Positions 1 through 64,000 of a stretch of DNA of 64,000 nt are shown here, piece by piece. The DNA is from a virus. Positions within the stretch are counted from its first letter, which is position 1, and each line of letters starts with the position of its first letter. Location: the IMG/VR virus record IMGVR_UViG_3300049740_002873, positions 9,337 to 73,336 of that record. One strand, written 5' to 3'. The position numbers were made by a program, and so were the translations under genes. Below the pieces are notes generated by a model that worked only from the letters and a program-made list of their open reading frames with translations, was not told the origin of the DNA and did not search any database.

Positions 1-94
1 AATATTTCTGACTCTTTCCACTTCGCACCCAAAGAGCTCCAAGCTCTCTGCTGCGCCACTTTGATTCTTGTTTTTCTTCTGTTTGGTTTTCCAT
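1..94 (-). CDS. Partial hypothetical protein (N-terminus; DUF736-like GALW motif)
   Basis: Hand translation MENQTEEKQESKWRSRELGALWVRSGKSQKY..., running off the window edge; ATG lies 2 nt after the upstream stop. Confidence 0.6.
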   Translation of the reverse strand, partial: MENQTEEKQESKWRSRELGALWVRSGKSQKY

Positions 95-96
95 AA

Positions 97-267
97 TTAT
101 TGATTATACATGTTGGTTAATCCATTTAGGTATAAAGCTTGAGCCCCTTTACTTAGTCTGGAGTATTGTTTTTTCGCTCTTCTGTAGTTTCGTTTTTGAG
201 TTTCATCAATAACAGAAAGATCGATGTTTAAAATTTTTCTTATTTGCTTTGATTGTCTGCCGTTCAT
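97..267 (-). CDS. Small basic hypothetical protein (56 aa)
   Basis: Hand translation MNGRQSKQIRKILNIDLSVIDETQKRNYRRAKKQYSRLSKGAQALYLNGLTNMYNQ; lies directly under a consensus promoter. Confidence 0.7.
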   Translation of the reverse strand: MNGRQSKQIRKILNIDLSVIDETQKRNYRRAKKQYSRLSKGAQALYLNGLTNMYNQ

Positions 268-274
268 ATAAAAG

Positions 275-303
275 ATTATAAGATATTATTCTAGTAAAGT
301 CAA
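275..303 (-). promoter_or_regulatory. sigma70-type promoter TTGACT-N17-TATAAT
   Basis: Near-consensus hexamers with 17-nt spacer; ATG follows 7 nt after the -10. Confidence 0.8.
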
Positions 304-310
304 GATTTTT

Positions 311-1057
311 TTAAGAGAAAATACTACTTTCCCAGTCGAAGTGCCCGAAGTATATCTTCTCTTGTTTGCTTGGGTTTTTGTATCCTTTTGTTACGAAACT
401 ATTTATGTCTTCTTTAAATTGAGATATTATATTGTTTTGAGTTTTTTCGAAAGATGATTTTTTTAAAAGAAACTTTAAGTTCGAGCAATATTGACTGCTG
501 TAAAGTAAATCCGCATGCTTTAGTCTTGGATAAACTGTAGCATCGATCGATTTTCTTCTCGCAGAAAGCTCTAGGGCTTCGTTGTGATTGGGCATACTTA
601 ATTTTAAAACTTTATTTATTAATTTAATTAGAGGCTTATTGTATATGTAATGATATTTTCTAATGCTAAGATTGTCGCTAATACAAATTGATGTCTTATT
701 GTCTGTTGAAAAATATATAGACTTAATAATAGAGTTGGTGTTTAAATTATGTTTAATACTAAGATTGATTCCTCTTAATGATTTTTGATTGTGACCTTTA
801 AATATTTTTGTAACATTAGAATAGTATAATTTTTTGAATCTATTGTTGTCTGAAAATTTGTTTATAAAGTCCTCTAGATCTATAAGGTTGTATTTGTAAA
901 GTTTTATGTATAATTTTATTGCATTAATTTTTTCATCAAAATCAAATGCAAAGCCGTCTAGGCATTTACAGTTCTCTTTAAAGAGTAAAGATGTGTCCGC
1001 GAAACTGATAAGCTTTTTTGCCTGATCTGTTTCTGCTAAATAATCTCTAATTTTCAT
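311..1057 (-). CDS. Hypothetical protein (248 aa)
   Basis: ORF track; the ATG at 1057 overlaps the end of the upstream gene, so the start was moved from 1132. Confidence 0.75.
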   Translation of the reverse strand: MKIRDYLAETDQAKKLISFADTSLLFKENCKCLDGFAFDFDEKINAIKLYIKLYKYNLIDLEDFINKFSDNNRFKKLYYSNVTKIFKGHNQKSLRGINLSIKHNLNTNSIIKSIYFSTDNKTSICISDNLSIRKYHYIYNKPLIKLINKVLKLSMPNHNEALELSARRKSIDATVYPRLKHADLLYSSQYCSNLKFLLKKSSFEKTQNNIISQFKEDINSFVTKGYKNPSKQEKIYFGHFDWESSIFS

Positions 1058-1655
1058 TAACAATGTTCTCGAAAGAAGGGACGACTTTATTAAACTTATC
1101 TTTTGTTTTATTGTATAGCTTGAGCCACCCAAAACTTCTTCCTAGAAGCGGTAAAAATAAACAGTTTTTTGCCTCTATGCCATTATCTAGAGATAAGCTT
1201 GCTATAATACATCCTATATTCATTGAGACTGGTAGTCTTGATTCTAATTGTGTTGCAAACAAGGTATGTTTTCCTTGAAGGTCTCTAAATTTATTAAATA
1301 AATATGTTACCCTTGGATCTTCTCCTTTAATCGAGGGATGCCCAAAGCCTGGAATTTTTTTATTTTTGAAATTATTTATGACCTCGCTAGGCTCTAATAA
1401 ATAATTAGAGTCTAAAAATTCTGCAATTTGTCTTATTGGTAAATGCTCTGAGGTTATACAATTTAATCCACAAGAAATAGCTTGCGGTAATTCAGCCCCA
1501 CAATTTGCAGATAGAGCCACAGCTGCGGAGCTGGGAGGTTCATTGTCTATCGGGAACTCAATAAAAATTTCAGACAAGCTACTAAATAATTGAATTTGCT
1601 TATCTGAAACTAAATCTTTACCTGTTAAGTATTGTACTATTTCATTGAAGATCAT
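1047..1655 (-). CDS. Citrate synthase / citryl-CoA lyase-fold protein, degenerate
   Basis: IPGFGHPSIKGEDPRV matches the GFGH...DPR signature; PSSAAVALSANCGA helix; about 200 aa, similar to citryl-CoA lyase size. Confidence 0.75.
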   Translation of the reverse strand: MIFNEIVQYLTGKDLVSDKQIQLFSSLSEIFIEFPIDNEPPSSAAVALSANCGAELPQAISCGLNCITSEHLPIRQIAEFLDSNYLLEPSEVINNFKNKKIPGFGHPSIKGEDPRVTYLFNKFRDLQGKHTLFATQLESRLPVSMNIGCIIASLSLDNGIEAKNCLFLPLLGRSFGWLKLYNKTKDKFNKVVPSFENIVNEN

Positions 1656-2136
1656 CTGTATTAGCTAAAAATCTATAAGATAATAAATTTGGGTCAGCGT
1701 TGATTTTTGTTGCTATGCTATTAGCATTGCTCAAAGACGCTTCGTTGTTTTTTTTAATTTCAAAGATAAATTGCTTAATTCCTTTTTGTTTTAAAGCTTT
1801 TCCAATTTCAAGCCTAAGCTTTGACCCTATGCCTTTTCTTCTGTGCTCATAATGCACTAATGTAAGAACTCCACACGCTGCAGGTTTTTTAAGTTTATAC
1901 ATATTGTTTATTTTTGTACTACAAGTCGAAAAACCTAGTAAAGTGGAATCTTCAAACCAACCGAAGCATGGGTCATCATCAATGATGCAGGGTAAAACTT
2001 CAAGAAAAAATAAGGTGTTCGCGTTTTCTTCTGAAGCAACTAACTCTCCCACAATAAGATCATCTTCATGCTTTAAGCTTTCATGAATTAAATCTATAAT
2101 TTTTTCTTCGTCATCTGGAGTTAATTGCCTAATCAT
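1642..2136 (-). CDS. GNAT-family N-acetyltransferase
   Basis: Motif A VHYEHRRKGIGSKL; later NEAS motif; 164 aa. Confidence 0.85.
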   Translation of the reverse strand: MIRQLTPDDEEKIIDLIHESLKHEDDLIVGELVASEENANTLFFLEVLPCIIDDDPCFGWFEDSTLLGFSTCSTKINNMYKLKKPAACGVLTLVHYEHRRKGIGSKLRLEIGKALKQKGIKQFIFEIKKNNEASLSNANSIATKINADPNLLSYRFLANTDDLQ

Positions 2137-3108
2137 TTAAATATATTCCCACGCAGTTTCTTTTAATGAAGATAAATCTTGTCCTCCTGAGTAACTTATA
2201 GAGCTTTGAAGGTCTTGCGTGATTTCTTTAAGCTTGTGTTCATATGTCATGCTATTGTTTTTAATTTTATTAAGTTTGCCCTCTATATGATTTCGATGTT
2301 TTTTGTTTTCGTAGCTGGCAGATCCAAAATAAGCCTTGTGAAATTCTCCATTAATTTCTATAACCGAAGCTGGACTATCTGCACAACTCGCAAATAAACC
2401 ACCCGCCATAACCATTTCTGCTCCAGCTGCCATAGCTTTGGCGATATCTCCATTGCAAGATACGCCTCCATCAGCTATAATAGGAACTTTTTTAAAATCT
2501 TCATCAGTTTCTATATAGGCATCGCTACATTTTTGTACGCAACTAAACATTGGTACTGTAAACCCTGTCTTGTCTTTAGTTGTGCATGGAGAGCCCTGCC
2601 CTATTCCTACTTTAACTATATCTGCTCCGGCGGAAGCCAAATCAATAACACCCTGCCTCGTAGCAACATTGCCTGCAATAATTTTTGTATTTGGTAATTC
2701 TTGTTTAATAAATTTTATCATATTGATCATTTTTTTTGAATGACCATGTGCAATATCTATTGTTAGAAAATCGACATTATGTTCGCGTTTTTTTATTTTA
2801 TATATTTTTTCTTTATCTATTTCCTGAACTCCGACACTAAAAGAAATTGTTTTCCAGTTTTCTGAGTTTGCTGTTGCTACGTCTTCTGTAAGATCGTTAT
2901 CAAACCTATGCATTATATAAAAATAATCGTTTTCGCTCAGCCATTTTGCTAGGCTCAGGTTTATCACAGACTTCATATTCGCTGGAATAATTGGCAGCTT
3001 ATATTGTTTATCGAATAAACTTATGCTTGCGTCGCAAGCCGAACGGCTGTCACATTCGCTATACTGCGGAATTAAAACTATATCTGAATATTTATATTGT
3101 TTAACCAT
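2137..3108 (-). CDS. guaC: GMP reductase (type 2)
   Basis: PIIPANM, YFYIMHRF, TIDIAHGHS, IAGNVAT, KVGIGQGSPCTTK (catalytic Cys), PIIADGG, DLQSSISYSGG; no CBS domains. The start at 3108 overlaps the stop of the upstream peptide. Confidence 0.92.
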   Translation of the reverse strand: MVKQYKYSDIVLIPQYSECDSRSACDASISLFDKQYKLPIIPANMKSVINLSLAKWLSENDYFYIMHRFDNDLTEDVATANSENWKTISFSVGVQEIDKEKIYKIKKREHNVDFLTIDIAHGHSKKMINMIKFIKQELPNTKIIAGNVATRQGVIDLASAGADIVKVGIGQGSPCTTKDKTGFTVPMFSCVQKCSDAYIETDEDFKKVPIIADGGVSCNGDIAKAMAAGAEMVMAGGLFASCADSPASVIEINGEFHKAYFGSASYENKKHRNHIEGKLNKIKNNSMTYEHKLKEITQDLQSSISYSGGQDLSSLKETAWEYI

Positions 3109-3226
3109 AGAATTCATCGTCCTCTTTCTTTCTTACTCTCCAAGCTAGGTAACCAAAAAACGGGATTATAATAAAATCTCCTGGGAAAAATTCAAAATAT
3201 GATGCGGATGCTATTACTTCTATCAT
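3101..3226 (-). CDS. Small putative membrane peptide (41 aa), absent from the ORF track
   Basis: MIEVIASASYFEFFPGDFIIIPFFGYLAWRVRKKEDDEFYG; ATGA overlap with the upstream stop and ATGGTTAA overlap with the guaC start. Confidence 0.7.
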   Translation of the reverse strand: MIEVIASASYFEFFPGDFIIIPFFGYLAWRVRKKEDDEFYG

Positions 3227-3762
3227 CTAAATTCTTTCCTCAGTAATCTCCATCTGTCTGAATCTATAGGCTTATTGCCGTCATCTATAGCAAATAACAT
3301 TTCCACAATTTCGTCTACATTGTTATAAATATATTTATGAGGAAACATTCCTAGCATCCAAAGTGGAGTTTTTGATTTTCCGCCTTCCATACTTACGAAC
3401 ACAGGCTTTTTCTCTCTTACCGCTGTAACAATTTCTTCCGCACTCCCCCAGCTTGCGACTTCAGGTACTAAGTGAGCTATAATAAAATCGCTTCTATCGA
3501 CCAAGTTTAAGTCATAAGCTCGAACAGTTTTCATTCTTTCTGTAACCCTATCATACTGTTTTGTTCTCATCCAGGTTTCCATTTCTTGCCTGTTAGCTTC
3601 ATCCTCCTCTACGTCTTTAATAAATGGTTTTTTATAAGGATCAAAACAAGTTATGCTTAAAGGTTGTAGTTTCTCTGCAACATCTTCTCGCCAATTTCTG
3701 CCACTAACATATTGCATATGGCCAACCAGATAGCATTTGGTTTTATATAATAGATTTTTCAT
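3223..3762 (-). CDS. Nucleoside 2-deoxyribosyltransferase / nucleotide N-glycosidase-like protein
   Basis: CYLVG..WRE..FDP..DLNLVDRSDFIIA..GSAEEI..KKPV pattern of the NDT superfamily. Confidence 0.75.
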   Translation of the reverse strand: MKNLLYKTKCYLVGHMQYVSGRNWREDVAEKLQPLSITCFDPYKKPFIKDVEEDEANRQEMETWMRTKQYDRVTERMKTVRAYDLNLVDRSDFIIAHLVPEVASWGSAEEIVTAVREKKPVFVSMEGGKSKTPLWMLGMFPHKYIYNNVDEIVEMLFAIDDGNKPIDSDRWRLLRKEFR

Positions 3763-3769
3763 TCTTATG

Positions 3770-3798
3770 ATTTTAACATAAGAAAAATATAATGTCAA
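3770..3798 (-). promoter_or_regulatory. sigma70-type promoter TTGACA-N17-TAAAAT
   Basis: Perfect -35, TGn extended -10; ATG 7 nt downstream. Confidence 0.8.
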
Positions 3799-3801
3799 GA
3801 A

Positions 3802-5529
3802 TTATCTTGATGCGTTCGTATGAACGAAATATTGCGACTCAATTTCAGAATCAAAACTTAAGGTATATGATTGTGTCGATATATTTGATATATAGAATGG
3901 TAGGACTTGAGAATTAGAGGAAGACCAAGATGATATCGCAAATTTTTTCCAACCTTCTGCAGTCAAAACATGAAACTCGTTTTCGTCATAAAATTCGTCA
4001 CCTAGTATTCCCGCTTCTGTCCTGCTTGAAGTAGATAATTCAATTTCTCCCCATAGAGTTTCATCTATACATACATAGTATTTATTGTTATCAAAATCTG
4101 TATCACCCCTGTTAGCGTCTTCCCTGAATGACTCTGTCATAGTAACTCTTCGCCATGTATCTTGAGATACGCAAATATAATATTGAAAGCCGTCAATAAA
4201 TGTCTGACCAATGTCTCCTTGAGCCGAAGGACTGTAGGAGTCTTTTTGCTCTAATGAAGCTAATACTATAGGCGTATTTTCAAACGCTTGCGGAAACTGT
4301 ATATTGAAAGAAGAAGCGCCTTCAATAATTTGCGTTGAGAAGGATTGAGATTGTGTTTTGTTTGTTGATTCTGAGTCAGTCGTTCTTGCATGTACATGTA
4401 GCGTATAGTTTTCGTTTTCTAATTGTTCGTTAAGTTTTAAATTAAATTTAGATGCAGAAATGTTTGAAAGGTTAAAAAACTTAAGATCTCCATTTTGGTT
4501 TTGCAAGGTTGTAGACACTACTGGCAGAGAACCAAAAGTCTTTGGGAAATCAATTTCATAAATATCGCTGCCAGAAGGTAAGTTTACATTAAAATTCATA
4601 GATTCATCATAACCTTGAGGGGCAACTCTATGCCAGTCTCCATCTGATCCAGTAATATATAATTCACCTAAGTAAGATTGTCCGCTGATATTGATATCTC
4701 CACCAAAATCTTCTTGATTAAAAATTAATCTACCTTCATTATTGAATTTTAATTTTTCTTCTGAGTTTATAAAAAATGATGCTTCGTTTGAATTAATTTT
4801 GATTGATTGTCCAGACGCTTTTAGTTCTATATCTGAAGGCGAAAGATTGATTGCGGAAGTTTTTTCGGAGTTTCCAAAAATTGATCCAGAAACTTGAATT
4901 CCCGAATTAAAAGAAGCATCGCTATAAAAATTAGCCAAACCTTCAGATATTAATTCTCCAGAAATGTTTACGCTTCCATCTGTAGAGATTCCTGATTCAA
5001 AAAAGCCGGAGCCAGAAATGAAAATGTTTTGATTTGCTATTATTGAGTCTGATACAATGTCTTCAGAAAATGACGTGCCTTCCTGGGCAATTAGTTTTCC
5101 TTCAATTTTGACATCTCCTTGGACGTGAAAATCATGAGTTGGCTCTCTTAATCCGTCTACAAAGTCTGAACCAATTCCTAGCTTATTAAAAATTCCAGTC
5201 TCTCCTCTTACTACATATCCGCTAATATCTCCAGTAAACGTAGTATCTATTATTTCGTCCATAAAAACTACGTCGTTAAAAGTGCATGTATCTACAAAAG
5301 TTTTTTCTCCAGAAATTATTTGATCTCCGCCTAATGTTACAGAGTGGCCAACAATAGAGCTTGCTAAGTTTTTGAATGTAATTTTTTCACTCTTGATCCC
5401 TGACCTAGAAACGACGAATAAAACATCGTCGTCATTGCCTTCTGTTTCTGGAGCAGGCACAAATGCAGCTTCTGTTCCATGTAAAAAATTTATTTCATCG
5501 AAGCTAGATACTCTGTTATTTGTTGCCAT
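3802..5529 (-). CDS. Virion fibre-like protein with two H-type-lectin/gp53-like beta domains
   Basis: DQIISGEKTF fibre motif; IDFPKTFGSLPVV and IQFPQAFENTPIV domains; paralogue of 5530..6888. Confidence 0.65.
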   Translation of the reverse strand: MATNNRVSSFDEINFLHGTEAAFVPAPETEGNDDDVLFVVSRSGIKSEKITFKNLASSIVGHSVTLGGDQIISGEKTFVDTCTFNDVVFMDEIIDTTFTGDISGYVVRGETGIFNKLGIGSDFVDGLREPTHDFHVQGDVKIEGKLIAQEGTSFSEDIVSDSIIANQNIFISGSGFFESGISTDGSVNISGELISEGLANFYSDASFNSGIQVSGSIFGNSEKTSAINLSPSDIELKASGQSIKINSNEASFFINSEEKLKFNNEGRLIFNQEDFGGDINISGQSYLGELYITGSDGDWHRVAPQGYDESMNFNVNLPSGSDIYEIDFPKTFGSLPVVSTTLQNQNGDLKFFNLSNISASKFNLKLNEQLENENYTLHVHARTTDSESTNKTQSQSFSTQIIEGASSFNIQFPQAFENTPIVLASLEQKDSYSPSAQGDIGQTFIDGFQYYICVSQDTWRRVTMTESFREDANRGDTDFDNNKYYVCIDETLWGEIELSTSSRTEAGILGDEFYDENEFHVLTAEGWKKFAISSWSSSNSQVLPFYISNISTQSYTLSFDSEIESQYFVHTNASR

Positions 5530-6888
5530 TTAATTTAACGTTTGTTTGTTTTTTGTTGATAATGTTGTGTGTACTATATAGTCTTCTTTAGTGGGTTCAT
5601 TAAAAGCTATTTTATATTCTGTTGTATTTACACCTGATATTATATACAGTGGAACATGTTGATTTCCCTCTATAGATGTAGAAACTGTTGGTTTTTCTAG
5701 AAAAGGTTCTGGGTATGTGATTGTTTCAGAGATTTTACCTGATGCAATAGGCTCATGAAATCTATAAATACCTTGGTTGTTTGTAGAAAAATCTCTTTTA
5801 GAGTCGCTCATGGCTGTAATTTTTACATAAGAATCTTCGTCGGTTGGTTCGTCTATTTTTAACAGCAGACTATTTGTTGTTACGCTTGAAATCAATATTT
5901 TATTTGAAAAGTTCTTGGAGCTGCTTACGCAAGCCGAAATAACAGGTTTGAATAAAAATGTTTTAGGTAAGTTTATTTCAAATTCTTTTAAATTGCTTTT
6001 TAGCTTTTGAGAGAACGTTACTGATTCATCTCCTGCTGGAATAATTTTTTGGTGATCTCCGGTAATAATAGCAAAACTTTCTGTAGAATATCCTGTGTTG
6101 TAAGTATAAATCGCTCCCGCAGGACTTTGACTTGTGGAGTTAAGAAAATTATCTTTATTTAAATATAAGTGTCCAGATAGGTCTATATAGTTTTCTTGAT
6201 TATTTATATCCACAACTTTTTGTCCGTCTTTTTCAATAATAAAATCTTCTTTTATATTTAGTTTATAATTTTGATTTACTTCTATTGGGTGGCTGGTATT
6301 AATATTTGCAAAAAATGCTGATTCGCTGTTGAATGCAGCTTTGTCGCTGCAGTCTAATTGATTTGTTTGCAAGTTGTTTGAGTAAATGTTTTGATTTATT
6401 TGAATGTTTTTTCCTGAGCAAAAATTAGCATTTATATTTTTTAAGGTTTCTGTTTTATTTCCCGCAGATATTCCTGAAGTTACAGATAACCCTGATTCAG
6501 GAGCAAAATTTCCTTTGAAAGTGTTTTCGGGTACGGCTTTAAAGAATCCAGATTGAGAAATTACTTTGTAGCCGCTGAGGACTGAGTCGTCTGCGGGGCC
6601 ATGAAGCTGAGAAATATTTGTGCGTTTTTGTATTCTGCATGGGTCTGAAAAAGTTTTTTGCCCGCTTATAATTTGATCTGTATATCTATCCGCGTGGTTT
6701 TTATTGATTGAGCGAGATAGGTTTGAAAAAGAAATTTTATGATTGCTCTGTTTTTCTTTAGCTAAAAGAAAAAATACCTCGTTTTCTGCAATAGATTCTG
6801 TAGGTGTTTCCAAATTTTCTTGATTATTAATTTGGGATACAGATAAGGTTGATGATTCATCTAGTTCTGATATTCTTTTATTTGGCAT
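5530..6888 (-). CDS. Virion fibre-like protein, tandem paralogue of 3802..5529
   Basis: KRISELDE start, DQIISGQKTF, INLPKTFLFKPVI and ITYPEPFLEKPTV domains. Confidence 0.65.
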   Translation of the reverse strand: MPNKRISELDESSTLSVSQINNQENLETPTESIAENEVFFLLAKEKQSNHKISFSNLSRSINKNHADRYTDQIISGQKTFSDPCRIQKRTNISQLHGPADDSVLSGYKVISQSGFFKAVPENTFKGNFAPESGLSVTSGISAGNKTETLKNINANFCSGKNIQINQNIYSNNLQTNQLDCSDKAAFNSESAFFANINTSHPIEVNQNYKLNIKEDFIIEKDGQKVVDINNQENYIDLSGHLYLNKDNFLNSTSQSPAGAIYTYNTGYSTESFAIITGDHQKIIPAGDESVTFSQKLKSNLKEFEINLPKTFLFKPVISACVSSSKNFSNKILISSVTTNSLLLKIDEPTDEDSYVKITAMSDSKRDFSTNNQGIYRFHEPIASGKISETITYPEPFLEKPTVSTSIEGNQHVPLYIISGVNTTEYKIAFNEPTKEDYIVHTTLSTKNKQTLN

Positions 6889-6902
6889 AGCGGACTAAGT
6901 TT

Positions 6903-6931
6903 ATTACACTAAAGAAAATAAATAGTGTAAT
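6903..6931. promoter_or_regulatory. Back-to-back GTGTA putative late promoters (9-bp inverted repeat)
   Basis: ATTACACTA-N11-TAGTGTAAT between the divergent genes starting at 6888(-) and 6943(+). Confidence 0.7.
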
Positions 6932-6942
6932 GTCTATTTGAA

Positions 6943-8454
6943 ATGTTTAGTCATAAAGCGAAGTTAATTCTGGATTCAATTCAAAATGAAGCTAGTGCGG
7001 GTGGTGCATCTTTTACTAGATTAACTCATGAAAGGATTGGCGTCGCAATTAGTAACTCACCTGGATATAAAATTGCAGATTCAGAAATGAATAATCTTAT
7101 GCGAATTCAGTCTGCAAGCTATTCTATAAATCAAAACCCTGTTCAGATAAAATCGGTGGGGTCAGATGATATTATTAAAATAGATGGGCAGGCTCCTGTG
7201 GTTAGAAGTCCGGATGTTCAATTTTCTCTCTCTTACCTTTTTTGTGAAGGTCATAATGAAAACACAATAGGCTTTTATTTGGGGGACGATGGTTCGGTTT
7301 TCAAGAATTATTTAAGCGATTTCTCTGGCGACGATGTGAATATATTTATTGTTGCATCTAACACTGATACAAGTAGAGACTTGAATCTTCAACCATTGGG
7401 AAGTTTTGATGGTTTCAATGTAATTGGTATAGGTAATGCATTTTTGCAATCCTATGAATATCAAGCTTCTGTAGGCAGTTTGCCCGCATGTTCGTTATCT
7501 TATATAGGTTCTAATGTTGAATATAACGCCTATGATTCTGGCTCATTGCCAGAATTTCCTTCGTTTAAGTTGGGTGTAAATAATTTAAAATCTCCTGAAA
7601 AATTTAGTATAGATGATAATACTTTTGATAGCTATTTTGATTCTGAGCCTTCAGTTATAAAACCTGGAGAAATACAAGTAAGATTCACTAAGACAAACGG
7701 GTCTCGAGGAGGCAGCTTCATAGAATCTATTGATGCCGCAATACAGAGCATATCAATTAATGTTGGTCTAGACCGTCAAAATATATATGGTTTTGGTAGT
7801 AACATGCCTTTTGATAGAAAATTTAAATTACCTATAATTGGAGAAATGTCTGCAGAGTTTGTTATTAGGGGGTTTAATCAAGATCAGATATCTAGTTTTT
7901 TTGACAGAAATAATATATTTGATATTAAAATATTTCACCCTATTAAACCTAGACTGTCTGGCTCAGAGGGTTCAAGGTTGTATCAAAATGGATTTTTATA
8001 TTTTGCTGTGGCTGATGGGATATGGAGAAGATCCGCTGGAGTTTTAGCTAATTCTGTAGCTAATTATAATCAGGTTAATATTAATGAATACAATGATTTT
8101 TTTAGTTCTGAATTTTATTTTGCAAATACAGGTAATAATTCATGGATTAAGATTCCCTTGTCTTTAGCTAATCTAGAAAGAGACGGAGAAGTCGGTGATA
8201 TATTTCACGATGTAATTAATTACTATATTAAAACATCTCAGGGTTGGAAAAACTTTCCACTGTCCGAAATTAATCCTGGAGAAATTGATAGAAGCGATGC
8301 TTTTCAAATAGCTAAATATTTAGTTTACGAAATTAACGACGCACAGCTAAATCAAGAAGCTTTTTCTTTCGCTATTGAAAAAAATGCCACAATTTCTTGT
8401 GGCATTAATTTTCCAGTTTCTAAAAGTAGAGGCCTTAAGGCCTATTTGATATAA
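6943..8454 (+). CDS. Tail tube protein paralogue with inserted repeat cassette
   Basis: Collinear similarity to 8458..9708 (RIQSASYS/RVQSANYS, IGIGNAFL/IALGNGFV, VGSLP/VGAMP, KPGEI/RPGDI, IQSISINV/IQSVSIDV). Confidence 0.7.
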   Translation: MFSHKAKLILDSIQNEASAGGASFTRLTHERIGVAISNSPGYKIADSEMNNLMRIQSASYSINQNPVQIKSVGSDDIIKIDGQAPVVRSPDVQFSLSYLFCEGHNENTIGFYLGDDGSVFKNYLSDFSGDDVNIFIVASNTDTSRDLNLQPLGSFDGFNVIGIGNAFLQSYEYQASVGSLPACSLSYIGSNVEYNAYDSGSLPEFPSFKLGVNNLKSPEKFSIDDNTFDSYFDSEPSVIKPGEIQVRFTKTNGSRGGSFIESIDAAIQSISINVGLDRQNIYGFGSNMPFDRKFKLPIIGEMSAEFVIRGFNQDQISSFFDRNNIFDIKIFHPIKPRLSGSEGSRLYQNGFLYFAVADGIWRRSAGVLANSVANYNQVNINEYNDFFSSEFYFANTGNNSWIKIPLSLANLERDGEVGDIFHDVINYYIKTSQGWKNFPLSEINPGEIDRSDAFQIAKYLVYEINDAQLNQEAFSFAIEKNATISCGINFPVSKSRGLKAYLI

Positions 8455-8457
8455 TAT

Positions 8458-9708
8458 TTACGAAAGTAAAGTGAGAGCGTTGTCGCTTCCAAGTATAAAC
8501 AAACCGTTTGTCTTATCTTCTGGACCGCCAACTTGAGCAGTAAATGTGAGATCTACTGTTTTATTATCTCCTATTGAGGAAGAGAAGGATTCTCCGTCTA
8601 GTTGAGCTCCTTTTACTGTAAATTTGATAGCAGCATCTCCTCCTCCACCTTTTTTAGGTTCTTTCAAAGTAACTTCTAGGTCATGTTTATCATTGTCAAA
8701 AAGAAGGTCTGCTACATTTCCTTCTTTAAGGTCTGACATGATTGCGCTGACCGTAATTGAAATATTAATTGGTAAATCTGTGACTCTTGTGAATCCGTAT
8801 GGATTACCGAGTCTCTGAATTGGAGTTCTTGACATTGGAACGTCAATGCTTACGCTCTGTATATGAGCTGTTCCTTCTGTTGCTGTTGTGCCATCTGGAA
8901 GCTGTTCAAATTCTCCAGCTGCTCCGCCAGCTCCAAGTTTTAAAGTGATATCTCCTGGTCGAAGACATGCGACGCCCTCTGCCCCAAAGCCTTCATCTCC
9001 GCCAGCTAAACCAGTAACTGCTGCAGGAATAGAAAAATCAAGACCTTCGATCGGTGTTCCTTGCTGTATATCTACAGATGGTAAAGGTTTCTTATCGGTT
9101 CCTGTATAACTTCTTAAATTTAATCCGTCCACAGTTACGTTTGCTGTAGGCATAGCTCCCACTGCAGCTTCTACGGAATAATTTGAAACAAAACCATTTC
9201 CAAGAGCAATAACGCTTTTACTATCTGGATCGGTTGTCAAGTCATGACCTACTGCGTCTTTACCTTCTGGGGTTGTAAGAATAAAAAAGTTTTTACCTGC
9301 AATAGAGGGATCTTCTGTTGGTGTTCCTAGACAAACATCCCCAGCTAAAGCTGAATTATTACCAGCAACATCAAATCCTAAAATACTCTCGTTGACCCCA
9401 TTTGTCAAATAGTAAGAAAGATCTAATGTAACTGTTGGCGGATCAATGGCAACTGAATCGACTCTAGCCAATTGACCGAATTGATTTACATCTTGTCGGT
9501 TTACTGTAAAGCTATAGTTTGCGCTTTGAACTCTTCTAAGTTGATGGATATGGTTTTTAACGTCGCCTCCAACTGCTTCTGCGCCCTCTTTTGTTGGGTG
9601 TGATGTGGTTGTTCCATCTTTTGTTGCTGACCAGTGGTGACCGGTAGCGTCGACTGTGCCTGCATATAAGGCCTCGCTTTGGTAAATTACTCTTGCTCTG
9701 TTTGACAT
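8458..9708 (-). CDS. Major tail tube protein (probable)
   Basis: VQSANYSFTVNRQDVNQFGQ tube-like hairpin with internal duplication; lies next to neck genes and upstream of the chaperone/TMP region. Confidence 0.7.
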   Translation of the reverse strand: MSNRARVIYQSEALYAGTVDATGHHWSATKDGTTTSHPTKEGAEAVGGDVKNHIHQLRRVQSANYSFTVNRQDVNQFGQLARVDSVAIDPPTVTLDLSYYLTNGVNESILGFDVAGNNSALAGDVCLGTPTEDPSIAGKNFFILTTPEGKDAVGHDLTTDPDSKSVIALGNGFVSNYSVEAAVGAMPTANVTVDGLNLRSYTGTDKKPLPSVDIQQGTPIEGLDFSIPAAVTGLAGGDEGFGAEGVACLRPGDITLKLGAGGAAGEFEQLPDGTTATEGTAHIQSVSIDVPMSRTPIQRLGNPYGFTRVTDLPINISITVSAIMSDLKEGNVADLLFDNDKHDLEVTLKEPKKGGGGDAAIKFTVKGAQLDGESFSSSIGDNKTVDLTFTAQVGGPEDKTNGLFILGSDNALTLLS

Positions 9709-9771
9709 AATATTTAAATGGGTTTATTTGTTCTTGTATTTAATACATTTTATTTTATTGAAAGGGAATTT

Positions 9772-10620
9772 TTATGATAAAAATCTGAGATTTGTAACTT
9801 CAAAGTCTAAAAATCCTATAAATAATGAAGGATCTATATTTTTACTTACTCTGTCGCTAAGCTTTGACGCTCTAACTTCTTCGATGTGGAATAAATTATG
9901 TTTTTTATCTTCGTACAGAGATGAATAATTAAAATCTCCAGTAATGCCGCCAAGCTCTGTTAAAGGATAATCCGAGTATTTTAATTTTGGGAAAACTGCA
10001 TCTTTAGAGTCTGTGAAAACTGAAAGGGCTCCATCTAGCTGATATGTATTTTCTGCAAATACCACGCATCTGATATTTGTTGTTGTTTTGTTTTCTCCGC
10101 CAAAAGCAAATGCTTCATTATGAATCAACTCTGGATTAACAAAAATAGCTGGGACTGTTTGTTTATATGGAGCAATTCCCGATAATTCTTGCTTGAATCT
10201 TCCATTTTGATCGAACTTGCTTTCAACTATTAACTGTTCTTCTGTTTGGTTTGTAATGTAAAAGTTAAATTCTTTAACGGAATAAGAAGCGCTCAGGCTA
10301 TTTTTTTCTGCACCAAATGAAGAATCTAAAATTACTCGACCATTATCAAAGTCTAAAAGCAAACCGCTTTCTCCTGTGGTTATAAAATCTCCACTGTCAT
10401 ATATTCCCGAAGGAATTTGAGCTCCTTCGACATTGCTATCGAACACCCATTGTTTATGCGGACTACTATATGTAACAAAAGAACTTCCGAGTCTTTCGTC
10501 TTCAGGCATTGCGTATAGAGGAGATGTATAATTTTGATATGCTTCAGCTTTTGTTGTGACGTAATTATCTGCCCAAAGCATAAAGCTTGTTGTAAGTTCG
10601 TGTTGGAATTGTGGTTTCAT
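9772..10620 (-). CDS. Putative tail terminator/completion protein
   Basis: Directly upstream of the tube gene; P-AIFV...FAFGG...T..RCVVF pattern. Confidence 0.5.
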   Translation of the reverse strand: MKPQFQHELTTSFMLWADNYVTTKAEAYQNYTSPLYAMPEDERLGSSFVTYSSPHKQWVFDSNVEGAQIPSGIYDSGDFITTGESGLLLDFDNGRVILDSSFGAEKNSLSASYSVKEFNFYITNQTEEQLIVESKFDQNGRFKQELSGIAPYKQTVPAIFVNPELIHNEAFAFGGENKTTTNIRCVVFAENTYQLDGALSVFTDSKDAVFPKLKYSDYPLTELGGITGDFNYSSLYEDKKHNLFHIEEVRASKLSDRVSKNIDPSLFIGFLDFEVTNLRFLS

Positions 10621-10622
10621 TT

Positions 10623-11246
10623 TTAAAAATATTGTTTTGAAACTCTGGATGCTTCTATTGAATTTAAAGAGTCTTCAAAATCCTCTAATATACTTCTTAT
10701 ATACGGAATCTTAACGCGCGCTCCATTAGATAAGTTGTCATTCTGTATGCCCGCCCCAGATCTACTGTTGCTAGATTTTTTAAAAAGATATTGTCCTAGG
10801 TTTGGAATGCCTCGACCTTCTATATCTCTTAGCCAGCTTGCGCCATTTGCCCAAGGCATAGGAGTCATATCATATAATTCTTGAAGAGATGGAGAGGTTA
10901 CTAAAAAAGTCCATATAAAACCATAGGAACCAAATTTTCTGTTTTTTATTACGATAGACGTTTCTTTAAGTCTATTTTCTACCAAATCCAGTGGCGAATC
11001 ACCTGATTCAAAACCTATAAATCCAAAAAGATTGCCTGTTGGTAAAGTATTTGTAATGTTTGATGACCCTGACCCGTTTTTTATTTCCTTTGTGACTGGA
11101 TGTCTTAAAAAATGATTTATAAAATTTTTTTTAATAATCTTGAATTGATTTTCAATAAGTATTCTTCCTTCTTGAACCAAGGCTTTGTCATTTTTAATTT
11201 GATTATGTATTGCTAGTTTAAGATTTGTCTGTTTGATTTTCGCCAT
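10623..11246 (-). CDS. Putative neck/tail completion protein
   Basis: ORF track; position within the head-tail joining cluster. Confidence 0.45.
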   Translation of the reverse strand: MAKIKQTNLKLAIHNQIKNDKALVQEGRILIENQFKIIKKNFINHFLRHPVTKEIKNGSGSSNITNTLPTGNLFGFIGFESGDSPLDLVENRLKETSIVIKNRKFGSYGFIWTFLVTSPSLQELYDMTPMPWANGASWLRDIEGRGIPNLGQYLFKKSSNSRSGAGIQNDNLSNGARVKIPYIRSILEDFEDSLNSIEASRVSKQYF

Positions 11247-11706
11247 TTGTCTCTATAGGTTTAAGGAATAAAGTATAAAATTGTATTTTGTCGAATAATC
11301 CGTGCGCTCTAGGATCCGATTCTACATGGAACATTCTGCCGTCAAGCTCAATTCTTTTTGCGTCTTTTAAATATGCAAAATCTTCCGCTTTTAATTTTAT
11401 TCTAACTAGACTGCTTGCATTAGGTCTTGTTACTTTTACTTGAGTATCTGTTTCTCCGAAAAATTCTAAAGACCTATCTGTATCGTATCTTATTCTTGCT
11501 TTAAATATCTTTTTTACTGGCACGTTTTCTACGCTAGGAGTCTCCGCTCCACCATTACCATATAAATAGTTGTAACTAGGGTCTGTGCTTACGACAACTT
11601 TTTGAGCTTCTTTATAAACAATTATGTCCCTACCGAATGTATCGTGAAGGTTTAATAATTGAGAAGAAATGCTTTCTTTTTGAGAAGATGTAAAAAAATC
11701 TGCCAT
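11218..11706 (-). CDS. Putative head closure/stopper protein
   Basis: Start moved to MADFF at 11706, just after a GTGTA motif; beta-rich C-terminus RIELDGRMFHV. Confidence 0.5.
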   Translation of the reverse strand: MADFFTSSQKESISSQLLNLHDTFGRDIIVYKEAQKVVVSTDPSYNYLYGNGGAETPSVENVPVKKIFKARIRYDTDRSLEFFGETDTQVKVTRPNASSLVRIKLKAEDFAYLKDAKRIELDGRMFHVESDPRAHGLFDKIQFYTLFLKPIETNGENQTDKS

Positions 11707-11712
11707 AAATAT

Positions 11713-11739
11713 GGATACACCAAACTTTTTTGTGTATCC
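11713..11739. promoter_or_regulatory. Back-to-back GTGTA putative late promoters (8-bp inverted repeat)
   Basis: GGATACAC-N11-GTGTATCC between divergent genes. Confidence 0.7.
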
Positions 11740-11760
11740 TTTTTTAAGGTATAAGGTAAT

Positions 11761-12048
11761 ATGGACGCAGAAGGCATTTTTAAAAAATCTTGCCAAAGGA
11801 ATACGGTTTCCCTTTTTAAAGGGTTTCTCGTTATGCTTGAAGATTTACATAACGAACATCAGATTCATTTTGAAAAATTAAAAAGAAATCTGCCAGAAGG
11901 TTGTGTTCCTATAATTGATCAGGCTGATTACTTCGATGACGAAAAACTCCAGTACCTTAGAAAAAGAACTTTAGATATTGGTAACGAAACAATTAGAAAT
12001 ATCGAAGGAGATTTAGATAATTATACTATAGGTTTTACATTTAAATAA
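11761..12048 (+). CDS. Hypothetical protein
   Basis: ORF track; preceded by AAGGTATAAGGTAAT. Confidence 0.8.
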   Translation: MDAEGIFKKSCQRNTVSLFKGFLVMLEDLHNEHQIHFEKLKRNLPEGCVPIIDQADYFDDEKLQYLRKRTLDIGNETIRNIEGDLDNYTIGFTFK

Positions 12049-12049
12049 T

Positions 12050-12892
12050 ATGAGCACTACTACAACTAAACAAAAAGAAGAAAATACTGAAGAAGTTAAA
12101 TCAATCATCGATGAAACTAGAAAAAAAATGAAAGAAATTTATAGTTTCACTTTCGAGAAAAAAGAAAAAACAAAAAGGACTGAGGTCAGCCGCACCAAGA
12201 ACGAAGAGACTGGAGAAGAGGAAGAGGTTTCTATCACTAAAGAAGTTGAAGAACCTGTTGCGTATAGAGTAATCTTAAAACAGCCTACCCGAAGACAAGT
12301 CGAGGAAGCTGAATTAGAATTTAGCGTCGAAATGAGTAACTGCATTAAGAAAGGAATTTTAACAAAAGCAATGCTTGCAAAAAAATATAGTGATACTGGA
12401 GGGTTGTTATCCGAAGTAGATGCAAAAGCTTTAACTAAAATGTATGTTAAATACGGCGAATTGACTCAAGAGAGCGAAAAGATTCAGGTCAAGATTAAGA
12501 AAACAGAAGATGACGAAAAAAGATTAAAAGCTTTGGCTGAAGAAATTACCACTCTTAGAAAAGATATTGTTGATGTTGAAACTTCTTACTCTAATTTATT
12601 CAATCATACCGCAGATGTGCGAGCGGAAAATAGAGTGATTCAATGGTATATATTAAATTTAACTTTTATTCAAAAAGAAGATGAGGATGAATCGAAACCC
12701 TTATTTGAAGGTATCGACTTTGAAGATAAGCTTGAGAGATATTATGAATACGAAGAAGAGGGTAATGACTTCTATGATCTCGTGGGCAGTAAGATCGCGG
12801 CTTTATTTAGTTTTTGGTATTATAGTTCAGGTATCGTCACTAGAACAGACTTTGAAAAGCTAGATAGTGATATTGAAGAAGGTAAGGTTTAA
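12050..12892 (+). CDS. Putative tail assembly chaperone
   Basis: Acidic coiled-coil protein located between the tube gene and the TMP. Confidence 0.5.
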   Translation: MSTTTTKQKEENTEEVKSIIDETRKKMKEIYSFTFEKKEKTKRTEVSRTKNEETGEEEEVSITKEVEEPVAYRVILKQPTRRQVEEAELEFSVEMSNCIKKGILTKAMLAKKYSDTGGLLSEVDAKALTKMYVKYGELTQESEKIQVKIKKTEDDEKRLKALAEEITTLRKDIVDVETSYSNLFNHTADVRAENRVIQWYILNLTFIQKEDEDESKPLFEGIDFEDKLERYYEYEEEGNDFYDLVGSKIAALFSFWYYSSGIVTRTDFEKLDSDIEEGKV

Positions 12893-12897
12893 TATGC

Positions 12898-13884
12898 GTG
12901 GAAACTGTAAAGCGCAGAAAAGTTTTTAGAGACATTGTTCGCGGTTATTCTACTGCGATAATTCAAGATAAAGAAGTATTTATTAAACATCTTACTCCTC
13001 ATGACCAAGTTGAGCTTGAGGAAATAGAAGAAAGATACTTTTTGTCTGCACAAAAAAGAGGCGTTCCGACAGAAAAGGATATGCTTGATTATTTGGAAGA
13101 TGAAGGTCAATGGACAAAAGAAGACGAAAGAGATATTACTGAAAAGAAGTCTTATCTTAAAAATCTAGAAAAGACGTTATCTCAGTTGGTTTTAGGAAAA
13201 GAAATAGAAAAGCAAAAAAAAGTAATCGAAAAAGAAAGAAAAGAGCTTAACGAAAAACTAAATCAAAAAACTGCTCTAATAGGTAATACTTGCGAAAAAT
13301 ATGCAAAAGAAAGAATGAATGATTTTTATGTTATTAATAGTTTTTTTAAAGATAAAAATTTTAATCATAAATTATATGAAGAAAGTGATTTTGATGAACT
13401 AGAAGATTTTGATCTTAAATTATTGGTTAATACATACAATAGTATATTTGAATTTTTTAGCGAAGAAAATGTTCAATATACTGTACTAGAAGAATTTTAT
13501 AATCCATATTTAAGTTTTGCTGAAGATAGCATGCAGTTTTATGGAAAACCATTTTGTGAATTAACATACAATCAGGTAAGATTAATTGTTTATACTAGAA
13601 TATTTAAAAATATATTTGATACAAATGAAAATATACCGGAAAGTATATTAAAAGATCCAGTTAAATTGTTGGAGTTTGGTAGCAGTTCTAAAGACGAAAA
13701 AGAAAAAAGAAAAAAACAAATGTATGAAGGTGATGGAAGTACTATAGTCGGAGCAAAGCAGGAAGACTATGAAAGGCTTGGGGTTGATCAGGGAGTTAAG
13801 TCTGTGAGCCTCCACGAAGAAGCAAAAAAGAAAGGCGGAACTTTAGATATGGAAGACTTAATGAAGCTTCATGGTGTAACATAA
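12898..13884 (+). CDS. Putative tail assembly chaperone 2
   Basis: GTG start; charged coiled-coil protein immediately upstream of the tRNA and TMP. Confidence 0.5.
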   Translation: METVKRRKVFRDIVRGYSTAIIQDKEVFIKHLTPHDQVELEEIEERYFLSAQKRGVPTEKDMLDYLEDEGQWTKEDERDITEKKSYLKNLEKTLSQLVLGKEIEKQKKVIEKERKELNEKLNQKTALIGNTCEKYAKERMNDFYVINSFFKDKNFNHKLYEESDFDELEDFDLKLLVNTYNSIFEFFSEENVQYTVLEEFYNPYLSFAEDSMQFYGKPFCELTYNQVRLIVYTRIFKNIFDTNENIPESILKDPVKLLEFGSSSKDEKEKRKKQMYEGDGSTIVGAKQEDYERLGVDQGVKSVSLHEEAKKKGGTLDMEDLMKLHGVT

Positions 13885-13899
13885 TGTATAGTGAGTTTT

Positions 13900-13973
13900 A
13901 GCCTGGTGGTGTAATGGTAGCACAGAGGTTTTTGGTACCTTTAGTCGGGGTTCAAGTCCCTGCCGGGCTGCCA
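13900..13973 (+). tRNA. tRNA-Gln (anticodon TTG)
   Basis: Cloverleaf folded by hand: acceptor AGCCTGG/CCGGGCT, D stem GTGT/GCAC, anticodon stem GAGGT/ACCTT with loop TTTTGGT, T loop TTCAAGT, encoded CCA. Confidence 0.93.
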
Positions 13974-14008
13974 CTATAACTATTTAGTTCATCTATCAGA
14001 TTCTTTTG

Positions 14009-14039
14009 GTGTATTATACCATATAAGGAATAAGGTAAT
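14009..14039 (+). promoter_or_regulatory. GTGTA putative late promoter plus AAGGAATAAGG leader element
   Basis: GTGTATTA...AAGGAATAAGGTAAT-ATG upstream of the TMP. Confidence 0.65.
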
Positions 14040-17000
14040 ATGGCTATTAATCTTGATGTACATGGTAATACAACTCCTCTCGAGGCAGAGGTTCGTGCTG
14101 CAGTCAATAGAATTAGAAAAATTCCCGTCAAATTAAGTATTGACGATAAGGGAGCTACCCAACCATTGGGTAACATGCGTAGAGGCGCAGATGAATTTAC
14201 CAAATCTATGGAGGCCGCTAATGCCCGTATCATTGCTTTCGGAGCCAGTATGGCGATCATCAATGGAGTAGGAAATGCATTTAAGGCTCTTGTGCGAGAT
14301 GTGGTTGAGGTTGAAAAATCTTTGGCAGATATAAATGTTGTCATGGATTTAAGCACAGAAAAACTTGATAAATTTAGTGATGGTTTATTTAAGGTGGCCA
14401 AAGAAACTGGTCAAGCATTTAAGGTTGCTGCAGATGCCGCTACAGAATATGCTAGGCAAGGTTTAGGGGTTGAAGAGTCTTTAAGAAGAACAAAAGATGC
14501 ATTGATTCTTACTAGGTTGACAGGTATGGATTCTGCAGAAGCGGTAAAATCCTTGACCGCTGCAATGAATACATATGGCCATCAAATAGAAAATACTACG
14601 CAGTTGGTTAGTAAGTTTGCTGCAGTTGATGTTAAGTTTGCTGTTAGCGCTGAAGATTTTGCAGATGCTATTTCTAGAACTGGTTCTGCTGCAAAAGGAG
14701 CTGGAGTTGATATTGACGAGTTGATAGGTATAGTAACTGCCGCCCAGCAAAAAACTGCTCGAGGTGGTAAAGTGATTGGTAACTCCTTGAAAACAATTTT
14801 TACTCGTGTTGGAAGAGCCGACACTTTAAATCAATTAGAAAATTTAGGTATTGCTGTTAGAGATATTGAAGGAAATACATTAGGGGCCAAAAAGATTCTT
14901 ACAGATTTGGCGAATACATTTGATACTTTGAGCGAAGCTCAAAAAGCCCAAATCGCACAAACAGTTGGTGGAGTATTTCAAATCAACGTATTAAAAGCAA
15001 TTCTTGGTGACGCAGCAAAACAAAATGGTATTCTTGCTAATGCAACTCAAATATCTGCAAACGCAACAGACGAAGCGATACAGAAAAATGAAATGCTACG
15101 TGGTACTATTGCAGCTATGGCCAGTGAAACTGGAACTGCTATAAAACAATTGAGCAGCGACATCGGAGAAATTGCCTTGGCTCCAGGCATTGAAAAAATT
15201 CTCAGCACAGTCAAAGGTTTTGCTGAAAATTTAAGTGGTGTGCTTGGAGATGGAGAAAGTACAGGTAATAGATTTGCTACAGGCTTGTTGAAGGGTATTG
15301 GTAATATTATTACTGGTCCGGGTCTAGTTGTTTTAGTTGGTGTATTTTTTAAACTTTTTGGTCAAGCTTTTAAATTTACAAGAGATAGTTTAAGTTCTCT
15401 TATTGGAATTACTAGTGAAGCACAAAAACAAAAAGCGATACAAACATCTCTTGTCGATCTTATGGGTCGAAACGCAAATTTAAATAAAGAATTGCTGAGG
15501 ACAGATATCGGGAGATCCGAGAAAGAAAAAATAATTCTAGGCTACTTAAAAGCGCAAGTTGCAGAAGCAAATGTATTAAACAATATTTCAAAGCAGCTCG
15601 CATCCACTTTGTATACAAAAGGTTATGGAGCAAACTTAACTCCCGTAAGAAGGGGTCGAGCTCATGGTTATGTTCCTAATTTTGCACATCCAGAAAGAGA
15701 AGAAGCTGCTAAGGGTGGATATGCAGCAGGCAATATTCGCAGTATGCATATGCCTGGCGAGGGCTCGATTATTTACAATAGCGCAGAGAAAGTAAAAAAT
15801 TTCAAAGGTATGACGCAACCCGCGATTATGCCTCCAGAATCCAGTAAGGCTGGAAAAAAATATCAACAAGCATTTGGGGATATACATGGATTTGATCCGT
15901 ATGCTGCAGGGGGATATATACCTAATTACTCACAAACAACCGCAAACGCTGATAGGCGTATGGTAGTTTTTGCAGCTTCTACTCAAGGAGGTGGTAAATT
16001 TGGTGGTCAAGATAATGTTAATAACAAATTTTTTATATCTCCACCAAAAAAGAAAAACGAATCTTATAAATTTGCTGACGTTAGCAAGCAAGGAGCTAGG
16101 GGTGCGAGCCCAAGGGGGATGATCCCTGTTAATGTTCCATATTTTACAATCGGGAAAAACGACGCAAAATTAAATAACCATCCAGATGTTCAGTCTTTTA
16201 TTTATGCTAAAATGAAAAAAGCTGGGCAAGCAGTTGCACAAGACGTAGCGAATAAACTTTTTAAAGTTAGAGGTGCAAGCGTAAAAAAAATTGAAACCAA
16301 AGACATTGCTGCATCGTCTGGCAATATATTTGAAGCTGCTATTATGGCTGCTCAAAATAAGGTCGCAAGAGAAAGTATGGGCCCTGATCCTGTTGGTAAT
16401 ACATTGTTAGATATTCCCAGAAAAGGCAGAGATAAATTATGGGATTTATTTGGAGCTGGAACCCTTGGTGGTTTGGGCGCCGAAGCCAAAATAGCATTAG
16501 GAGGTTTGGCTTCAAAAGCTGGAAAGCATTTAAAAAGTGCTGCAGAAAAATTTTATAAAGTAGATATAGAGAAAAAAGCTGCATTTGGAGGTCAGGCGCC
16601 AAAAACAAATTTTTCTCAAAGCTCTGCATTGGGTGGTTTGTTAACTAAAAAAGGTAAGGATATTTATGTAGGTGGAGAAAAATTTGATAATTTGTCTGAC
16701 GAACAAAGCAAAAAATTAAGAGGTAAGGGGCTGGAGCCTGGGGGAAAGACGGGCATGTTTAGTTTTAAGCAATTAGAAAATTTGCCGTTTTCAGCGGGTG
16801 GATATATACCTAATTTCGCGGCCATGGCTATATCTAGACTTGGAGGTTTAGGGAAAAGTAAGTTTGGCTTGGCTGCGGTCATAAATTCTAACCCGTACTT
16901 CTCACAACTGCTTAAAAGATACGGTCATTGGAAAAACTTTCCGAGCCAAGAAAAAACAAAATTAAACAAATTTTTATTAAAGCAGGGATTCACGAATCGA

Positions 17001-20000
17001 ACTCTTCAAGGATATGGAATTGCTAGTATGCATGGAAAAAGTATCGGAGAGGGTATTAGTAATGTGGCTGCGGCAGGCGGATACATTCCTAATTTCGCAA
17101 ATCCATTATCTGATGCAATAGGGCGAGAAAGAGCAGCTGGAGTTCCAGTATCTCAAATTAGAGTTGGATCTCATGGAGCTCTTATGAATAAAGATAACCC
17201 TCTTGGTCTTGGCGTAACAAACACAAAGGATGAACCAAATGGTTTACGTGATGTATTTGGCGCAAATGGATATGTACCGAATTATTTTAACCCATTCAGC
17301 TTTGCTAAAGATAAAATTATACAAACTAATTTTGCAAAACAAATGACTTTAGGTGCAAGTAATCTGGAAGATTACAATAAAAAACTAAAAAAACACAAAC
17401 AAGAACAGCAAAAACACTCTGCAGCGGTTAGCAGAATAGAAAAACAACTTCAAAGGAACTTACTTTCTCAAAAAGAAGTAGATCGATTAAATAAAAAATT
17501 AGCAACCGCTAAAAAACATGAAGCCGCAGCTTCTAGAAGAATTGCGTCCACTGCAAGGGGGACAGGAGTCGGCGGTTTTCTTGGTAGGTCAAGCGCTAGT
17601 ATGGGTAGGGCGTTTAGTGGTAATGCAGGAATGATGATGATGATGGGCGCTCCTATGGCCGCTGGATTTGTTCAACAAGGAGGGATGGGTGCGGAAGGAG
17701 GAAGTCAAGCAATGTATGCCGCAGGGGGCGCATTGAGCGGCGCTGCCTCTGGAGCTATGATGGCGAGCATGCTAGCTCCGATGTTTGGACCTGCTGCACC
17801 ATTGGTAATTGGTGTGGGAGGGCTGCTCGGAGGTGTAAAGGGACTAATATCCGCAAACGAAGAAAATACAAAAGCATTAAAAGAAAAAAGCGAACAAGAA
17901 CTAAAAGCTCAAATCCAATCTACATCGCAAGCTGTATCTCAAATAGCTCAAGGGTCAGAATTATCTAGAACATTGTCTTCGGCAGGTATAACCGCACAAA
18001 GCATCGCGACACTTGGACTAAAAGGAGGTGATACAGTTTTACAAGGTTTACAAAAATCTAAGGTTGGTCACTCGGCTCCACAAGCATTAGTTGATGTTAT
18101 GAAACAATATGAAGCGGGTAAAATGAAACCGGTATCTCAAGAAAAATTAAACAGACAGATTGATGTAATTTTAAAAAATGCAGAAAAGGGACGGAAGCAA
18201 TTCGAAAAAACTAGAAGTCAATTGGGAGCATTCTTCGCCCCAAGAGATCGCGATGATATGCGAAGATATAAGGATGTAACATCCAGAGAAGAAGCTTTGG
18301 AATTTTTAAGCAAGCAAAATAATCCTATTGGTAGAGCTGCATTATATACAAAAACAGCACGAGAATATATGGGGGGTACAGGAGATCCTGATTTTTATGG
18401 AATAAAAACAAAGCAACAATTAGAGCTAACATCAAGTGGTCAAGCTCGATCTGAATTGATTGATTATTTAATGGAGAACGAAAAAAAGCAAAGTTTTGCT
18501 TACGATTTCGGCCAAGAAAAAGGGGGTACAGGCTACTTGGATAAAGCTCAGTACGCTGCCCTCTTAAAAGGTCAGGAAGTTGATATTGGTGGTCAAATTG
18601 GGCCACAGAAACTGTCGGAGGCAGCTATTCAGGAAGCGCTCACTAAGGAATCCCAAAGAATTCAAAGTGAATACGTCAACGCGCAAACACAACAAAAAGA
18701 AGCTTTAATTCTTCAACTCAACCTTCAAAAAGCTCAAATTATCGCACAGCAGGCCAGCGCAGACGCACAATTTAAGATAAAAGCAGAGTATATTAAGCAA
18801 TCAAACCTACTTCAAATGCAAGAAAAATTGATGGGGTCATTTATATCCGATAAACAAAAAGCCGAAAATAAATACACAGACTCATTGAACAAAGCTGCTA
18901 AAGCATATAATGCAGGGGCTGAGTCTGCAAAATTAAGTTTAAAAACAGGAATTATGCAAGACATTTTGCAAAACCCTGTGTTAGAACAAGCTTTAAAGCA
19001 AGCATTATTTACAGGTACAGATTCGAAAGATATCACGAAACAAGACCTAACTAATAAACTTGCAAAAATGGATGATAAAGAATTGATTGATACATTAAGA
19101 AATATTAAGGTTGCAGAAGATGATATAAATGAAATTATAGAAAACAGAAGTTTACTCTATGGTAATCAAATTATCAATCTTGAGCGACAACAGAGTTTGT
19201 CGGTTTCTCAGGCCGCAAATGAAAAACAAATCAATCTCGTTCTTTCAGAACGCAAAGAGATTCTGGATGATATGAGCAAGAGAATGGAAGATTTTGCTAG
19301 TAGGTCTCAATTTTTGTCGGAAAAAGGAGGATTAGAGCGAAGAATTTCTGCCGCACAAAGAGAAGGGACCGGTTACATTTCTGCAGATAGACAACTGCAA
19401 ATACAAAGAAGTGAAATGGAAAAATATACTATTCCAGGATTGCAACGACAAGGACGAGCACAAAAAGAATCTATACTCGAGAAAGTTGGAGTAGGTTTTA
19501 GCGACGAGGAGCAAAAGCAAATCATGACCATGCGAGGAAAAGATCTTGATATAGCGGAAGTAGTAAAAGCACAAAGAGGAAGAGAATTTGAGGAGAAGGG
19601 CGGTTCTGCTAAAATACTTGAACTGCAACAATTTGTAGATAACCCATTCAATGCATTCGGTGAAGGTCGTACAGAGGCTCAGATGAAAGAATACGCCGAA
19701 AAAGAAGCTAAGCTTAACGAATTAAAAACTTTAGATGCAGAAAGAAATAAGTTGAGCGACGATTTAAATAAAAAAATATCAGCCGCCAACCGAGACCTAA
19801 AAGAGCAAAACGTATTAAACAAAAAAAATGTAGATACTGTAAACCAAGAAATGCTTGCGCGAGAAAGAATGCACGATAGAATGACTGGCCCTAAGGCTGT
19901 GCAAAACGGTATGCAGGATAGCTTTGCGAAAATGGCAGATAATGCAGACAAAATGAGATATCAAATCGGAGAAAGAATTCCTAATTTATTGGCCGATGGA

Positions 20001-21728
20001 TTAGCTCAAGCAATGCAAGTTGGATTAAATGGCGCAGAGGACATTGGTGACGCTATGCGTCAAATAGGAATAAACTTTTTGCAGGCAATACAATCTGCGT
20101 TTTTGCAACACGCTGCTCATAGTATCGTCGGAAACATGGGATTCAATTTAACAAAAAATGAAGGAGGTAAAATTCCTAGATATTCTACTGGAGGATCTGT
20201 TCCTGCAATGGTAACTGACGGAGAATATGTCATGAGTAGGCAAGCTGTCAACAAATATGGCGGTGCATTTATGCATGGATTGAACGTAAGAGGAAGTGCT
20301 CCTGAGAAATTTAGTCAAGGTGGTTTAGCAGACGCATTTGGTAAATTAGGAACTTATCAAGATAGTGGCTTGGGTCAAGCATTTCAGAATTTAGATCGAG
20401 GTAAAATGAATAACATCTATAGTGAAATGTCTAAGGCTCAACCGAGACAAATGACTATGGACAGAATGAAAACTGCCCAGATGCAAGAAAAGTCACTTCA
20501 AGATTTCTTTTCTAATCCTGCTAAAGCTCAAAAAGGCGGGCCTGATTTGGCAAATAAAACAGTGTTAAACAATTTAATGGATAATAAATCTATTAAACCA
20601 AATCCTGGAAGCTCAGGTCTTATTGGTAATCTTTTAGGTGGGATATTTAGTATAATTACCGCTCCATTTAAAATGATTGGAAATATTTTTGGGGGACTCG
20701 GAAAGTATCAGGGCGGTTTAATCCCTCAAGATATACAAAAATTTGCAGAAGGTGGAGGTGTTGAGAATGGAATTGGTGCGGCGCTCCTGCCACAAAAAGA
20801 GGAAGAACCTAAGCCTGGAACATTAATAAGCGCTCATGGAGGAAGAAGATATCATTCTGGCAGAAAGTATACCAAAAATAGAATGTCTGGATTTTTCTAT
20901 AGTCAATCAGGAAATGTTGGATTAAGAGAAGATGCCGAGGGCTTGCGTAATGAGTTGGCTAAGGAGGAGGCTGCTCGAAGAGCTAGAGAAGCAAAAAAAG
21001 CAAAGAAAAAACAATTTATTATGAGTTTAGTGGGCGCTGCCGCATCTGCAGCAATATCTTATGGCATGAGCGGGGGGTTTAGTGGTGGTGCAGATTCAAC
21101 CCCTTTATCTGGCGATCAAGGAGGAGGGCAGAGCATAATACCTACTACCGAAGGGGGCTCTGGGGTTCCAATAAGCAATTGGGATCTCACTGATGCACAA
21201 TTAGCTAAAGGAGTTACAGTAGGAGGTCAGACTTTTTCAAGTCAACCAACTTTATCTGAAAGACTTAGGAGGCCGATTCATTATAACAATTTTGGGGGGA
21301 AAATCAATAAGTACGCCAGTGGAGGACACATATCTGGCAAGCCTGGTATAGACCAAATTCCAGCTATGCTAAGTGAAGGAGAGTATGTAATTCGCGCAAG
21401 CTCTGCCAGAAAACTTGGAAGAAGTAGGCTAGATCAAATCAACGCAGGAAAGTTTTATGATGGCGGATCTGTATCTTCTGACGATGAAACAAAACAAGAA
21501 ACATCTAGCTCTTCAGGAAATACTAATAATATAAGCATATCAGTCAATGTAACAAATGGTTCTAAAGCAGGAGAAAATTCCGAGTCTTCAATAACAAACT
21601 CTGGGGAAGATAACAGAGATCAGGCAGATAAACAAAAGCAAATGGCGGAAAAAATAAAAGAGCAAGTTGTTTCAGTTATCGTAGAAGAACAAAGACCAGG
21701 AGGATTACTCAGTAAGACTGAATCATGA
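14040..21728 (+). CDS. Tail tape measure protein (TP901-type N-terminal domain), 2562 aa
   Basis: TP901-type region (EYARQG, DAISRTGSAAKGAGVDIDELIG, IGNSLKTIFTR), long helical stretches, hydrophobic segments, C-terminal PAMLSEGEYV. Confidence 0.93.
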   Translation: MAINLDVHGNTTPLEAEVRAAVNRIRKIPVKLSIDDKGATQPLGNMRRGADEFTKSMEAANARIIAFGASMAIINGVGNAFKALVRDVVEVEKSLADINVVMDLSTEKLDKFSDGLFKVAKETGQAFKVAADAATEYARQGLGVEESLRRTKDALILTRLTGMDSAEAVKSLTAAMNTYGHQIENTTQLVSKFAAVDVKFAVSAEDFADAISRTGSAAKGAGVDIDELIGIVTAAQQKTARGGKVIGNSLKTIFTRVGRADTLNQLENLGIAVRDIEGNTLGAKKILTDLANTFDTLSEAQKAQIAQTVGGVFQINVLKAILGDAAKQNGILANATQISANATDEAIQKNEMLRGTIAAMASETGTAIKQLSSDIGEIALAPGIEKILSTVKGFAENLSGVLGDGESTGNRFATGLLKGIGNIITGPGLVVLVGVFFKLFGQAFKFTRDSLSSLIGITSEAQKQKAIQTSLVDLMGRNANLNKELLRTDIGRSEKEKIILGYLKAQVAEANVLNNISKQLASTLYTKGYGANLTPVRRGRAHGYVPNFAHPEREEAAKGGYAAGNIRSMHMPGEGSIIYNSAEKVKNFKGMTQPAIMPPESSKAGKKYQQAFGDIHGFDPYAAGGYIPNYSQTTANADRRMVVFAASTQGGGKFGGQDNVNNKFFISPPKKKNESYKFADVSKQGARGASPRGMIPVNVPYFTIGKNDAKLNNHPDVQSFIYAKMKKAGQAVAQDVANKLFKVRGASVKKIETKDIAASSGNIFEAAIMAAQNKVARESMGPDPVGNTLLDIPRKGRDKLWDLFGAGTLGGLGAEAKIALGGLASKAGKHLKSAAEKFYKVDIEKKAAFGGQAPKTNFSQSSALGGLLTKKGKDIYVGGEKFDNLSDEQSKKLRGKGLEPGGKTGMFSFKQLENLPFSAGGYIPNFAAMAISRLGGLGKSKFGLAAVINSNPYFSQLLKRYGHWKNFPSQEKTKLNKFLLKQGFTNRTLQGYGIASMHGKSIGEGISNVAAAGGYIPNFANPLSDAIGRERAAGVPVSQIRVGSHGALMNKDNPLGLGVTNTKDEPNGLRDVFGANGYVPNYFNPFSFAKDKIIQTNFAKQMTLGASNLEDYNKKLKKHKQEQQKHSAAVSRIEKQLQRNLLSQKEVDRLNKKLATAKKHEAAASRRIASTARGTGVGGFLGRSSASMGRAFSGNAGMMMMMGAPMAAGFVQQGGMGAEGGSQAMYAAGGALSGAASGAMMASMLAPMFGPAAPLVIGVGGLLGGVKGLISANEENTKALKEKSEQELKAQIQSTSQAVSQIAQGSELSRTLSSAGITAQSIATLGLKGGDTVLQGLQKSKVGHSAPQALVDVMKQYEAGKMKPVSQEKLNRQIDVILKNAEKGRKQFEKTRSQLGAFFAPRDRDDMRRYKDVTSREEALEFLSKQNNPIGRAALYTKTAREYMGGTGDPDFYGIKTKQQLELTSSGQARSELIDYLMENEKKQSFAYDFGQEKGGTGYLDKAQYAALLKGQEVDIGGQIGPQKLSEAAIQEALTKESQRIQSEYVNAQTQQKEALILQLNLQKAQIIAQQASADAQFKIKAEYIKQSNLLQMQEKLMGSFISDKQKAENKYTDSLNKAAKAYNAGAESAKLSLKTGIMQDILQNPVLEQALKQALFTGTDSKDITKQDLTNKLAKMDDKELIDTLRNIKVAEDDINEIIENRSLLYGNQIINLERQQSLSVSQAANEKQINLVLSERKEILDDMSKRMEDFASRSQFLSEKGGLERRISAAQREGTGYISADRQLQIQRSEMEKYTIPGLQRQGRAQKESILEKVGVGFSDEEQKQIMTMRGKDLDIAEVVKAQRGREFEEKGGSAKILELQQFVDNPFNAFGEGRTEAQMKEYAEKEAKLNELKTLDAERNKLSDDLNKKISAANRDLKEQNVLNKKNVDTVNQEMLARERMHDRMTGPKAVQNGMQDSFAKMADNADKMRYQIGERIPNLLADGLAQAMQVGLNGAEDIGDAMRQIGINFLQAIQSAFLQHAAHSIVGNMGFNLTKNEGGKIPRYSTGGSVPAMVTDGEYVMSRQAVNKYGGAFMHGLNVRGSAPEKFSQGGLADAFGKLGTYQDSGLGQAFQNLDRGKMNNIYSEMSKAQPRQMTMDRMKTAQMQEKSLQDFFSNPAKAQKGGPDLANKTVLNNLMDNKSIKPNPGSSGLIGNLLGGIFSIITAPFKMIGNIFGGLGKYQGGLIPQDIQKFAEGGGVENGIGAALLPQKEEEPKPGTLISAHGGRRYHSGRKYTKNRMSGFFYSQSGNVGLREDAEGLRNELAKEEAARRAREAKKAKKKQFIMSLVGAAASAAISYGMSGGFSGGADSTPLSGDQGGGQSIIPTTEGGSGVPISNWDLTDAQLAKGVTVGGQTFSSQPTLSERLRRPIHYNNFGGKINKYASGGHISGKPGIDQIPAMLSEGEYVIRASSARKLGRSRLDQINAGKFYDGGSVSSDDETKQETSSSSGNTNNISISVNVTNGSKAGENSESSITNSGEDNRDQADKQKQMAEKIKEQVVSVIVEEQRPGGLLSKTES

Positions 21729-22597
21729 GTTACTCGAACTACGAACAATCCGTTTTTTTTGATGGGTTCAAGCTTTCAGGAGTGCAATCTGTTGCGGGTA
21801 GTTATTCAATTAATGAAAAAGCTATTAATGTGGCAGGCGTTGGTTTCGTAGACTCTATAGTTAATGCTCCAATGCAAGGAGATTTTTCTTTTAATAGGAA
21901 GATGGTAAGTTTTGATCCTGTATTAAGAACTAATTCTATTGGAAAATATTTGTACGATGAAAATGAATTTGATGGTGCAATAGCATATAATAATGACTCG
22001 AATGGTTTTGGTTTTACAAGAGGCAGGGTAAATCGATATTCGGTGACATGCAGCGTTGGAGAAGTTCCTGATATACAAACAAGTATAACAGTATATGGAC
22101 AATTAGGGAAAGATGTTATTAATTATGATAATTATGCAACAGAAGATCATCCTGAAATAAAATTTATAGATCAGTCTAGTATTAAATTATCTGTTAGTGA
22201 TTTTGATATAGATGCTATTAGTGATTTTAGTTATACTCGATCAATTAATCTTAATCCTGTTTATGCTTTAGGTAATGGTGATGCAAGTGATTGGAATCAA
22301 AATTATACAGATTCACAAAATTTAGAGCCAGTTCAGGTTGATACCACTTACCCTATTGAAACAGATATTAATTTTACTATGATTGCAAGTAAATACGAGA
22401 TAAAAAGGATTGCCGATAGACTTGCTGCTTCAGAAGAAAGTGATGTAAGAATTGAAATATGTGATGCAGTGGATAACAATAATATTGTTAATTCTTTTAC
22501 TGGTATAAACATGAAGCTTATGAGCGAAAGTATAAATTCATCAATAGAAGATGAGTTGTCTATATCAATGTCTTACAAAGGTTTCGAAACTTTATAA
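21725..22597 (+). CDS. Tail-tube-like distal tail protein
   Basis: LSGVQSVAGSYS and YSVTCSVGEVP resemble tube motifs VQSANYS and YSVEAAVGAMP; ATGA-coupled to the TMP. Confidence 0.55.
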   Translation: MSYSNYEQSVFFDGFKLSGVQSVAGSYSINEKAINVAGVGFVDSIVNAPMQGDFSFNRKMVSFDPVLRTNSIGKYLYDENEFDGAIAYNNDSNGFGFTRGRVNRYSVTCSVGEVPDIQTSITVYGQLGKDVINYDNYATEDHPEIKFIDQSSIKLSVSDFDIDAISDFSYTRSINLNPVYALGNGDASDWNQNYTDSQNLEPVQVDTTYPIETDINFTMIASKYEIKRIADRLAASEESDVRIEICDAVDNNNIVNSFTGINMKLMSESINSSIEDELSISMSYKGFETL

Positions 22598-22599
22598 TC

Positions 22600-23517
22600 A
22601 TGAGCGAATCATTTTTTAGATTTGAGAATACAAAAATTCAAATAGATGGAAAAGATCTTATGGTTACATCTGCAAATCTTTCTATGGAAACTTCGCTACA
22701 ATCCGAGAGAGTATATGGAGATTATGACGCAGAAATAGATGGTGCTACTACAGAGTTTGTAACTCATAGCCCAAATGCGGGTATACGCGGAACCCTTGAA
22801 GTACAGTTTTTGATTTCTGCAGAAAATTTCGCACAAGAGGGTACGCCAAATAATATAGACCGCTTTTTAGAGATCAAAGCTGGCATGAGCGAAAGATCAA
22901 TTAACGATAATGTTGTGGGGCCGTATGAGTTTGATAATATATATTTAAATAATTTTGGTTTTCAATTGGTTCCGTTTGATTTGGTCAAAGCATCTGCTCG
23001 TTACAGTATATACGGAAGTATTTATAAAGATGCAGCACAAAGGTTGGCGGGCACCAGCTCTAATTTCGCTCACGCTTTTAAGTCATTTAATGATATTAAA
23101 ATTAATAGTGCATCTAGTTATGGAATTTTTGGTAATGATTTTTTCGCTAAGAAACTGCAATATCAAATAAATGTAGAAAGAAAAGCTCAAACAAATATAG
23201 CTAATAGCGAAAGTAGTCTTTTTTCTAAATCTGCTGATGGGGTTGTACCTAAGAGATTATCAGTTTCTAGGATAGAATCAGAAATGAATATAGAATCAAA
23301 TGAAATAGTGCCAGAATTAAATGATCGAGGAGATCAGCAGTCTTCATCTATATATTCAGAAAAAATGCAATCTACAGTAACCGCCTACCTTTTCTCTATG
23401 GGCGGAAATAGGCTTGCGTCGTTTTCTTGTTCTGGAAGAGTAAGCTCTCAAGGTTTTAATGTTAGCGAGGGACAAAATGGAGCTGCAAAAATATCAATAA
23501 AGGGGGTAGTTAAATAA
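22600..23517 (+). CDS. Tail-tube-like / baseplate protein
   Basis: Beta-rich; VTSANLSMETSLQSERVYG tube-like hairpin; lies between the TMP and gpM. Confidence 0.45.
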   Translation: MSESFFRFENTKIQIDGKDLMVTSANLSMETSLQSERVYGDYDAEIDGATTEFVTHSPNAGIRGTLEVQFLISAENFAQEGTPNNIDRFLEIKAGMSERSINDNVVGPYEFDNIYLNNFGFQLVPFDLVKASARYSIYGSIYKDAAQRLAGTSSNFAHAFKSFNDIKINSASSYGIFGNDFFAKKLQYQINVERKAQTNIANSESSLFSKSADGVVPKRLSVSRIESEMNIESNEIVPELNDRGDQQSSSIYSEKMQSTVTAYLFSMGGNRLASFSCSGRVSSQGFNVSEGQNGAAKISIKGVVK

Positions 23518-25697
23518 TGGTATCTCCATATAAAAATAACATACAAAACTATCGAGGTGATTTTGACCCTAATCAAGATTATAAAAAGTTTGATTTTGTA
23601 TATAATCCACAAAATTCATCTTACTATTACGCAACAAATGACGTACCTGCAGGGGGAAGTCTAGAATCTAGTGGAAGTGGTATTGCTTATTATAAGCTTG
23701 ATCTCTCTCTCGCTACTTTAGATTTTGAGGGAAAAAGAATTGGGGGTGTTAATTTTCCAGAATCTAGTAATATACCATATGATCCACAGGGATTAAGGAG
23801 CGCCTTTATTGATGAAAGCTTGAATATATCTGTTGAAGATTACAATCAACTACCTGATCAAACAGAAACTAGAGCAGGGCCTGGATCTAAGTGGTATATA
23901 ACTTTAGGCAAAGACTTTTTCTCTCCGATAAATATTTCTCAATTATGGATTAAGGATTATTTCTTTTTTGACGCAGATTATGGCGCAAGAGTTAGATTTA
24001 AAGCAAACAATAATCAAGTTAATTTTGGTAATGGGTACTACTCTACTCAATTAGAGGATATTAATGCTTTTACTTGTGAATTTGATTTGACTTTTAAAAA
24101 CAGAACCAATAAAGAGGCTAATGCCATAATGCATTTTTTAGAAAATCATCCTGGGTCTCAATCTAGCTCGCCAGAATCAATGTCCTTAACTTATTCTCAG
24201 GGTATTAAGGGTTTTTACTGGGGCGGAGACGCTATTTTTCATCCATACGATTCTGCTGAAATGCAAATCAAGGAATTTCATTGCGATAAATTTTCTCATC
24301 AATTAGAATTTGAAAATAATAATAACCTTAGTGTGACATTAAAAAATTATACAACCTCAATGTTAAATAAGTCTGAATCTCTTTATGTAAAAAGAGCTGA
24401 AAATTATAATTCAAACATAATGTATAATAGAAATGATGTAGTGTTTATGCCTCAAAATCAATCATATTATTATTGTATGAAATCTAGCGGATTAAATGCT
24501 TTTCCTATAATGGTTAGAAATCAATGGTCTAGGCAAGGAGGGTCATATATTGATGTTAATAAAGATATTTGGGCAAGGCATTTTTTCTGGAAGCCATCAA
24601 TAGGTTTAACTATAAGTTCTAATATTAAAAATTATAAAATTAATGTTGGTAATAGTTATACTCAGATATATAAAGGTGGATTAAATGATAATTTACTTGA
24701 GTTTGATTTAGAATTTAATAATAGAGATGATAAAGAAGCTTATGCGATTCTTCATTTCTTGGAAAGCAACTATGGAAATAGGCCGTTTCAATATACATTG
24801 CCTGCTCCTTATAATGAAGAAAGAACTTTTATATGTGAAGAGTGGGAGCATGTTTATAATTATAGAAATAATCATTCTGTAAAAACTAGATTTAAGGAGT
24901 GTCCTATAAAAATTACTCCTGATATACTTGATTCCGAAAAAGATAAATCTCCGACAGTCTTGGGTGATCCTGTTTTAGCTATATTTAGGAATACAACTCT
25001 TAGAAACAATGAGTCTATTTCTGAATTTAAATACTATGAAAATTTAAGACATAGGGTAAAAATAAGAAATTCAGGGGGTAAAGATTTGAATATTTCTTCT
25101 ATGGATTTTTTCGCTCCAGAAAATAATGGTATTGTTTTAAGTTTAGCTGGCCAGAATGGTTCTGCAAGTTGTATAGCTAAGCCTTCAGATTTAAATTATA
25201 GCGTCTATTTGGGAAGAAAAAATTTACCTTTTAATCTTTCGTTTAAAACTGTAGAGTTGGGGCGTTCTTTTACTAACGGAGTAGATGGGGGTTATTCTTT
25301 TTTGCATAATGGGGTGCAATTTTTTCAAAAAAATGATGGTTCAATTATAAACAGAGATACGGGAGAAATTGAAACTAATGTTGACTACTTTATTGTTGAA
25401 AGTTTTTTTAATGCAAATAAAACGAGCGTAATTAAGGCTGGAAAAAGTTCTTATTTTGATGTGATATTTAGGGGTGTTAGTCGAGATCTTTTGGCTGGTA
25501 ATTTATTGGGTGAGGATGAGGCTGGTTTATATAATATAGAGGCAAATCTCATGAATAAAAATGGTAGTTATGGTAATAGGTATTTGGAAGCTTTTTCTGC
25601 ATCCGTATATTTTTATAGTACATTAAAAATAATCAGTAATTCTTATTATAATAATGGTGTTGATGAAGTTAATTTTAAAATACTAGTTGATACTTGA
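23517..25697 (+). CDS. Minor tail protein, lambda gpM-like, two tandem domains
   Basis: Two copies: FFFDAD..FGNGY..FDLTFKNR..AIMHFLE and FFWKPS..VGNSY..FDLEFNNR..AILHFLE. Confidence 0.75.
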   Translation: MVSPYKNNIQNYRGDFDPNQDYKKFDFVYNPQNSSYYYATNDVPAGGSLESSGSGIAYYKLDLSLATLDFEGKRIGGVNFPESSNIPYDPQGLRSAFIDESLNISVEDYNQLPDQTETRAGPGSKWYITLGKDFFSPINISQLWIKDYFFFDADYGARVRFKANNNQVNFGNGYYSTQLEDINAFTCEFDLTFKNRTNKEANAIMHFLENHPGSQSSSPESMSLTYSQGIKGFYWGGDAIFHPYDSAEMQIKEFHCDKFSHQLEFENNNNLSVTLKNYTTSMLNKSESLYVKRAENYNSNIMYNRNDVVFMPQNQSYYYCMKSSGLNAFPIMVRNQWSRQGGSYIDVNKDIWARHFFWKPSIGLTISSNIKNYKINVGNSYTQIYKGGLNDNLLEFDLEFNNRDDKEAYAILHFLESNYGNRPFQYTLPAPYNEERTFICEEWEHVYNYRNNHSVKTRFKECPIKITPDILDSEKDKSPTVLGDPVLAIFRNTTLRNNESISEFKYYENLRHRVKIRNSGGKDLNISSMDFFAPENNGIVLSLAGQNGSASCIAKPSDLNYSVYLGRKNLPFNLSFKTVELGRSFTNGVDGGYSFLHNGVQFFQKNDGSIINRDTGEIETNVDYFIVESFFNANKTSVIKAGKSSYFDVIFRGVSRDLLAGNLLGEDEAGLYNIEANLMNKNGSYGNRYLEAFSASVYFYSTLKIISNSYYNNGVDEVNFKILVDT

Positions 25698-25698
25698 T

Positions 25699-26913
25699 AT
25701 GTCTTTTAAGTCTACAGATCATTTAAATAAAGAAATTTTTTCTTTAAGTCCTGACGTTCTTGTCAATTTGTATGAAATAGATTTTAGTAATTTACAGCAT
25801 AATTTTGAAATCCTGCAAGATCAATTTGGGGTAACGGTAGGAGAAGATTTAACTTATAGATTTTGTGGGGCGATAAATGGTTCAAACCCTATTATATGGC
25901 AAGGTTTTAGTTATCAACCTTTACCTATTAATAGTGAAGGGTTTGAGCATAAAGCTGACGGCAGAATGGCTAGGCCTAAGTTATTGGTGGCAAATCCTGA
26001 TGGGTTGTTTTCAAGAATATTAAAAGCCAATCAGGACTTTGTGGGATGTAAAATTACTAGAAAAAGAACTTATGTTAAATTTTTAGATGCAGAAAATTTT
26101 CAAAACAGGAATTCTTTTGAGGGCATTAACCCTTTTGGAGAAAGTGATCCAGACGCTCATTTTCCTGATGATGTATATTTTATAAATAAAAAGATTACAG
26201 AAAACAGGACATCCTTAGAGTTTGAGTTAGTCTCTGTATTGGAGATTGAGAATGCTTATATCCCTGGGCGAGTGATTCATTCTAATTTTTGCTCATGGTC
26301 TTATCGTTGTAGTATTGGCTGTGGCTATAAGGGTAAACCTATTGAGTCTGCGAAAGGAGGCTCATTTATTGACAAGATGTATGAAATTAATAGCAGTATT
26401 AGTGGTGAAATCATAAATAATTTAAATAAAAAAGTAGATGACATTGAGTCTTGGAGCCATAACAAAGGAAATTATCGGGTTGGTGACGTTGTAAAAATAA
26501 TAAACGAAAATGAAAAAAATCCATATAAAAGAGTGCCATTTGTTTTTGTTTGTACAAAAGATCATGTATCCGGCTCGAGGTACTATCCTTTTTTTAGGCA
26601 AGATTACTGGTTAAAGGATGAATGTTCGAAAACAATTAATGCATGCAAGAAAAGATTCGGAAAGCATCAATATGATTTTGCAAAATATGTTGATATCAAT
26701 GGCGATGTGCTTTCTGAGTATAAAAATAACAATCCGGATGGCTTGACGAAAATTCAGTTTGGGGAGAAGTATTGGGATACGTATGGAAGAGCGGAATATA
26801 AAAATCCAGATTCAAATTCAAGTCACAGACCTCCGCCAGAAATTGGTATAACCGATGAAGGCCATCTTCCATTCGGAGGGTTTCCTGGTACGCATAAGTA
26901 TGGATATGTTTAA
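25699..26913 (+). CDS. Minor tail protein L (lambda gpL-like, Fe-S cysteines)
   Basis: LYEIDF, WQGFSYQPLPI, RKRTYVKFLDAENF, CSWSYR..CGY, DECSK...CKKRF, LPFGGFPG. Confidence 0.92.
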   Translation: MSFKSTDHLNKEIFSLSPDVLVNLYEIDFSNLQHNFEILQDQFGVTVGEDLTYRFCGAINGSNPIIWQGFSYQPLPINSEGFEHKADGRMARPKLLVANPDGLFSRILKANQDFVGCKITRKRTYVKFLDAENFQNRNSFEGINPFGESDPDAHFPDDVYFINKKITENRTSLEFELVSVLEIENAYIPGRVIHSNFCSWSYRCSIGCGYKGKPIESAKGGSFIDKMYEINSSISGEIINNLNKKVDDIESWSHNKGNYRVGDVVKIINENEKNPYKRVPFVFVCTKDHVSGSRYYPFFRQDYWLKDECSKTINACKKRFGKHQYDFAKYVDINGDVLSEYKNNNPDGLTKIQFGEKYWDTYGRAEYKNPDSNSSHRPPPEIGITDEGHLPFGGFPGTHKYGYV

Positions 26914-27223
26914 TCAGGATCTTGAATCGCAATTAATTAAATTTTCTGAAAAAAATAATGAGCAAGAGTGTTGTGGATTAATAGTAAGTTCGGGCGAGAA
27001 TTTAAAATTCATTGCTTGTGATAATATAAATCCAGATCCTAAATATATGTTTACTATAGATCCTGCGTGTTTTTTGAATAGAGATGTAAAGTATGTCTTT
27101 CATTCTCATGTGATTGGCAATGAAAAGCCGTCTAAGTTAGATATTAAAAACTGTAAAATTGTGGATATTCCTTATATAATATATTCGTTGAAAACTAAAA
27201 AATTTTTTTTATTAGAAATATAG
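26900..27223 (+). CDS. JAB/MPN metalloprotease (lambda gpK N-terminal-like; no NlpC/P60 domain)
   Basis: ECCGLIV and HSH...PSKLD JAMM motif; start at 26900 or 26906. Confidence 0.88.
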   Translation: MDMFNQDLESQLIKFSEKNNEQECCGLIVSSGENLKFIACDNINPDPKYMFTIDPACFLNRDVKYVFHSHVIGNEKPSKLDIKNCKIVDIPYIIYSLKTKKFFLLEI

Positions 27224-27248
27224 TGTAATAGGTGAAAGGTATAAGGTA
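27223..27248 (+). promoter_or_regulatory. GTGTA putative late promoter plus AAGGTATAAGG leader element
   Basis: GTGTAATAGGTGAAAGGTATAAGGTA-ATG. Confidence 0.65.
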
Positions 27249-30200
27249 ATGAAGAGGGTCTTTTTATATGGCGATTTAAAAAGACGGTTTTGTAACTCAA
27301 TCGAAGTTGATGTGAGTGGCATAACCGACCTTGTTCATGCTTTAGAAGCTAATTTTGATGGATTTACTAATCATGTTATCCGTAGATATATAGAAGGTAA
27401 TGAATACGCTTTCTTGAAGAAAGATCCAAAAAAAATAGAAAACCAGGAGGATTTGCAAAGTAGTATAGTATCTAAGGATTCAGATTATATATTAAGCTCT
27501 AAAGAAAAAGAAGTTCATATTATTCCTTTTTCAAGTGGAGGAGTTGTGGCCAAATTCTTTGGCGCTAAATTATTTGGAAAAATAATGTCGGCTATTGTTT
27601 GGTCTGCTGTAGCTCAAGTCGCTATGAATATATTATTCAAACCTCCGAAGCAGAGAACGCCTAAAACTATAAGCACTAAATCTATGATTTTGAACGCAAA
27701 GGCTAATAGCACAAGCCAAGGCTCTCCAGTCCCTGTTGGATATGGAAGATTAAGAGTGGGCGCAGCAAATATATTAACATATCAAAGCAACAAAACAACT
27801 TCAGGAGGTGCAACCGGAATTGAGTCTGCGAGCGAAATAGAATTTGTGGATTTAATTTCAGAAGGCCCAATAGGTGGTTTTGCTGACGAAAAAGGTCTTC
27901 CGGTTGGAGGTGGTGGAGTGGGTGCAGGCGCAACCCCTTTAATAACTCAGAAATCAGAGGAGAATTTAAAGGGTATATATCTAAATGACACTCCCGTACT
28001 TGGTTCTCATGGATTTAGAAATTATATACTTAATGAGAGGGAGAATGGTTTTCCAGAGTTATCTGTTGGCGTAAATAATCCTACAGGTAGCGTCATTAAT
28101 AAAGCTTCTTATATGAAAAATTATGATCTAGATTTAGTGGGTCCAAGTTTTGAGAATTTACAAGGTGCGACAAATGCTGTAGTAAATTCAGTGGCTGCTG
28201 CATATTTACTTCCTGAAGATGTAATCAATCAATCTGGTTTACCTGTTGCTCATCGAGTTTATAACGAAAATATTGATATTGTCACATTCGCGTTAACAAG
28301 TCAGCAGCAACATCAGAACGTTAAAAATGCTGATACACAAGCTAGAACAGTGATTTTTTCTATATCTTATGCATTTGGATTAAATTCTAGTAATAACAAT
28401 GAAGCTGTTGGAACTCCAATTCAATTAGGATTTGAAAAAAATGATAACCGCTCAAGTTTTTTTACGCCAGGTATTTCTCCTGTTAAAGACCAATTTTTTA
28501 TGAGTGATGCAGTGGGAGATGGTGAGTATGGATTATTCTCCTATTATAATAAAGATGATCAGAAACCACCAAAACTATATAATAATTTATTTAATACTCA
28601 TGGTGTGGCTTCGAGCGCTTTTCAGTTTGATATTAGTGTTAGATTTAGCGAAGAAACTAAAAGGAGAATTAAAAATGAAGGTATTACTTTTAGGATACTT
28701 AAGCATAGCGTAGAATTGGATCCTGCAGCAAAAGGTGCTGTTGGTGGGGCAAATAACGTACAATCTTTAAAGCTTGATTATGTTCAGGAAATAACTGCGG
28801 CAAATTTTACTTATCCTAATAGCGCTATATGTAAATTACTGATAGATGGAAAAAACTTTTCTTCTGCCCCTGAGAGAACTTATCATCTTTTTTTGAAAAA
28901 AGTTTTAGTGCCTTCTAATTATGATCCTGTGTCTAGAACTTATGATGGCGCATGGAGCGGATCTTTTCATAAGGATGGATCTGATACTGAGTCAATCTCT
29001 AATTTAGGGGACTCTCATAGATTTTGGACCAATAACCCTGCTTGGATTTATTTTGATTTAATTACGAATCCAAGATTCGGACTTGGAAGAAATGGAGTTG
29101 ACTACGAATTTGTTAATAAATGGCAGTTGTATAAGATAGCTAAATATTGTGACGAATTGGTTTCAACTAGTTATCCAATAGAGACTTCTGATGGAAATTT
29201 AGTTGATTTTAAATATGAAAATGAAGGTGCTGCTGTTGATGAAAAGGGTGAATTTACTGTCAAAATAGATATCGATCAATATAATAGGTCTGTCGAAGAT
29301 TTTGGAGAAGGAACAAGTTTTGCAGGTAAGCTTGTTGCTTTTTTCATTGGTGACGATATTGATGTAAATGATTCCAGTAAAAATTTAGAAATTTATCAAA
29401 GAGAATTAAAGAGAGTTGATAATAACAACAATACAATCATCTTGAAGGGCCCATCTTTACCTACAAAAATAGTTGATGATGTTAACGTTTCTATTGGTAA
29501 GTGCGCACTTCAAAAGAATCATAAAATTGTTGAGCCTAGGTTTTCTTGTAATGTTTATATCAATGAAAAATCAGAGGCTCTCGATTTAATTAATAAACTT
29601 GCTTCAGTTTTTAGGAGTATTAATTCTTATTTGGGTGGTAAAATTTATGCGATACAAGATGTTCCTCAGGATCCTATTCAAATATTTAATAATAGTAATG
29701 TGGCTAATGGGGAGTTTAATTATAGCACTGCGGACAAAAAAAGAAGGATTACAGCTTGCGTTGTTCAATTTGTGAATGAAGATAAAAATTATGATGTTGA
29801 TTCTGTTTACGAAGAAGATGCTTTTGCTATGCAAAGGTTCGGGTTTGTTCAGGAAGAAATTGTTGGATTTGGCGTAACTTCCTCTTCTCAGGCAAGAAGA
29901 TTGGCGAAATGGAATTTAATAGCGTCTCAGTCAGAAAATGAAATTATAAAATTTAATGTATCTCAAGAGGGAGCTTATTTATACCCGAATTCAATTATAG
30001 AAGTATCTGATGAAAATAGAATAAGTAAAGAAAAAAGCGGAAGAATAAAGTCAATGGGCGAGAGTTACACAAAAATAAGCGGAGGCTCAGAAATAGTGAT
30101 AGATAAACCTTATTTTGAACTAGATAAGGATATCACAAAAACCCCAAGCGGAACTCCTGTTGAAATAAAAATAGCCAGAGGTATTGGTAATATTACAACA

Positions 30201-31745
30201 GAAGATCTCGAGAGCTCTTCCGCTTTAGAATCGGATCATGGAGTAGATCAGGATGTAATGATCGAAGGGTTCTTTTCTGAGCAAATCGTCATATTTCAGG
30301 GAGTGTTGTCTCAAATTCAAAATTCTCATGGATTTCAAAATATAATAACAGACTTAATTTTAAAAAGATCTATCGAGATTAATGTTTTAGAAAATTTTAT
30401 TCTATGTAAAAATCATGGTTTTCCAGAAGGAGCTAAAGTTTCTTTTTCATCTGATGGGGTACTGCCTTCTGGGATAAAATCTTCTTCCGTCTATTCTGTT
30501 ATAAATTCTTCCAAAAATTCTTTTCAGTTAGCGATTGGAGGAAATGTTATTAAAATTTTTGATAAAGGTAAAAGTGATTTAATGGAGAATGGTGGTCAAC
30601 ATTATGTTTATTATAGTAACGATTCAGCTAATAAAGAAAAAACTATAATAGAAATGAACTCAATCGCCTTTGGTGCTGCTTACAATATAACCGGGTTTAG
30701 TGGGGATATAGCTGGCGATTCAGAGCTTGCGTACAAAAGTGGCGGCGGGAATGTTTTTAGTGTTTTAAATAATGTTGTTGATGGCATGGTTCCAGGCTGG
30801 TATTCTGCGGATTTTTTGGGAAGTTTTTTCGTATCTCCTAAAAGTAAATTTTATGTATACAGTTCTAAGCGATTAGGGTGGGTTTATATATCTCCAACTT
30901 CTAGTAAGGATTCTTTAATTATACATAAAGAATCGTTTGGGTGGATGTATAAAAAGCAATATATAAGTGATAACTGGTGGTATATATACGAAAAAAAATC
31001 TTGGGCTTTTTTGTTTGGCGGAGAAGATGATTATGTATTTATCTTGGGGCAGGATTACTACGATCAATATAATGTTGGTGATATTTTTCCTTTTGGGCTT
31101 GGTACAACTTATGAAGTAGTTGCTAAAGTGAGCGAAGGTATTTGGATATCAAGCGGAGGTGCTTGGGAGGACCGTTTCGAATACACCCCCTTAACTCAAT
31201 CAGCGGCGCCAGATTTGAGCGCCCCATCTTCTAGAGTAGTAGCTATAGAAAGTTATGAATATATTTCTGCCAATGATTCTGTTCAGAAAAAAGATTCTGT
31301 TGTTGTTAAGTTATTTTCTAGTGATGATATTGATTATAATACTGTGTCAGAATTTTTTATTAAAATATCTTCTAAAAGCACGTTAGTAAATAAAAATTGG
31401 CAGGTTATATTCAGAGGGGGGCGCAGTTTTGAGCTGATAGATTCTGAACACGACTCGGGGTTTCAAGGTGGAGATGCTGGTGTATTAGATAGCGTTACCA
31501 TAGAAATAGATTTTTCTATGTTATCCGAAAGGTATTTTAGGTCTCAATTATATAGAGTTTTAAGTGTAAAAGAAGCCAAAGGGAACTCTTATGAAGTTAT
31601 CGCATCAGAATATAACTCTTCTAAATATAGAGCAGCAGATTCTTCCGGTTTGGTCGAGTCTCCTATACTCCCTTTACCTCCTCAGGCAAACATGTCTGTT
31701 CCTGCAACCCCTTCAAATTTAAGGATTGATTTAACTTCTACTTAA
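27249..31745 (+). CDS. Fused tail assembly protein I + tip attachment protein J (N-terminal part)
   Basis: gpI: ubiquitin-like N-terminus VFLYGDL..IIPFSSGG and QGSPVPVGYGRLRVG. gpJ: DLISEGPIGG, IYLNDTPV, WTNNPAWIYFDLITNPRFGLG, EPRFSCN, GVTSSSQARR. Confidence 0.9.
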   Translation: MKRVFLYGDLKRRFCNSIEVDVSGITDLVHALEANFDGFTNHVIRRYIEGNEYAFLKKDPKKIENQEDLQSSIVSKDSDYILSSKEKEVHIIPFSSGGVVAKFFGAKLFGKIMSAIVWSAVAQVAMNILFKPPKQRTPKTISTKSMILNAKANSTSQGSPVPVGYGRLRVGAANILTYQSNKTTSGGATGIESASEIEFVDLISEGPIGGFADEKGLPVGGGGVGAGATPLITQKSEENLKGIYLNDTPVLGSHGFRNYILNERENGFPELSVGVNNPTGSVINKASYMKNYDLDLVGPSFENLQGATNAVVNSVAAAYLLPEDVINQSGLPVAHRVYNENIDIVTFALTSQQQHQNVKNADTQARTVIFSISYAFGLNSSNNNEAVGTPIQLGFEKNDNRSSFFTPGISPVKDQFFMSDAVGDGEYGLFSYYNKDDQKPPKLYNNLFNTHGVASSAFQFDISVRFSEETKRRIKNEGITFRILKHSVELDPAAKGAVGGANNVQSLKLDYVQEITAANFTYPNSAICKLLIDGKNFSSAPERTYHLFLKKVLVPSNYDPVSRTYDGAWSGSFHKDGSDTESISNLGDSHRFWTNNPAWIYFDLITNPRFGLGRNGVDYEFVNKWQLYKIAKYCDELVSTSYPIETSDGNLVDFKYENEGAAVDEKGEFTVKIDIDQYNRSVEDFGEGTSFAGKLVAFFIGDDIDVNDSSKNLEIYQRELKRVDNNNNTIILKGPSLPTKIVDDVNVSIGKCALQKNHKIVEPRFSCNVYINEKSEALDLINKLASVFRSINSYLGGKIYAIQDVPQDPIQIFNNSNVANGEFNYSTADKKRRITACVVQFVNEDKNYDVDSVYEEDAFAMQRFGFVQEEIVGFGVTSSSQARRLAKWNLIASQSENEIIKFNVSQEGAYLYPNSIIEVSDENRISKEKSGRIKSMGESYTKISGGSEIVIDKPYFELDKDITKTPSGTPVEIKIARGIGNITTEDLESSSALESDHGVDQDVMIEGFFSEQIVIFQGVLSQIQNSHGFQNIITDLILKRSIEINVLENFILCKNHGFPEGAKVSFSSDGVLPSGIKSSSVYSVINSSKNSFQLAIGGNVIKIFDKGKSDLMENGGQHYVYYSNDSANKEKTIIEMNSIAFGAAYNITGFSGDIAGDSELAYKSGGGNVFSVLNNVVDGMVPGWYSADFLGSFFVSPKSKFYVYSSKRLGWVYISPTSSKDSLIIHKESFGWMYKKQYISDNWWYIYEKKSWAFLFGGEDDYVFILGQDYYDQYNVGDIFPFGLGTTYEVVAKVSEGIWISSGGAWEDRFEYTPLTQSAAPDLSAPSSRVVAIESYEYISANDSVQKKDSVVVKLFSSDDIDYNTVSEFFIKISSKSTLVNKNWQVIFRGGRSFELIDSEHDSGFQGGDAGVLDSVTIEIDFSMLSERYFRSQLYRVLSVKEAKGNSYEVIASEYNSSKYRAADSSGLVESPILPLPPQANMSVPATPSNLRIDLTST

Positions 31746-31746
31746 T

Positions 31747-34700
31747 ATGAAAAGAACATCAATATTAGTTAGTTTTAATATAAATGATTTGCAAGCAAGT
31801 TATGAGGCTGTTGTTTCTTCTAAAGATTATTCATTTACAAAGAATTTTGGCAAGGGGTCTGATTTAGTTAGTTTAGTCGGTCACAATTTTTCTCAAAATA
31901 TATCTCTCGAAGGAAATTATGGTAATTTTCAAGTTAGAATTTATGCGATTAGTTCTATAGGTGTTCGCTCTGATTATATATCTGAAAATGTAACTGTTGT
32001 TCCTCCTGAATTTTATGGAACATTTCAATTTTCAGAGTTAGTAAATAATGTTGGCGCGAATGTGAGTAACGCATCTAATTCTTATACTATAATAAATTCT
32101 CCAGAAGATTTTTCTTCTGGAAATTCTCTTGAAATATCTGATGGAGTTTATGATAAAAATGTAAGTTTATCTTGGAGCTTGAATCCACCTTTTGGTCATG
32201 TGCTTCATGGTCAAAATTTAACAGATGCTTTATTGGGAGATACTTTTTTTGATCATTTTAAAATAAAAATTATTAAGTCTGGTAATGAAATAGATCTCAG
32301 TTTTTTTGATGAAAATGGAGCAGAAATATCTGCATTGGCAAATTCTTTATCTGTATCAAATAGTTCGGTTATTGATAAATTAAATAATTACAAAGAATTT
32401 AATTTAAACTTATCTGATGAGGTTTTTAACGCATTGAATTTGGGTAGATCTTTTTCTGTAGAAATACAAGCTTTTGATTCAAAGGGTAATGATTGTTCTG
32501 CATCTATAGATTTTAGTTCTACTCCTCCGGTAATTAATTCTTTGACTAATAATATAGTTGGGAATAAGTCGACTTTAACATGGGATTATTCTGGTATAAC
32601 CGTAGGTAAGTCGAACAGTATTAGGGTGATATCTATGCCATTATCATCTTACCTTAAGGATTCTGAAGATTTTGAAGAAAATTTTTCTTTTTTCAGTTTA
32701 GTTGCTAATGCTAAAAAGTATAAAAATATAAGCGGTAATACTTATGCTGTAGGGGATGTGGTCTCTTATAATGGATATGTATACGAATGTATATCTCAAC
32801 ATTCATCTTCAAGCTCAACGCGACCAGGTAATAATAGTATATGGACTCAAATCGGTCCAGAAGGAGTTTATAACGTATCTCAGCAAACCTCATCATCTAA
32901 TAGTTACGAGCAATTTCAGGATTGGGGTTATAAATATTACTATTCATTAACTCCTAGTGATATAATCGGGGAAGGAGATAGTGTTGAATATAGAATTGCT
33001 GGAGATTTAGCGGCTTCTAGTTCTAGCGTATCTATTCAAAACGGATTAGCTTATGAGGATAGAGGGGATATTGTATTTAGTTGGGACATTCAAGATAATA
33101 ATGGTAATGATGTAGATTTAGATCAGTATAGATTTTCTAGTAATCCAAATTTTCCTCCGGCAATTCTTGGCATTAGTGGGCATTTGTTTGACTTAGATAT
33201 GTGGAGAAATTATTCTAAAGAAGTAATCATTAAACAATTAAACGATGGCCGAAATTCAGTATCAACAAACGCTGATGGAGAATTATCTGCTGCGCCTAGC
33301 GTAGGTGTTTATGATCGTTATGAATATAATATAAGTGAGAATAGAAATATATATACATCAAGAGGTTTTCCTGCGTATGAGGTATTTAATTATGAAAAAA
33401 TATATAATCAGGGTCAGTATGTAATTGTATTGGATCAAGAAGGTCTTTATTATGCAGCTCGAGACACTTTAAATTCAGATTCAAACGGTAAGTCTATATA
33501 CGTAAAACCTTATTATTCTGAATTTAATATAGAAGATAATTATAAAAGTGGAGATTGTATTGTAGAAAATAATTCTATATATGAACTAAAACAAGATTTT
33601 GGAATTGATAGTTCTAAAGGAGTATTTCGTTATGATTCAAATTATGATGTTGGTGATTATGTTATTGCTTCGAATAATTTTGTTCAAAAATTTGATGCCG
33701 CAAAAGGTTATGAGGTAGATGAAATTGTTACTTTTGAAGGAAATTTTTATATTTGTATTACTGCACAACTTATATATGCAGAAGATATAAATAATAGAAA
33801 TTATTGGGCATTGTTATCAGAATTTGATGAAATTGAATGTTCTTTATATGTAGCCACTAATGCAGTTTCATCTAATGCAAACTATCCTTCTCAGGATTCT
33901 GTTAATTGGCAAAAAATACAATTAAATAATGAAAATTATTTTTCTTTAATTATAGAGCCATACCCTATGCAGGGTTTTTCTGACTGGTCTTCTTCTGTCG
34001 TGTACGAAGAGGGGGATGTTGTTGTGTATAAAAATGACACTTGGGTATGTGCTTCTCGAAATTCAGGGCAAAAACCGGGTAGAAGAAAGATGTATTGGAG
34101 TAATTCAGCTCCAGATGGCGTTGATTTAGTAGAGGGATTTGGTTATAAGGAGGGTGACTTAGTATACGCTAATGGTTCGGTTTATGAGTGTTTGAGGGAT
34201 AATCCTTTATGTGCTCCATTACGTTTAGAAAATACTGATGCTAGATCTTCTTATTCTCAGGTTGGCTGGAAACCATTCTGGGTTCAAGATGAAACTTACA
34301 ATGATGTGGTTTTTGGTCATATGGCTATTCCTGAGGGAGGTAAGCGCGGAGTAGGGCTCAGCCTTTCTATATTAGACATAAATGAAGAGCCAATATCTTC
34401 AGTAAGAATTACGGGGGTGAATCCCGCTCCAGTTATATCAAATCAAGATTTTGAAATTGATTCTATAAGCGTAACAGAAAGAGTAAAATTTAATTTTAAA
34501 TATTTATTAGGATTTCAGGAAAGAACTACATTCTTGGAACTATATAGAAAGCCAGCTCAAGATTGGATTGACGATGATTATACGTTTGAAATTAGGGATA
34601 AAAAGAATTTTGTAAAAAGAGTTGAAGCTAATGTTGATGATGCTTATGGTGAAAACATAGTAGAAATAGAAGACTTTCCTCCTATTGAAGTGGATTCAAA

Positions 34701-37700
34701 TGGTAAAAAAATTGCTGCTGGTTATGTTTATAAGTTGTTGCCTTATGATGATTTTGGTAGTGGTCAACAGCATTTTGTTTCTTCCGATAATGGAGATAAA
34801 ATTATTAGTGTTTTTCCTAAAAATTTATCGAATCAAGAAGAGGGTGCTCCAAATGGGCCTGTTATTAGAGCTTCTCAAGGAATAGCTAATTTAGGAGCAG
34901 TTCCTTTTCCCGTGGATAATTTAAGTGGATCGACTGCATTTGAAACATTTCTTTTAAACTGGGAAACAAGAGATAATGATATTGATTTCTTCGAGTTGTG
35001 GCAAGAAAAATCTGATTCGAATGAAGGGGCACTTATAATACAAGAAGGGGAGTCTACTCCTGAGTTTTTATCTCAAGAAAAAAATCAAGAAGGTTTCAGG
35101 AGGTTCGCTGGAGCTTTATATAGTATTGGTGATACAGTACCAACTGAACAAACAGAATTTTCTGTAATAAATGCAGAGAAAATTTTTGATATTCCTGGAA
35201 ATACTAGAACTGTTTCCACTTCTGTTGCTGGCGACGCCAATTCTTCTGCAAATTTTTGGGTTAGAGCCGTAGACAAAGGGGGGAATAAAAGTCCATTTAC
35301 AGGATCTTTTTTAGGAGATAGCAGTTCAAATATTCTTGGATTATCTTTAACTGCTGGAGGTTTTGACCCTCAGTCTATAGATGGATTTGAGAGTTCTATT
35401 ACAGAAAAATTTCCCAAGAGTATAGCTTTGGTTCCTGATAACCCATTTATAGCTGGAGATAGAAATGCATGGTCTTCTCATAAATTATTTTGGAGGGGTG
35501 GGGAGTATAATATATCAGAATATGATAATACGGATTTTTCTGCAGAATATAGCGAGGGATATGTCTATTGGAGGACAGGGGATAATGCTTATGGTTTTTC
35601 AGAAAGTCATCCTGCTAATAATTCTGATTTAGAATTTGAAGATGGCGACTTTATTGTAGCTAGATATAGTAAAGATGAAGAGGGAGCTCTCCATGTTTCT
35701 ACTCAATTTGTAGCATATAATACTGCTAGTATTGGTACTGCCAACATAGTGGATGGTGCAATTACTAATGCTAAAATTGGATCCTTAAGTGCAGATAAAA
35801 TCACAGCAGGATTAATAAATAGTCAGGATATACAAATTGGTGGTACTGGAGCTATAAGATCTGTCGGTTTTAATGGTTCTGAGACAGACTCAGGTTTTAC
35901 TCTTAATGGTGATGGAGAATTCATATTTCAAAAAGTAATTGGTAATCAGGTTTCAAAAATATTTTTTGGTGAAGAGGGCTTGGTTATACAGGGTAAACTA
36001 AAAAGTACCAGCGGAAAAACTACAGAAATAATTAGGGGTTCTGCAAGTACTGAGTCTTTAAAATATTATCCAATTACAGAACCAATTCATCATCCTGATG
36101 GCTATAATTCTATAATAATGGAGGATGAACTTACTTTTTATCCTTTTTGGCACGAGAAAATTACTGACACTACTACAGAGTATGCTAAAGCGACTGCTCC
36201 TACTATAGAGTTTACTTTTAGAATTCAAAATTCAACACTTAGACCTGAGGATATAAGATTTAATGTTTTTGCGGTAAAAGATGGTGATACTGTACAGATC
36301 GTTGGTGACGAGCATCATGGTGGGCACGGATATGATATATATGGTTTTAAATTTGATCTAAACAATAATAGTGGTGATGATATTGTTATTGATGAAGATA
36401 GTATGATTGTTAAATGTACACTTGATGGTGGATATGTAAAAGATCATGATGTTTGGTCTAAAGCCCTTGCCCCTCAATACTACCCTCACTCATACGGTTT
36501 TGATTATATGATTAAATTTGCATTTACATCTGATTTACCTGGTGGATGGTTATATGATAATGGTCTCGAAGGTAAATACTTTGCTGAAGATCAAATTGCT
36601 GATGGTGTGTTGGTTCAATATACATCTATCAGCGGTTCTGGAACTGAACAAGTAATCGTAAGAAGAACTGCTGATGCTGTCGCTGGCCCGCAGGGTCAAC
36701 AAGGTGAGACTGGAGCATCAGTTGATTTTTGGTTTACAAGAAGTCATTCTTTGCCAAGTTTTGTGGATTCTGGTGAAAACCCAGGTGATGAATGGTATAC
36801 AGATTTTTCAAAACTTTCTGATACTATAAAAGCGTTCTCAACCATTAACCCGAAAACTGGTGAACTAATAAATAGTAACTATATAAAATGGCTTGAAGGC
36901 AATAGTAATATTCAAGTAAATTTAAGTGATATAGGTTTTAATTATTATGAAATACCAGACGTTTTAAATCCTAAATTGGAGGATTCGTGGGGGCAATCTC
37001 CTGGGGAAGTTGTTATTAATAGTGTTGTTCAATCAAGTAACGGTGATATTGTAATAACTTTTGCGACAGCCAATGGGGGCCCTGTGTATGGTATGGGGTA
37101 TTTACAGTTTGATTTAATCGCTAAGGGATCTTTGTATTCGCTGAAGGCTCAAAGCACTGGTAACACTGATGAATTTAATTTTTCAAATTTACAACAAATT
37201 GAAGGTGATGCTATTGCAGAAATAGCTGTTCACAGAGTATATAATGAGGGTGAGTTTGATGGATTGCCTATTGATGTACAAAAAGTATTAAGGGCTATTA
37301 CTTTTAATTTTAGAGAAAACAAATTAAATTTAAATGAAGATGGTAAATTATATGATGCTTCCGGCTCTTTTAGTGAATTTAGTAACTCAGACAAAGCTGC
37401 GCTAGAGGCTGAGCTGGAAGAATGGACCACCGATCAACCTTCTTTAAATCCAGGGCAAGAATTAAGATCTGCTCTTTTATTATTCGCAGGATCAAAAGTT
37501 GACTCAAAGTCTACACCTTTAAATCCTGATCCTATAAGTATTGATATTAGACAAACAAGAGAAATATTAACTATACAGGAAATATTTTTTAAAGCTAGTC
37601 CGACTAAGCCTAGCGATGAACATGCTACTCCAAATACATCTCCTGAAGGTGGGGGGTTAAATGTACCCGAGGATAATTATCAGAATAATGGTTGGTATAA

Positions 37701-40700
37701 CTCGATTGATAGTCTTACTAATACTCTTAACTATCCTGCTGACGGCAATAAGCATATTTGGCAAATTAGGGGTAGTATTAGTGATGGTGGTAGTAATGCT
37801 GAGGAGTGGCAATTTGATGATACTATTACAAAATTATCAAGTCAAGAATCTATAGAAGTAAAAGTTTTTTATACTCAAGATTTGGGTGGCAGTCCAATGG
37901 ATACCACAGAATTGGGTAATAAGATAAATGCTCTTGATAATATTGATGAATTAACTCTAAACAATGACACCTGGACATTGACAGGTTTTGATACTCTGCG
38001 GCAGAACGACGATAATTGGTATTTTGATTTAAACCCGACAAGTGTTAACACTAAGTACAGTAGAACATATATGTCTACGGTTGTTTTTTCTAAACCAAAT
38101 TTAGATTCAAATACATACTATCGAGTTGGCGATTGGTCTCCGTTAAGTTTATTTGTTTCTGATGGAAGATATATATTGCCAGAAGTTACTGTACGAACTA
38201 TAAATGATGATCAAGATGCAGAAGTTATACAAGATGTATTGCGGATTCCGACGGATGAAAATAATAATAATTTATATGATCATGATATACTACCAATAAC
38301 ACTTAAAATACCTAAAGGTAAGCGTGGACCTGGAACAACTTTTAGAGGTAAATTTTTAGATAGTAATGGAAAAGTTAAAGAAAAACCTTACGTAGGTGGA
38401 CCTGATGACCCGATTCGTGACGTTGTTGAGCATAATGGTTCTTATTACGTATGTATTCAGAGCTATAACGCTACAGAATCTAGTAAGACCCCTGATGAGG
38501 ATACTAATTATTGGCAATCCATTCCTCATTTTGAGTCAATTTCTACAGGTTTACTTTTGGCCGAAAGGTCTTTTGTTACAGATAAACTTGAGATTGGCGA
38601 CGAAGATGACGATGGAGGATTGATAAAATCTGTTGGTTTTCGCGGAGGATTAATTACAACTGAGAGCCAGATGGATTGGATAGGTTATTATAGCTTGGCG
38701 AAAGGGTATAATTTGAGCCTTCTCGACGGCACAAAGAATGTCTATAGTGAAAATTATAACACTCCAGGTTTCTTGCTTGCTAATATAAGGATTGCGGACA
38801 GCTCAAACTTGCCAGAAAATGGAGAGATGCATTCTTTCTTTGATGTCGGGGGTCCAGATCAAATAAATAAATTATTGGTTGACTCTGGTAAAAGTGACCC
38901 AGGAAACTCTTCGTATATTAGATATAGTTCTATGACCGGCAAAATAGAGCTTGCTGGGTCATTTATAAATAATTCAACATTAAATGAAACCGCAGTTTTT
39001 GAAGCTGCAGACGATGGACAATTAATAGACAGTAATTGGGTTCTGGATGAATATGGAAGTTTTATAGGCGGTGGATACAATAATGAATTATCCGGTGATA
39101 CTGGAGAAATGTATATACTAAATATTCCTGGCAATCTGTGCGACTCGATGATGACCTCTGGTGGTAGAAATGTTTATGATTATGGATTTGAACCGTACGA
39201 ACAATGGAAACTCAATCATTGGCAATGGGCTCCAGTGAGTCGTGTTTGGTTACGTAATAGTGATGGTACTTATGGTAGGCGTTTTACCAAAGATGATATA
39301 TTTTATAACAATATAATCATTACAAAAGAGGAATACGATGCGCTAAGTTATTCGACAGGTTTTTCTTGGTATAGCGGTTGGGGTAGTGATGGATGGAGGG
39401 TCTATTTTGGTAAAGAGCATTTTATACAATGGGTAAATGGTAGACCCGCTTTTGTAAATACAGGCTCTTCTATAGTTGCTGGAGCGGGTAATGAAATAAA
39501 AGGTAGATTTTCTACAATATCTGGTGGATACAAGTCTTTATGTAAGGATAATTTCTCATTTATAGGAGCTGGTTATAAAAATGAAATGTCCGTAGATGAA
39601 TCGGAATTAATTTATCATAGTGTTGGAATACCTCCATATGAATACGACAAATCTTTTACGCAAATTAGGACTGTATATGAATACTCTAGGGCCTACGCTC
39701 AAGATCTTGCATACTTAGATTATTACGACAACGTTAGTTTTGAGGCAATTTCTGCAGAAACATTCTCGTCTGGTTATTTTACATATTTTTATAAGCCAGC
39801 GTATTTTGAGGGAGATCCTGATGGAGAAAGTCACGTCTGGACTGGTAGTTGGTCAAGTATATACCGCACAGCCGCTCAGTGGATTTGGGGAAAATACTTC
39901 AACGTTTCTAATCCAGCTGGGGCACAAAATTCTAAAGAACAGTATCAAAATTATCCAAGGGGTAATGTTTATCTTTTTAAAACCTTAGACGATCCTATGC
40001 TTGATGATACTTCGGATGATTTTAAGTTTGTAGACAGTAATCAATATCCGGATTTACAACTAATTCATGGAACTGAAGTGTATCAACTTTCGCCTCAAGG
40101 CGATGAATACTATGATGAATCGACTCTTATTTCTTCTTTTTTAGATAGATGTCTACAGCCAGGTAGGCGGGCAGAATTAATTCAAGATATGGGTGGGGGT
40201 ATAGAAAATATGTATTTTACTATAAGGGAAGTCTACAGTCAGGGGGATTCAGATACTTGGTATTATTACACTACTCAAATGGGAAAAGCAGTAAGCTCTG
40301 CCTACCTTATACCTTTACAGAAAATTGGTGATACGTATTCAGTTAGAAAAGTAAATGGTAAAACTAAAAGATATCAACTTGAATCTCATTCCGAGCTTAA
40401 ATCAAGGGGTTATAGAGTAAGAGACGGGCACTCAAGGTTTAAAGCTTATGAAGATTATACTTCAGGAAAAACCTTGAAAGAGATAACTGTAAATCAAGAC
40501 TTTGGTAAGTTTAGACTACCTTATGAAGAAATATATACTAATCAATCATATATCACTAGACAATTAGAGTTAGGGACATTAACTCTAGAGCAGGAAGACT
40601 TTGAAAAGCTTCCTAAGTATACTTCATTAGATTATTGGGGCAATTTATATTTAGGGCGAGATTTTTTTGAAATTAGAGATTTTGGTTACGGACTTTCTGG

Positions 40701-41310
40701 GTCTCATCAAGGAGTTAATTTCATGGGTTCCGGAATAAATAACAAAATTGAAGGGGGCTCTAATCAAACCATATTAAATGGCAATAATAATAAAATCGAA
40801 AGCAAGGTTGGAATTTTTGCTCCTAAATTTGATAATTTAAACTCTTGGACTAATAAGAATATTTTAGGGACTTACGATAGTGACAATATAGTCTCCAATG
40901 GAAAGTTTGAATCTTTTTTTGGTAGATTAGATGTCGCAGATTTTCAAGCAGGAGTTCCAACTAATCGAGTAGTAAGTAACTTAAATCTCAGCGCATGGGT
41001 TCGTCTTGATTATATAGGAGATAAGAATTATAGTATATTTAGTTTTGATCCAGAAACAAGAATCTCTAAAATTGAGGATGAACACGGATTAAATGACCCT
41101 AATTCTGAGAATTATTTAGAGGGAAGATGGGTATATTTAGCTCGAGACTATGATTTTTTATATCTAGATAAACCTATAAAATCGATGTGGGTGTATCTAT
41201 CTGATATAAGTTCTGTAGGAAAAAATCCAACGCACGAGGGTTGGTGTATCATTTATCGAAATAATAGCTATAATGCAAGAAAAAATATTACGTTTGCATA
41301 TACCAAATAA
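31747..41310 (+). CDS. Giant tail tip/central fibre protein (gpJ C-terminal-like), 3187 aa
   Basis: FN3-like segments (VRIYAISSIG, WVRAVDKGGN), CBM5/12-like repeats, DUF1983-like IVDGAITNAKIGSLSADKITAG, short collagen-like GPQGQQGETG, beta-roll motifs. Confidence 0.75.
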   Translation: MKRTSILVSFNINDLQASYEAVVSSKDYSFTKNFGKGSDLVSLVGHNFSQNISLEGNYGNFQVRIYAISSIGVRSDYISENVTVVPPEFYGTFQFSELVNNVGANVSNASNSYTIINSPEDFSSGNSLEISDGVYDKNVSLSWSLNPPFGHVLHGQNLTDALLGDTFFDHFKIKIIKSGNEIDLSFFDENGAEISALANSLSVSNSSVIDKLNNYKEFNLNLSDEVFNALNLGRSFSVEIQAFDSKGNDCSASIDFSSTPPVINSLTNNIVGNKSTLTWDYSGITVGKSNSIRVISMPLSSYLKDSEDFEENFSFFSLVANAKKYKNISGNTYAVGDVVSYNGYVYECISQHSSSSSTRPGNNSIWTQIGPEGVYNVSQQTSSSNSYEQFQDWGYKYYYSLTPSDIIGEGDSVEYRIAGDLAASSSSVSIQNGLAYEDRGDIVFSWDIQDNNGNDVDLDQYRFSSNPNFPPAILGISGHLFDLDMWRNYSKEVIIKQLNDGRNSVSTNADGELSAAPSVGVYDRYEYNISENRNIYTSRGFPAYEVFNYEKIYNQGQYVIVLDQEGLYYAARDTLNSDSNGKSIYVKPYYSEFNIEDNYKSGDCIVENNSIYELKQDFGIDSSKGVFRYDSNYDVGDYVIASNNFVQKFDAAKGYEVDEIVTFEGNFYICITAQLIYAEDINNRNYWALLSEFDEIECSLYVATNAVSSNANYPSQDSVNWQKIQLNNENYFSLIIEPYPMQGFSDWSSSVVYEEGDVVVYKNDTWVCASRNSGQKPGRRKMYWSNSAPDGVDLVEGFGYKEGDLVYANGSVYECLRDNPLCAPLRLENTDARSSYSQVGWKPFWVQDETYNDVVFGHMAIPEGGKRGVGLSLSILDINEEPISSVRITGVNPAPVISNQDFEIDSISVTERVKFNFKYLLGFQERTTFLELYRKPAQDWIDDDYTFEIRDKKNFVKRVEANVDDAYGENIVEIEDFPPIEVDSNGKKIAAGYVYKLLPYDDFGSGQQHFVSSDNGDKIISVFPKNLSNQEEGAPNGPVIRASQGIANLGAVPFPVDNLSGSTAFETFLLNWETRDNDIDFFELWQEKSDSNEGALIIQEGESTPEFLSQEKNQEGFRRFAGALYSIGDTVPTEQTEFSVINAEKIFDIPGNTRTVSTSVAGDANSSANFWVRAVDKGGNKSPFTGSFLGDSSSNILGLSLTAGGFDPQSIDGFESSITEKFPKSIALVPDNPFIAGDRNAWSSHKLFWRGGEYNISEYDNTDFSAEYSEGYVYWRTGDNAYGFSESHPANNSDLEFEDGDFIVARYSKDEEGALHVSTQFVAYNTASIGTANIVDGAITNAKIGSLSADKITAGLINSQDIQIGGTGAIRSVGFNGSETDSGFTLNGDGEFIFQKVIGNQVSKIFFGEEGLVIQGKLKSTSGKTTEIIRGSASTESLKYYPITEPIHHPDGYNSIIMEDELTFYPFWHEKITDTTTEYAKATAPTIEFTFRIQNSTLRPEDIRFNVFAVKDGDTVQIVGDEHHGGHGYDIYGFKFDLNNNSGDDIVIDEDSMIVKCTLDGGYVKDHDVWSKALAPQYYPHSYGFDYMIKFAFTSDLPGGWLYDNGLEGKYFAEDQIADGVLVQYTSISGSGTEQVIVRRTADAVAGPQGQQGETGASVDFWFTRSHSLPSFVDSGENPGDEWYTDFSKLSDTIKAFSTINPKTGELINSNYIKWLEGNSNIQVNLSDIGFNYYEIPDVLNPKLEDSWGQSPGEVVINSVVQSSNGDIVITFATANGGPVYGMGYLQFDLIAKGSLYSLKAQSTGNTDEFNFSNLQQIEGDAIAEIAVHRVYNEGEFDGLPIDVQKVLRAITFNFRENKLNLNEDGKLYDASGSFSEFSNSDKAALEAELEEWTTDQPSLNPGQELRSALLLFAGSKVDSKSTPLNPDPISIDIRQTREILTIQEIFFKASPTKPSDEHATPNTSPEGGGLNVPEDNYQNNGWYNSIDSLTNTLNYPADGNKHIWQIRGSISDGGSNAEEWQFDDTITKLSSQESIEVKVFYTQDLGGSPMDTTELGNKINALDNIDELTLNNDTWTLTGFDTLRQNDDNWYFDLNPTSVNTKYSRTYMSTVVFSKPNLDSNTYYRVGDWSPLSLFVSDGRYILPEVTVRTINDDQDAEVIQDVLRIPTDENNNNLYDHDILPITLKIPKGKRGPGTTFRGKFLDSNGKVKEKPYVGGPDDPIRDVVEHNGSYYVCIQSYNATESSKTPDEDTNYWQSIPHFESISTGLLLAERSFVTDKLEIGDEDDDGGLIKSVGFRGGLITTESQMDWIGYYSLAKGYNLSLLDGTKNVYSENYNTPGFLLANIRIADSSNLPENGEMHSFFDVGGPDQINKLLVDSGKSDPGNSSYIRYSSMTGKIELAGSFINNSTLNETAVFEAADDGQLIDSNWVLDEYGSFIGGGYNNELSGDTGEMYILNIPGNLCDSMMTSGGRNVYDYGFEPYEQWKLNHWQWAPVSRVWLRNSDGTYGRRFTKDDIFYNNIIITKEEYDALSYSTGFSWYSGWGSDGWRVYFGKEHFIQWVNGRPAFVNTGSSIVAGAGNEIKGRFSTISGGYKSLCKDNFSFIGAGYKNEMSVDESELIYHSVGIPPYEYDKSFTQIRTVYEYSRAYAQDLAYLDYYDNVSFEAISAETFSSGYFTYFYKPAYFEGDPDGESHVWTGSWSSIYRTAAQWIWGKYFNVSNPAGAQNSKEQYQNYPRGNVYLFKTLDDPMLDDTSDDFKFVDSNQYPDLQLIHGTEVYQLSPQGDEYYDESTLISSFLDRCLQPGRRAELIQDMGGGIENMYFTIREVYSQGDSDTWYYYTTQMGKAVSSAYLIPLQKIGDTYSVRKVNGKTKRYQLESHSELKSRGYRVRDGHSRFKAYEDYTSGKTLKEITVNQDFGKFRLPYEEIYTNQSYITRQLELGTLTLEQEDFEKLPKYTSLDYWGNLYLGRDFFEIRDFGYGLSGSHQGVNFMGSGINNKIEGGSNQTILNGNNNKIESKVGIFAPKFDNLNSWTNKNILGTYDSDNIVSNGKFESFFGRLDVADFQAGVPTNRVVSNLNLSAWVRLDYIGDKNYSIFSFDPETRISKIEDEHGLNDPNSENYLEGRWVYLARDYDFLYLDKPIKSMWVYLSDISSVGKNPTHEGWCIIYRNNSYNARKNITFAYTK

Positions 41311-41325
41311 AGTTAATTTAAAATT

Positions 41326-42564
41326 ATGAATTTAAACCCCCCAAATTTAAGTAATAGTTATGGCAGAGACTTTACTTCTCCTTTGAATAATAATGGTTTT
41401 AATGAATATTATAATGAAAATAATTTGATACTTGCTGGTAACGATAATGAAATATTCAATTCTCGATCCTGTTCAGTTATTCATGGTAATGGTAATTTAA
41501 TATCGAATAAATATAATTGTCATGTAATTGGAGATTATTTAGGTAAAGAAAATATAACCGATCTGGAAGACGGTTCGTTTAATGTTGGTTGTTATAATGG
41601 TATTAATTCATGGGGAAAAATAACTGCAAAAAGAGGTGGCGCAGAAATAAACGGAGCGTTGCTTTTGTCGGAAACTAATTTAGCTGATGGATTTGCTAGT
41701 ATAGAATTTAAAAATGATAGAGATGTCGCTTCTTCTAGAATATCTCTTGGAAAAGATGAAACGCAACTAAATTATGATTCATTTGCTCAATGGGCACAAT
41801 TTAATTTGGGTTTTGTGGGTTTCGATGGTGCTAGTGGTTGGTATTCTTCCGGCTGGTTTCTGAGCAATAGTTGGGAAGCTTTTGTAGACTCTCGGGAAAA
41901 TAATCCAGATAGTGGAGATGTATCATTTGGGGCTAATTTAAATAGCTGGATTTACTTAAATTTACACGAAAATAATAAATTTTATGATTTTAAAAGAAAT
42001 GTGGTTGATAGTACTCCGAGTATCTTTTTGGCGTACGTAAATGTATCTCAGAAAGAATCTAATAACTCATTTTGGGCTTATCTTGGTGATAATGATCCGG
42101 AAACAGATGCAACCTGGGAATATGAAGATAAATGGGTTTGGTTTTCTCAAGGAACTTTTCCTTTTGCTTATGTTCACCCAACCGGAAGTTGGATATACTT
42201 TTATCAAGACGAAGATAATCAAAACTATGTTCCTACTTTTGATAATATATCAAATCTTAGTATTAATACATTACACACTATTGAGACTATTGGTGGTAGC
42301 AGTGACATTATTATTGATTCGCAACAAGATGAAACCGCTGCAAACTTAATAGTTGAAGGTAAAACAAAATCTATCCAAGGCTTTGTTGTTGGCTCAAAAG
42401 AACAAAATAGTGAGGTTACATGGACTAGCGGAAAGGGCCCTCCCACTAGTAGCGGACAACCAATAGAAGTCCAACAAGCTAGTAAGGGTTCTCTTTATAC
42501 TGATATTAATGGTAGTAATGGTAATGTGCTTTGGGTTAAAGAGAGTAGTTGGGTTCCTAAATAA
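41326..42564 (+). CDS. Tail fibre-associated protein with Trp-rich domain
   Basis: N-terminal beta-roll motifs (ILAGNDNEI, VIHGNGNLI); C-terminal GSLYTD..LWVKE..W module. Confidence 0.55.
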   Translation: MNLNPPNLSNSYGRDFTSPLNNNGFNEYYNENNLILAGNDNEIFNSRSCSVIHGNGNLISNKYNCHVIGDYLGKENITDLEDGSFNVGCYNGINSWGKITAKRGGAEINGALLLSETNLADGFASIEFKNDRDVASSRISLGKDETQLNYDSFAQWAQFNLGFVGFDGASGWYSSGWFLSNSWEAFVDSRENNPDSGDVSFGANLNSWIYLNLHENNKFYDFKRNVVDSTPSIFLAYVNVSQKESNNSFWAYLGDNDPETDATWEYEDKWVWFSQGTFPFAYVHPTGSWIYFYQDEDNQNYVPTFDNISNLSINTLHTIETIGGSSDIIIDSQQDETAANLIVEGKTKSIQGFVVGSKEQNSEVTWTSGKGPPTSSGQPIEVQQASKGSLYTDINGSNGNVLWVKESSWVPK

Positions 42565-42565
42565 T

Positions 42566-43405
42566 TTAAGAATTTATTGCTCTCATTAATATTCTAGCTT
42601 CGGTCGCAGGAATATCTTCAAAGTTCATCCAATTTTTAACGTTTTCGTTTTTATATTTACCATTACTCCACCAGTCTCGCAATATAACTTTAAATTCTTC
42701 AAAGTTACCACAGTTTAATTTATCTTTAGCCATATTCTGAATCATTGAGTGGGGTGTCAAAGAGGGACTCATGGAGCTTTGCTGCGGAGAGTTTTTATCT
42801 GACTTATCGATCTCATCATCACCAACGATATGTACGTTTAGAAAATTTCTTACAGCTCTAACAAAAGCTCTATTACACGCAATGGTTTCAAGGAACTTAG
42901 TCGCAAAACTGCTTGTGTTATTTAGCGTAGCATTAGCCATGTCTTGATAAACGACTGGTTTGCCGCCTGTTTCGTAATTTGGTAAAAAGGTTACATTGCA
43001 TATCACAGCGACATGATCCTGCTCGCATTTAACTACTTCATAATTAACATTAGAAAAGCCTCTAAGCTTTGCTAATTCTTTTATTCCAGATAATTTAATT
43101 AATAATTGATGATCTTTTAATCCTTCTATACTTCTGGGTACATCTTTTTTTCTTAAATCAAACCAAGATTTATTTGGAAATAAATGTTCATCTTTTATCA
43201 TTGATCTCCAATTGACTGATCCATCTGTATCGAATATATAATCTACTTCGTCTAATAAGCCAAATTCATTCCTGTTGAATTTACCAGGTCCGTCTTTATA
43301 ATTTTTTTGAAATTTTTGAGTTTTTTTTGTTTCCATAATATCTTCCACTGCACAATCTGCTGTGATTGTAACAGAATTATCTGTTGCTGTTATTGTTTTA
43401 TTCAT
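42566..43405 (-). CDS. Putative single-strand annealing protein (Rad52/RecT-superfamily-like)
   Basis: IKLSGIKELA...ANAT..N...IACNRAFVRAVRNFL...DDEI resembles the SSAP core; DNA-metabolism neighbourhood. Confidence 0.45.
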   Translation of the reverse strand: MNKTITATDNSVTITADCAVEDIMETKKTQKFQKNYKDGPGKFNRNEFGLLDEVDYIFDTDGSVNWRSMIKDEHLFPNKSWFDLRKKDVPRSIEGLKDHQLLIKLSGIKELAKLRGFSNVNYEVVKCEQDHVAVICNVTFLPNYETGGKPVVYQDMANATLNNTSSFATKFLETIACNRAFVRAVRNFLNVHIVGDDEIDKSDKNSPQQSSMSPSLTPHSMIQNMAKDKLNCGNFEEFKVILRDWWSNGKYKNENVKNWMNFEDIPATEARILMRAINS

Positions 43406-44546
43406 TGTATAACATAAAGCTCTCTGATTCTTCCCAGAAATCGGGCGAATCTATCATTGTGTCTTGATCGATTAAGTTTTGCTTCCACGCTGCTTTACTT
43501 CTATATATTTTGTTATTTGATACTAATATTTGAGAGCTTTTGTATTTCGTATTATTGCATATTTTTTCGTGGTTGTCAATATCTTTTTTACTTCTAGGGG
43601 TAATTAGAAAAACTTCCCAGTCAAAAAAGTTGATTCTTAATTTACTTAGGTTTTCAGAATCTTTAGTGATTAGTTTTAATGGTATACCTAGATTTGATAT
43701 TTCGCTAAAATAATTTTCATCATCATCTAAACTAACATAAAAATTTATTTGATTAATATTATGTTTTACTAGCTCTAGTAATTTTATATTGATTTGTTTA
43801 TTTAAAAATAGATTTACTTTTCTTTCGTTTGCTATTTTAATAATATTTGTTTCATCGAAATATTCATGCCCCATAATGTTTCCAGGTTTATTGTCAAACT
43901 GTTTTCCGTCAATTACTGTATCTGGTATAATGCATAAAGATGTTGAACTATAATTTCTTCCAGTATAAATTGTGGAAATTTTTTCAAGATCATTTTTTAT
44001 TTCGAGTAAATCTAGAATAGATTTAGCAATCTTTTCGGGTTTTATTTTGTTTATATTATCGATATATTCTGACACAAGAAGATTTGGCTTGAAGTTTTCT
44101 TGTTCTGTATTTAGACAAATTTGATTATCAGGAGAACCCCAGAAGGGTTTTACATAGTTACTATGCATGCTTCCATGAATAGAAACTATTTTTTTGTCTT
44201 CGCTAGAAGCCACATTAAGCAAGAAGGATTCTGGGCCGAAGAATAAACTACAACCTTCAATCAAGTAGGCTTGTTGCCTTAGCGATGCGTCGCTAATTTG
44301 ATCGCAACCTTCTATAGTCCAATCCGGTGAATCGCCGAGTAATAAAACTTTTATATTCTCCTTTTTTAGGTAAGGATTAATAAAATCTATTACATCTTGA
44401 TAGTAATGATAAAACTTAAATTTGTCTCCATGGCAGGCATGTAGTACAATATATTTTTCACTACAATACGGATAGTAGTTTTTTTCTATATGAGGTGAAT
44501 CTATTTTCACTCCACATGTTAAAGCGTACTGTTCTATTTTGTGCAT
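43398..44546 (-). CDS. Glycosyltransferase family 9-like (C-terminal domain) plus extension
   Basis: YIVLH..K.Y....V, SLRQQAYLIEGCSLFFGPESFLLNVAS..KKIVSIHG, INKIKPEKI. Confidence 0.75.
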   Translation of the reverse strand: MHKIEQYALTCGVKIDSPHIEKNYYPYCSEKYIVLHACHGDKFKFYHYYQDVIDFINPYLKKENIKVLLLGDSPDWTIEGCDQISDASLRQQAYLIEGCSLFFGPESFLLNVASSEDKKIVSIHGSMHSNYVKPFWGSPDNQICLNTEQENFKPNLLVSEYIDNINKIKPEKIAKSILDLLEIKNDLEKISTIYTGRNYSSTSLCIIPDTVIDGKQFDNKPGNIMGHEYFDETNIIKIANERKVNLFLNKQINIKLLELVKHNINQINFYVSLDDDENYFSEISNLGIPLKLITKDSENLSKLRINFFDWEVFLITPRSKKDIDNHEKICNNTKYKSSQILVSNNKIYRSKAAWKQNLIDQDTMIDSPDFWEESESFMLYNE

Positions 44547-46441
44547 AGATCGAATTGAATTTTATCTTTATTGTTTCTTGTTAAGAAATTATTTAAAGTA
44601 TTTAATATGCAGGGTTGAAAAACCATCTCAAAATAACCGTCATGCTCTCCATAACCTTCCATTAATGGGAGATCGTTCATTGATTCGTGGAATGGTATAC
44701 ATTTGTGCACATATGGATTTCCATCTAGTATTTCGAAAAATTTAGTTTTTGTTGCTACATAGATATTGTGATCTGGATAGAGCTCGTTTAAGTTTTTAAA
44801 TAAAGATGTAACAAGAAATACATCTTCTTCTGATGTGGGGACGTTTATTAGTATCCTTTTTCCTTTGTCGTCCGACAATAAGTCTTCAAGGTTTACTTTT
44901 TTGTTTTCACTATTTTCTTTTGATGCAACCTTCTTGAAGTACCTTAATACATCATCTCTTTTTAAGTCTGTTTTTAGTCTTTTTATCCAGTGATTATAAC
45001 CTTCGTCATATTGGTCTACTCTTTTTTTTAGTATATGTTTATATATATCTATTATGAATTCACTGTCAGTAAGATTTTCTGGAGGGTTGTATTCGGGATT
45101 TCTTTCTTCTGATGTAAAATCAAAGTCCCATTCACAGTGTGGCATGTTGTCAATTATTTCTTCAAGCTTTTCACCTACAACCTTTATACTGTAATTTTTC
45201 AAAACAAAGTCTCTAGATTTTTTCCCTATTTCCTTTCGCTTGGATTGTTGCATATTGAATACTTTATTTAATTGATTTGATATGCTATTCGGGTCTGTGC
45301 TGGCTTTAATAAATTGAGTTCCTTGCTCTCTATACTCTGTCCATTTTAAGGGTAAGCTACCACTACCTTCTACGCAAGAATCTTCGCCGCAACTATAGTT
45401 GGTTACTAATGTTATTAGTTCCGCAAGTTTGGCTTCTTGTATTGGAATTTCTTGACCTCCGCTTGTGAATGGGTGGCAATATACGTCCATAAGATTGTAG
45501 ATTTCATTAAGCTGTTGCTCTGAGGCCCCTACGCTTGTGTTTGGTGTTATTTGCGAACTTTTAGAGCCGCAAAAACTACAATCTACGTCTTCGGATTTAA
45601 AAGGTTTGATTTCATAGGATTTGCAATTTTTGCATATATGTGTTGTTAATACTGTATTGGGGTCTATAGAGTGTTCACTCATTAGTCTTTTAATGTCCCA
45701 CCCTTCAGTCCAGTTTGTGTGAAATAAAAGTTTTGCTTTTGAGTTTGGGTTTTGTCTTAAAAATTTATTGAATCCCTGTAATAAATTGGGAACGCTTTTT
45801 CTAAGTTGATTTCTGAAGACGAAGCCTATTATAAATTCGTCATCTCGCAAGCCTTGTTTTTTTCTTAATTCACTTCTTTCCTTATCGCTTAAACGAAAAA
45901 AATGTTTCGTATCAATAGCTCCCCTTAGTGTTTTTACATGATCGTACCCCATCTTGTTTAATGACTTTTGCGCAAAAGAAGCCCACGTATAATAGTTTTT
46001 GATATTAGGGGCAGACCTTACTGCTTCAGGTAATATAGGTAAGCTATCTAAAGTAGTCCATATCATAGAGTTAACTTTATTCCACCATATTTTATCTGTA
46101 TATCCACTAAACGCCCATATATCTTCTATGCCAATATACACATCCGGTTTTTCTGCCTCTATTACTTTATCAATCATCTCCGATCCGTAATGAGCGCTCC
46201 GTGCCATAGACGGATCTTTGCTTAGTGTTTCTATTAATTTCGGGTCATTGGGTAATGACCCTATACATTTCCAGGGCAGTTGTTTTAAGCTAGGGTCTGC
46301 CCATTTTTTACCATTAGAAAATTCTACTATTTCATATTTACCTGTTTTATGTAAATGTATTAAAATATTTTTAGCGTTTTTACCGAAGCCAGTTAAGGCT
46401 TTACAGTGATTGCTGTGGATTAATACTTTCTTTTTTTGCAT
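44534..46441 (-). CDS. Glycosyltransferase family 4 with Zn-ribbon, DUF4214-like region and GT9 N-terminal domain
   Basis: TGFGK, RNQLRK, YNLMDVYCHPFTSGGQEIPIQEA; CKNC..CSFC; EFIIDIYKHILKK; DVFLVTSLFKNLNELYP..GNPYV. Confidence 0.85.
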   Translation of the reverse strand: MQKKKVLIHSNHCKALTGFGKNAKNILIHLHKTGKYEIVEFSNGKKWADPSLKQLPWKCIGSLPNDPKLIETLSKDPSMARSAHYGSEMIDKVIEAEKPDVYIGIEDIWAFSGYTDKIWWNKVNSMIWTTLDSLPILPEAVRSAPNIKNYYTWASFAQKSLNKMGYDHVKTLRGAIDTKHFFRLSDKERSELRKKQGLRDDEFIIGFVFRNQLRKSVPNLLQGFNKFLRQNPNSKAKLLFHTNWTEGWDIKRLMSEHSIDPNTVLTTHICKNCKSYEIKPFKSEDVDCSFCGSKSSQITPNTSVGASEQQLNEIYNLMDVYCHPFTSGGQEIPIQEAKLAELITLVTNYSCGEDSCVEGSGSLPLKWTEYREQGTQFIKASTDPNSISNQLNKVFNMQQSKRKEIGKKSRDFVLKNYSIKVVGEKLEEIIDNMPHCEWDFDFTSEERNPEYNPPENLTDSEFIIDIYKHILKKRVDQYDEGYNHWIKRLKTDLKRDDVLRYFKKVASKENSENKKVNLEDLLSDDKGKRILINVPTSEEDVFLVTSLFKNLNELYPDHNIYVATKTKFFEILDGNPYVHKCIPFHESMNDLPLMEGYGEHDGYFEMVFQPCILNTLNNFLTRNNKDKIQFDLCTK

Positions 46442-47004
46442 TAAAAAGGTACGGGGGATTCTTGATTTGCTTCTTGAGAGGTTCCTTGTGTTTTATTTTG
46501 TTGGGATTTGGCGATAAGTTCTTGCTCTTTTTTAAATCTGAAGTCGTGAAGCTTCGAGAAAAAGTAATTAAAAAAACTAATTATACTCTTGATTTCTCCA
46601 GGTTCAATGGGTATTCTGAATGTCTGGTTTCCGTTTCTTGTTATATTTATTCCAAAAGCTGGTACAGTAGTTGTTTTTCCTTGAGATTTTGTTTCTTTAT
46701 CCCAGGGAACGCATTTGATTGACGTCTTATTATCATCAAAAGAGTGAAATGTTGAGTATTCTGTCCTTGTCTCGAAGGCGTGAATTATCGCTCCAATTTC
46801 AGACTCATTAAATTTGAGGCTTATCTTTTTCTCGGGATCGCTAGCATTGCCAGAAAAACTTCCGATTTTTTTAGTGGAATCCCAGCTGTGCTGCTGGATC
46901 GCATTTATGTATATGGTTGGTTCTTTACTCTTATTGCTGCCAATAGAAAATTTAAAGGCGCAACCTGAGTTTTTGCTGTTTGGTTTATATAGAGAAATAG
47001 ACAT
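46441..47004 (-). CDS. Putative ssDNA-binding protein (Whirly/PC4-like) with C-terminal VPF tail
   Basis: SLYK..AFKF, KISLKFNESEIGAII; low-complexity tail ending PVPF. Confidence 0.45.
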   Translation of the reverse strand: MSISLYKPNSKNSGCAFKFSIGSNKSKEPTIYINAIQQHSWDSTKKIGSFSGNASDPEKKISLKFNESEIGAIIHAFETRTEYSTFHSFDDNKTSIKCVPWDKETKSQGKTTTVPAFGINITRNGNQTFRIPIEPGEIKSIISFFNYFFSKLHDFRFKKEQELIAKSQQNKTQGTSQEANQESPVPF

Positions 47005-47052
47005 ATTGAATTTGGATTAAATATACTGATATTATATTTAATAAGATTTTTT

Positions 47053-47340
47053 TCAAGTTGTATTTCTTTTTACATAAGTTAATACTGTAGTAGATGTTTT
47101 GTTGAAAGTTTTTTTTCGAGATATGTGTTTGGCCCTGCAGAGGCGATTTAGGCTTGCAGATATTTTTCCGTAAGACATTCCACCTAAATCTTCTGCAATC
47201 TTGTTATTGGAAAAGTAAATTGGTTTTCCGTGCCCGCCCTTCGTTAAGAGGTAATTAAACACAACAAGATCATTTCCTATTAATTTGCCCTCTATGACAT
47301 CTTGCTGTACCTGGATTGGTAGTTGGATAAATTTAGTCAT
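47053..47340 (-). CDS. Winged helix-turn-helix protein (replication-initiator-like HTH)
   Basis: LVVFNYLL..YFSNNKIAEDLGGMSYGKISASLNRL...HISR; start placed at 47340 from the promoter position. Confidence 0.7.
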   Translation of the reverse strand: MTKFIQLPIQVQQDVIEGKLIGNDLVVFNYLLTKGGHGKPIYFSNNKIAEDLGGMSYGKISASLNRLCRAKHISRKKTFNKTSTTVLTYVKRNTT

Positions 47341-47346
47341 AAACAT

Positions 47347-47375
47347 ATCATGCATTAAAAATTGAAATTTGTCAA
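47347..47375 (-). promoter_or_regulatory. sigma70-type promoter TTGACA-N17-CATGAT
   Basis: Perfect -35, 17-nt spacer; ATG 6 nt after the -10. Confidence 0.65.
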
Positions 47376-47478
47376 GTACATTCAAAAAAATAAACGTCGT
47401 ACGTGCAATTTATTGAATGATATATATTATATAGTTTATATATTTTATAATTTTATTTATTAATAAATTAATAAATGT

Positions 47479-47507
47479 TTGACACAGCTTTATGTTTATG
47501 ATAAAAT
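47479..47507 (+). promoter_or_regulatory. sigma70-type promoter TTGACA-N17-TAAAAT
   Basis: Perfect -35, TGn extended -10; heads the rightward operon. Confidence 0.8.
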
Positions 47508-47523
47508 ATTTGACATAATAAAA

Positions 47524-47820
47524 ATGGAATTCGTAAATTTAAGTAAAAAGAAATGCTATTTAGTTAGATGTTCTGACTGGTCTACTATAATAGAAGCAGA
47601 TAATGAAAGTGAGGCTTGTTCACTATCGTTAGTAGAAATGCTAGCTGAAGAGGGTAAAAATTTAAAACTATCTTCAGTAATGTCAACCACCAAATTAGTA
47701 GCAGATATAATGGATGAAGAAGTGGAGCAGGACGTTTGTTACCATTCCGTATCAAGGATGCTGGCGAATGCAGGTTTTCATGACCTATCGTCTAACGTAA
47801 AATCTATTTTTGAGTCATGA
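47524..47820 (+). CDS. Hypothetical protein
   Basis: ORF track; start moved to ATG 47524 because the TTG at 47479 is part of the -35 box. Confidence 0.7.
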   Translation: MEFVNLSKKKCYLVRCSDWSTIIEADNESEACSLSLVEMLAEEGKNLKLSSVMSTTKLVADIMDEEVEQDVCYHSVSRMLANAGFHDLSSNVKSIFES

Positions 47821-48374
47821 AATTGATAGGCATATCGGGATTAGCTAGGAGCGGCAAAGACTCTATATACTTAAAGTGCAAACCTATACTAAGGAGCATG
47901 GGCTACTCTGTGAAAAGAGTTGCTTTCGCTGATTGTTTAAAATCTGAGTGTGACGAACTATTATCTAAATATACGGGAATTTCAGCATTTACAGAGAATA
48001 CGGAAGAGAAGGAAATCATAAGACCATTATTAGTAACTTATGGAACTCACATAAGGCGAAAGCTTAATAAAAACTGTTGGATAGATAAAATCGACGGAAT
48101 GGTTAAAAGTTTTCTAAATGATGACATAATTACATTTGTTACTGATGTAAGGTTTGAAAACGAAATAAACTGGATTCACGACCTAGGAGGCTTATCGGTA
48201 TACATATCAAGAGATGGGATAAAAGCTCCCAATCAGGAAGAGTTAAGGAACGATCCGAAATTAAAAAAATTATCTTCACTCAAACTCCATTGGGGAGATT
48301 TCAACGAAGAAAGCTTGCACAATATAAACTCAACCATCAACCAAGTTATAGAGGGCATAAAAAATGAAAGATGA
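47817..48374 (+). CDS. Deoxynucleoside monophosphate kinase (T4 gp1-like)
   Basis: P-loop GLARSGKDS, FADCLK, R.LL..YGT..RR, VTDVRFENE. Confidence 0.85.
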   Translation: MKLIGISGLARSGKDSIYLKCKPILRSMGYSVKRVAFADCLKSECDELLSKYTGISAFTENTEEKEIIRPLLVTYGTHIRRKLNKNCWIDKIDGMVKSFLNDDIITFVTDVRFENEINWIHDLGGLSVYISRDGIKAPNQEELRNDPKLKKLSSLKLHWGDFNEESLHNINSTINQVIEGIKNER

Positions 48375-48939
48375 AACTATTATAAACGAAATACAAAACG
48401 ATAATCCTAACCCTGAATACATCAGCGAATTAATATCAAGACACAGTGGTATATATCTAGATATGGTAAACACTTTATGCGATAAAAGAATATACCCAAT
48501 AACTTATAATGATTTCGTAAATGATAAAGATTTAAATATATATATTAGCGCAAAAAAATTTGACAAAACTAAAGGTGCAAAATTTAGCACTTTTCTTGGC
48601 AATCGAACCAGGTGGATGTGTTTAAATGAATTCAACAAATCCAAAAGAAAAATAAATACAGTTAGCTCAGACTTAATAGATAACATATCTGAAAGTGTTT
48701 ATGACGACTCAATTCATGAATGCATTAAAAAGGACACTTTTAATAAAATAATAAATATCATAAACAATCACCCAGATCACAGGGTTGAAAAAATATTCAA
48801 AATGAGATATATTACAGGAGACGGTAATAAAGTTACTCCTTGGAAAAATATATGTGGACAAGTAAACCTCAGCATACAAGGATGTATTAATGTTCACAAC
48901 TCAGCAATACAATACATTCAAAAAAATCTAACAAATTAA
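48364..48939 (+). CDS. Phage RNA polymerase sigma factor (sigma70-family, short)
   Basis: Region 2 AKKFDKTKGAKFSTFL...RW; region-4-like IFKMRY...PWKNI...VNLSIQG. Confidence 0.8.
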   Translation: MKDETIINEIQNDNPNPEYISELISRHSGIYLDMVNTLCDKRIYPITYNDFVNDKDLNIYISAKKFDKTKGAKFSTFLGNRTRWMCLNEFNKSKRKINTVSSDLIDNISESVYDDSIHECIKKDTFNKIINIINNHPDHRVEKIFKMRYITGDGNKVTPWKNICGQVNLSIQGCINVHNSAIQYIQKNLTN

Positions 48940-48941
48940 TT

Positions 48942-49319
48942 ATGAATAAATACATAGCATTAGGAAATCTCACGAGAGACCCATCAATAAAAAATACCAA
49001 GAATGACAAAAGCGTATGCAATTTTAGCCTCGCAGTTAACAATATTAATGATGTAACATATATCGAAATAGAAACATGGGGTAAAATCGCCGAAAACTGC
49101 AACAACTATTTATCAAAAGGAAGCAAAGTTTTGATCGAAGGAAGACTTTCTTTAAATCAATGGGAATCTAAAACTGGAGAAAAAAGAAGTAAAATTTTCT
49201 GCATAGCCGATAGAGTTCATTTTCTTAAAAGTACAGAAAACGAAACTAACCATAAACAACAACAACAACAAGAAGACAGCCAAGAATCCACTGATGAATT
49301 TTCGGACGTACCTTTTTAA
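48942..49319 (+). CDS. ssb: Single-stranded DNA-binding protein
   Basis: MNK...GNLTRDP, WGKIAENC..YLSKGSKVLIEGRL, acidic tail DVPF. Confidence 0.95.
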   Translation: MNKYIALGNLTRDPSIKNTKNDKSVCNFSLAVNNINDVTYIEIETWGKIAENCNNYLSKGSKVLIEGRLSLNQWESKTGEKRSKIFCIADRVHFLKSTENETNHKQQQQQEDSQESTDEFSDVPF

Positions 49320-50374
49320 TGAAAGATATAATAGTAAACTGCCCAATAAATTCACTATCAATAGGTAATGTTTCATTAAACTTACTTAAAGAAATTTATG
49401 ATTCTAAAATAGATTGCTCTATCATAGAAATGGGAAAAACAGACATATCATCCTTTGATGATTTAACGGATGATTTTATAGACTGGCTTAACTCCAGCAT
49501 TAAAAATGCCAATAAAAAAATAAACAAAGACTCAACTACATTAAAAATATGGCACTTAAACGGCTCTCATGCAAGAGTTTCTAAAAATCAAATACTATAT
49601 ACTTTTTATGAGCTAGATCAACCAACTGACTCTGAAATTAATCTTGTAAAATTTCAAGACAAGACTATTTTTAGCTCTTCTCACGCAAGTAAACTTTTCC
49701 CCGGCTCTTACTATGCGCCATTAGGTTTTGATAAATCATTCTTTAACACAGATAGAGAATATTTAAAAGGAAAAATACATTTTGGATTAATGGGTAAGTT
49801 CGAGAAAAGGAAGCATACTAAATTAATTATACAGAACTGGATTAAAAAATTCGGGAACAATAAAGATTACCAACTGTCATGCTGTATAACTAATCCATTC
49901 TTCAAGAATGAAGATATGGAAGCTATAATTGCAGACACATTAAATGGAAAAAAATATTTTAATATTAATTTCCTACCATGGCTTCCTAAAAATTCTCAAT
50001 TCAATGATTTCATAAACTCAATTGATATAGACTTAACAGGAGCAAGCGGTGCTGAAGGCTGGAACCTACCGGCATTTAATGCAACTTGCTTGGGAAAATG
50101 GAGCATAGTGCTTGATTCAACATCTCACAAGGATTGGGCAAATGAAGAAAATTGTATATTAATAAAACCAAACAGGCAAATACCTGCAGTTGATAACATC
50201 TTTTTTACAGAAAACTCTGAATTCAATCAAGGCGATATAAATACTTTTGACGATGATGAATTCATATATGCAATGGAAAAAGCTATAGAAAAATATAATA
50301 TAGTTAATACTAATGGAAAAAAACTGCAAGAAAAATTTACTTATAAAAATACATTAGAAAAAATATTAGAATAA
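49319..50374 (+). CDS. Glycosyltransferase (GT-B, family 4-like)
   Basis: GKFEKRKH, SGAEGWNLPAFNATCLGK. Confidence 0.8.
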   Translation: MKDIIVNCPINSLSIGNVSLNLLKEIYDSKIDCSIIEMGKTDISSFDDLTDDFIDWLNSSIKNANKKINKDSTTLKIWHLNGSHARVSKNQILYTFYELDQPTDSEINLVKFQDKTIFSSSHASKLFPGSYYAPLGFDKSFFNTDREYLKGKIHFGLMGKFEKRKHTKLIIQNWIKKFGNNKDYQLSCCITNPFFKNEDMEAIIADTLNGKKYFNINFLPWLPKNSQFNDFINSIDIDLTGASGAEGWNLPAFNATCLGKWSIVLDSTSHKDWANEENCILIKPNRQIPAVDNIFFTENSEFNQGDINTFDDDEFIYAMEKAIEKYNIVNTNGKKLQEKFTYKNTLEKILE

Positions 50375-50718
50375 TGCCTTTATATACATATCAACACCCA
50401 GAAACTAAAGAATATATAGATATTATTCAGGGAATGAATGATACTCATGTATATGTAGATCAAGAGGGTGTTTCATGGAGAAGAATTTTTTATTCACCGC
50501 AAGCTAATATAGATTCAAACACAGATCCCTTTGATAATCAAGCATTTATAAATAAAACATCAAACCAAAAAGGTTCCTACGGAGACCTTATAGATCAAAG
50601 CCAAGAGCTTAGTCAAAAAAGAACCGATAAACTGGGTTATGATCCAGTTAGAAATAAATATTTCAAGGAATACAAAAAGAAAAGACGCGGAGTAAAACAT
50701 CCGCAGGATAACAGTTAA
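50374..50718 (+). CDS. FmdB-like protein lacking the Zn-binding cysteines
   Basis: MPLYTY start typical of FmdB-like proteins; no Cys in the protein. Confidence 0.55.
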   Translation: MPLYTYQHPETKEYIDIIQGMNDTHVYVDQEGVSWRRIFYSPQANIDSNTDPFDNQAFINKTSNQKGSYGDLIDQSQELSQKRTDKLGYDPVRNKYFKEYKKKRRGVKHPQDNS

Positions 50719-50724
50719 AAAAAA

Positions 50725-50732
50725 GTGTAATA
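50725..50732 (+). promoter_or_regulatory. GTGTA putative late promoter
   Basis: A-tract followed by GTGTAATA; the GTGTA core ends 12 nt before ATG 50742. Confidence 0.6.
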
Positions 50733-50741
50733 TTCCCCGAG

Positions 50742-51635
50742 ATGTCTGATCAAGGGAAATATAAAAACAATCCGTTATATAAAGATATAACGAAGCTTGA
50801 CCATTTATCACCACAACCAACCTTTTCGTATAGCTGGAATACTCAAAGTGGAGTGTGGGAGCCTAGCACTGTAGGCACAAATTCTTCTACCCTAGATTTA
50901 TCCTTCTTAGAAGAAACATTAAATAGAAACAACCAAAATATACTATCGGGCATATCTGGTATATCTATCACAAATGATAGCAACACAAATATTTCTATAA
51001 GCAGAGCAGATTCTCAACCATGGAAATTAGTAAGCAAAACCGTTAATCAAAAAATAGAAGAAGATTTTTTATTAATGGAAAATATTCCAAACGAGCAAAG
51101 ATTTGGAGAATATTCTGGCATTACTTATGGCTCAGACAGATTTATAATTGATGATCTCTTTAACACCTATTACCCAAATGCAAGATCAAACCCAAGTACC
51201 CCCGAAACAGGTCACCCAGAATATTTTATACATGAAGAGTCTATTGATACCGGAAGAGGCTCGGAGCTTTATCAAACTTTCCATAGTGATACCCAATTTT
51301 CTTTAAGACAGGAGTGTAGTGGAGTGAGCCCAATTAATTCTTATGAATTAAAAGACTTTTCCAAACTATACGAGCAAGGCCTTCTTGATAGTGTATTACT
51401 ATTTAACGAGACAACCTACCCAATACAGTTTCATACTATAGATGAATATTTTGACGAATCAAAGCTAGACGATGAAGAAAACACAAACATGATGTATTTA
51501 TATTCTGATGCGTCAGTCAGGATTAGCAGCGATGAAGCTAAAAAAATATTTATTAAATTACCACACTGTATATCGGGATACACTGCCAAGTATACATTAA
51601 CATATAAGTCTACAGGATACTCAGATATTATATAA
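50742..51635 (+). CDS. Hypothetical, probably structural protein
   Basis: ORF track; GTGTA motif upstream. Confidence 0.7.
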   Translation: MSDQGKYKNNPLYKDITKLDHLSPQPTFSYSWNTQSGVWEPSTVGTNSSTLDLSFLEETLNRNNQNILSGISGISITNDSNTNISISRADSQPWKLVSKTVNQKIEEDFLLMENIPNEQRFGEYSGITYGSDRFIIDDLFNTYYPNARSNPSTPETGHPEYFIHEESIDTGRGSELYQTFHSDTQFSLRQECSGVSPINSYELKDFSKLYEQGLLDSVLLFNETTYPIQFHTIDEYFDESKLDDEENTNMMYLYSDASVRISSDEAKKIFIKLPHCISGYTAKYTLTYKSTGYSDII

Positions 51636-51637
51636 TT

Positions 51638-52042
51638 ATGGAATTTTCAAGAATAAGAGAGCCCATTAAAAAGACTGGTCCAAACCAATTTATAATTGGT
51701 GATTCTCCAGTAAATAGTCAACTTTCATTAACAGACGGAAAACTCCAAGTGGAAGCAGTGGACGCCTCTTCTTTGTTGGAAATTAGTGGAATAAATTTTG
51801 TAGAGTACTTAACTGGAGACTTAACTTTCTTAAGGAATTTAGATAACAACTTAGTAAAATCTAGATATGAACTCAAGGAAGCTTTTGAAGTTAACGAAGA
51901 CAATGAAATAGTTCCATCTAACGCAGAGTCTATTTCGGATACAATGTGGATTTTAAGAAACGAAACAGACTTAGAACTAAGAAATAATATTTGGCGTTAC
52001 AATACTGGGCCCGAAGCCTTCACAGACGATATATCATTTTAA
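51638..52042 (+). CDS. Hypothetical protein
   Basis: ORF track; tight spacing with neighbours. Confidence 0.7.
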   Translation: MEFSRIREPIKKTGPNQFIIGDSPVNSQLSLTDGKLQVEAVDASSLLEISGINFVEYLTGDLTFLRNLDNNLVKSRYELKEAFEVNEDNEIVPSNAESISDTMWILRNETDLELRNNIWRYNTGPEAFTDDISF

Positions 52043-52044
52043 TT

Positions 52045-54633
52045 ATGGCGACAAGAAATTTAGTACCAAGAAATAGCGGAGAAGGGGGTGTAGGAAGAAT
52101 ACCCAAAGCGTGGGCTAGTGGAGTATTTGATAATCTTTACATAAGAGGGTTTGAGTTCACCATGGATCAACCTCTAACCACTCAAGATAATGTAACATTT
52201 AATAGTGGAGACTTTCCTAGTGGATTAACTGTTAGCGGAATGACAATCCCAGAAATACATGACATGTTAGATAAAAGATCTGGAAGCATGGCAGACTTTT
52301 GTTTTTTTTCTGACGCCTATTCAAATCATGGAGTTACAAATAAATCTTACTACGATACAATCCACGAAAACCATTTTATTTCAGGAATTAGCGTAAGTTC
52401 TGCGGATGATTTACGGCTCCACTTCAGGTGGGATGGACCAAAAGATCAATATATGGGCAAAGCCTTAATCAATAACATAGAAATACCCAAAGAAAATATT
52501 ATAGAACTAGGGGATAAAACAAGAAGATTTGAAGGTTATCTAGACAACTTAAACCTAACAGGAAAAACGTCAATCACTGGAATAGCTAATGGACAAATTT
52601 CTGTAATTTCCTTACTAGAAGTTGGTGCAGGTCCATCCGCAACAGATATAGTAATATCTGAAATTTCAGAAGCTTCCGCCAAACCAGGTCAACTTTTAGG
52701 AGAGACTCACTTAAAACAAGGAGATAGAATAAATGTAGATGTATTTTTTGACAGAGAAGATATAGCCTCTATTAAAGTATTAGATTACGGATTAGCTGAA
52801 GAAATTGATTTTCAAAGTTATACAATCTCCAGCGAATCAGATTTCTATAAAGCAACTATCCCTGTGACTATATCAGACAGATCGGGAACTCAAGGAATAA
52901 AAGTTCAAGCAGTTGATGATTTTGGTACAACTGGGGTAGTTGTGTCTTCAGAAGATTTCGCTCATGAAAATACCACAAGAGAACTCGATCAATTATATCC
53001 TTTAATAAACACTTCAGATCCAACATCCTACAATGGAAGAAGTGACGGACTAAGAGAAGGAGAGTCTGCAACCTTTGATAATTCTATATCTAATTGGGAT
53101 GAGCTTTCAGACGAAATTGAATATGAAGCACTAAGCTCTTTCATACAAATAGAAAACCCAAACATTTTTGAAGAAACTAAATCAGTAAATTATGTAGATG
53201 GAATATTTAGCGATGTAGATAATATAGAAATTTATGCAATAAGAAAAAATAACGGCGCAACAGACAGGAATAAAGTTAATGTTAAAATAGCAAATGGACC
53301 AGTAATACTATCAACGCAACTTGACTCTCTAGCTTCTGAATCTGAATCTCCCCACATAATAGGAAACTCTCAAGTTAAGGCTGGTGATACGGTTTTATCT
53401 AGGATAGAAATTAACACAAATGGTGTTGAAGCAAATGATATAAGTATATCAATACCCAACGAAGGAGTTGCGGATGGCTCGCAATCTTTTTTCTCATCTA
53501 GCTACCAAAGCAATGAATTACCTAATGGCAATTTTGAATTTACAATTCCAATCAAAGTTTATGGAGCATTAGGTTTTAACAATAGAGACGGAGATCAGCC
53601 ATCTAGCTTTATAGCAAGAAATAATTTTGGAACACAAAGCGATAAAGTAACTTCAACAGACACAGCTGAAGTGCATAATGAAACTATTCCAGAAATATCC
53701 ATAAATAGCATCTCATACCCTCAAGGACAAGAAGCAATTAAATCTCCAGAGCAGGCATCCATCAACAACACGGTAATTAATTTTGATCAAATACTTTATT
53801 CCTCTCCAAACAATCAAATATCAATAGATAATAATACTACATTAGAAGAAAATAAAACTGTTACATATTTAAATGGAGATTATAATGTAGAAAATGATTC
53901 TGGGATAAATAATTTTAAAATATCCGCAACAAGAAACGCCAATGGAGCAACATCAGAATCTTCTAAGGTTGTAAACATTGCAAACCTTCCAATCATTATA
54001 TCAATAGATGGAATATCTCTACCAATCAAAACATCATCAACTCCCTCTACTACAAACGAATTTACATTATCAACAAATCAATTGATGCTAAACATTCCAA
54101 GCTTAAACACAAGCAATGATCAGCAAGAACAATCTATACTAAATAGCATTGCCTCTGGAACAGGAAAAACAAGCAATAGATATTCCTTGACTGTTAGCGA
54201 TCAAGATACAAAAGGATCTTTCCCATGGATAGTTTCCGTAAAAAATTTATCCAACATAGAAAGTAAAGTAATTTCTCAAAACCCCAACTATATACTAGAA
54301 GGTTTTAATGAAAGAACTATATTCTCAGACCCAAATAGCATAGGTGCAGGATTAGCAGACATCGGAACATCCGTATCCAATCCATTAAATTTAAATTTTG
54401 AAAATATTTCAGAAGGAGGAACCGGGCCAAACGGGGGAACAATATATTCATACGAGTCATTTGATGAAGGAACCGTTTTCAATAACTCATTTGATATAAA
54501 CAATAAGTTTTCAATTTGCGATGAAAACGGAAACTTTAATCCTCAAGGAAATTTCGTATTTAATCTAGATAAATTAAACAGATCAGCAAATACATCTACT
54601 ATAAATCCAGCATCTTTTACTGTATCAGAATAA
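52045..54633 (+). CDS. Large beta-rich (Ig-like) virion protein
   Basis: Start moved to MATRNLVPR; S/T/N-rich; internal duplication (ESATFDNSISNWD..I.Y / EQASINNTVINFD.I.Y). Confidence 0.6.
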   Translation: MATRNLVPRNSGEGGVGRIPKAWASGVFDNLYIRGFEFTMDQPLTTQDNVTFNSGDFPSGLTVSGMTIPEIHDMLDKRSGSMADFCFFSDAYSNHGVTNKSYYDTIHENHFISGISVSSADDLRLHFRWDGPKDQYMGKALINNIEIPKENIIELGDKTRRFEGYLDNLNLTGKTSITGIANGQISVISLLEVGAGPSATDIVISEISEASAKPGQLLGETHLKQGDRINVDVFFDREDIASIKVLDYGLAEEIDFQSYTISSESDFYKATIPVTISDRSGTQGIKVQAVDDFGTTGVVVSSEDFAHENTTRELDQLYPLINTSDPTSYNGRSDGLREGESATFDNSISNWDELSDEIEYEALSSFIQIENPNIFEETKSVNYVDGIFSDVDNIEIYAIRKNNGATDRNKVNVKIANGPVILSTQLDSLASESESPHIIGNSQVKAGDTVLSRIEINTNGVEANDISISIPNEGVADGSQSFFSSSYQSNELPNGNFEFTIPIKVYGALGFNNRDGDQPSSFIARNNFGTQSDKVTSTDTAEVHNETIPEISINSISYPQGQEAIKSPEQASINNTVINFDQILYSSPNNQISIDNNTTLEENKTVTYLNGDYNVENDSGINNFKISATRNANGATSESSKVVNIANLPIIISIDGISLPIKTSSTPSTTNEFTLSTNQLMLNIPSLNTSNDQQEQSILNSIASGTGKTSNRYSLTVSDQDTKGSFPWIVSVKNLSNIESKVISQNPNYILEGFNERTIFSDPNSIGAGLADIGTSVSNPLNLNFENISEGGTGPNGGTIYSYESFDEGTVFNNSFDINNKFSICDENGNFNPQGNFVFNLDKLNRSANTSTINPASFTVSE

Positions 54634-54635
54634 TA

Positions 54636-55595
54636 TTAAATTCCCATTCTTGTTATAGAAAAATATGTTGGACTCGTTAGTTCTGCCAGGCTTCCTGGTC
54701 CCGCAACTAAGTTTCTTGAAAATTTAAATTCAATATAATCATTGTCATAAAAGTAAACGGGTAAGCTCATACTTGCAAACCTTTTTGAAGCATCTGCAGT
54801 ATTACCTCTTAATCTAATTGCACTGAAATGATTTTCATTAGTTATATAACCAGGAATAGGTGGACTTCCTGTAGACAAATCTTCATCTTCATAACCCGAA
54901 TAACCAAATTTCGTTCCATTTTTAAACATCTCAACCTGAACCCACGTATCCGAAGAGTTTCCATATAATCTAGCACTTATGTTAAAATTAACTAAATACA
55001 TACCCTCATGAACCACAGTAAACCTACTCATTCCAGATTGATTAGTTCCTACAGAAGCGCTAGTCCCATCAATATATTCACTAGCTGAAACTGAACTTGA
55101 TGCTGAAGTATTATTAAAAGGAATAAGAGTATTCAACATATAGCTTTGAGAGCTTTGATAAGATCCAACCGCTGGAAAAATAAACTCATCAGGGTTTGTC
55201 GACCCCGCAGGATAATCTCCCATAACGCTTGCAGTATAAGGATACTCTTGAGTTTTGTTTGATTTAATCTTGTAAGAACCTGAATCGATATATATATCGC
55301 CGATACTATTAGTAATATATAGCTGAGAATTTGCAGTTGATGCGTACCCTATATAACCTAATTGCGTGTCAGACGAATTTTTAAAATTCATATAACCGGC
55401 AACCGAGTTATTGACAGAGTTGTTATTGTCCTTTAGGGTTATTACAGGAACTGAGTTCTGAATAGTTATATCTCCATTATTAACAGTTAGATTGCCGTTA
55501 AGCACTCCTGTATCACTAAGTGGTCCAGACGAAGCAGAGCTAAGCTCGGCTACCTTCTGCCCTACCTTGTACAATATGGATGATGTATCTGCCAC
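54636..55595 (-). CDS. Distal fibre/receptor-binding protein with C1q/TNF-like head
   Basis: IPFN...RFTVVHEGMYLVNF...MFKNG...YFYDNDYIEF...FSITRM; GTG start. Confidence 0.6.
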   Translation of the reverse strand: MADTSSILYKVGQKVAELSSASSGPLSDTGVLNGNLTVNNGDITIQNSVPVITLKDNNNSVNNSVAGYMNFKNSSDTQLGYIGYASTANSQLYITNSIGDIYIDSGSYKIKSNKTQEYPYTASVMGDYPAGSTNPDEFIFPAVGSYQSSQSYMLNTLIPFNNTSASSSVSASEYIDGTSASVGTNQSGMSRFTVVHEGMYLVNFNISARLYGNSSDTWVQVEMFKNGTKFGYSGYEDEDLSTGSPPIPGYITNENHFSAIRLRGNTADASKRFASMSLPVYFYDNDYIEFKFSRNLVAGPGSLAELTSPTYFSITRMGI

Positions 55596-55617
55596 TTAAA
55601 TATAATAACTTTTAAAA

Positions 55618-58350
55618 TCAAGCATTCAAGCCAGACATAAAATCCTCAAAATTACCAAGGTTATCAAATCCTGGCTGATCGGACACTTCCCCAGATGCAA
55701 CGTCTGCTGCTGAAGCGGTTGCGTCAGAAGTCCTTTCGACTTCTAATCCCTTAACTTTCATTTTTAAGTGACCCAAAACTGGAAGCCCTGCATTGTCTTC
55801 CTCATATGTTGCCTCGAAGAATCCTAGATCAGTGCCATAACTAGCAGCAGTACTGTCTCCACTATTATATACAAATCGAGCCTTTCTGTCATTACCACCG
55901 TTTGCTATGACTTCTCCAGCTTCTATTTCAATACCAGAAGATCCTCCTACACCACCAGCTTCAAAATTTCCACCTCCATTAAGATTCAGTTTGATAATAC
56001 TATCTTCAACATCTAAATTGGTTGTATTTACTGTAGTTGCTGTTCCATTGACTGTAAGATTTCCGCCGACTGTAAGATTGTTAGTAACATTCAAATCACA
56101 CTCTCCGCCTGCAGCACCTGCATCTCCAATAGAAACAGTTCCGCCAAAAGCAACAATCTGAACCGTGGCCCCAACCCCAGCCTGTGTTGATTCTTCAGCA
56201 CTGATTGATGCTAGTGAACTTGCCATATCTTGAGATTTTAATGATAGGAATGGTGTTGCAACGAATTGATCTACTTCAATACCATTACTATAATCAGCGC
56301 CAGCTATAGTTGCCGTTTCGAACTGATTTGTATTAGCGTTCCACTGCAATACCTCTCCACCAGTTAAATTCGCATTATTATAACCACCTACATCACTTAA
56401 ATCGTTCAAGTTTTTATTCCACAAAAAACTAGATGTAGCTCGCCATTTACCTGAATGCGCGTTCCAAATTAAAGCGGCTCCATCTTGAGAAGGAATGCCA
56501 CCTGATAAGAAAGTTTCATCAAGATCTGATAAAGAAGAAAGAGTGTGGTTATGCTCTCTAGTAGCGTATACATTTTGATATTCATAAACCCTAAACAAAC
56601 CATCTGTTGCGCCACCTGACGCAATAGTAGAGCTCATTGCGGTGGTAATAAAAGAACCATCGCTAGCAATTAAAACACTTTTAAATTTATTGGAAGAAGC
56701 GTCGGCATCTGGTATATTTGCCACAATAGTACCAGAATCCCAACTGTTGGTTGTTGAGTTATGTACAAAACGCTTTATTTGATGGCCAGTAAAATCAAAC
56801 TCGGACAACGAAGAAAATGCACTATAAGCAACAACTATAGTAGTTCCATCTTCCGAAGAATCAATACTATAAGCATTACTACTACCAACCGTAGACGTAA
56901 AAGGAGCACCCTTGCCGACCCAAGCGGGCGAAGCCTCATGATATTCAAAAGAATAAACTTTACCCTCGTTCGCTGTAACCATCGAAAGAGTAGTAACATC
57001 TCCACCGGTTACATTATTTAATACAGGAGTAGCAAAAAAATCATTAACAGGTAAATCGGTAATTTCAATCAATTGATAATTCGTCGCTCCATCATCCGCA
57101 AGATAATCGTCCCAGTAACTAAATGCATTAGAAAATATAGCTAAACTAAATTTACGCTCATAAGGACTTTCTCCTGCAGCTAGGTTCGCTGATACAGCAC
57201 TATAATTTGCATCACTATCATCTATAACTATAACTGCACCAGCAGTTGTTGTGTTACCCGGAGCCCCAACTGCAAGCATCTCACCATCTCCACGGTAAGA
57301 CAATGAGCTACCAAATGCTCCTTGAGGAGTTGATCCCACGTAATCTCTAATTTCAGTAAAGCTTGGAGTAGCTACGCTCTCTAATTTATAAACAAAAACT
57401 CTTCCCGAGTTCGAGCCGTCTGCGTTAGAATCGAAACAACCTAACGCAACCTTTTCTCCGTTGTCAGTTATAGATATACTATGAGCTTGCTCAGTAAAAC
57501 TACTGGTAGTTATAAATCCCAAGTCAGTAGCTGTTACGGTATTATCGGTCTCATCTCCGACTAATGAAATATAATGAGCTTTAGCTAATTGACCACTGGA
57601 TCCATCATAAGATAGCACATTATACAATATCAACCCGCCATCACTTCCCGCTGGCGCAATACCATTGATTGTGAATTCGTCAAAAGTCAAAGCAGATAAT
57701 TTAGCAATAGCAATAGGTAATGCAGCGCTAGCAGCACCCAAATCTACAGAAAATCTATCGCTCAATGTTCCATCGGTATTACGCTTAAAAATATCAACTT
57801 TACCAACTGTTTCAGAACCATTATCATCAGTATAACTAATCGCAACAAATTGATTATCTGCGGTCATTGCAGTATAATATTGACTACCCGCCCACGCCGG
57901 AGCTGATGGCGTTAAACCATTCGCTGCTGCACTCGCAGTAACACTATATTCAGTTAAATCAGAATCATCAAGATATTCGCTATGAACATGATCTGTAGAA
58001 GCAAAATCTAAAGTTTCCGCCACCCAAGCGGAACTCGAATCATTCCACTGTAACACCTGCCCATCAATTGTAGCACCTATATTCACATCATCTAATTGAT
58101 ACAAACTATGACTATGACCTATAGATGCATAGTCAGTATCGTGATCATGATTTAGCAATGCAAAATTGGATGTGTCAATAGATCCAGTTACAACCGGAAC
58201 CCCTGATACTGATAAACTTCCGAAATTACCAGATCCCGTAAGATCTATACTTTGATCACCTGAAAAAGGAACATAATCGTCAAGCTGACTATTCATTGTA
58301 GACTTAACTGACTGCCCTATACGATAGAATATTGAATTTGTGTCTGTCAT
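55618..58350 (-). CDS. Tail fibre protein with propeller (FG-GAP-like) region
   Basis: HxH motifs, L.DV..DGQVLQWN repeats, FGSSLS..LAVGAPG, GNLTVNGTATTVNTTNLDVED. Confidence 0.7.
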   Translation of the reverse strand: MTDTNSIFYRIGQSVKSTMNSQLDDYVPFSGDQSIDLTGSGNFGSLSVSGVPVVTGSIDTSNFALLNHDHDTDYASIGHSHSLYQLDDVNIGATIDGQVLQWNDSSSAWVAETLDFASTDHVHSEYLDDSDLTEYSVTASAAANGLTPSAPAWAGSQYYTAMTADNQFVAISYTDDNGSETVGKVDIFKRNTDGTLSDRFSVDLGAASAALPIAIAKLSALTFDEFTINGIAPAGSDGGLILYNVLSYDGSSGQLAKAHYISLVGDETDNTVTATDLGFITTSSFTEQAHSISITDNGEKVALGCFDSNADGSNSGRVFVYKLESVATPSFTEIRDYVGSTPQGAFGSSLSYRGDGEMLAVGAPGNTTTAGAVIVIDDSDANYSAVSANLAAGESPYERKFSLAIFSNAFSYWDDYLADDGATNYQLIEITDLPVNDFFATPVLNNVTGGDVTTLSMVTANEGKVYSFEYHEASPAWVGKGAPFTSTVGSSNAYSIDSSEDGTTIVVAYSAFSSLSEFDFTGHQIKRFVHNSTTNSWDSGTIVANIPDADASSNKFKSVLIASDGSFITTAMSSTIASGGATDGLFRVYEYQNVYATREHNHTLSSLSDLDETFLSGGIPSQDGAALIWNAHSGKWRATSSFLWNKNLNDLSDVGGYNNANLTGGEVLQWNANTNQFETATIAGADYSNGIEVDQFVATPFLSLKSQDMASSLASISAEESTQAGVGATVQIVAFGGTVSIGDAGAAGGECDLNVTNNLTVGGNLTVNGTATTVNTTNLDVEDSIIKLNLNGGGNFEAGGVGGSSGIEIEAGEVIANGGNDRKARFVYNSGDSTAASYGTDLGFFEATYEEDNAGLPVLGHLKMKVKGLEVERTSDATASAADVASGEVSDQPGFDNLGNFEDFMSGLNA

Positions 58351-58385
58351 TTTATTTATTAGTTGATTGTATTTTTTAAAAATTT

Positions 58386-61300
58386 CTAATCCGTGAATCC
58401 CGCCAAGAAGTCTGAATAACCTCCAACGCTTTCATATGATTCAGTTACATTGTCTTTCAAGAAAAGAGAACCATCTATTTTTACATTTCCAGCAACATCA
58501 ATTTTCTCTGTAGGATTTTCTTTTCCGAAACCTACATTTCCATTCAATATAGAAATATTTTCTCCATCAGGCTGCCAAGCCGAACCGATCAAAACCTTGC
58601 CTCCCATGCCAGAATGAGACGCGCAATAATAGTATAAAGTTGGGGTATCTTGTTCGACAATTATTTGAGTATAAGCGTCAGCACTGCCCAATGCACCCAC
58701 CACACTTACTCCTTCGGCGTATTCTATTCCATCTACATCAGTACTAAACCTCAAAGGATGACTAATATTACTAGAGTCGCTTTGATTAAATCTGTAAGTG
58801 GTTCCTCTTGTCAAAACAACAGTTAACTGCGGTTGCCCATCAATATAAAACACGCCCCCCGCAGCAGTAACAATAATTTCTTGAAACAATTCCTCAGAAA
58901 TTTCCGGGGTTGGAGTCCATGCCCCACCAACATACTTTAGTATGTCACCATCTCCCGGGTTCGCTGTAGCACTAATTTGTCCAAAATAATCCGACTTAGA
59001 CGCCCAATTCACAGAAGAAGTTAAACCGTCAAGAGTTAAATAAATTCCATCGTGATTATGATTAACGCTAGAATACAAATCATCATGATCGTGGCCTATT
59101 TGAGAATAGACTCCATCATGATTATGACCTATTGAAGCAAAATCTCCAGCGTCACCAACACCTGTCATCACAGGATTGCCGCTTACATATAATCCATCCG
59201 AAAAGTTACCGCTGCCGACTACATCCAACTCATACTCTGCCGCAGTATTTTTATTAATTGATATTTTATCAGATTTATACCAAGAAGTTAATGTATCTCC
59301 CGCTAGACAAGAAAAAACATCATCAGAAAAATAAACTAGTTCTAGCAAATCAATAGAAAAGTCATTGTATATATCGATACTCCTAATAACAGATAAATTT
59401 GTTGTTCCAATACTATAAACATTTAGAGTATGATTATTCGTATTGCTGATTCCGTCTAAATGATAAAATTCTGTAAGATCTAAATTAGCGGTATAACTAT
59501 TACTTGCTTGATCTAATTCTAGACCATAATCTGAAATATTTATTTCATCTAAAGATCCGCTAGCACTATCCTCATTAATTTTAAAAAAGTGAATAAATTG
59601 CTGTCCTTGTGTTATAGTTCCACTTTCTATAAATAATGTATTAGAAGAATCAGATACATGTACGCCAAATTGACCAAACTTAACATCATTATAGCTATCT
59701 CCATTAAGAGTAGAGCTAAACTGACTCACAGCGCCCAAGTCATCTATTTTAAATAGAGAAAGCAAACCATATCTTTTAGAAAAACTTCCAGCAAAATCAG
59801 GGCAGAATACAACTAAAAATTTCTTGTTTTCGGATATCTTTGCCGAGCATTGTCTGTTTAAGCTGTTTTCTGGAATAGTTATATAAAAATCTTCAACTGC
59901 ATGAGTTCTACCCATTCCAGAATGAGCAGTGCAATAAGAATATAGAGTAGCAGGAGAATCAGGGCTTAAGTTTACAGATAAAGTATTACCGCTCCTAGTT
60001 ACTCCGCTTGTGTATTCAGTTCCTCCGCCATGTGTTCCATTATTTGTTGTTGAAAAAGCTAATGGATGAGAAGATGGATAATCAAATTGATAATTATAAC
60101 CCTCAACCATCTCAAAAGTAGTAGCGCCGTCAAACAAAAACAGTCCATCACTCACAGTTACATTTACATTTATATACCCACCAAAATCATAATTCACAAA
60201 CATCCATTGATCTTCAGTATACCTGTAAATTTTAGTTTTATTTACCTGCGATACAGTAACATAAGAACCGTCATTAGAAATACTACATCTTATTTTAATA
60301 GGATTAGATTCTGATGATAAATCGAGTACATTTTCAGAAACCCAACCCGACGCGCTTGACCCATCAAAAGAGTATTTTTTTATTAAACCATTTTCATTCA
60401 ATAAAACATATTCTCCATTATCACTAATAGATATTGGCTCTTCAAGCAAACTATCATCAAAATCAGCTGTATAACTTATATCTTGACCCAATTTAGACCA
60501 AGATTCATTTTCAAATTTATAAACTCTTATTTTTTGATCATCTTCTGTATAAGATAAAATTACTTTACTATTTAAGCTTTTAATTATCTTTGGCTCAGAG
60601 CTAAATGGACCACTGCCTATTCCCTCCAATGTAAAACCATTACTATTTTTTCTATAATTATTTGCGCCATCAAAATTTACTTTATCATATTGGTTATCAA
60701 ATATATGATATAGATTATTTAATTCTGATGACTGTAAATACTTATCATCATGAGCGTGCTCGATAGGCGCATAATTACTATCGTGATTATGATTTATACC
60801 TGCGTAATCATCATGATTATGTTCCTGAAAAGCATAAACGCCATTATGATCATGATTTACTAATGCAAAATTATTCACAAAGCCTTCCGTTCCAGTTAAA
60901 ACAGGAACCCCAGAAACAAACAGTCCATCATTAAAATTACCGCTACCAGCCAAATCGACACTATTGCCGTTCACTAAAGAAACGTAAAGTCCGTCATGAT
61001 TATGATCAACAGATGCTGCTTGAGTTAATACAGGGCTTCCATCGACAAAAAGACCGCCACCAAAATTACCACTTCCAGCCAAATGAATACTATTCTGGTT
61101 TAAAATAGGCACAAATTCCCCAGCCCCAGTCATTACAGGTTCACCATCAACATATAAACCACTTTCAAAGTTACCACTACCGCGAACATTAAAATCAAAC
61201 TCGGAAATTGATGAATTTACTCCAACTTTACCTATATAAAATATACCACCTTCAGCCGTAGAAGTCCAAGACCCCTGCCCTTGATTAATATTTGTTACAA

Positions 61301-62819
61301 TTAAATCAATTTCATCCTCAGTATAATATCTATCATCATGGTTATGTTCGCCAACCGCAACACTCTGAACAATTGAATCAACTTGACTTTTTTGATAATA
61401 CAAATCGTTATGAGCGTGACCCGTAGGAGAATACAAATCATCGTGCCTGTGATCTTGTAGAGAAAATCCATCCAAACTAGACAATCCTGTTAAAACAGGA
61501 ACCCCAGAAACAAATAAGCCGCTTGCGAAATTACCTGAAGAATTTACATTTATACTGCTATCAGAAGAAAGTATATTATTACTTAAGGACCAATATGTTT
61601 GTGCATCTATTTCAGCTCTACTATAATATCTATCGTCATGCAGATGCCCCGTGTTTGATTTTTCATCTAAAAATAATTGCACTTCCCCAGCCGTATAGTA
61701 ATTCCCCAAAGATTCTATGCCCGTAAGTACAGGATTCCCTTCTACATATAACGTATCAAAATTACCGCTTCCAGAAACATCTAAATCAAATTGAGGAGAA
61801 TCATTATTAATGCCAACCTTACCTTGATTATAGTATATATCATTAGCTCCATCATCACTCCATTTACCCGCGACCAATCCATCTATACCAGTTAATACTG
61901 GATTTCCATCAACAAAAAGACCTTGATCAAAATTACCCGAACCAACTACTTGTAAATTATCATATACCCTCCATTCATTGTCGTCAGCTATATAATAAAT
62001 ACTTTTTGGATCTCCATTGTAATTTAGAGATATTCCGCCATTTGAATTTTCTAAATCTTGATCTAAGTAATTTAAAATTATTGAGCTACCTGAAACCTGA
62101 AGAGAATTTACATCAAACACGCCACTTTCTCCAACAACCCTAAAATCACCCTCTATAGTTGTGTCGCCTGATACGTAAAGTTTTTGGTCAATGCTTTCCG
62201 CTCCAATACCCACATTACCCTGATTGTAATATATATTTGAATTATTCTTCTCCCAATATACATATTCATCTCTCGTCCCAGTTAAAACTGGAGAACCCTG
62301 GACGTAAAGCGTTTCAGAGAAATTACCACTACCAGAAACATCTAATTCGTAATTCGGAGAATCATTTAAAACACCAACTTTAGCCTGCGAAGATAAAAAC
62401 AGGGAAGAACTATTATTCGATGAAATTTCAATATCTCCATCAGACTGTACATTGGAAATATGCAGAGCATTTTCCCCAGGAATTTTAAGTCCATCACTAA
62501 CAACCCAGGAAGAATCTGTTTCTGACCACAACAAACTATGCCCTCCTAATCTTAAGCCTCCTCCATCTACAGATGACTGACCGTAACCTAAGTTAATTGA
62601 ATTACTTAAAAAATTTACATTACTATAATTAAACTCTGCATTTACTCCTGAGGAACTTAAATCTCCAACCAAATTAAAATCCCCAATAACATCCAATGTG
62701 TGACTTGGGTCGTTTTTCCCAATTCCAAAATTATTTCCGCTTACAGAAAGTAATGGCGACTCAACCTCAATGTACGAATCTTCACCTTTTTTGGTTAAAT
62801 ATAATTGATTAATGACCAT
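58386..62819 (-). CDS. Long tail fibre protein with GSGNF and HxH repeats and two cupredoxin-like domains
   Basis: VGI...P...LDV repeats, 8 x (G/S)SGNF..LxVxGxPV(L/M)T, about 12 x HxH(D/N), 2 x HPL.FS...YC..HSGMG. Confidence 0.75.
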   Translation of the reverse strand: MVINQLYLTKKGEDSYIEVESPLLSVSGNNFGIGKNDPSHTLDVIGDFNLVGDLSSSGVNAEFNYSNVNFLSNSINLGYGQSSVDGGGLRLGGHSLLWSETDSSWVVSDGLKIPGENALHISNVQSDGDIEISSNNSSSLFLSSQAKVGVLNDSPNYELDVSGSGNFSETLYVQGSPVLTGTRDEYVYWEKNNSNIYYNQGNVGIGAESIDQKLYVSGDTTIEGDFRVVGESGVFDVNSLQVSGSSIILNYLDQDLENSNGGISLNYNGDPKSIYYIADDNEWRVYDNLQVVGSGNFDQGLFVDGNPVLTGIDGLVAGKWSDDGANDIYYNQGKVGINNDSPQFDLDVSGSGNFDTLYVEGNPVLTGIESLGNYYTAGEVQLFLDEKSNTGHLHDDRYYSRAEIDAQTYWSLSNNILSSDSSINVNSSGNFASGLFVSGVPVLTGLSSLDGFSLQDHRHDDLYSPTGHAHNDLYYQKSQVDSIVQSVAVGEHNHDDRYYTEDEIDLIVTNINQGQGSWTSTAEGGIFYIGKVGVNSSISEFDFNVRGSGNFESGLYVDGEPVMTGAGEFVPILNQNSIHLAGSGNFGGGLFVDGSPVLTQAASVDHNHDGLYVSLVNGNSVDLAGSGNFNDGLFVSGVPVLTGTEGFVNNFALVNHDHNGVYAFQEHNHDDYAGINHNHDSNYAPIEHAHDDKYLQSSELNNLYHIFDNQYDKVNFDGANNYRKNSNGFTLEGIGSGPFSSEPKIIKSLNSKVILSYTEDDQKIRVYKFENESWSKLGQDISYTADFDDSLLEEPISISDNGEYVLLNENGLIKKYSFDGSSASGWVSENVLDLSSESNPIKIRCSISNDGSYVTVSQVNKTKIYRYTEDQWMFVNYDFGGYINVNVTVSDGLFLFDGATTFEMVEGYNYQFDYPSSHPLAFSTTNNGTHGGGTEYTSGVTRSGNTLSVNLSPDSPATLYSYCTAHSGMGRTHAVEDFYITIPENSLNRQCSAKISENKKFLVVFCPDFAGSFSKRYGLLSLFKIDDLGAVSQFSSTLNGDSYNDVKFGQFGVHVSDSSNTLFIESGTITQGQQFIHFFKINEDSASGSLDEINISDYGLELDQASNSYTANLDLTEFYHLDGISNTNNHTLNVYSIGTTNLSVIRSIDIYNDFSIDLLELVYFSDDVFSCLAGDTLTSWYKSDKISINKNTAAEYELDVVGSGNFSDGLYVSGNPVMTGVGDAGDFASIGHNHDGVYSQIGHDHDDLYSSVNHNHDGIYLTLDGLTSSVNWASKSDYFGQISATANPGDGDILKYVGGAWTPTPEISEELFQEIIVTAAGGVFYIDGQPQLTVVLTRGTTYRFNQSDSSNISHPLRFSTDVDGIEYAEGVSVVGALGSADAYTQIIVEQDTPTLYYYCASHSGMGGKVLIGSAWQPDGENISILNGNVGFGKENPTEKIDVAGNVKIDGSLFLKDNVTESYESVGGYSDFLAGFTD

Positions 62820-62848
62820 TGCCTTATACCTTTAACGGGTATATACAC
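62820..62848 (-). promoter_or_regulatory. GTGTA putative late promoter plus AAGGTATAAGG leader element
   Basis: Minus strand GTGTATATACCCGTTAAAGGTATAAGGCA-ATG. Confidence 0.65.
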
Positions 62849-62881
62849 TTTTTTTAATCAAATTTCTAGATATATAATATA

Positions 62882-63505
62882 TTAATACGGCCTTAGTTTT
62901 TTGCCTAAATTTTCTATTATAGTTTTTTTATGACCTTCATCTGATTCCCCCCATTGATACATCAAGTCGCCCCTCACTTGTTTTATATGAAATTCAATTT
63001 TTTGTATTTCTTCTCTTAAGTATTTTATTATCTGTGGAGACACTTTATCTATTTTTACATTTAATTCGGTTGCGACTTTTATAATTTTCCTAAAGTCCCC
63101 TTTCTTTTTGGCCTTTACAGCCTCACTATAAAGTTCAGTATTTTCGCAATCCCTATTCATATCTGGATGAGTTTTTTTAACTATTTCTCTAAAAATATCA
63201 TTAGTTTTTAAATCATCAAATTTTTTCTTTTCCTGTTTTTTTTCTTTCCTCTCCACCTCTTTTTCATTTTTTGTCTTATCAGGGGGTTCTGAAAAAGGAG
63301 ATGTTAATTTATTCTCAGAACAAAAACTCATCATTGAAGATATAAAATTCATTTTATGCTGTTTAAATTTTTCCAAAACTTCTTCATATTCCATATCTAA
63401 ATACATAGCCTTATGCTTTAATTTATCAAATTGTTTATTCAACTTAACTGCATCAGCAGGAGGCTCTTCTTTTGGATCTTCGCTATAATTAACGATTTCA
63501 GACAT
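62882..63505 (-). CDS. J-domain (DnaJ-like) protein
   Basis: FREIVKKTHPD with the HPD motif; start moved to MSEIV at 63505, downstream of the terminator and GTGTA. Confidence 0.7.
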   Translation of the reverse strand: MSEIVNYSEDPKEEPPADAVKLNKQFDKLKHKAMYLDMEYEEVLEKFKQHKMNFISSMMSFCSENKLTSPFSEPPDKTKNEKEVERKEKKQEKKKFDDLKTNDIFREIVKKTHPDMNRDCENTELYSEAVKAKKKGDFRKIIKVATELNVKIDKVSPQIIKYLREEIQKIEFHIKQVRGDLMYQWGESDEGHKKTIIENLGKKLRPY

Positions 63506-63519
63506 ATATATAAATACAC

Positions 63520-63547
63520 AAAAAAGCGACCCCCAAAAGGGGGTCGC
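63520..63547 (-). terminator. Rho-independent terminator
   Basis: Perfect 9-bp stem GCGACCCCC-TTTT-GGGGGTCGC followed by TTTTTT on the minus strand. Confidence 0.9.
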
Positions 63548-63571
63548 CAAGAATTAAATTATCTTGCTCGA

Positions 63572-64000
63572 TTAAGCAGACGCCATAACAACCAATGTAT
63601 ACTGGTTATCACTAGATATATCGTCTGAGAATGTGAATGTTGCTGAAGTATTGCTTGCAGAAACCAATTGTACAGCAATAATAGGTGCGCCAGCGCCAGC
63701 TTTCATAATACCCATTACAGCAGGTGTTACATTGGCTGGAAACGCTTGAGGGAATGTTACGGTCTTTTGCGAGTCACCTTGCGAAAGACTGGTTTCAACA
63801 ACCCTTACGTCGTTTGTTAAGCTTTGGCTGTGGAGACTTGAGATATCGCTATCTGTTCCATCTTCGTCACCTTGACGTTGAACTTGAAGACTAGAGATAT
63901 CGCTATCAAGATTCGCTGTATTACCAGAAGCAATTTGAGCGAGACTTGAAACGTCACTATCTGTTCCAGCTTCGTCGTCTGTGCGTTGGGCTTGAAGACT
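63572..64000 (-). CDS. Partial fibre protein (C-terminus): 18-aa DSDISSL repeats plus lectin/gp53-like domain
   Basis: Hand translation ...DSDVSSL...DSDISSL...DSDISSL...VTFPQAFPANVTPAV...YTLVVMASA*; followed by the terminator. Confidence 0.75.
   Translation of the reverse strand, partial: SLQAQRTDDEAGTDSDVSSLAQIASGNTANLDSDISSLQVQRQGDEDGTDSDISSLHSQSLTNDVRVVETSLSQGDSQKTVTFPQAFPANVTPAVMGIMKAGAGAPIIAVQLVSASNTSATFTFSDDISSDNQYTLVVMASA

What the first reader, a model, noticed from the sequence alone, without database searches (positions are those of the whole stretch)
15666..17294. Tape measure protein punctuated by five GGYIPNF repeats: possible processed polyprotein carrying cargo domains
Seen: after the TP901 domain, the motif recurs five times (AHGYVPNFA ~15666, AAGGYIPNYS ~15903, SAGGYIPNFA ~16792, AAGGYIPNFA ~17070, ANGYVPNYF ~17262). 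The segments between copies are unrelated to each other, basic and globular-looking (about 80, 295, 90 and 65 aa), unlike the helical ruler. Established: TMPs are ejected into the cell envelope during infection, and some are proteolytically processed. Inference: the motif is a cleavage site, or a junction at which cargo cassettes are exchanged, making the TMP a delivery vehicle for early effectors.
Basis: partly seen in the sequence, partly recalled or inferred. Interest (0 to 1): 0.8.

Follow-up and report, generated by a model that had tools for sequence, protein, structure and literature searches.

The report
Tape measure protein with motif-fenced modules
The tail-length "ruler" protein of this uncultured aquatic phage carries four inserted modules, each fenced by the same short peptide, and related phages swap modules at that peptide, which also resembles the only mapped cutting site of a phage ruler protein, though cutting here is untested.

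Summary
The 2562-aa TP901-type tape measure protein (TMP, 14040-21728) has five copies of A-x-G-[YH]-[IV]-P-N-[FY]-A at aa 543, 625, 921, 1014 and 1077 (1.6e-4 expected by chance) and none elsewhere in the 73-kb contig. The motif is kept at protein level in a family of over 800 TMP clusters.

It fences four modules:
- Two short modules (76 and 57 aa) are nearly invariant and collinear.
- A 290-aa basic alpha/beta module is hypervariable, with invariant Glu/Asp/Lys residues.
- A 87-aa helical module is optional.

Relatives lack the optional module or carry unrelated ones of 121, 135 or 244 aa. Of 61 internal ends of near-identical DNA matches between relatives, 39 fall within 15 nt of a motif (about 1 expected). 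Exchange at the motif is therefore supported.

Cleavage is not shown. One new indirect support exists: the family's motif profile ranks the mapped T5 pb2 cleavage site (ANSFVPR|A) first of 1214 positions in that protein. No module has a recognised fold or family, and the nuclease-like reading of the large module is a lead only. "Early effector cargo" is unproven. The same architecture was already noted by this scan in several other genomes. Verdict: new variant of a known kind.

The parts
14040..21728 (+). Tape measure protein gene, 2562 aa
   Evidence: ORF list and translation. PF10145 hit, E 4.2e-28. 12 PHROG tape-measure families.
14397..14972 (+). TP901-type PhageMin_Tail domain, aa 120-311
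   Evidence: Pfam.
15282..15383 (+). First hydrophobic stretch, aa 415-448, upstream of the module array
   Evidence: Kyte-Doolittle scan.
15660..15686 (+). Motif 1, aa 541-549 (AHGYVPNFA)
15684..15911 (+). Module 1, 76 aa between motif cores. Nearly invariant core module, not confidently folded.
   Evidence: 78-99% identity to 111 relatives. 34 invariant columns in 25 sequences. pLDDT below 50.
15906..15932 (+). Motif 2, aa 623-631 (AGGYIPNYS). Main mosaic breakpoint.
   Evidence: 30 of the 39 motif-centred breakpoints lie here.
15930..16799 (+). Module 2, 290 aa. Hypervariable, basic, alpha/beta. Invariant G761, F764, E765, D791, K817, K837 and near-invariant E815.
   Evidence: 16-70% identity to relatives, median 23. 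Alignment A2. AF2 pLDDT 68.8, pTM 0.61. pI 9.9.
16794..16820 (+). Motif 3, aa 919-927 (AGGYIPNFA)
16818..17078 (+). Module 3, 87 aa. Optional helical module, pI 10.5.
   Evidence: No optional module in 80 of 111 relatives. Of the 31 that have one, 5 are at least 85% and 18 are 45-55% identical to it. pLDDT 69-89.
17073..17099 (+). Motif 4, aa 1012-1020 (AGGYIPNFA)
17097..17267 (+). Module 4, 57 aa. Nearly invariant core module, not confidently folded.
   Evidence: 79-100% identity. 25 invariant columns in 20 sequences. pLDDT below 50.
17262..17288 (+). Motif 5, aa 1075-1083 (ANGYVPNYF), followed by the helical ruler
17754..17861 (+). Second hydrophobic Gly/Ala/Met-rich stretch, aa 1239-1274, downstream of the module array
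20163..20264 (+). C-terminal 'GG..IP.. GEYV' joint 1, aa 2042-2075 (GGKIPRY..GEYV). A looser relative of the motif.
   Evidence: By-eye comparison with T5 and lambda sequences.
21294..21452 (+). C-terminal joint 2, aa 2419-2471
   Evidence: phrog_13338 match at aa 2420-2471, E 2.3e-9..
23517..31745 (+). Lambda-type tail tip genes downstream: gpM-like (23517-25697), gpL-like (25687-26913), a small minor-tail-protein gene (26855-27223), gpJ-like (27249-31745)
   Evidence: Pfam Phage_min_tail, Phage_tail_L and Phage-tail_3. PHROGs 14, 18 and 30.

Best explanation
The five motifs are the joints of a module array. The array sits between the N-terminal TP901-type domain plus first hydrophobic stretch and the long helical ruler of a giant siphovirus tape measure protein.

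Shown:
- The motif is a protein-level linear peptide, A-x-G-[YHF]-[IV]-P-N-[FY]-A. In AF2 monomer models it lies in unstructured linker.
- Every module has one copy on each side.
- Two small modules are an invariant core, one large basic alpha/beta module evolves very fast, and one slot takes optional modules.
- Exchange between phages happens at the motif.

Inferred, about 40-45% likely: the motif is also the processing signal at which the TMP is cut into separate pieces, in the tail or on ejection. In T5 pb2 the cut falls one residue after the Pro, at ANSFVPR|A. By ungapped alignment the cut here would fall after the Asn, at ..[IV]-P-N|[FY]-A. Cutting would free the modules from the ruler, so that they leave the tube as separate polypeptides just ahead of the DNA.

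Inferred, weaker: the fast-evolving module, with its invariant Glu...Asp...Glu-x-Lys pattern and net charge of +21, acts on or binds nucleic acid or a host-specific target.
For: Motif statistics.

Conservation across 516 instances: A at -2 in 93% and A at +6 in 80%, neither imposed by the search pattern.

The five DNA copies differ at synonymous sites.

Family size: 1013 hits among 7998 scored and 847 cluster representatives.

Module grammar.

Mosaicism: P0008 and P0013. L007 shares the window's optional module nearly unchanged but has an unrelated module 2.

Breakpoints: 39 of 61 within 15 nt of a motif centre against 1.1 expected, seen in 32 of 34 locus pairs.

Linker state of the motifs.

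T5 precedent:
- pb2 is cut after R1127, between the hydrophobic stretch and the enzymatic domain, and both pieces stay in the tail (PMC10038345, passages).
- In the T5 record, R1127 is preceded by ANSFVP and followed by AEGG.
- The family's motif profile ranks that site first of 1206-1214 positions in three window sizes, with a core score of 8.9 bits against -2.7 for the runner-up.
- Only 4 of 1000 shuffles of pb2 reach 8.9 bits anywhere.

A TMP can carry a cytoplasmic enzyme in its N-terminal part: P23-45 gp96 (PMC10770324, abstract).
Against: No cleavage datum exists for this family.

The T5 match covers six residues only:
- The 14-column profile is not significant there (301 of 1000 shuffles).
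- The invariant Gly is Ser in T5.
- BLASTP between the T5 pb2 C-terminus and this TMP's C-terminal joint is not significant (E 1.1).

The lambda gpH cleavage site is unmapped (PMC12617516), so it gives no second test. gpH's best core match lies at aa 106, far from the C-terminal cut region.

Remote relatives replace N-[FY] by E-M, Q-A, K-F and others, keeping only A-x-G-x-[IV]-P. A protease would therefore have to read the upstream half.

No protease family was found in the window.

In all 106 related loci the motifs lie in one unbroken ORF, never at a gene end.

Breakpoint ends partly reflect the conserved/variable boundary and are not independent events.

No fold or family supports any enzymatic role.
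Confidence: 0.45

Rival explanations
1. The motif is an uncleaved docking or assembly peptide. It is a short strand or turn that holds the TMP chains in register, or binds the tube lumen or the tail assembly chaperone, wherever the coiled-coil ruler is interrupted by a non-helical module. Modules stay part of one chain.
For: One copy flanks every module. Conservation is at protein level. The two invariant modules and the motifs are not folded in a monomer model, as expected for segments that become ordered only in an assembly. Motifs never coincide with gene ends. No protease gene is seen. The remote-relative core A-x-G-x-[IV]-P looks like a binding peptide.
Against: No partner is identified. 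This reading does not explain the match to the T5 cut site.
Confidence: 0.35
2. The motif has no function in the protein. It is a recombination linker, a short shared sequence that lets in-frame module swaps happen and is carried along.
For: Breakpoints concentrate on it. Copies 2 and 3 share 16 identical bases.
Against: The five copies differ at synonymous positions, while the amino acids are kept in over 500 instances across relatives only 40-60% identical elsewhere. Motif 1 and motif 5 border regions that are not swapped. An 18-27-nt element is short for homology-driven exchange.
Confidence: 0.07
3. The motif is a self-cleaving site. The conserved Asn attacks its own peptide bond, as in asparagine peptide lyases. 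That comparison is recalled and was not tested here.
For: Asn at +4 occurs in 99% of 516 instances under a pattern that allowed N or S. The T5-aligned cut position would fall right after it.
Against: T5 has Arg at that position. Remote relatives have E, Q, K, A, S, G, D or R there. No conserved fold surrounds the motif to catalyse the reaction.
Confidence: 0.05

Closest known systems
Phage T5 tape measure protein pb2, cut into pb2* and pb2C (Linares et al. 2023, PMC10038345; passages read; supplementary figures not seen)
   Same: Both are long TMPs with a hydrophobic stretch and a non-ruler module separated from the ruler by a cut. The cut site ANSFVPR|AEGG is the best match in pb2 to this family's motif core.
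   Different: T5 has one site near the C-terminus, and its released piece is a known muralytic peptidase. Here five sites lie in the N-terminal half, the modules have no known family, and cleavage is not shown. There is no detectable sequence homology beyond six residues.
Phage lambda gpH and its maturation to gpH* plus gpHC (PMC12617516; passages read)
   Same: The tail gene order is lambda-like: TMP, then gpM-, gpL- and gpJ-like genes. Both have a glycine-rich C-terminal region with GG...GE[FY]V elements. The lambda TMP is processed.
   Different: The lambda cut site and protease are unknown. gpH has no array of fenced modules. Its single GGMIPMF at aa 104-110 is a weak match of 4.6 bits.
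Thermus phage P23-45 gp96, a TMP fused to a virion RNA polymerase (PMC10770324; abstract and searched passages)
   Same: It is a giant TMP whose N-terminal part carries a folded cytoplasm-acting module delivered with the tail.
   Different: It has one large enzyme of known activity, with no repeated fencing motif reported. The passages searched say nothing on cleavage of gp96.
Polyvalent proteins of phages and conjugative elements (Iyer et al. 2017, PMC5512222; passages read)
   Same: These are large virion-delivered proteins that string disparate modules together, with release by processing proposed.
   Different: Those are defined by recognisable enzymatic domains and embedded peptidases. 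'Tape measure' occurs 0 times in that text. No such domain is found here.
Polymorphic toxin systems with a conserved peptide marking the start of the variable part (Zhang et al. 2012, PMC3482391; search listing and start of abstract only; the specific marker motifs are recalled)
   Same: A short conserved peptide lies at the border between a conserved region and a fast-changing, recombining module.
   Different: Those are secreted bacterial toxins with a C-terminal variable domain and an immunity gene. Here the variable module is internal to a phage structural protein, and no toxin family is detected.

Membership tests
TP901-type tape measure protein (Pfam PF10145) | PhageMin_Tail domain above the gathering score | tested here: met
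   99 bits against a cutoff of 33.2, aa 120-311. 12 PHROG TMP families.
TP901-type tape measure protein (Pfam PF10145) | Position in a tail gene cluster upstream of tail tip genes | tested here: met
   gpM-, gpL- and gpJ-like genes follow at 23517-31745.
Proteolytically processed TMP of the T5 pb2 kind | Sequence like the mapped pb2 cut site at the proposed sites | tested here: inconclusive
   The six-residue core profile ranks the pb2 site first of 1214 positions, and 4 of 1000 shuffles reach its score. The 14-column profile is not significant, with 301 of 1000 shuffles.
Proteolytically processed TMP of the T5 pb2 kind | TMP present as cut pieces in the virion | not testable with these tools
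   This needs virion proteomics. No cultured member was found (no tblastn match in 50,697 phage records).
PD-(D/E)xK nuclease superfamily (module 2) | Conserved Glu ... Asp ... (Asp/Glu)-x-Lys residues | tested here: met
   E765, D791 and K817 are invariant, and E815 is present in at least 90% of 20 sequences that are 22-72% identical to the window. The same pattern is visible by eye in the other module-2 types in A1.
PD-(D/E)xK nuclease superfamily (module 2) | Restriction-endonuclease-like alpha/beta fold | tested here: inconclusive
   Foldseek against PDB: best E 1.0. VIA-align wide: best Z 4.0. Bse634I at Z 3.1 (rmsd 4.8, 108 aligned) and Cfr10I at Z 3.0 (rmsd 5.9, 115 aligned) are at noise level. 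BFVD: best E 0.09.
PD-(D/E)xK nuclease superfamily (module 2) | Match to a curated nuclease family model | tested here: not met
   The window's module matched no Pfam family at E up to 5. The weak hits of the other 19 members of A2 (best E 0.029, at most 2 members per family) include no nuclease family. The PDB sequence profile gave nothing, best E 7.1.
Polyvalent proteins (Iyer et al. 2017) | Several recognisable enzymatic or DNA-binding domains in one delivered protein, often with a peptidase | tested here: not met
   Only PF10145 passes its threshold in this TMP and in five giant relatives with up to 11 motifs.

The most novel reading that the evidence does not exclude
G-x-[IV]-P with its flanks is a general processing code of tape measure proteins, shared by T5 pb2 and this aquatic phage family. 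Here it has been multiplied into a polyprotein. A fast-evolving nuclease-like module and optional modules are cut free and injected ahead of the DNA, and swapped between phages like the tips of polymorphic toxins. This would name the long-unknown determinant of TMP cleavage and define a tail-borne, exchangeable effector system.
Probability: 0.2. Interest if true: 0.8.

Novelty: new variant of a known kind. Interest (0 to 1): 0.6.

Why it matters
TMP cleavage is documented only for T5 and lambda. For lambda, neither the site nor the catalyst is known (PMC12617516).

A family with over 800 clusters, carrying 3 to 11 copies of one joint peptide that resembles the single mapped site, would give a direct handle on that question. 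One proteomics experiment would read out several sites at once.

The family also shows that the N-terminal half of a ruler protein can be a modular, recombining platform. This bears on what tailed phages deliver besides DNA, and on how tail length relates to TMP length when several hundred residues are not ruler.

Tried and rejected
**Homotrimer prediction of module 1 with both motifs** (A3, three copies): no verdict (score 0.27, mark 0.42). Not used as evidence either way.

**Fold searches**
- Module 2 model against PDB by Foldseek, against 48,161 chains by VIA-align and against BFVD: nothing above noise.
- Whole-region model by VIA-align: best Z 5.1 on helices of a low-confidence model. Disregarded.

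**Sequence and profile searches**
- Pfam on the TMP, on five giant relatives and on 20 module-2 sequences: no family apart from PF10145 passing its threshold.
- PDB sequence profile: one hit, E 7.1.
- ESM Atlas for module 2: best score 0.76, below the useful range.
- Free-standing homologues of module 2: 3 hits, which by their sequences are pieces of TMPs. No evidence for a pool of standalone cassettes within 142-592 aa.

**Tests on relatives and on the window**
- Split genes at the motif: none in 106 loci.
- Protease gene in the window: none by Pfam in the 40 ORFs scanned. The 9.3 kb of the contig outside the window was not scanned for families.
- Homology between modules 1 and 4: only the motif aligns.

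**Comparisons with known TMPs**
- Lambda gpH as a second test of the cleavage idea: uninformative, because the site is unmapped.
- BLASTP of the T5 pb2 C-terminus against this TMP's C-terminal joint: not significant. My by-eye alignment of FVPR-AEGG with KIPR-YSTGG remains an impression.

**Literature**: searches for processing or modularity of TMPs and for the literal motif strings (0 papers) found no description of this motif. Subscription journals and supplements were not searchable.


Full report
**What is there**

The finding lies in one ORF, 14040..21728 on the + strand, encoding 2562 aa.
- It is a tape measure protein (TMP). Pfam PhageMin_Tail (PF10145) matches aa 120-311 at E 4.2e-28, and 12 PHROG tape-measure families match the N-terminal 450 aa.
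- Downstream lie gpM-, gpL- and gpJ-like genes, so the tail is lambda-like and non-contractile.
- The window is part of a 73,336-nt contig of about 31-40% G+C.
- Relatives occur on viral contigs of up to 205 kb. In species-representative genomes they occur only in metagenome bins: 4 of 6 loci are labelled Flavobacteriaceae or Flavobacteriales, and 2 are short contigs of a 'Proteobacteria' bin.
- A tblastn of the region against 50,697 phage records found nothing. I know of no cultured member.

G[YF][IV]PN[YF] occurs at aa 543, 625, 921, 1014 and 1077.
- Composition predicts 1.6e-4 such matches.
- A profile built from relatives scores the five sites at 30-38 bits and everything else at or below -8.3.
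- All strict matches in six frames of the window and of the contig are these five.
- Over 516 instances in relatives, Ala at -2 (93%) and Ala at +6 (80%) are conserved although the search pattern did not ask for them.
- At the ends of modules 1 and 4 the shared stretch extends to 13 columns, D-x-[YF]-x-A-x-G-[YF]-[IV]-P-N-[YF].
- The five DNA copies differ at synonymous positions, so the peptide is what is kept, not the nucleotide string.

**The family and its grammar**

The region finds 1013 proteins among 7998 scored in one database and 847 cluster representatives in another. Nearly all are TMPs of 2000-5000 aa.

Motif counts:
- Among the window's protein, its database twin and 119 close relatives: four motifs in 83, five in 35, six in 2, three in 1.
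- Among 134 further, more remote proteins (several of them fragments): from 0 to 11.
- In those with none, the same positions read A-x-G-[LMFY]-[IV]-P followed by variable residues.

Clustering 678 inter-motif segments gives four large families that correspond to the window's four segments, with 193, 171, 155 and 28 members, plus many small ones.

Identity to the window in the 111 of 119 close relatives that passed my architecture filter:

| Part | Identity to the window |
|---|---|
| N-terminus | 63-99% |
| Module 1 | 78-99% |
| Module 2 | 16-70% (median 23) |
| Module 4 | 79-100% |
| First 400 aa of the ruler | 21-79% (median 27) |

The slot before module 4:
- It is empty in 80 relatives.
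- It holds an 86-94-aa module in 21, and a 135-aa module plus a 94-aa module in 2.
- It holds an unrelated 121-aa module in 5 and an unrelated 244-aa module in 2.
- One further case is a regex artefact.

One segment is a single, very divergent TMP-specific family. One segment is truly optional.

**Exchange at the motif**

- P0008 and P0013 are 99% identical to the window over aa 1-630, ending on the last residue of motif 2. They show no similarity over aa 631-894, are 98-100% identical in module 4, and carry an extra 135-aa module.
- L007 has the window's optional module almost unchanged but a different type of module 2.
- At DNA level I compared 68 non-redundant loci. Of 61 internal ends of matches at least 93% identical and at least 500 nt long inside TMP genes, 22 lie within 9 nt and 39 within 15 nt of a motif centre. 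Random placement gives 0.7 and 1.1. Thirty of the 39 are at motif 2.
- Caveats: these ends are not independent events. An end also marks where a conserved module meets a variable one.
- Still, several kilobases at 93-98% identity followed by no similarity is replacement, not drift.

**What the modules are**

- AF2 on the whole array, with a 21-row alignment, gives mean pLDDT 43. Only module 3 is confident (helical, 69-89). The motifs and modules 1 and 4 are below 50.
- Module 2 alone, with a 20-row alignment at 22-72% identity to the window, gives pLDDT 68.8 and pTM 0.61, with a mixed alpha/beta structure.
- Module 2's alignment has invariant G761, F764, E765, D791, K817 and K837, and near-invariant E815. 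This Glu...Asp...Glu-x-Lys pattern is like that of restriction-type nucleases.
- The fold does not confirm it. Foldseek's best E is 1.0. The best VIA-align Z is 4.0, with two restriction enzymes at Z 3.0-3.1 among unrelated rows. BFVD gives nothing.
- Pfam, the PDB sequence profile and the Atlas give nothing.
- Modules 2 and 3 are basic, with pI 9.9 and 10.5. Modules 1 and 4 are not.
- The array sits between two hydrophobic stretches, aa 415-448 and 1239-1274.
- Module 2 was not found as a free-standing gene.

**Is the motif cut?** Nothing here measures that.

Against cleavage:
- No protease family is seen in the window.
- Motifs never fall at gene ends in 106 loci.
- The residues after the Pro vary in remote relatives.

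For cleavage:
- Every junction has a site, and the sites lie in predicted linker.
- After my own analysis I read earlier notes of this scan. One of them said a related TMP linker matches the mapped T5 site, so I tested that.
- The T5 paper states that pb2 is cut after R1127, between the hydrophobic stretch and the muralytic domain, and that both parts stay in the tail (PMC10038345, passages; its supplementary figures were not available to me).
- In the T5 record the sequence there is ...GNANSFVPR|AEGG....
- The profile of this family's motif ranks that position first of 1206-1214 in pb2 in three window sizes. The six-residue core scores 8.9 bits against -2.7 for the next position.
- Only 4 of 1000 shuffles of pb2 reach 8.9 bits anywhere. 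The 14-column profile is not significant there, with 301 of 1000 shuffles.
- The match is thus real but short, and the Gly that is invariant in this family is Ser in T5.

Lambda gives no second test. Its cut site and catalyst are unknown (PMC12617516), and gpH's best core match (GGMIPMF, 4.6 bits) is at aa 106.

I put cleavage at the motif at 40-45%. An uncleaved docking or register peptide is at about 35%.

**Comparison and novelty**

- Known: TMPs with an embedded enzyme (T5 pb2; P23-45 gp96; mycobacteriophage TMPs, recalled).
- Known: TMP processing in T5 and lambda.
- Known: conserved peptides marking variable modules in polymorphic toxins (PMC3482391, listing only).
- I could not find in print an array of modules inside a TMP, each fenced by one conserved peptide at which relatives exchange them.
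- This scan has already reported the same architecture on other genomes.
- I file it as a new variant of a known kind.

Noticed in passing
window 20163-21470 (TMP aa 2042-2477): A looser pattern, GG-x-[IV]-[PSN], occurs 9 times in the TMP against 0.5 expected. Six of the nine are in the C-terminal 520 aa. Two of these head GG...P...GE[YF]V elements resembling lambda gpH aa 737-760 and the start of T5 pb2C. The five-fold motif may be a specialised form of this commoner TMP joint.
   Followed up: partly
window 15282-15383, 17754-17861, 20613-20702, 21015-21074: Four hydrophobic stretches in the TMP (aa 415-448, 1239-1274, 2192-2221, 2326-2345). The module array lies between the first two.
   Followed up: no
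window 21725-23517: Two ORFs of 290 and 305 aa lie between the TMP and the gpM-like gene, with no Pfam or PHROG match. Three unmatched ORFs (95, 280 and 328 aa) lie directly upstream of the TMP, where tail assembly chaperones usually sit.
   Followed up: no
window 31747-41310: A 3187-aa ORF after the gpJ-like gene has a single CBM_5_12 carbohydrate-binding hit (E 2.1e-18) and nothing else. Further giant unannotated ORFs of 1477 and 910 aa lie on the minus strand at 55618-62819.
   Followed up: no
window 1047-3798 and 47817-49319: Nucleotide-metabolism and replication genes: IMPDH/GMP-reductase-like (2137-3117, E 1.5e-62), nucleoside 2-deoxyribosyltransferase-like (3223-3798), GNAT (1642-2136), dNMP kinase-like (47817-48374) and SSB (48942-49319).
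   Followed up: no
L114 (phage lambda J02459), gpH aa 102-112: Lambda gpH carries SFGGMIPMFRG just before its predicted N-terminal membrane segment. This is the best match in gpH to the motif core (4.6 bits).
   Followed up: partly
P0144, P0148, P0216 (remote relatives): TMPs of 2232-4959 aa with 7-11 strict motif copies have no Pfam family above its cut-off other than PF10145. Many further module types remain uncharacterised.
   Followed up: partly

Follow-up and report, generated by a model that had tools for sequence, protein, structure and literature searches.

In the long tail fibre of phage T4, trimeric gp36 is described as binding gp37 at its N-terminal region; the C-terminus of the last protein forms the receptor-binding tip (PMC3004832). 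For RBP2 of phage KP32, a 29-residue N-terminal peptide is reported to be necessary for mounting the second fibre or spike on the first one, and the same peptide can carry foreign bodies (PMC13352976). The lateral fibre of the T5-like siphovirus DT57C is described as containing two fibre proteins, LtfA and LtfB, the latter being attached via the former; LtfA itself docks through its N-terminal strands, by beta-strand augmentation, before a trimeric coiled coil begins (PMC10713586). The C1q RBPs of marine pelagiphage-like podoviruses are portrayed as short tips whose N-terminal end is well conserved and whose C1q head is hypervariable, and which are encoded beside a tail-fibre gene (PMC3909814). 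Tail fibres of uncultured marine phages decide which hosts are infected, and the assembly of fibres encoded by several genes is not readable from sequence. A portable N-terminal attachment head occurring on fibre tips is Mtd_N (PF18454), named after Mtd of Bordetella phage BPP-1.

The window, i.e. the whole stretch of DNA analysed here (64,000 nucleotides), is part of a 73,336-bp viral record with 278 ORFs of at least 40 aa, and it was this record that we searched for motifs. The phage is uncultured and marine, its tail module is siphovirus-like, and the record represents about half of a roughly 150-kb genome. An earlier note on this DNA had drawn attention to three neighbouring minus-strand genes, here called A, B and C, and to their terminal peptides; the ORF list and re-translated sub-ranges gave the same three genes, with coordinates, extents and terminal peptides that matched the sequence exactly. 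Two short motifs mark the ends of their products. The C-motif, [LV]Gx[YFL]xDFx[AS]G[LFY]xx followed by the stop, is contained in the final 13-16 residues of both A and B, and the N-motif, MxDTxS[IV][FL]Yx[IVM]GQxV, in the initial 20-25 residues of both B and C. The features of the locus are as follows.

58386..62819, minus strand: gene A, a candidate root fibre protein of 1477 aa, N-motif absent and C-motif at the end (ORF; PHROG tail-fibre matches)
58389..58427, minus strand: C-motif of A (VGGYSDFLAGFTD), last 13 residues (translation; 12.4 bits; identical in 5/5 A relatives)
55618..58350, minus strand: gene B, a putative middle segment of 910 aa with N-motif and C-motif (enlarged member of the adaptor family)
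58285..58350, minus strand: N-motif module of B, residues 1-22 (translation; 43.9 bits)
55915..56097, minus strand: adaptor-type central domain of B, residues 752-812 (hhalign against adaptor alignment A3)
55621..55668, minus strand: C-motif module of B (FDNLGNFEDFMSGLNA), last 16 residues (translation; 26.0 bits)
54636..55595, minus strand: gene C, a putative distal segment of 319 aa with N-motif, short shaft and C-terminal head (ORF)
55524..55595, minus strand: N-motif core of C, residues 1-24 (37.4 bits; boundary of the P0011 mosaic after residue 24)
55281..55595, minus strand: conserved N-terminal domain of C, 105 residues, enclosing the N-motif core (homologous to a 607-aa podovirus protein)
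54639..55040, minus strand: C-terminal head of C, presumed receptor binder (highly conserved within the C family)

In translation, A terminates in VGGYSDFLAGFTD, B opens with MTDTNSIFYRIGQSVK and closes with NLGNFEDFMSGLNA, and C, which has a GTG start, opens with (M/V)ADTSSILYKVGQKVA. A and B are separated by 35 nt, and B and C by 22 nt. A read-through fusion of A, B and C was considered and rejected, as a further in-frame stop lies between the stop of A and the start of B. Pfam at E<=0.01 gave no domain of any kind in A or B and none in C, NCBIfam gave no match for any of the three, and their PHROG matches are generic tail-fibre or unknown families only. It needs to be mentioned that some public gene calls (P0012 and P0018) start B at Met19, by which the N-motif is lost. 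The longer start is probably the correct one, given that the remaining 6 relatives, as well as distant phages, conserve residues 1-22 at the peptide level.

Compared with the T4 long tail fibre (gp34-gp35-gp36-gp37), the A-B-C locus is alike in that successive segments would come from adjacent genes, their joining being what we infer here. It differs in that neither Pfam nor NCBIfam reveals any homology between A, B or C and the T4 proteins, that neither a monomeric knee protein nor a gp38-type chaperone was seen, and that one motif pair recurs at two successive putative joints, as well as in podovirus-like and T7-like contigs. The anchor-branch RBPs of KP32, K11 and KP34, all podophages of Klebsiella, resemble B and C in having a conserved N-terminal module, which is an analogy of design and not homology. 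In KP32 the socket is an internal T4gp10-like domain and the result is a branch, whereas here the candidate socket is a C-terminal tail of 13-16 residues and the result would be a linear chain; Pfam finds no branching domain in A or B, and, to the extent that they were compared, the peptides are unrelated in sequence. The LtfA/LtfB/LtfC system of DT57C is likewise branched rather than linear and shows no sequence similarity (tblastn of B and C against GenBank phages), yet its strand docking, in the form in which it is described in PMC10713586, offers by analogy a plausible mechanical model for the N-motif. The C1q head of the pelagiphage-like RBPs is shared by a 607-aa N-motif protein of locus L015, whereas the head of C falls below any C1q threshold; the passages of PMC3909814 that deal with these RBPs mention no partner C-terminal motif. 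The Mtd_N domain is absent from A, B and C according to Pfam, but is present in small T7-like proteins ending in the C-motif (53.7 and 48.2 bits). The likeness of the motif pair to the docking domains of modular polyketide synthases is one of analogy only. The motif pair is new and the principle of the joint is already known from T4 and Klebsiella phages; the gain would be a new, widespread type of joint and not a new kind of biology.

Both motifs are statistically real, discrete, conserved and terminal modules of fibre proteins. Among the 278 ORFs of the record, the strict N-motif expression matched B and C only and the strict C-motif expression matched A and B only, which bears out the exclusivity that had been claimed for the window; its ends are also balanced, with 2 C-motifs and 2 N-motifs. 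An N-motif matrix trained on 26 N-termini from outside the window was used to score 2,573 ORFs (1,617 distinct N-termini), and gave 43.9 bits to B and 37.4 bits to C, the next window ORF scoring 3.0. With a C-motif matrix trained on 29 non-window C-termini, the scores were 26.0 bits for B, 12.4 bits for A and -12.4 for the next in rank among 127 ORFs of the window record. Across all loci, 13 of 1,592 distinct C-termini reached at least 10 bits on this matrix, and all 13 are family members; as only family members reach this score, the C-motif of A is real but divergent. The positions are fixed: the N-motif begins at residue 2-5, and 2-3 residues separate the end of the C-motif from the stop. 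When the adaptor-family rules were applied to the window, B and C carried an N-motif starting at residue 2-5 and A carried none, and both A and B had 3 residues past the final G of a C-motif, which C lacks. Altogether 27 distinct N-motif variants were found, that of C included.

The ends of the orthologues are more conserved than their bodies. In the B family, column identity is 0.99 over residues 1-30 and 0.94 over residues 31-60, with a mean of 0.73; relatives of B that are 63-78% identical overall are invariant at residues 1-22, and the C-motif is conserved right beside a hypervariable stretch (0.45 identity over residues 871-900). Five close relatives make up the A family, all with the same N- and C-termini, the tail being kept in 5/5. 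In the C family the N-motif is kept in 10 of 11 members, the gene call of the remaining one starting further downstream. The tails of A and B differ from each other, as do the heads of B and C, and each is fixed within its own family, which fits pair-specific joints. A natural mosaic (P0011) keeps the N-module and the head of C with the shaft exchanged, the break falling after residue 24, and this agrees with the earlier suggestion that whole segments can be swapped.

Outside the window, the N-motif opens and the C-motif closes fibre proteins in uncultured marine podovirus-like and T7-like contigs, and both motifs are members of larger, unnamed families. The adaptor family (alignment A3) comprises proteins of roughly 190-570 aa with both ends present. 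Its central domain, with the signature NLTVxGTTT...DNxIxLNKGA, has 11,832 relatives at E<=1e-3, and residues 752-812 of B align to A3 with an hhalign probability of 96.9% (E 1.3e-10; this domain test was made for B). Among the best 150 relatives of the central domain, 72 are of at most 600 aa and 78 are longer. The shorter ones have a terminal N-motif in 47/72, a C-motif within 12 aa of the end in 44/72 and both in 40/72; among the longer ones, many of which match the domain in several stretches, an N-motif, whether terminal or internal, is present in 0/78 and a terminal C-motif in 1/78. Two proteins with the N-motif only were scanned against Pfam and gave a C1q domain (26.5 bits) and a SASA esterase (37 bits), so that the idea of tip-like domains on such proteins found support. 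There are exceptions to the terminal position: the C-motif is internal and followed by a fused domain without an N-motif in three proteins (P0032, P0066 and P0131), and the N-motif is internal in one 670-aa protein.

Other searches returned less. Eight viral stretches matched the first N-motif DNA pattern, and a looser, ATG-anchored one brought no further viral locus; L002, L004, L007 and L009 were dropped as chance N-motif DNA matches (nearby stops or no family features), and a 73-aa ORF in L034 that matched a loose C-motif expression was judged spurious. Scanning viral contigs with B and C as single proteins yielded no relative, and a scan of prokaryote genomes yielded 13 pattern matches with 0 confirmed relatives. 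In GenBank phages, tblastn found nothing for B, C, a podovirus adaptor or the 62-aa T7-like protein, nor, at E<=10, for residues 1-25 of B. With the adaptor alignment as profile, the PDB yielded matches at chance level only (E about 0.8).

The head of C had been taken for C1q-like, and this part of the earlier note found no support. PF00386 was absent from all 11 members of the C family even at E<=5, and a PDB sequence search with the head gave no match. The 607-aa N-motif protein of L015 does have a Pfam C1q head (26.5 bits against a threshold of 23.7), but hhalign aligned C with this podovirus protein over residues 1-105 only (its N-terminal 98 residues), and the two heads share one weak BLAST stretch (E 0.035 over 42 aa). 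With no C1q match in the family, an alignment limited to the N-terminal part and no PDB match, the assignment of C as a C1q protein was rejected.

The bodies between the motifs are modular, and the motifs recur at gene junctions. A C-motif gene lies directly upstream of an N-motif gene in three unrelated protein contexts: in the window (A to B and B to C), in podovirus-like contigs (a first adaptor to a second one, 6 rows), and in T7-like contigs, where the gene for a protein of 78-109 aa, made of an Mtd_N domain and a C-motif tail, precedes one for a protein of 62-64 aa that opens with a variant of the N-motif, in 31/31 loci (this variant scores 23-25 bits, and the background lies at about 10 or below). 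C-motif-only proteins, which belong to two unrelated families, have an N-motif gene next in 32/32 loci. Metagenome loci were fetched with the N-motif as seed and represent mostly few lineages, and these numbers of loci are therefore not numbers of independent events. On the other hand, the gene after the C-motif gene in the main adaptor cluster has an LRxxGG-type N-terminus in 8/17 rows and is of another kind in 3/17. In four small adaptor clusters an N-motif gene comes next in 0 of the 4-5 rows with a downstream gene, these genes being 4 of LRxxGG type and 1 'other', and 2 further rows stop at the contig end. The majority of distinct N-motif genes come after a gene that has no C-motif. Examples of such preceding genes are about eight distinct ORFs ending in ...SKLIP[STG]L[LF] (196-1073 aa, several cut by the contig end), and six N-motif genes follow Mtd_N-type proteins that lack a canonical tail. 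In a complete podovirus genome of 80.6 kb there are 2 N-motifs, 1 C-motif and 1 N-only protein, and in the T7-like loci N-motifs stand to C-motifs as 2-3 to 1. As N-motifs outnumber C-motifs, at least some of them must dock elsewhere. The C-then-N order recurs in unrelated backgrounds, but many C-motif adaptors precede other fibre genes. The rule that the C-motif occurs only where a segment follows and the N-motif only where one precedes is true of the window but breaks down in other contigs, with LRxxGG-type followers and with N-motifs after C-motif-less genes. As for independent occurrence of the motifs in other genomes, which had been named as an argument against their pairing, unpaired N- and C-motifs are common, yet the C-motif-only proteins were paired in all 32 loci.

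The best reading of these comparisons, to which we would give even chances, is that the C-motif and the N-motif are two halves of an end-to-end joint. A, B and C would then be consecutive segments of one multi-protein tail fibre, held together where the C-terminal tails of the proximal fibre grip the N-terminal module of the protein that follows, and the order would be virion-A-B-C with the head of C at the tip. With its C end only, A would be the root; B, with both ends, an adaptor or extension; and C, with its N end only, the tip. The fibres would presumably be trimeric, the contact between the motifs direct and the assembly in this order. Speaking against the joint are the C-motifs that often precede a gene without the N-motif, the many N-motif genes behind C-motif-less ones, the internal motifs (C-motifs with a fused domain, and one N-motif), the surplus of N-motifs and the weak family membership of the tail of A at 12.4 bits. 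An alternative is that the N-motif is a general handle by which B, C and their relatives dock at some other site (such as a domain within A, a different fibre protein or the tail tip), giving parallel branches instead of a chain, and that the C-motif has a separate role as a terminal cap, a trimer clamp of the adaptor domain or a landing site, e.g. for LRxxGG-type fibres. It would account for the N-motif surplus, for N-motif genes usually following C-motif-less genes, and for C-motif adaptors mostly preceding non-N-motif fibre genes and internal C-motifs preceding fused tips. Branched systems also provide precedents, as a conserved N-terminal peptide is described as docking on an internal branching domain and not on a C-terminus (PMC13352976), and LtfB of DT57C as attached via LtfA (PMC10713586). 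Against such branching, the C-only proteins have an N-motif gene next in 32/32 loci, a 78-aa protein made of Mtd_N and the C-motif offers little else as a socket, and Pfam finds no T4gp10-like or other branching domain in A or B. Moreover, the window phage and the podovirus-like and T7-like contigs detectably share only the motifs and the adaptor domain of B, so that a common third-party socket is not evident. Taken together, we regard branching from a common anchor as possible, but somewhat doubtful.

Tandem duplication and recombination could also yield adjacent genes that share ends, and the motifs might then be mainly homology patches for module shuffling, with no contact between N- and C-ends. 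The build of B, whose N-end is like that of C and whose C-end is like that of A, the break of the P0011 mosaic right after the N-module, and the very different bodies headed or closed by the motifs across phages are all compatible with such a footprint. But conservation is seen at the peptide level over very divergent proteins (27 N-motif variants; residues 1-22 of B invariant), at fixed terminal positions, and the motifs are missing from the long relatives, many of them domain-repeating. These features point to selection on protein function at free ends and not only to DNA homology, and we find a mere footprint improbable. A similarly small probability is given to the idea that one or both motifs are read by a chaperone or assembly factor, or removed on maturation, and are not part of the finished joint. 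Many fibres do rely on chaperones or on self-cleaving C-terminal modules, and on a related contig a neighbouring fibre gene encodes a Peptidase_S74 chaperone domain. Nevertheless, in A, B and C Pfam finds neither an S74 nor a chaperone-like domain, the C-motif comprises just about 13 residues, and no conserved small chaperone-like gene accompanies the motifs in the three phage backgrounds.

If the end-to-end joint is true, a pair of end motifs marking partners and their order would allow multi-gene fibres to be reconstructed from metagenomes, and it would explain the exchange of tips such as C1q heads and esterases among very different phages. It would also provide a small joint for structural work, the T7-like pair of 78 and 62 aa being the simplest candidate. 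We consider it rather unlikely that the motifs are a portable joint 'grammar' common to sipho-like, podo-like and T7-like marine phages, consisting of a root with the C-motif, zero or more adaptors with both motifs and a tip with the N-motif. Under such a grammar, the build order of a fibre would be readable from sequence, and both-ended adaptors might add in series to give fibres of variable length.

One further observation concerns the C-motif itself. Of the 8 distinct tails that stand before an N-motif gene, 7 have L, M or I behind DF/EF and the eighth has Q; in the 13 distinct tails before LRxxGG-type genes this position is T, N, E or I. As part of the same, rather unlikely grammar, C-motif subtypes might indicate which partner follows.

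The 73,336-bp IMG/VR virus record, of which the window is the right-hand 64 kb, has an estimated completeness of about 50%. The plus strand of the window carries a siphovirus-like tail module, and the three fibre genes lie on the minus strand at its right end, with spacings of 35 nt (A/B) and 22 nt (B/C):

Plus strand: tape-measure protein of the tail module, 2,562 aa
Plus strand: minor tail proteins of the tail module
Plus strand: J-like central fibre protein of the tail module
Plus strand: fibre-like protein of the tail module, 3,187 aa
58386..62819, minus strand: gene A, 1,477 aa
55618..58350, minus strand: gene B, 910 aa
54636..55595, minus strand: gene C, 319 aa, GTG start

PHROG matches for A are of the tail-fibre type. 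None of the three proteins matched Pfam or NCBIfam, and the ‘C1q-like’ label which an earlier note had attached to the head of C is a putative one; the terminal sequences quoted there for A, B and C agreed exactly with those obtained on reading the genes. Among the 278 ORFs of at least 40 aa in the whole record, the strict N pattern (DTxSIxYxxGQxV type) was found only at the starts of B and C, and the strict C pattern (GxxxDFxxG type) only at the ends of A and B. Matrices were trained on 26 N-termini and 29 C-termini, all from outside the window. On the N matrix the scores were 43.9 bits for B, 37.4 bits for C and 3.0 for the window ORF that came next, and the N-motif family stood well apart from background among 1,617 distinct N-termini. 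On the C matrix they were 26.0 bits for B and 12.4 bits for A, and -12.4 was the highest score of any other ORF among the 127 scored from the record. As a score of at least 10 bits was reached by 13 of 1,592 distinct C-termini across all loci, every one of them a family member, we read the tail of A as a true, if divergent, C-motif.

Close relatives of the three proteins preserve these ends. Relatives of B are 63-78% identical overall, and residues 1-22 are invariant in all six that were called from the long start; column identity in the family is 0.99 over residues 1-30 and 0.94 over residues 31-60, compared with a mean of 0.73, and the last 16 residues are conserved next to a hypervariable stretch (0.45). 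Two public gene calls, P0012 (the window’s own protein) and P0018, place the start of B at Met19, and the conservation of the peptide ahead of this residue argues for the longer start. The Met19 calls leave out the N-motif (window 58297..58350, minus strand), and automatic annotation would thus conceal it. The same tail is present in five of five relatives of A, and the N-motif is kept in 10 of 11 C-family proteins, the remaining one having been called from a later start. One relative, P0011, is a natural mosaic with residues 1-24 and the head as in C and a different shaft. The longest contigs of the A, B and C relatives are in several cases identical in size (13,323; 150,755; 9,917; 12,388; 5,937), which suggests that these relatives occur together.

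When searched for with profiles and degenerate DNA patterns, the motifs also turned up in marine contigs of uncultured origin. Of eight viral stretches with a match to the N pattern, three at ORF starts (L005, L006 and L008) and an internal one (L003) looked real, and four were discarded as chance. All three stretches matching the C pattern were ends of ORFs that start with the N-motif. Such ORFs make up a family of adaptors, about 190-570 aa long, in which the N-motif lies at residue 2-5 and the C-motif ends 2-3 residues before the stop, with an NLTVxGTTT...DNxIxLNKGA domain in the centre. Since the central domain aligns with residues 752-812 of B (hhalign probability 96.9%, E 1.3e-10), B is, judged by its sequence, an enlarged adaptor. 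The domain itself is very common (11,832 proteins at E<=1e-3, 1.84 billion representatives searched). Among the best 150 of these relatives, a terminal N-motif is present in 47 of the 72 proteins of up to 600 aa and a terminal C-motif in 44, with 40 having both; of the 78 longer ones, many with several matched domain stretches, none showed an N-motif and one had a terminal C-motif. The motifs therefore mark free protein ends and not the domain. Tip-type domains were seen in two proteins with the N-motif only: one has a C1q head (26.5 bits), the other a SASA esterase (37 bits). The C1q-headed protein has an N-terminus homologous to residues 1-105 of C.

Gene order was assessed in the window record and in the loci which the viral and metagenome scans had yielded, after removal of redundancy (of 102 confirmed metagenome loci, 80 were kept). 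The counts are biased, as the N-motif was the seed for the metagenome loci and many of these come from one lineage. There were 58 genes ending in the C-motif, including one spurious ORF, and the remainder formed eight clusters. An N-motif gene comes next after both A and B. In T7-like contigs, the next gene after the one for a 78-109-aa C-motif protein encodes a protein of 62-64 aa at 31 of 31 loci. This second protein has a variant of the N-motif that scores 23-25 bits, the background being about 10 or less. The first consists of an Mtd_N domain (Pfam 53.7 and 48.2 bits) and a C-motif tail, which differs between two sublineages. Altogether, proteins with the C-motif only, belonging to two unrelated families, had an N-motif gene next in 32 of 32 loci. 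The main adaptor cluster (n=17) was more varied, the next gene having the N-motif in six cases (adaptor1 to adaptor2), being LRxxGG-type in eight and other in three. In four small adaptor clusters (seven rows) it was LRxxGG-type four times and a similar gene scored as ‘other’ once, and two rows ran into the contig end. Adjacency of the two motifs in phage contigs thus recurs in three unrelated protein contexts, but many C-motif adaptors precede other fibre genes.

The T7-like contigs, which are marine, were assigned by a Phage_T7_tail match and a large terminase sharing 63% identity with the one from an uncultured Mediterranean phage. Their row (L073 5382..6213; L076 7132..7907) has a third gene, for an 85-aa protein with a second N-motif variant, after the two small ones, and represents a minimal set of connector-only proteins. 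Genes after the last adaptor open with another conserved, LRxxGG-type N-terminus (e.g. ...LRANSGGVPLSHNDVDSNF), a candidate further attachment handle. There are several paralogues per contig; collagen repeats occur together with a Peptidase_S74 chaperone domain in one, and another has a head-fibre domain. Examples from three loci are:

L012 8105..10183, minus strand: LRxxGG-type gene after the last adaptor
L015 10267..11922: LRxxGG-type gene after the last adaptor
L023 12069..13022: LRxxGG-type gene after the last adaptor

Viewed from the N-motif side, the gene upstream of a distinct N-motif gene lacks the C-motif in most cases. About eight N-motif genes are preceded by ORFs of 196-1073 aa ending ...SKLIP[STG]L[LF], several of them cut by the contig end, and six by Mtd_N-type proteins. 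In a complete 80.6-kb genome, scanned for all but 597 nt, the N-motif proteins number exactly two, a C1q tip and an adaptor, and the adaptor supplies the one C-motif; the ratio of N-type proteins to C-motifs in T7-like loci is two or three to one. Internal C-motifs exist and are followed by fused domains that lack the N-motif; an internal N-motif occurs in one case. The proposal that a C-motif is always followed by a segment and an N-motif always preceded by one describes the window, where every motif end is paired and which would be the cleanest case of the proposed joint, but elsewhere N-motifs outnumber C-motifs. Two loci with the 393-aa N-motif gene, L076 and L079, come from one 68-kb metagenome contig, which may be a chimera or two related phages joined in a concatenation; in one locus the upstream region is different and residues nearby are masked or ambiguous.

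The best reading, to which we would give about an even chance, is a weaker form of the original one, namely that the two motifs are halves of an end-to-end joint. A (C end only) would be the root, B (both ends) an extension unit and C (N end only) the tip. This joint is favoured because both motifs are strictly terminal and are absent from long relatives, many of which have a repeated domain; because each motif is fixed within its own family yet different between paralogues; because the motifs recur at gene junctions in unrelated backgrounds; and because the tiny Mtd_N/C-motif protein is little beyond two connectors. A pure footprint of duplication or recombination seems improbable to us, and a chaperone or maturation signal equally so. 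The motif pair is not the whole story, however, since N-motifs exceed C-motifs and many C-motif adaptors precede another class of fibre genes. The main rival is a common-anchor or branched arrangement, in which the N-motif would attach at some other site and the C-motif would serve a different purpose; we consider it a serious but distinctly less probable explanation than the end-to-end joint. At the atomic level, such a joint might resemble DT57C LtfA, in which the N-terminal strands that precede a trimeric coiled coil are docked through beta-augmentation (PMC10713586).

That several proteins can be joined N-to-C into one fibre is textbook knowledge for T4, whose gp36 binds gp37 in its N-terminal region (PMC3004832). 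In Klebsiella phage KP32, a 29-residue N-terminal docking peptide proved necessary and binds an internal branching domain (PMC13352976), and in marine pelagiphage-like podoviruses C1q proteins with a conserved N-terminal end are reported to adjoin the fibre gene (PMC3909814). No membership of A, B or C in any of these families was detectable. What appears new, in literature searched by topic rather than by motif, is the motif pair, for which Pfam and NCBIfam have no model and the PDB no relative by sequence; tblastn against GenBank phages gave no match for B, for C, for an adaptor or for an N-variant protein of the T7-like contigs.

Several further features of the region were observed. A pattern resembling the ligands of plastocyanin (HPL.FS ... 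YYC..H..M) occurs in two segments of A (window 58581..58847, minus strand, and around residues 880-960), and the top three PDB matches of A residues 1300-1420 are plastocyanins, at non-significant E values (0.41-0.54). Residues 1200-1477 of A are common to 787 proteins at E<=1e-3, among them some that also have Mtd_N or T7 tail-fibre domains. An 880-aa ORF (51991..54633, plus strand) converges on gene C; its residues 529-869 match a PHROG labelled ‘tail sheath’ (E 2.7e-54) despite the otherwise siphovirus-like tail module, and its listed TTG start is probably too early, an internal ATG (MATRNLVPR...) lying downstream. Two glycosyltransferase-like genes (PHROG 2170; 44534..46441, minus strand, and 49319..50374, plus strand) lie between the tail module and the fibre genes. 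Finally, the adjacent genes 5530..6888 and 3802..5529 (both minus strand), one of which has a weak PHROG tail-fibre match, have a similar N-terminus, N[NK]R[VI]S[SE][FL]DE, and a similar C-terminal Y.VHT stretch, and may form a second family of paralogous fibre-like genes with common ends.
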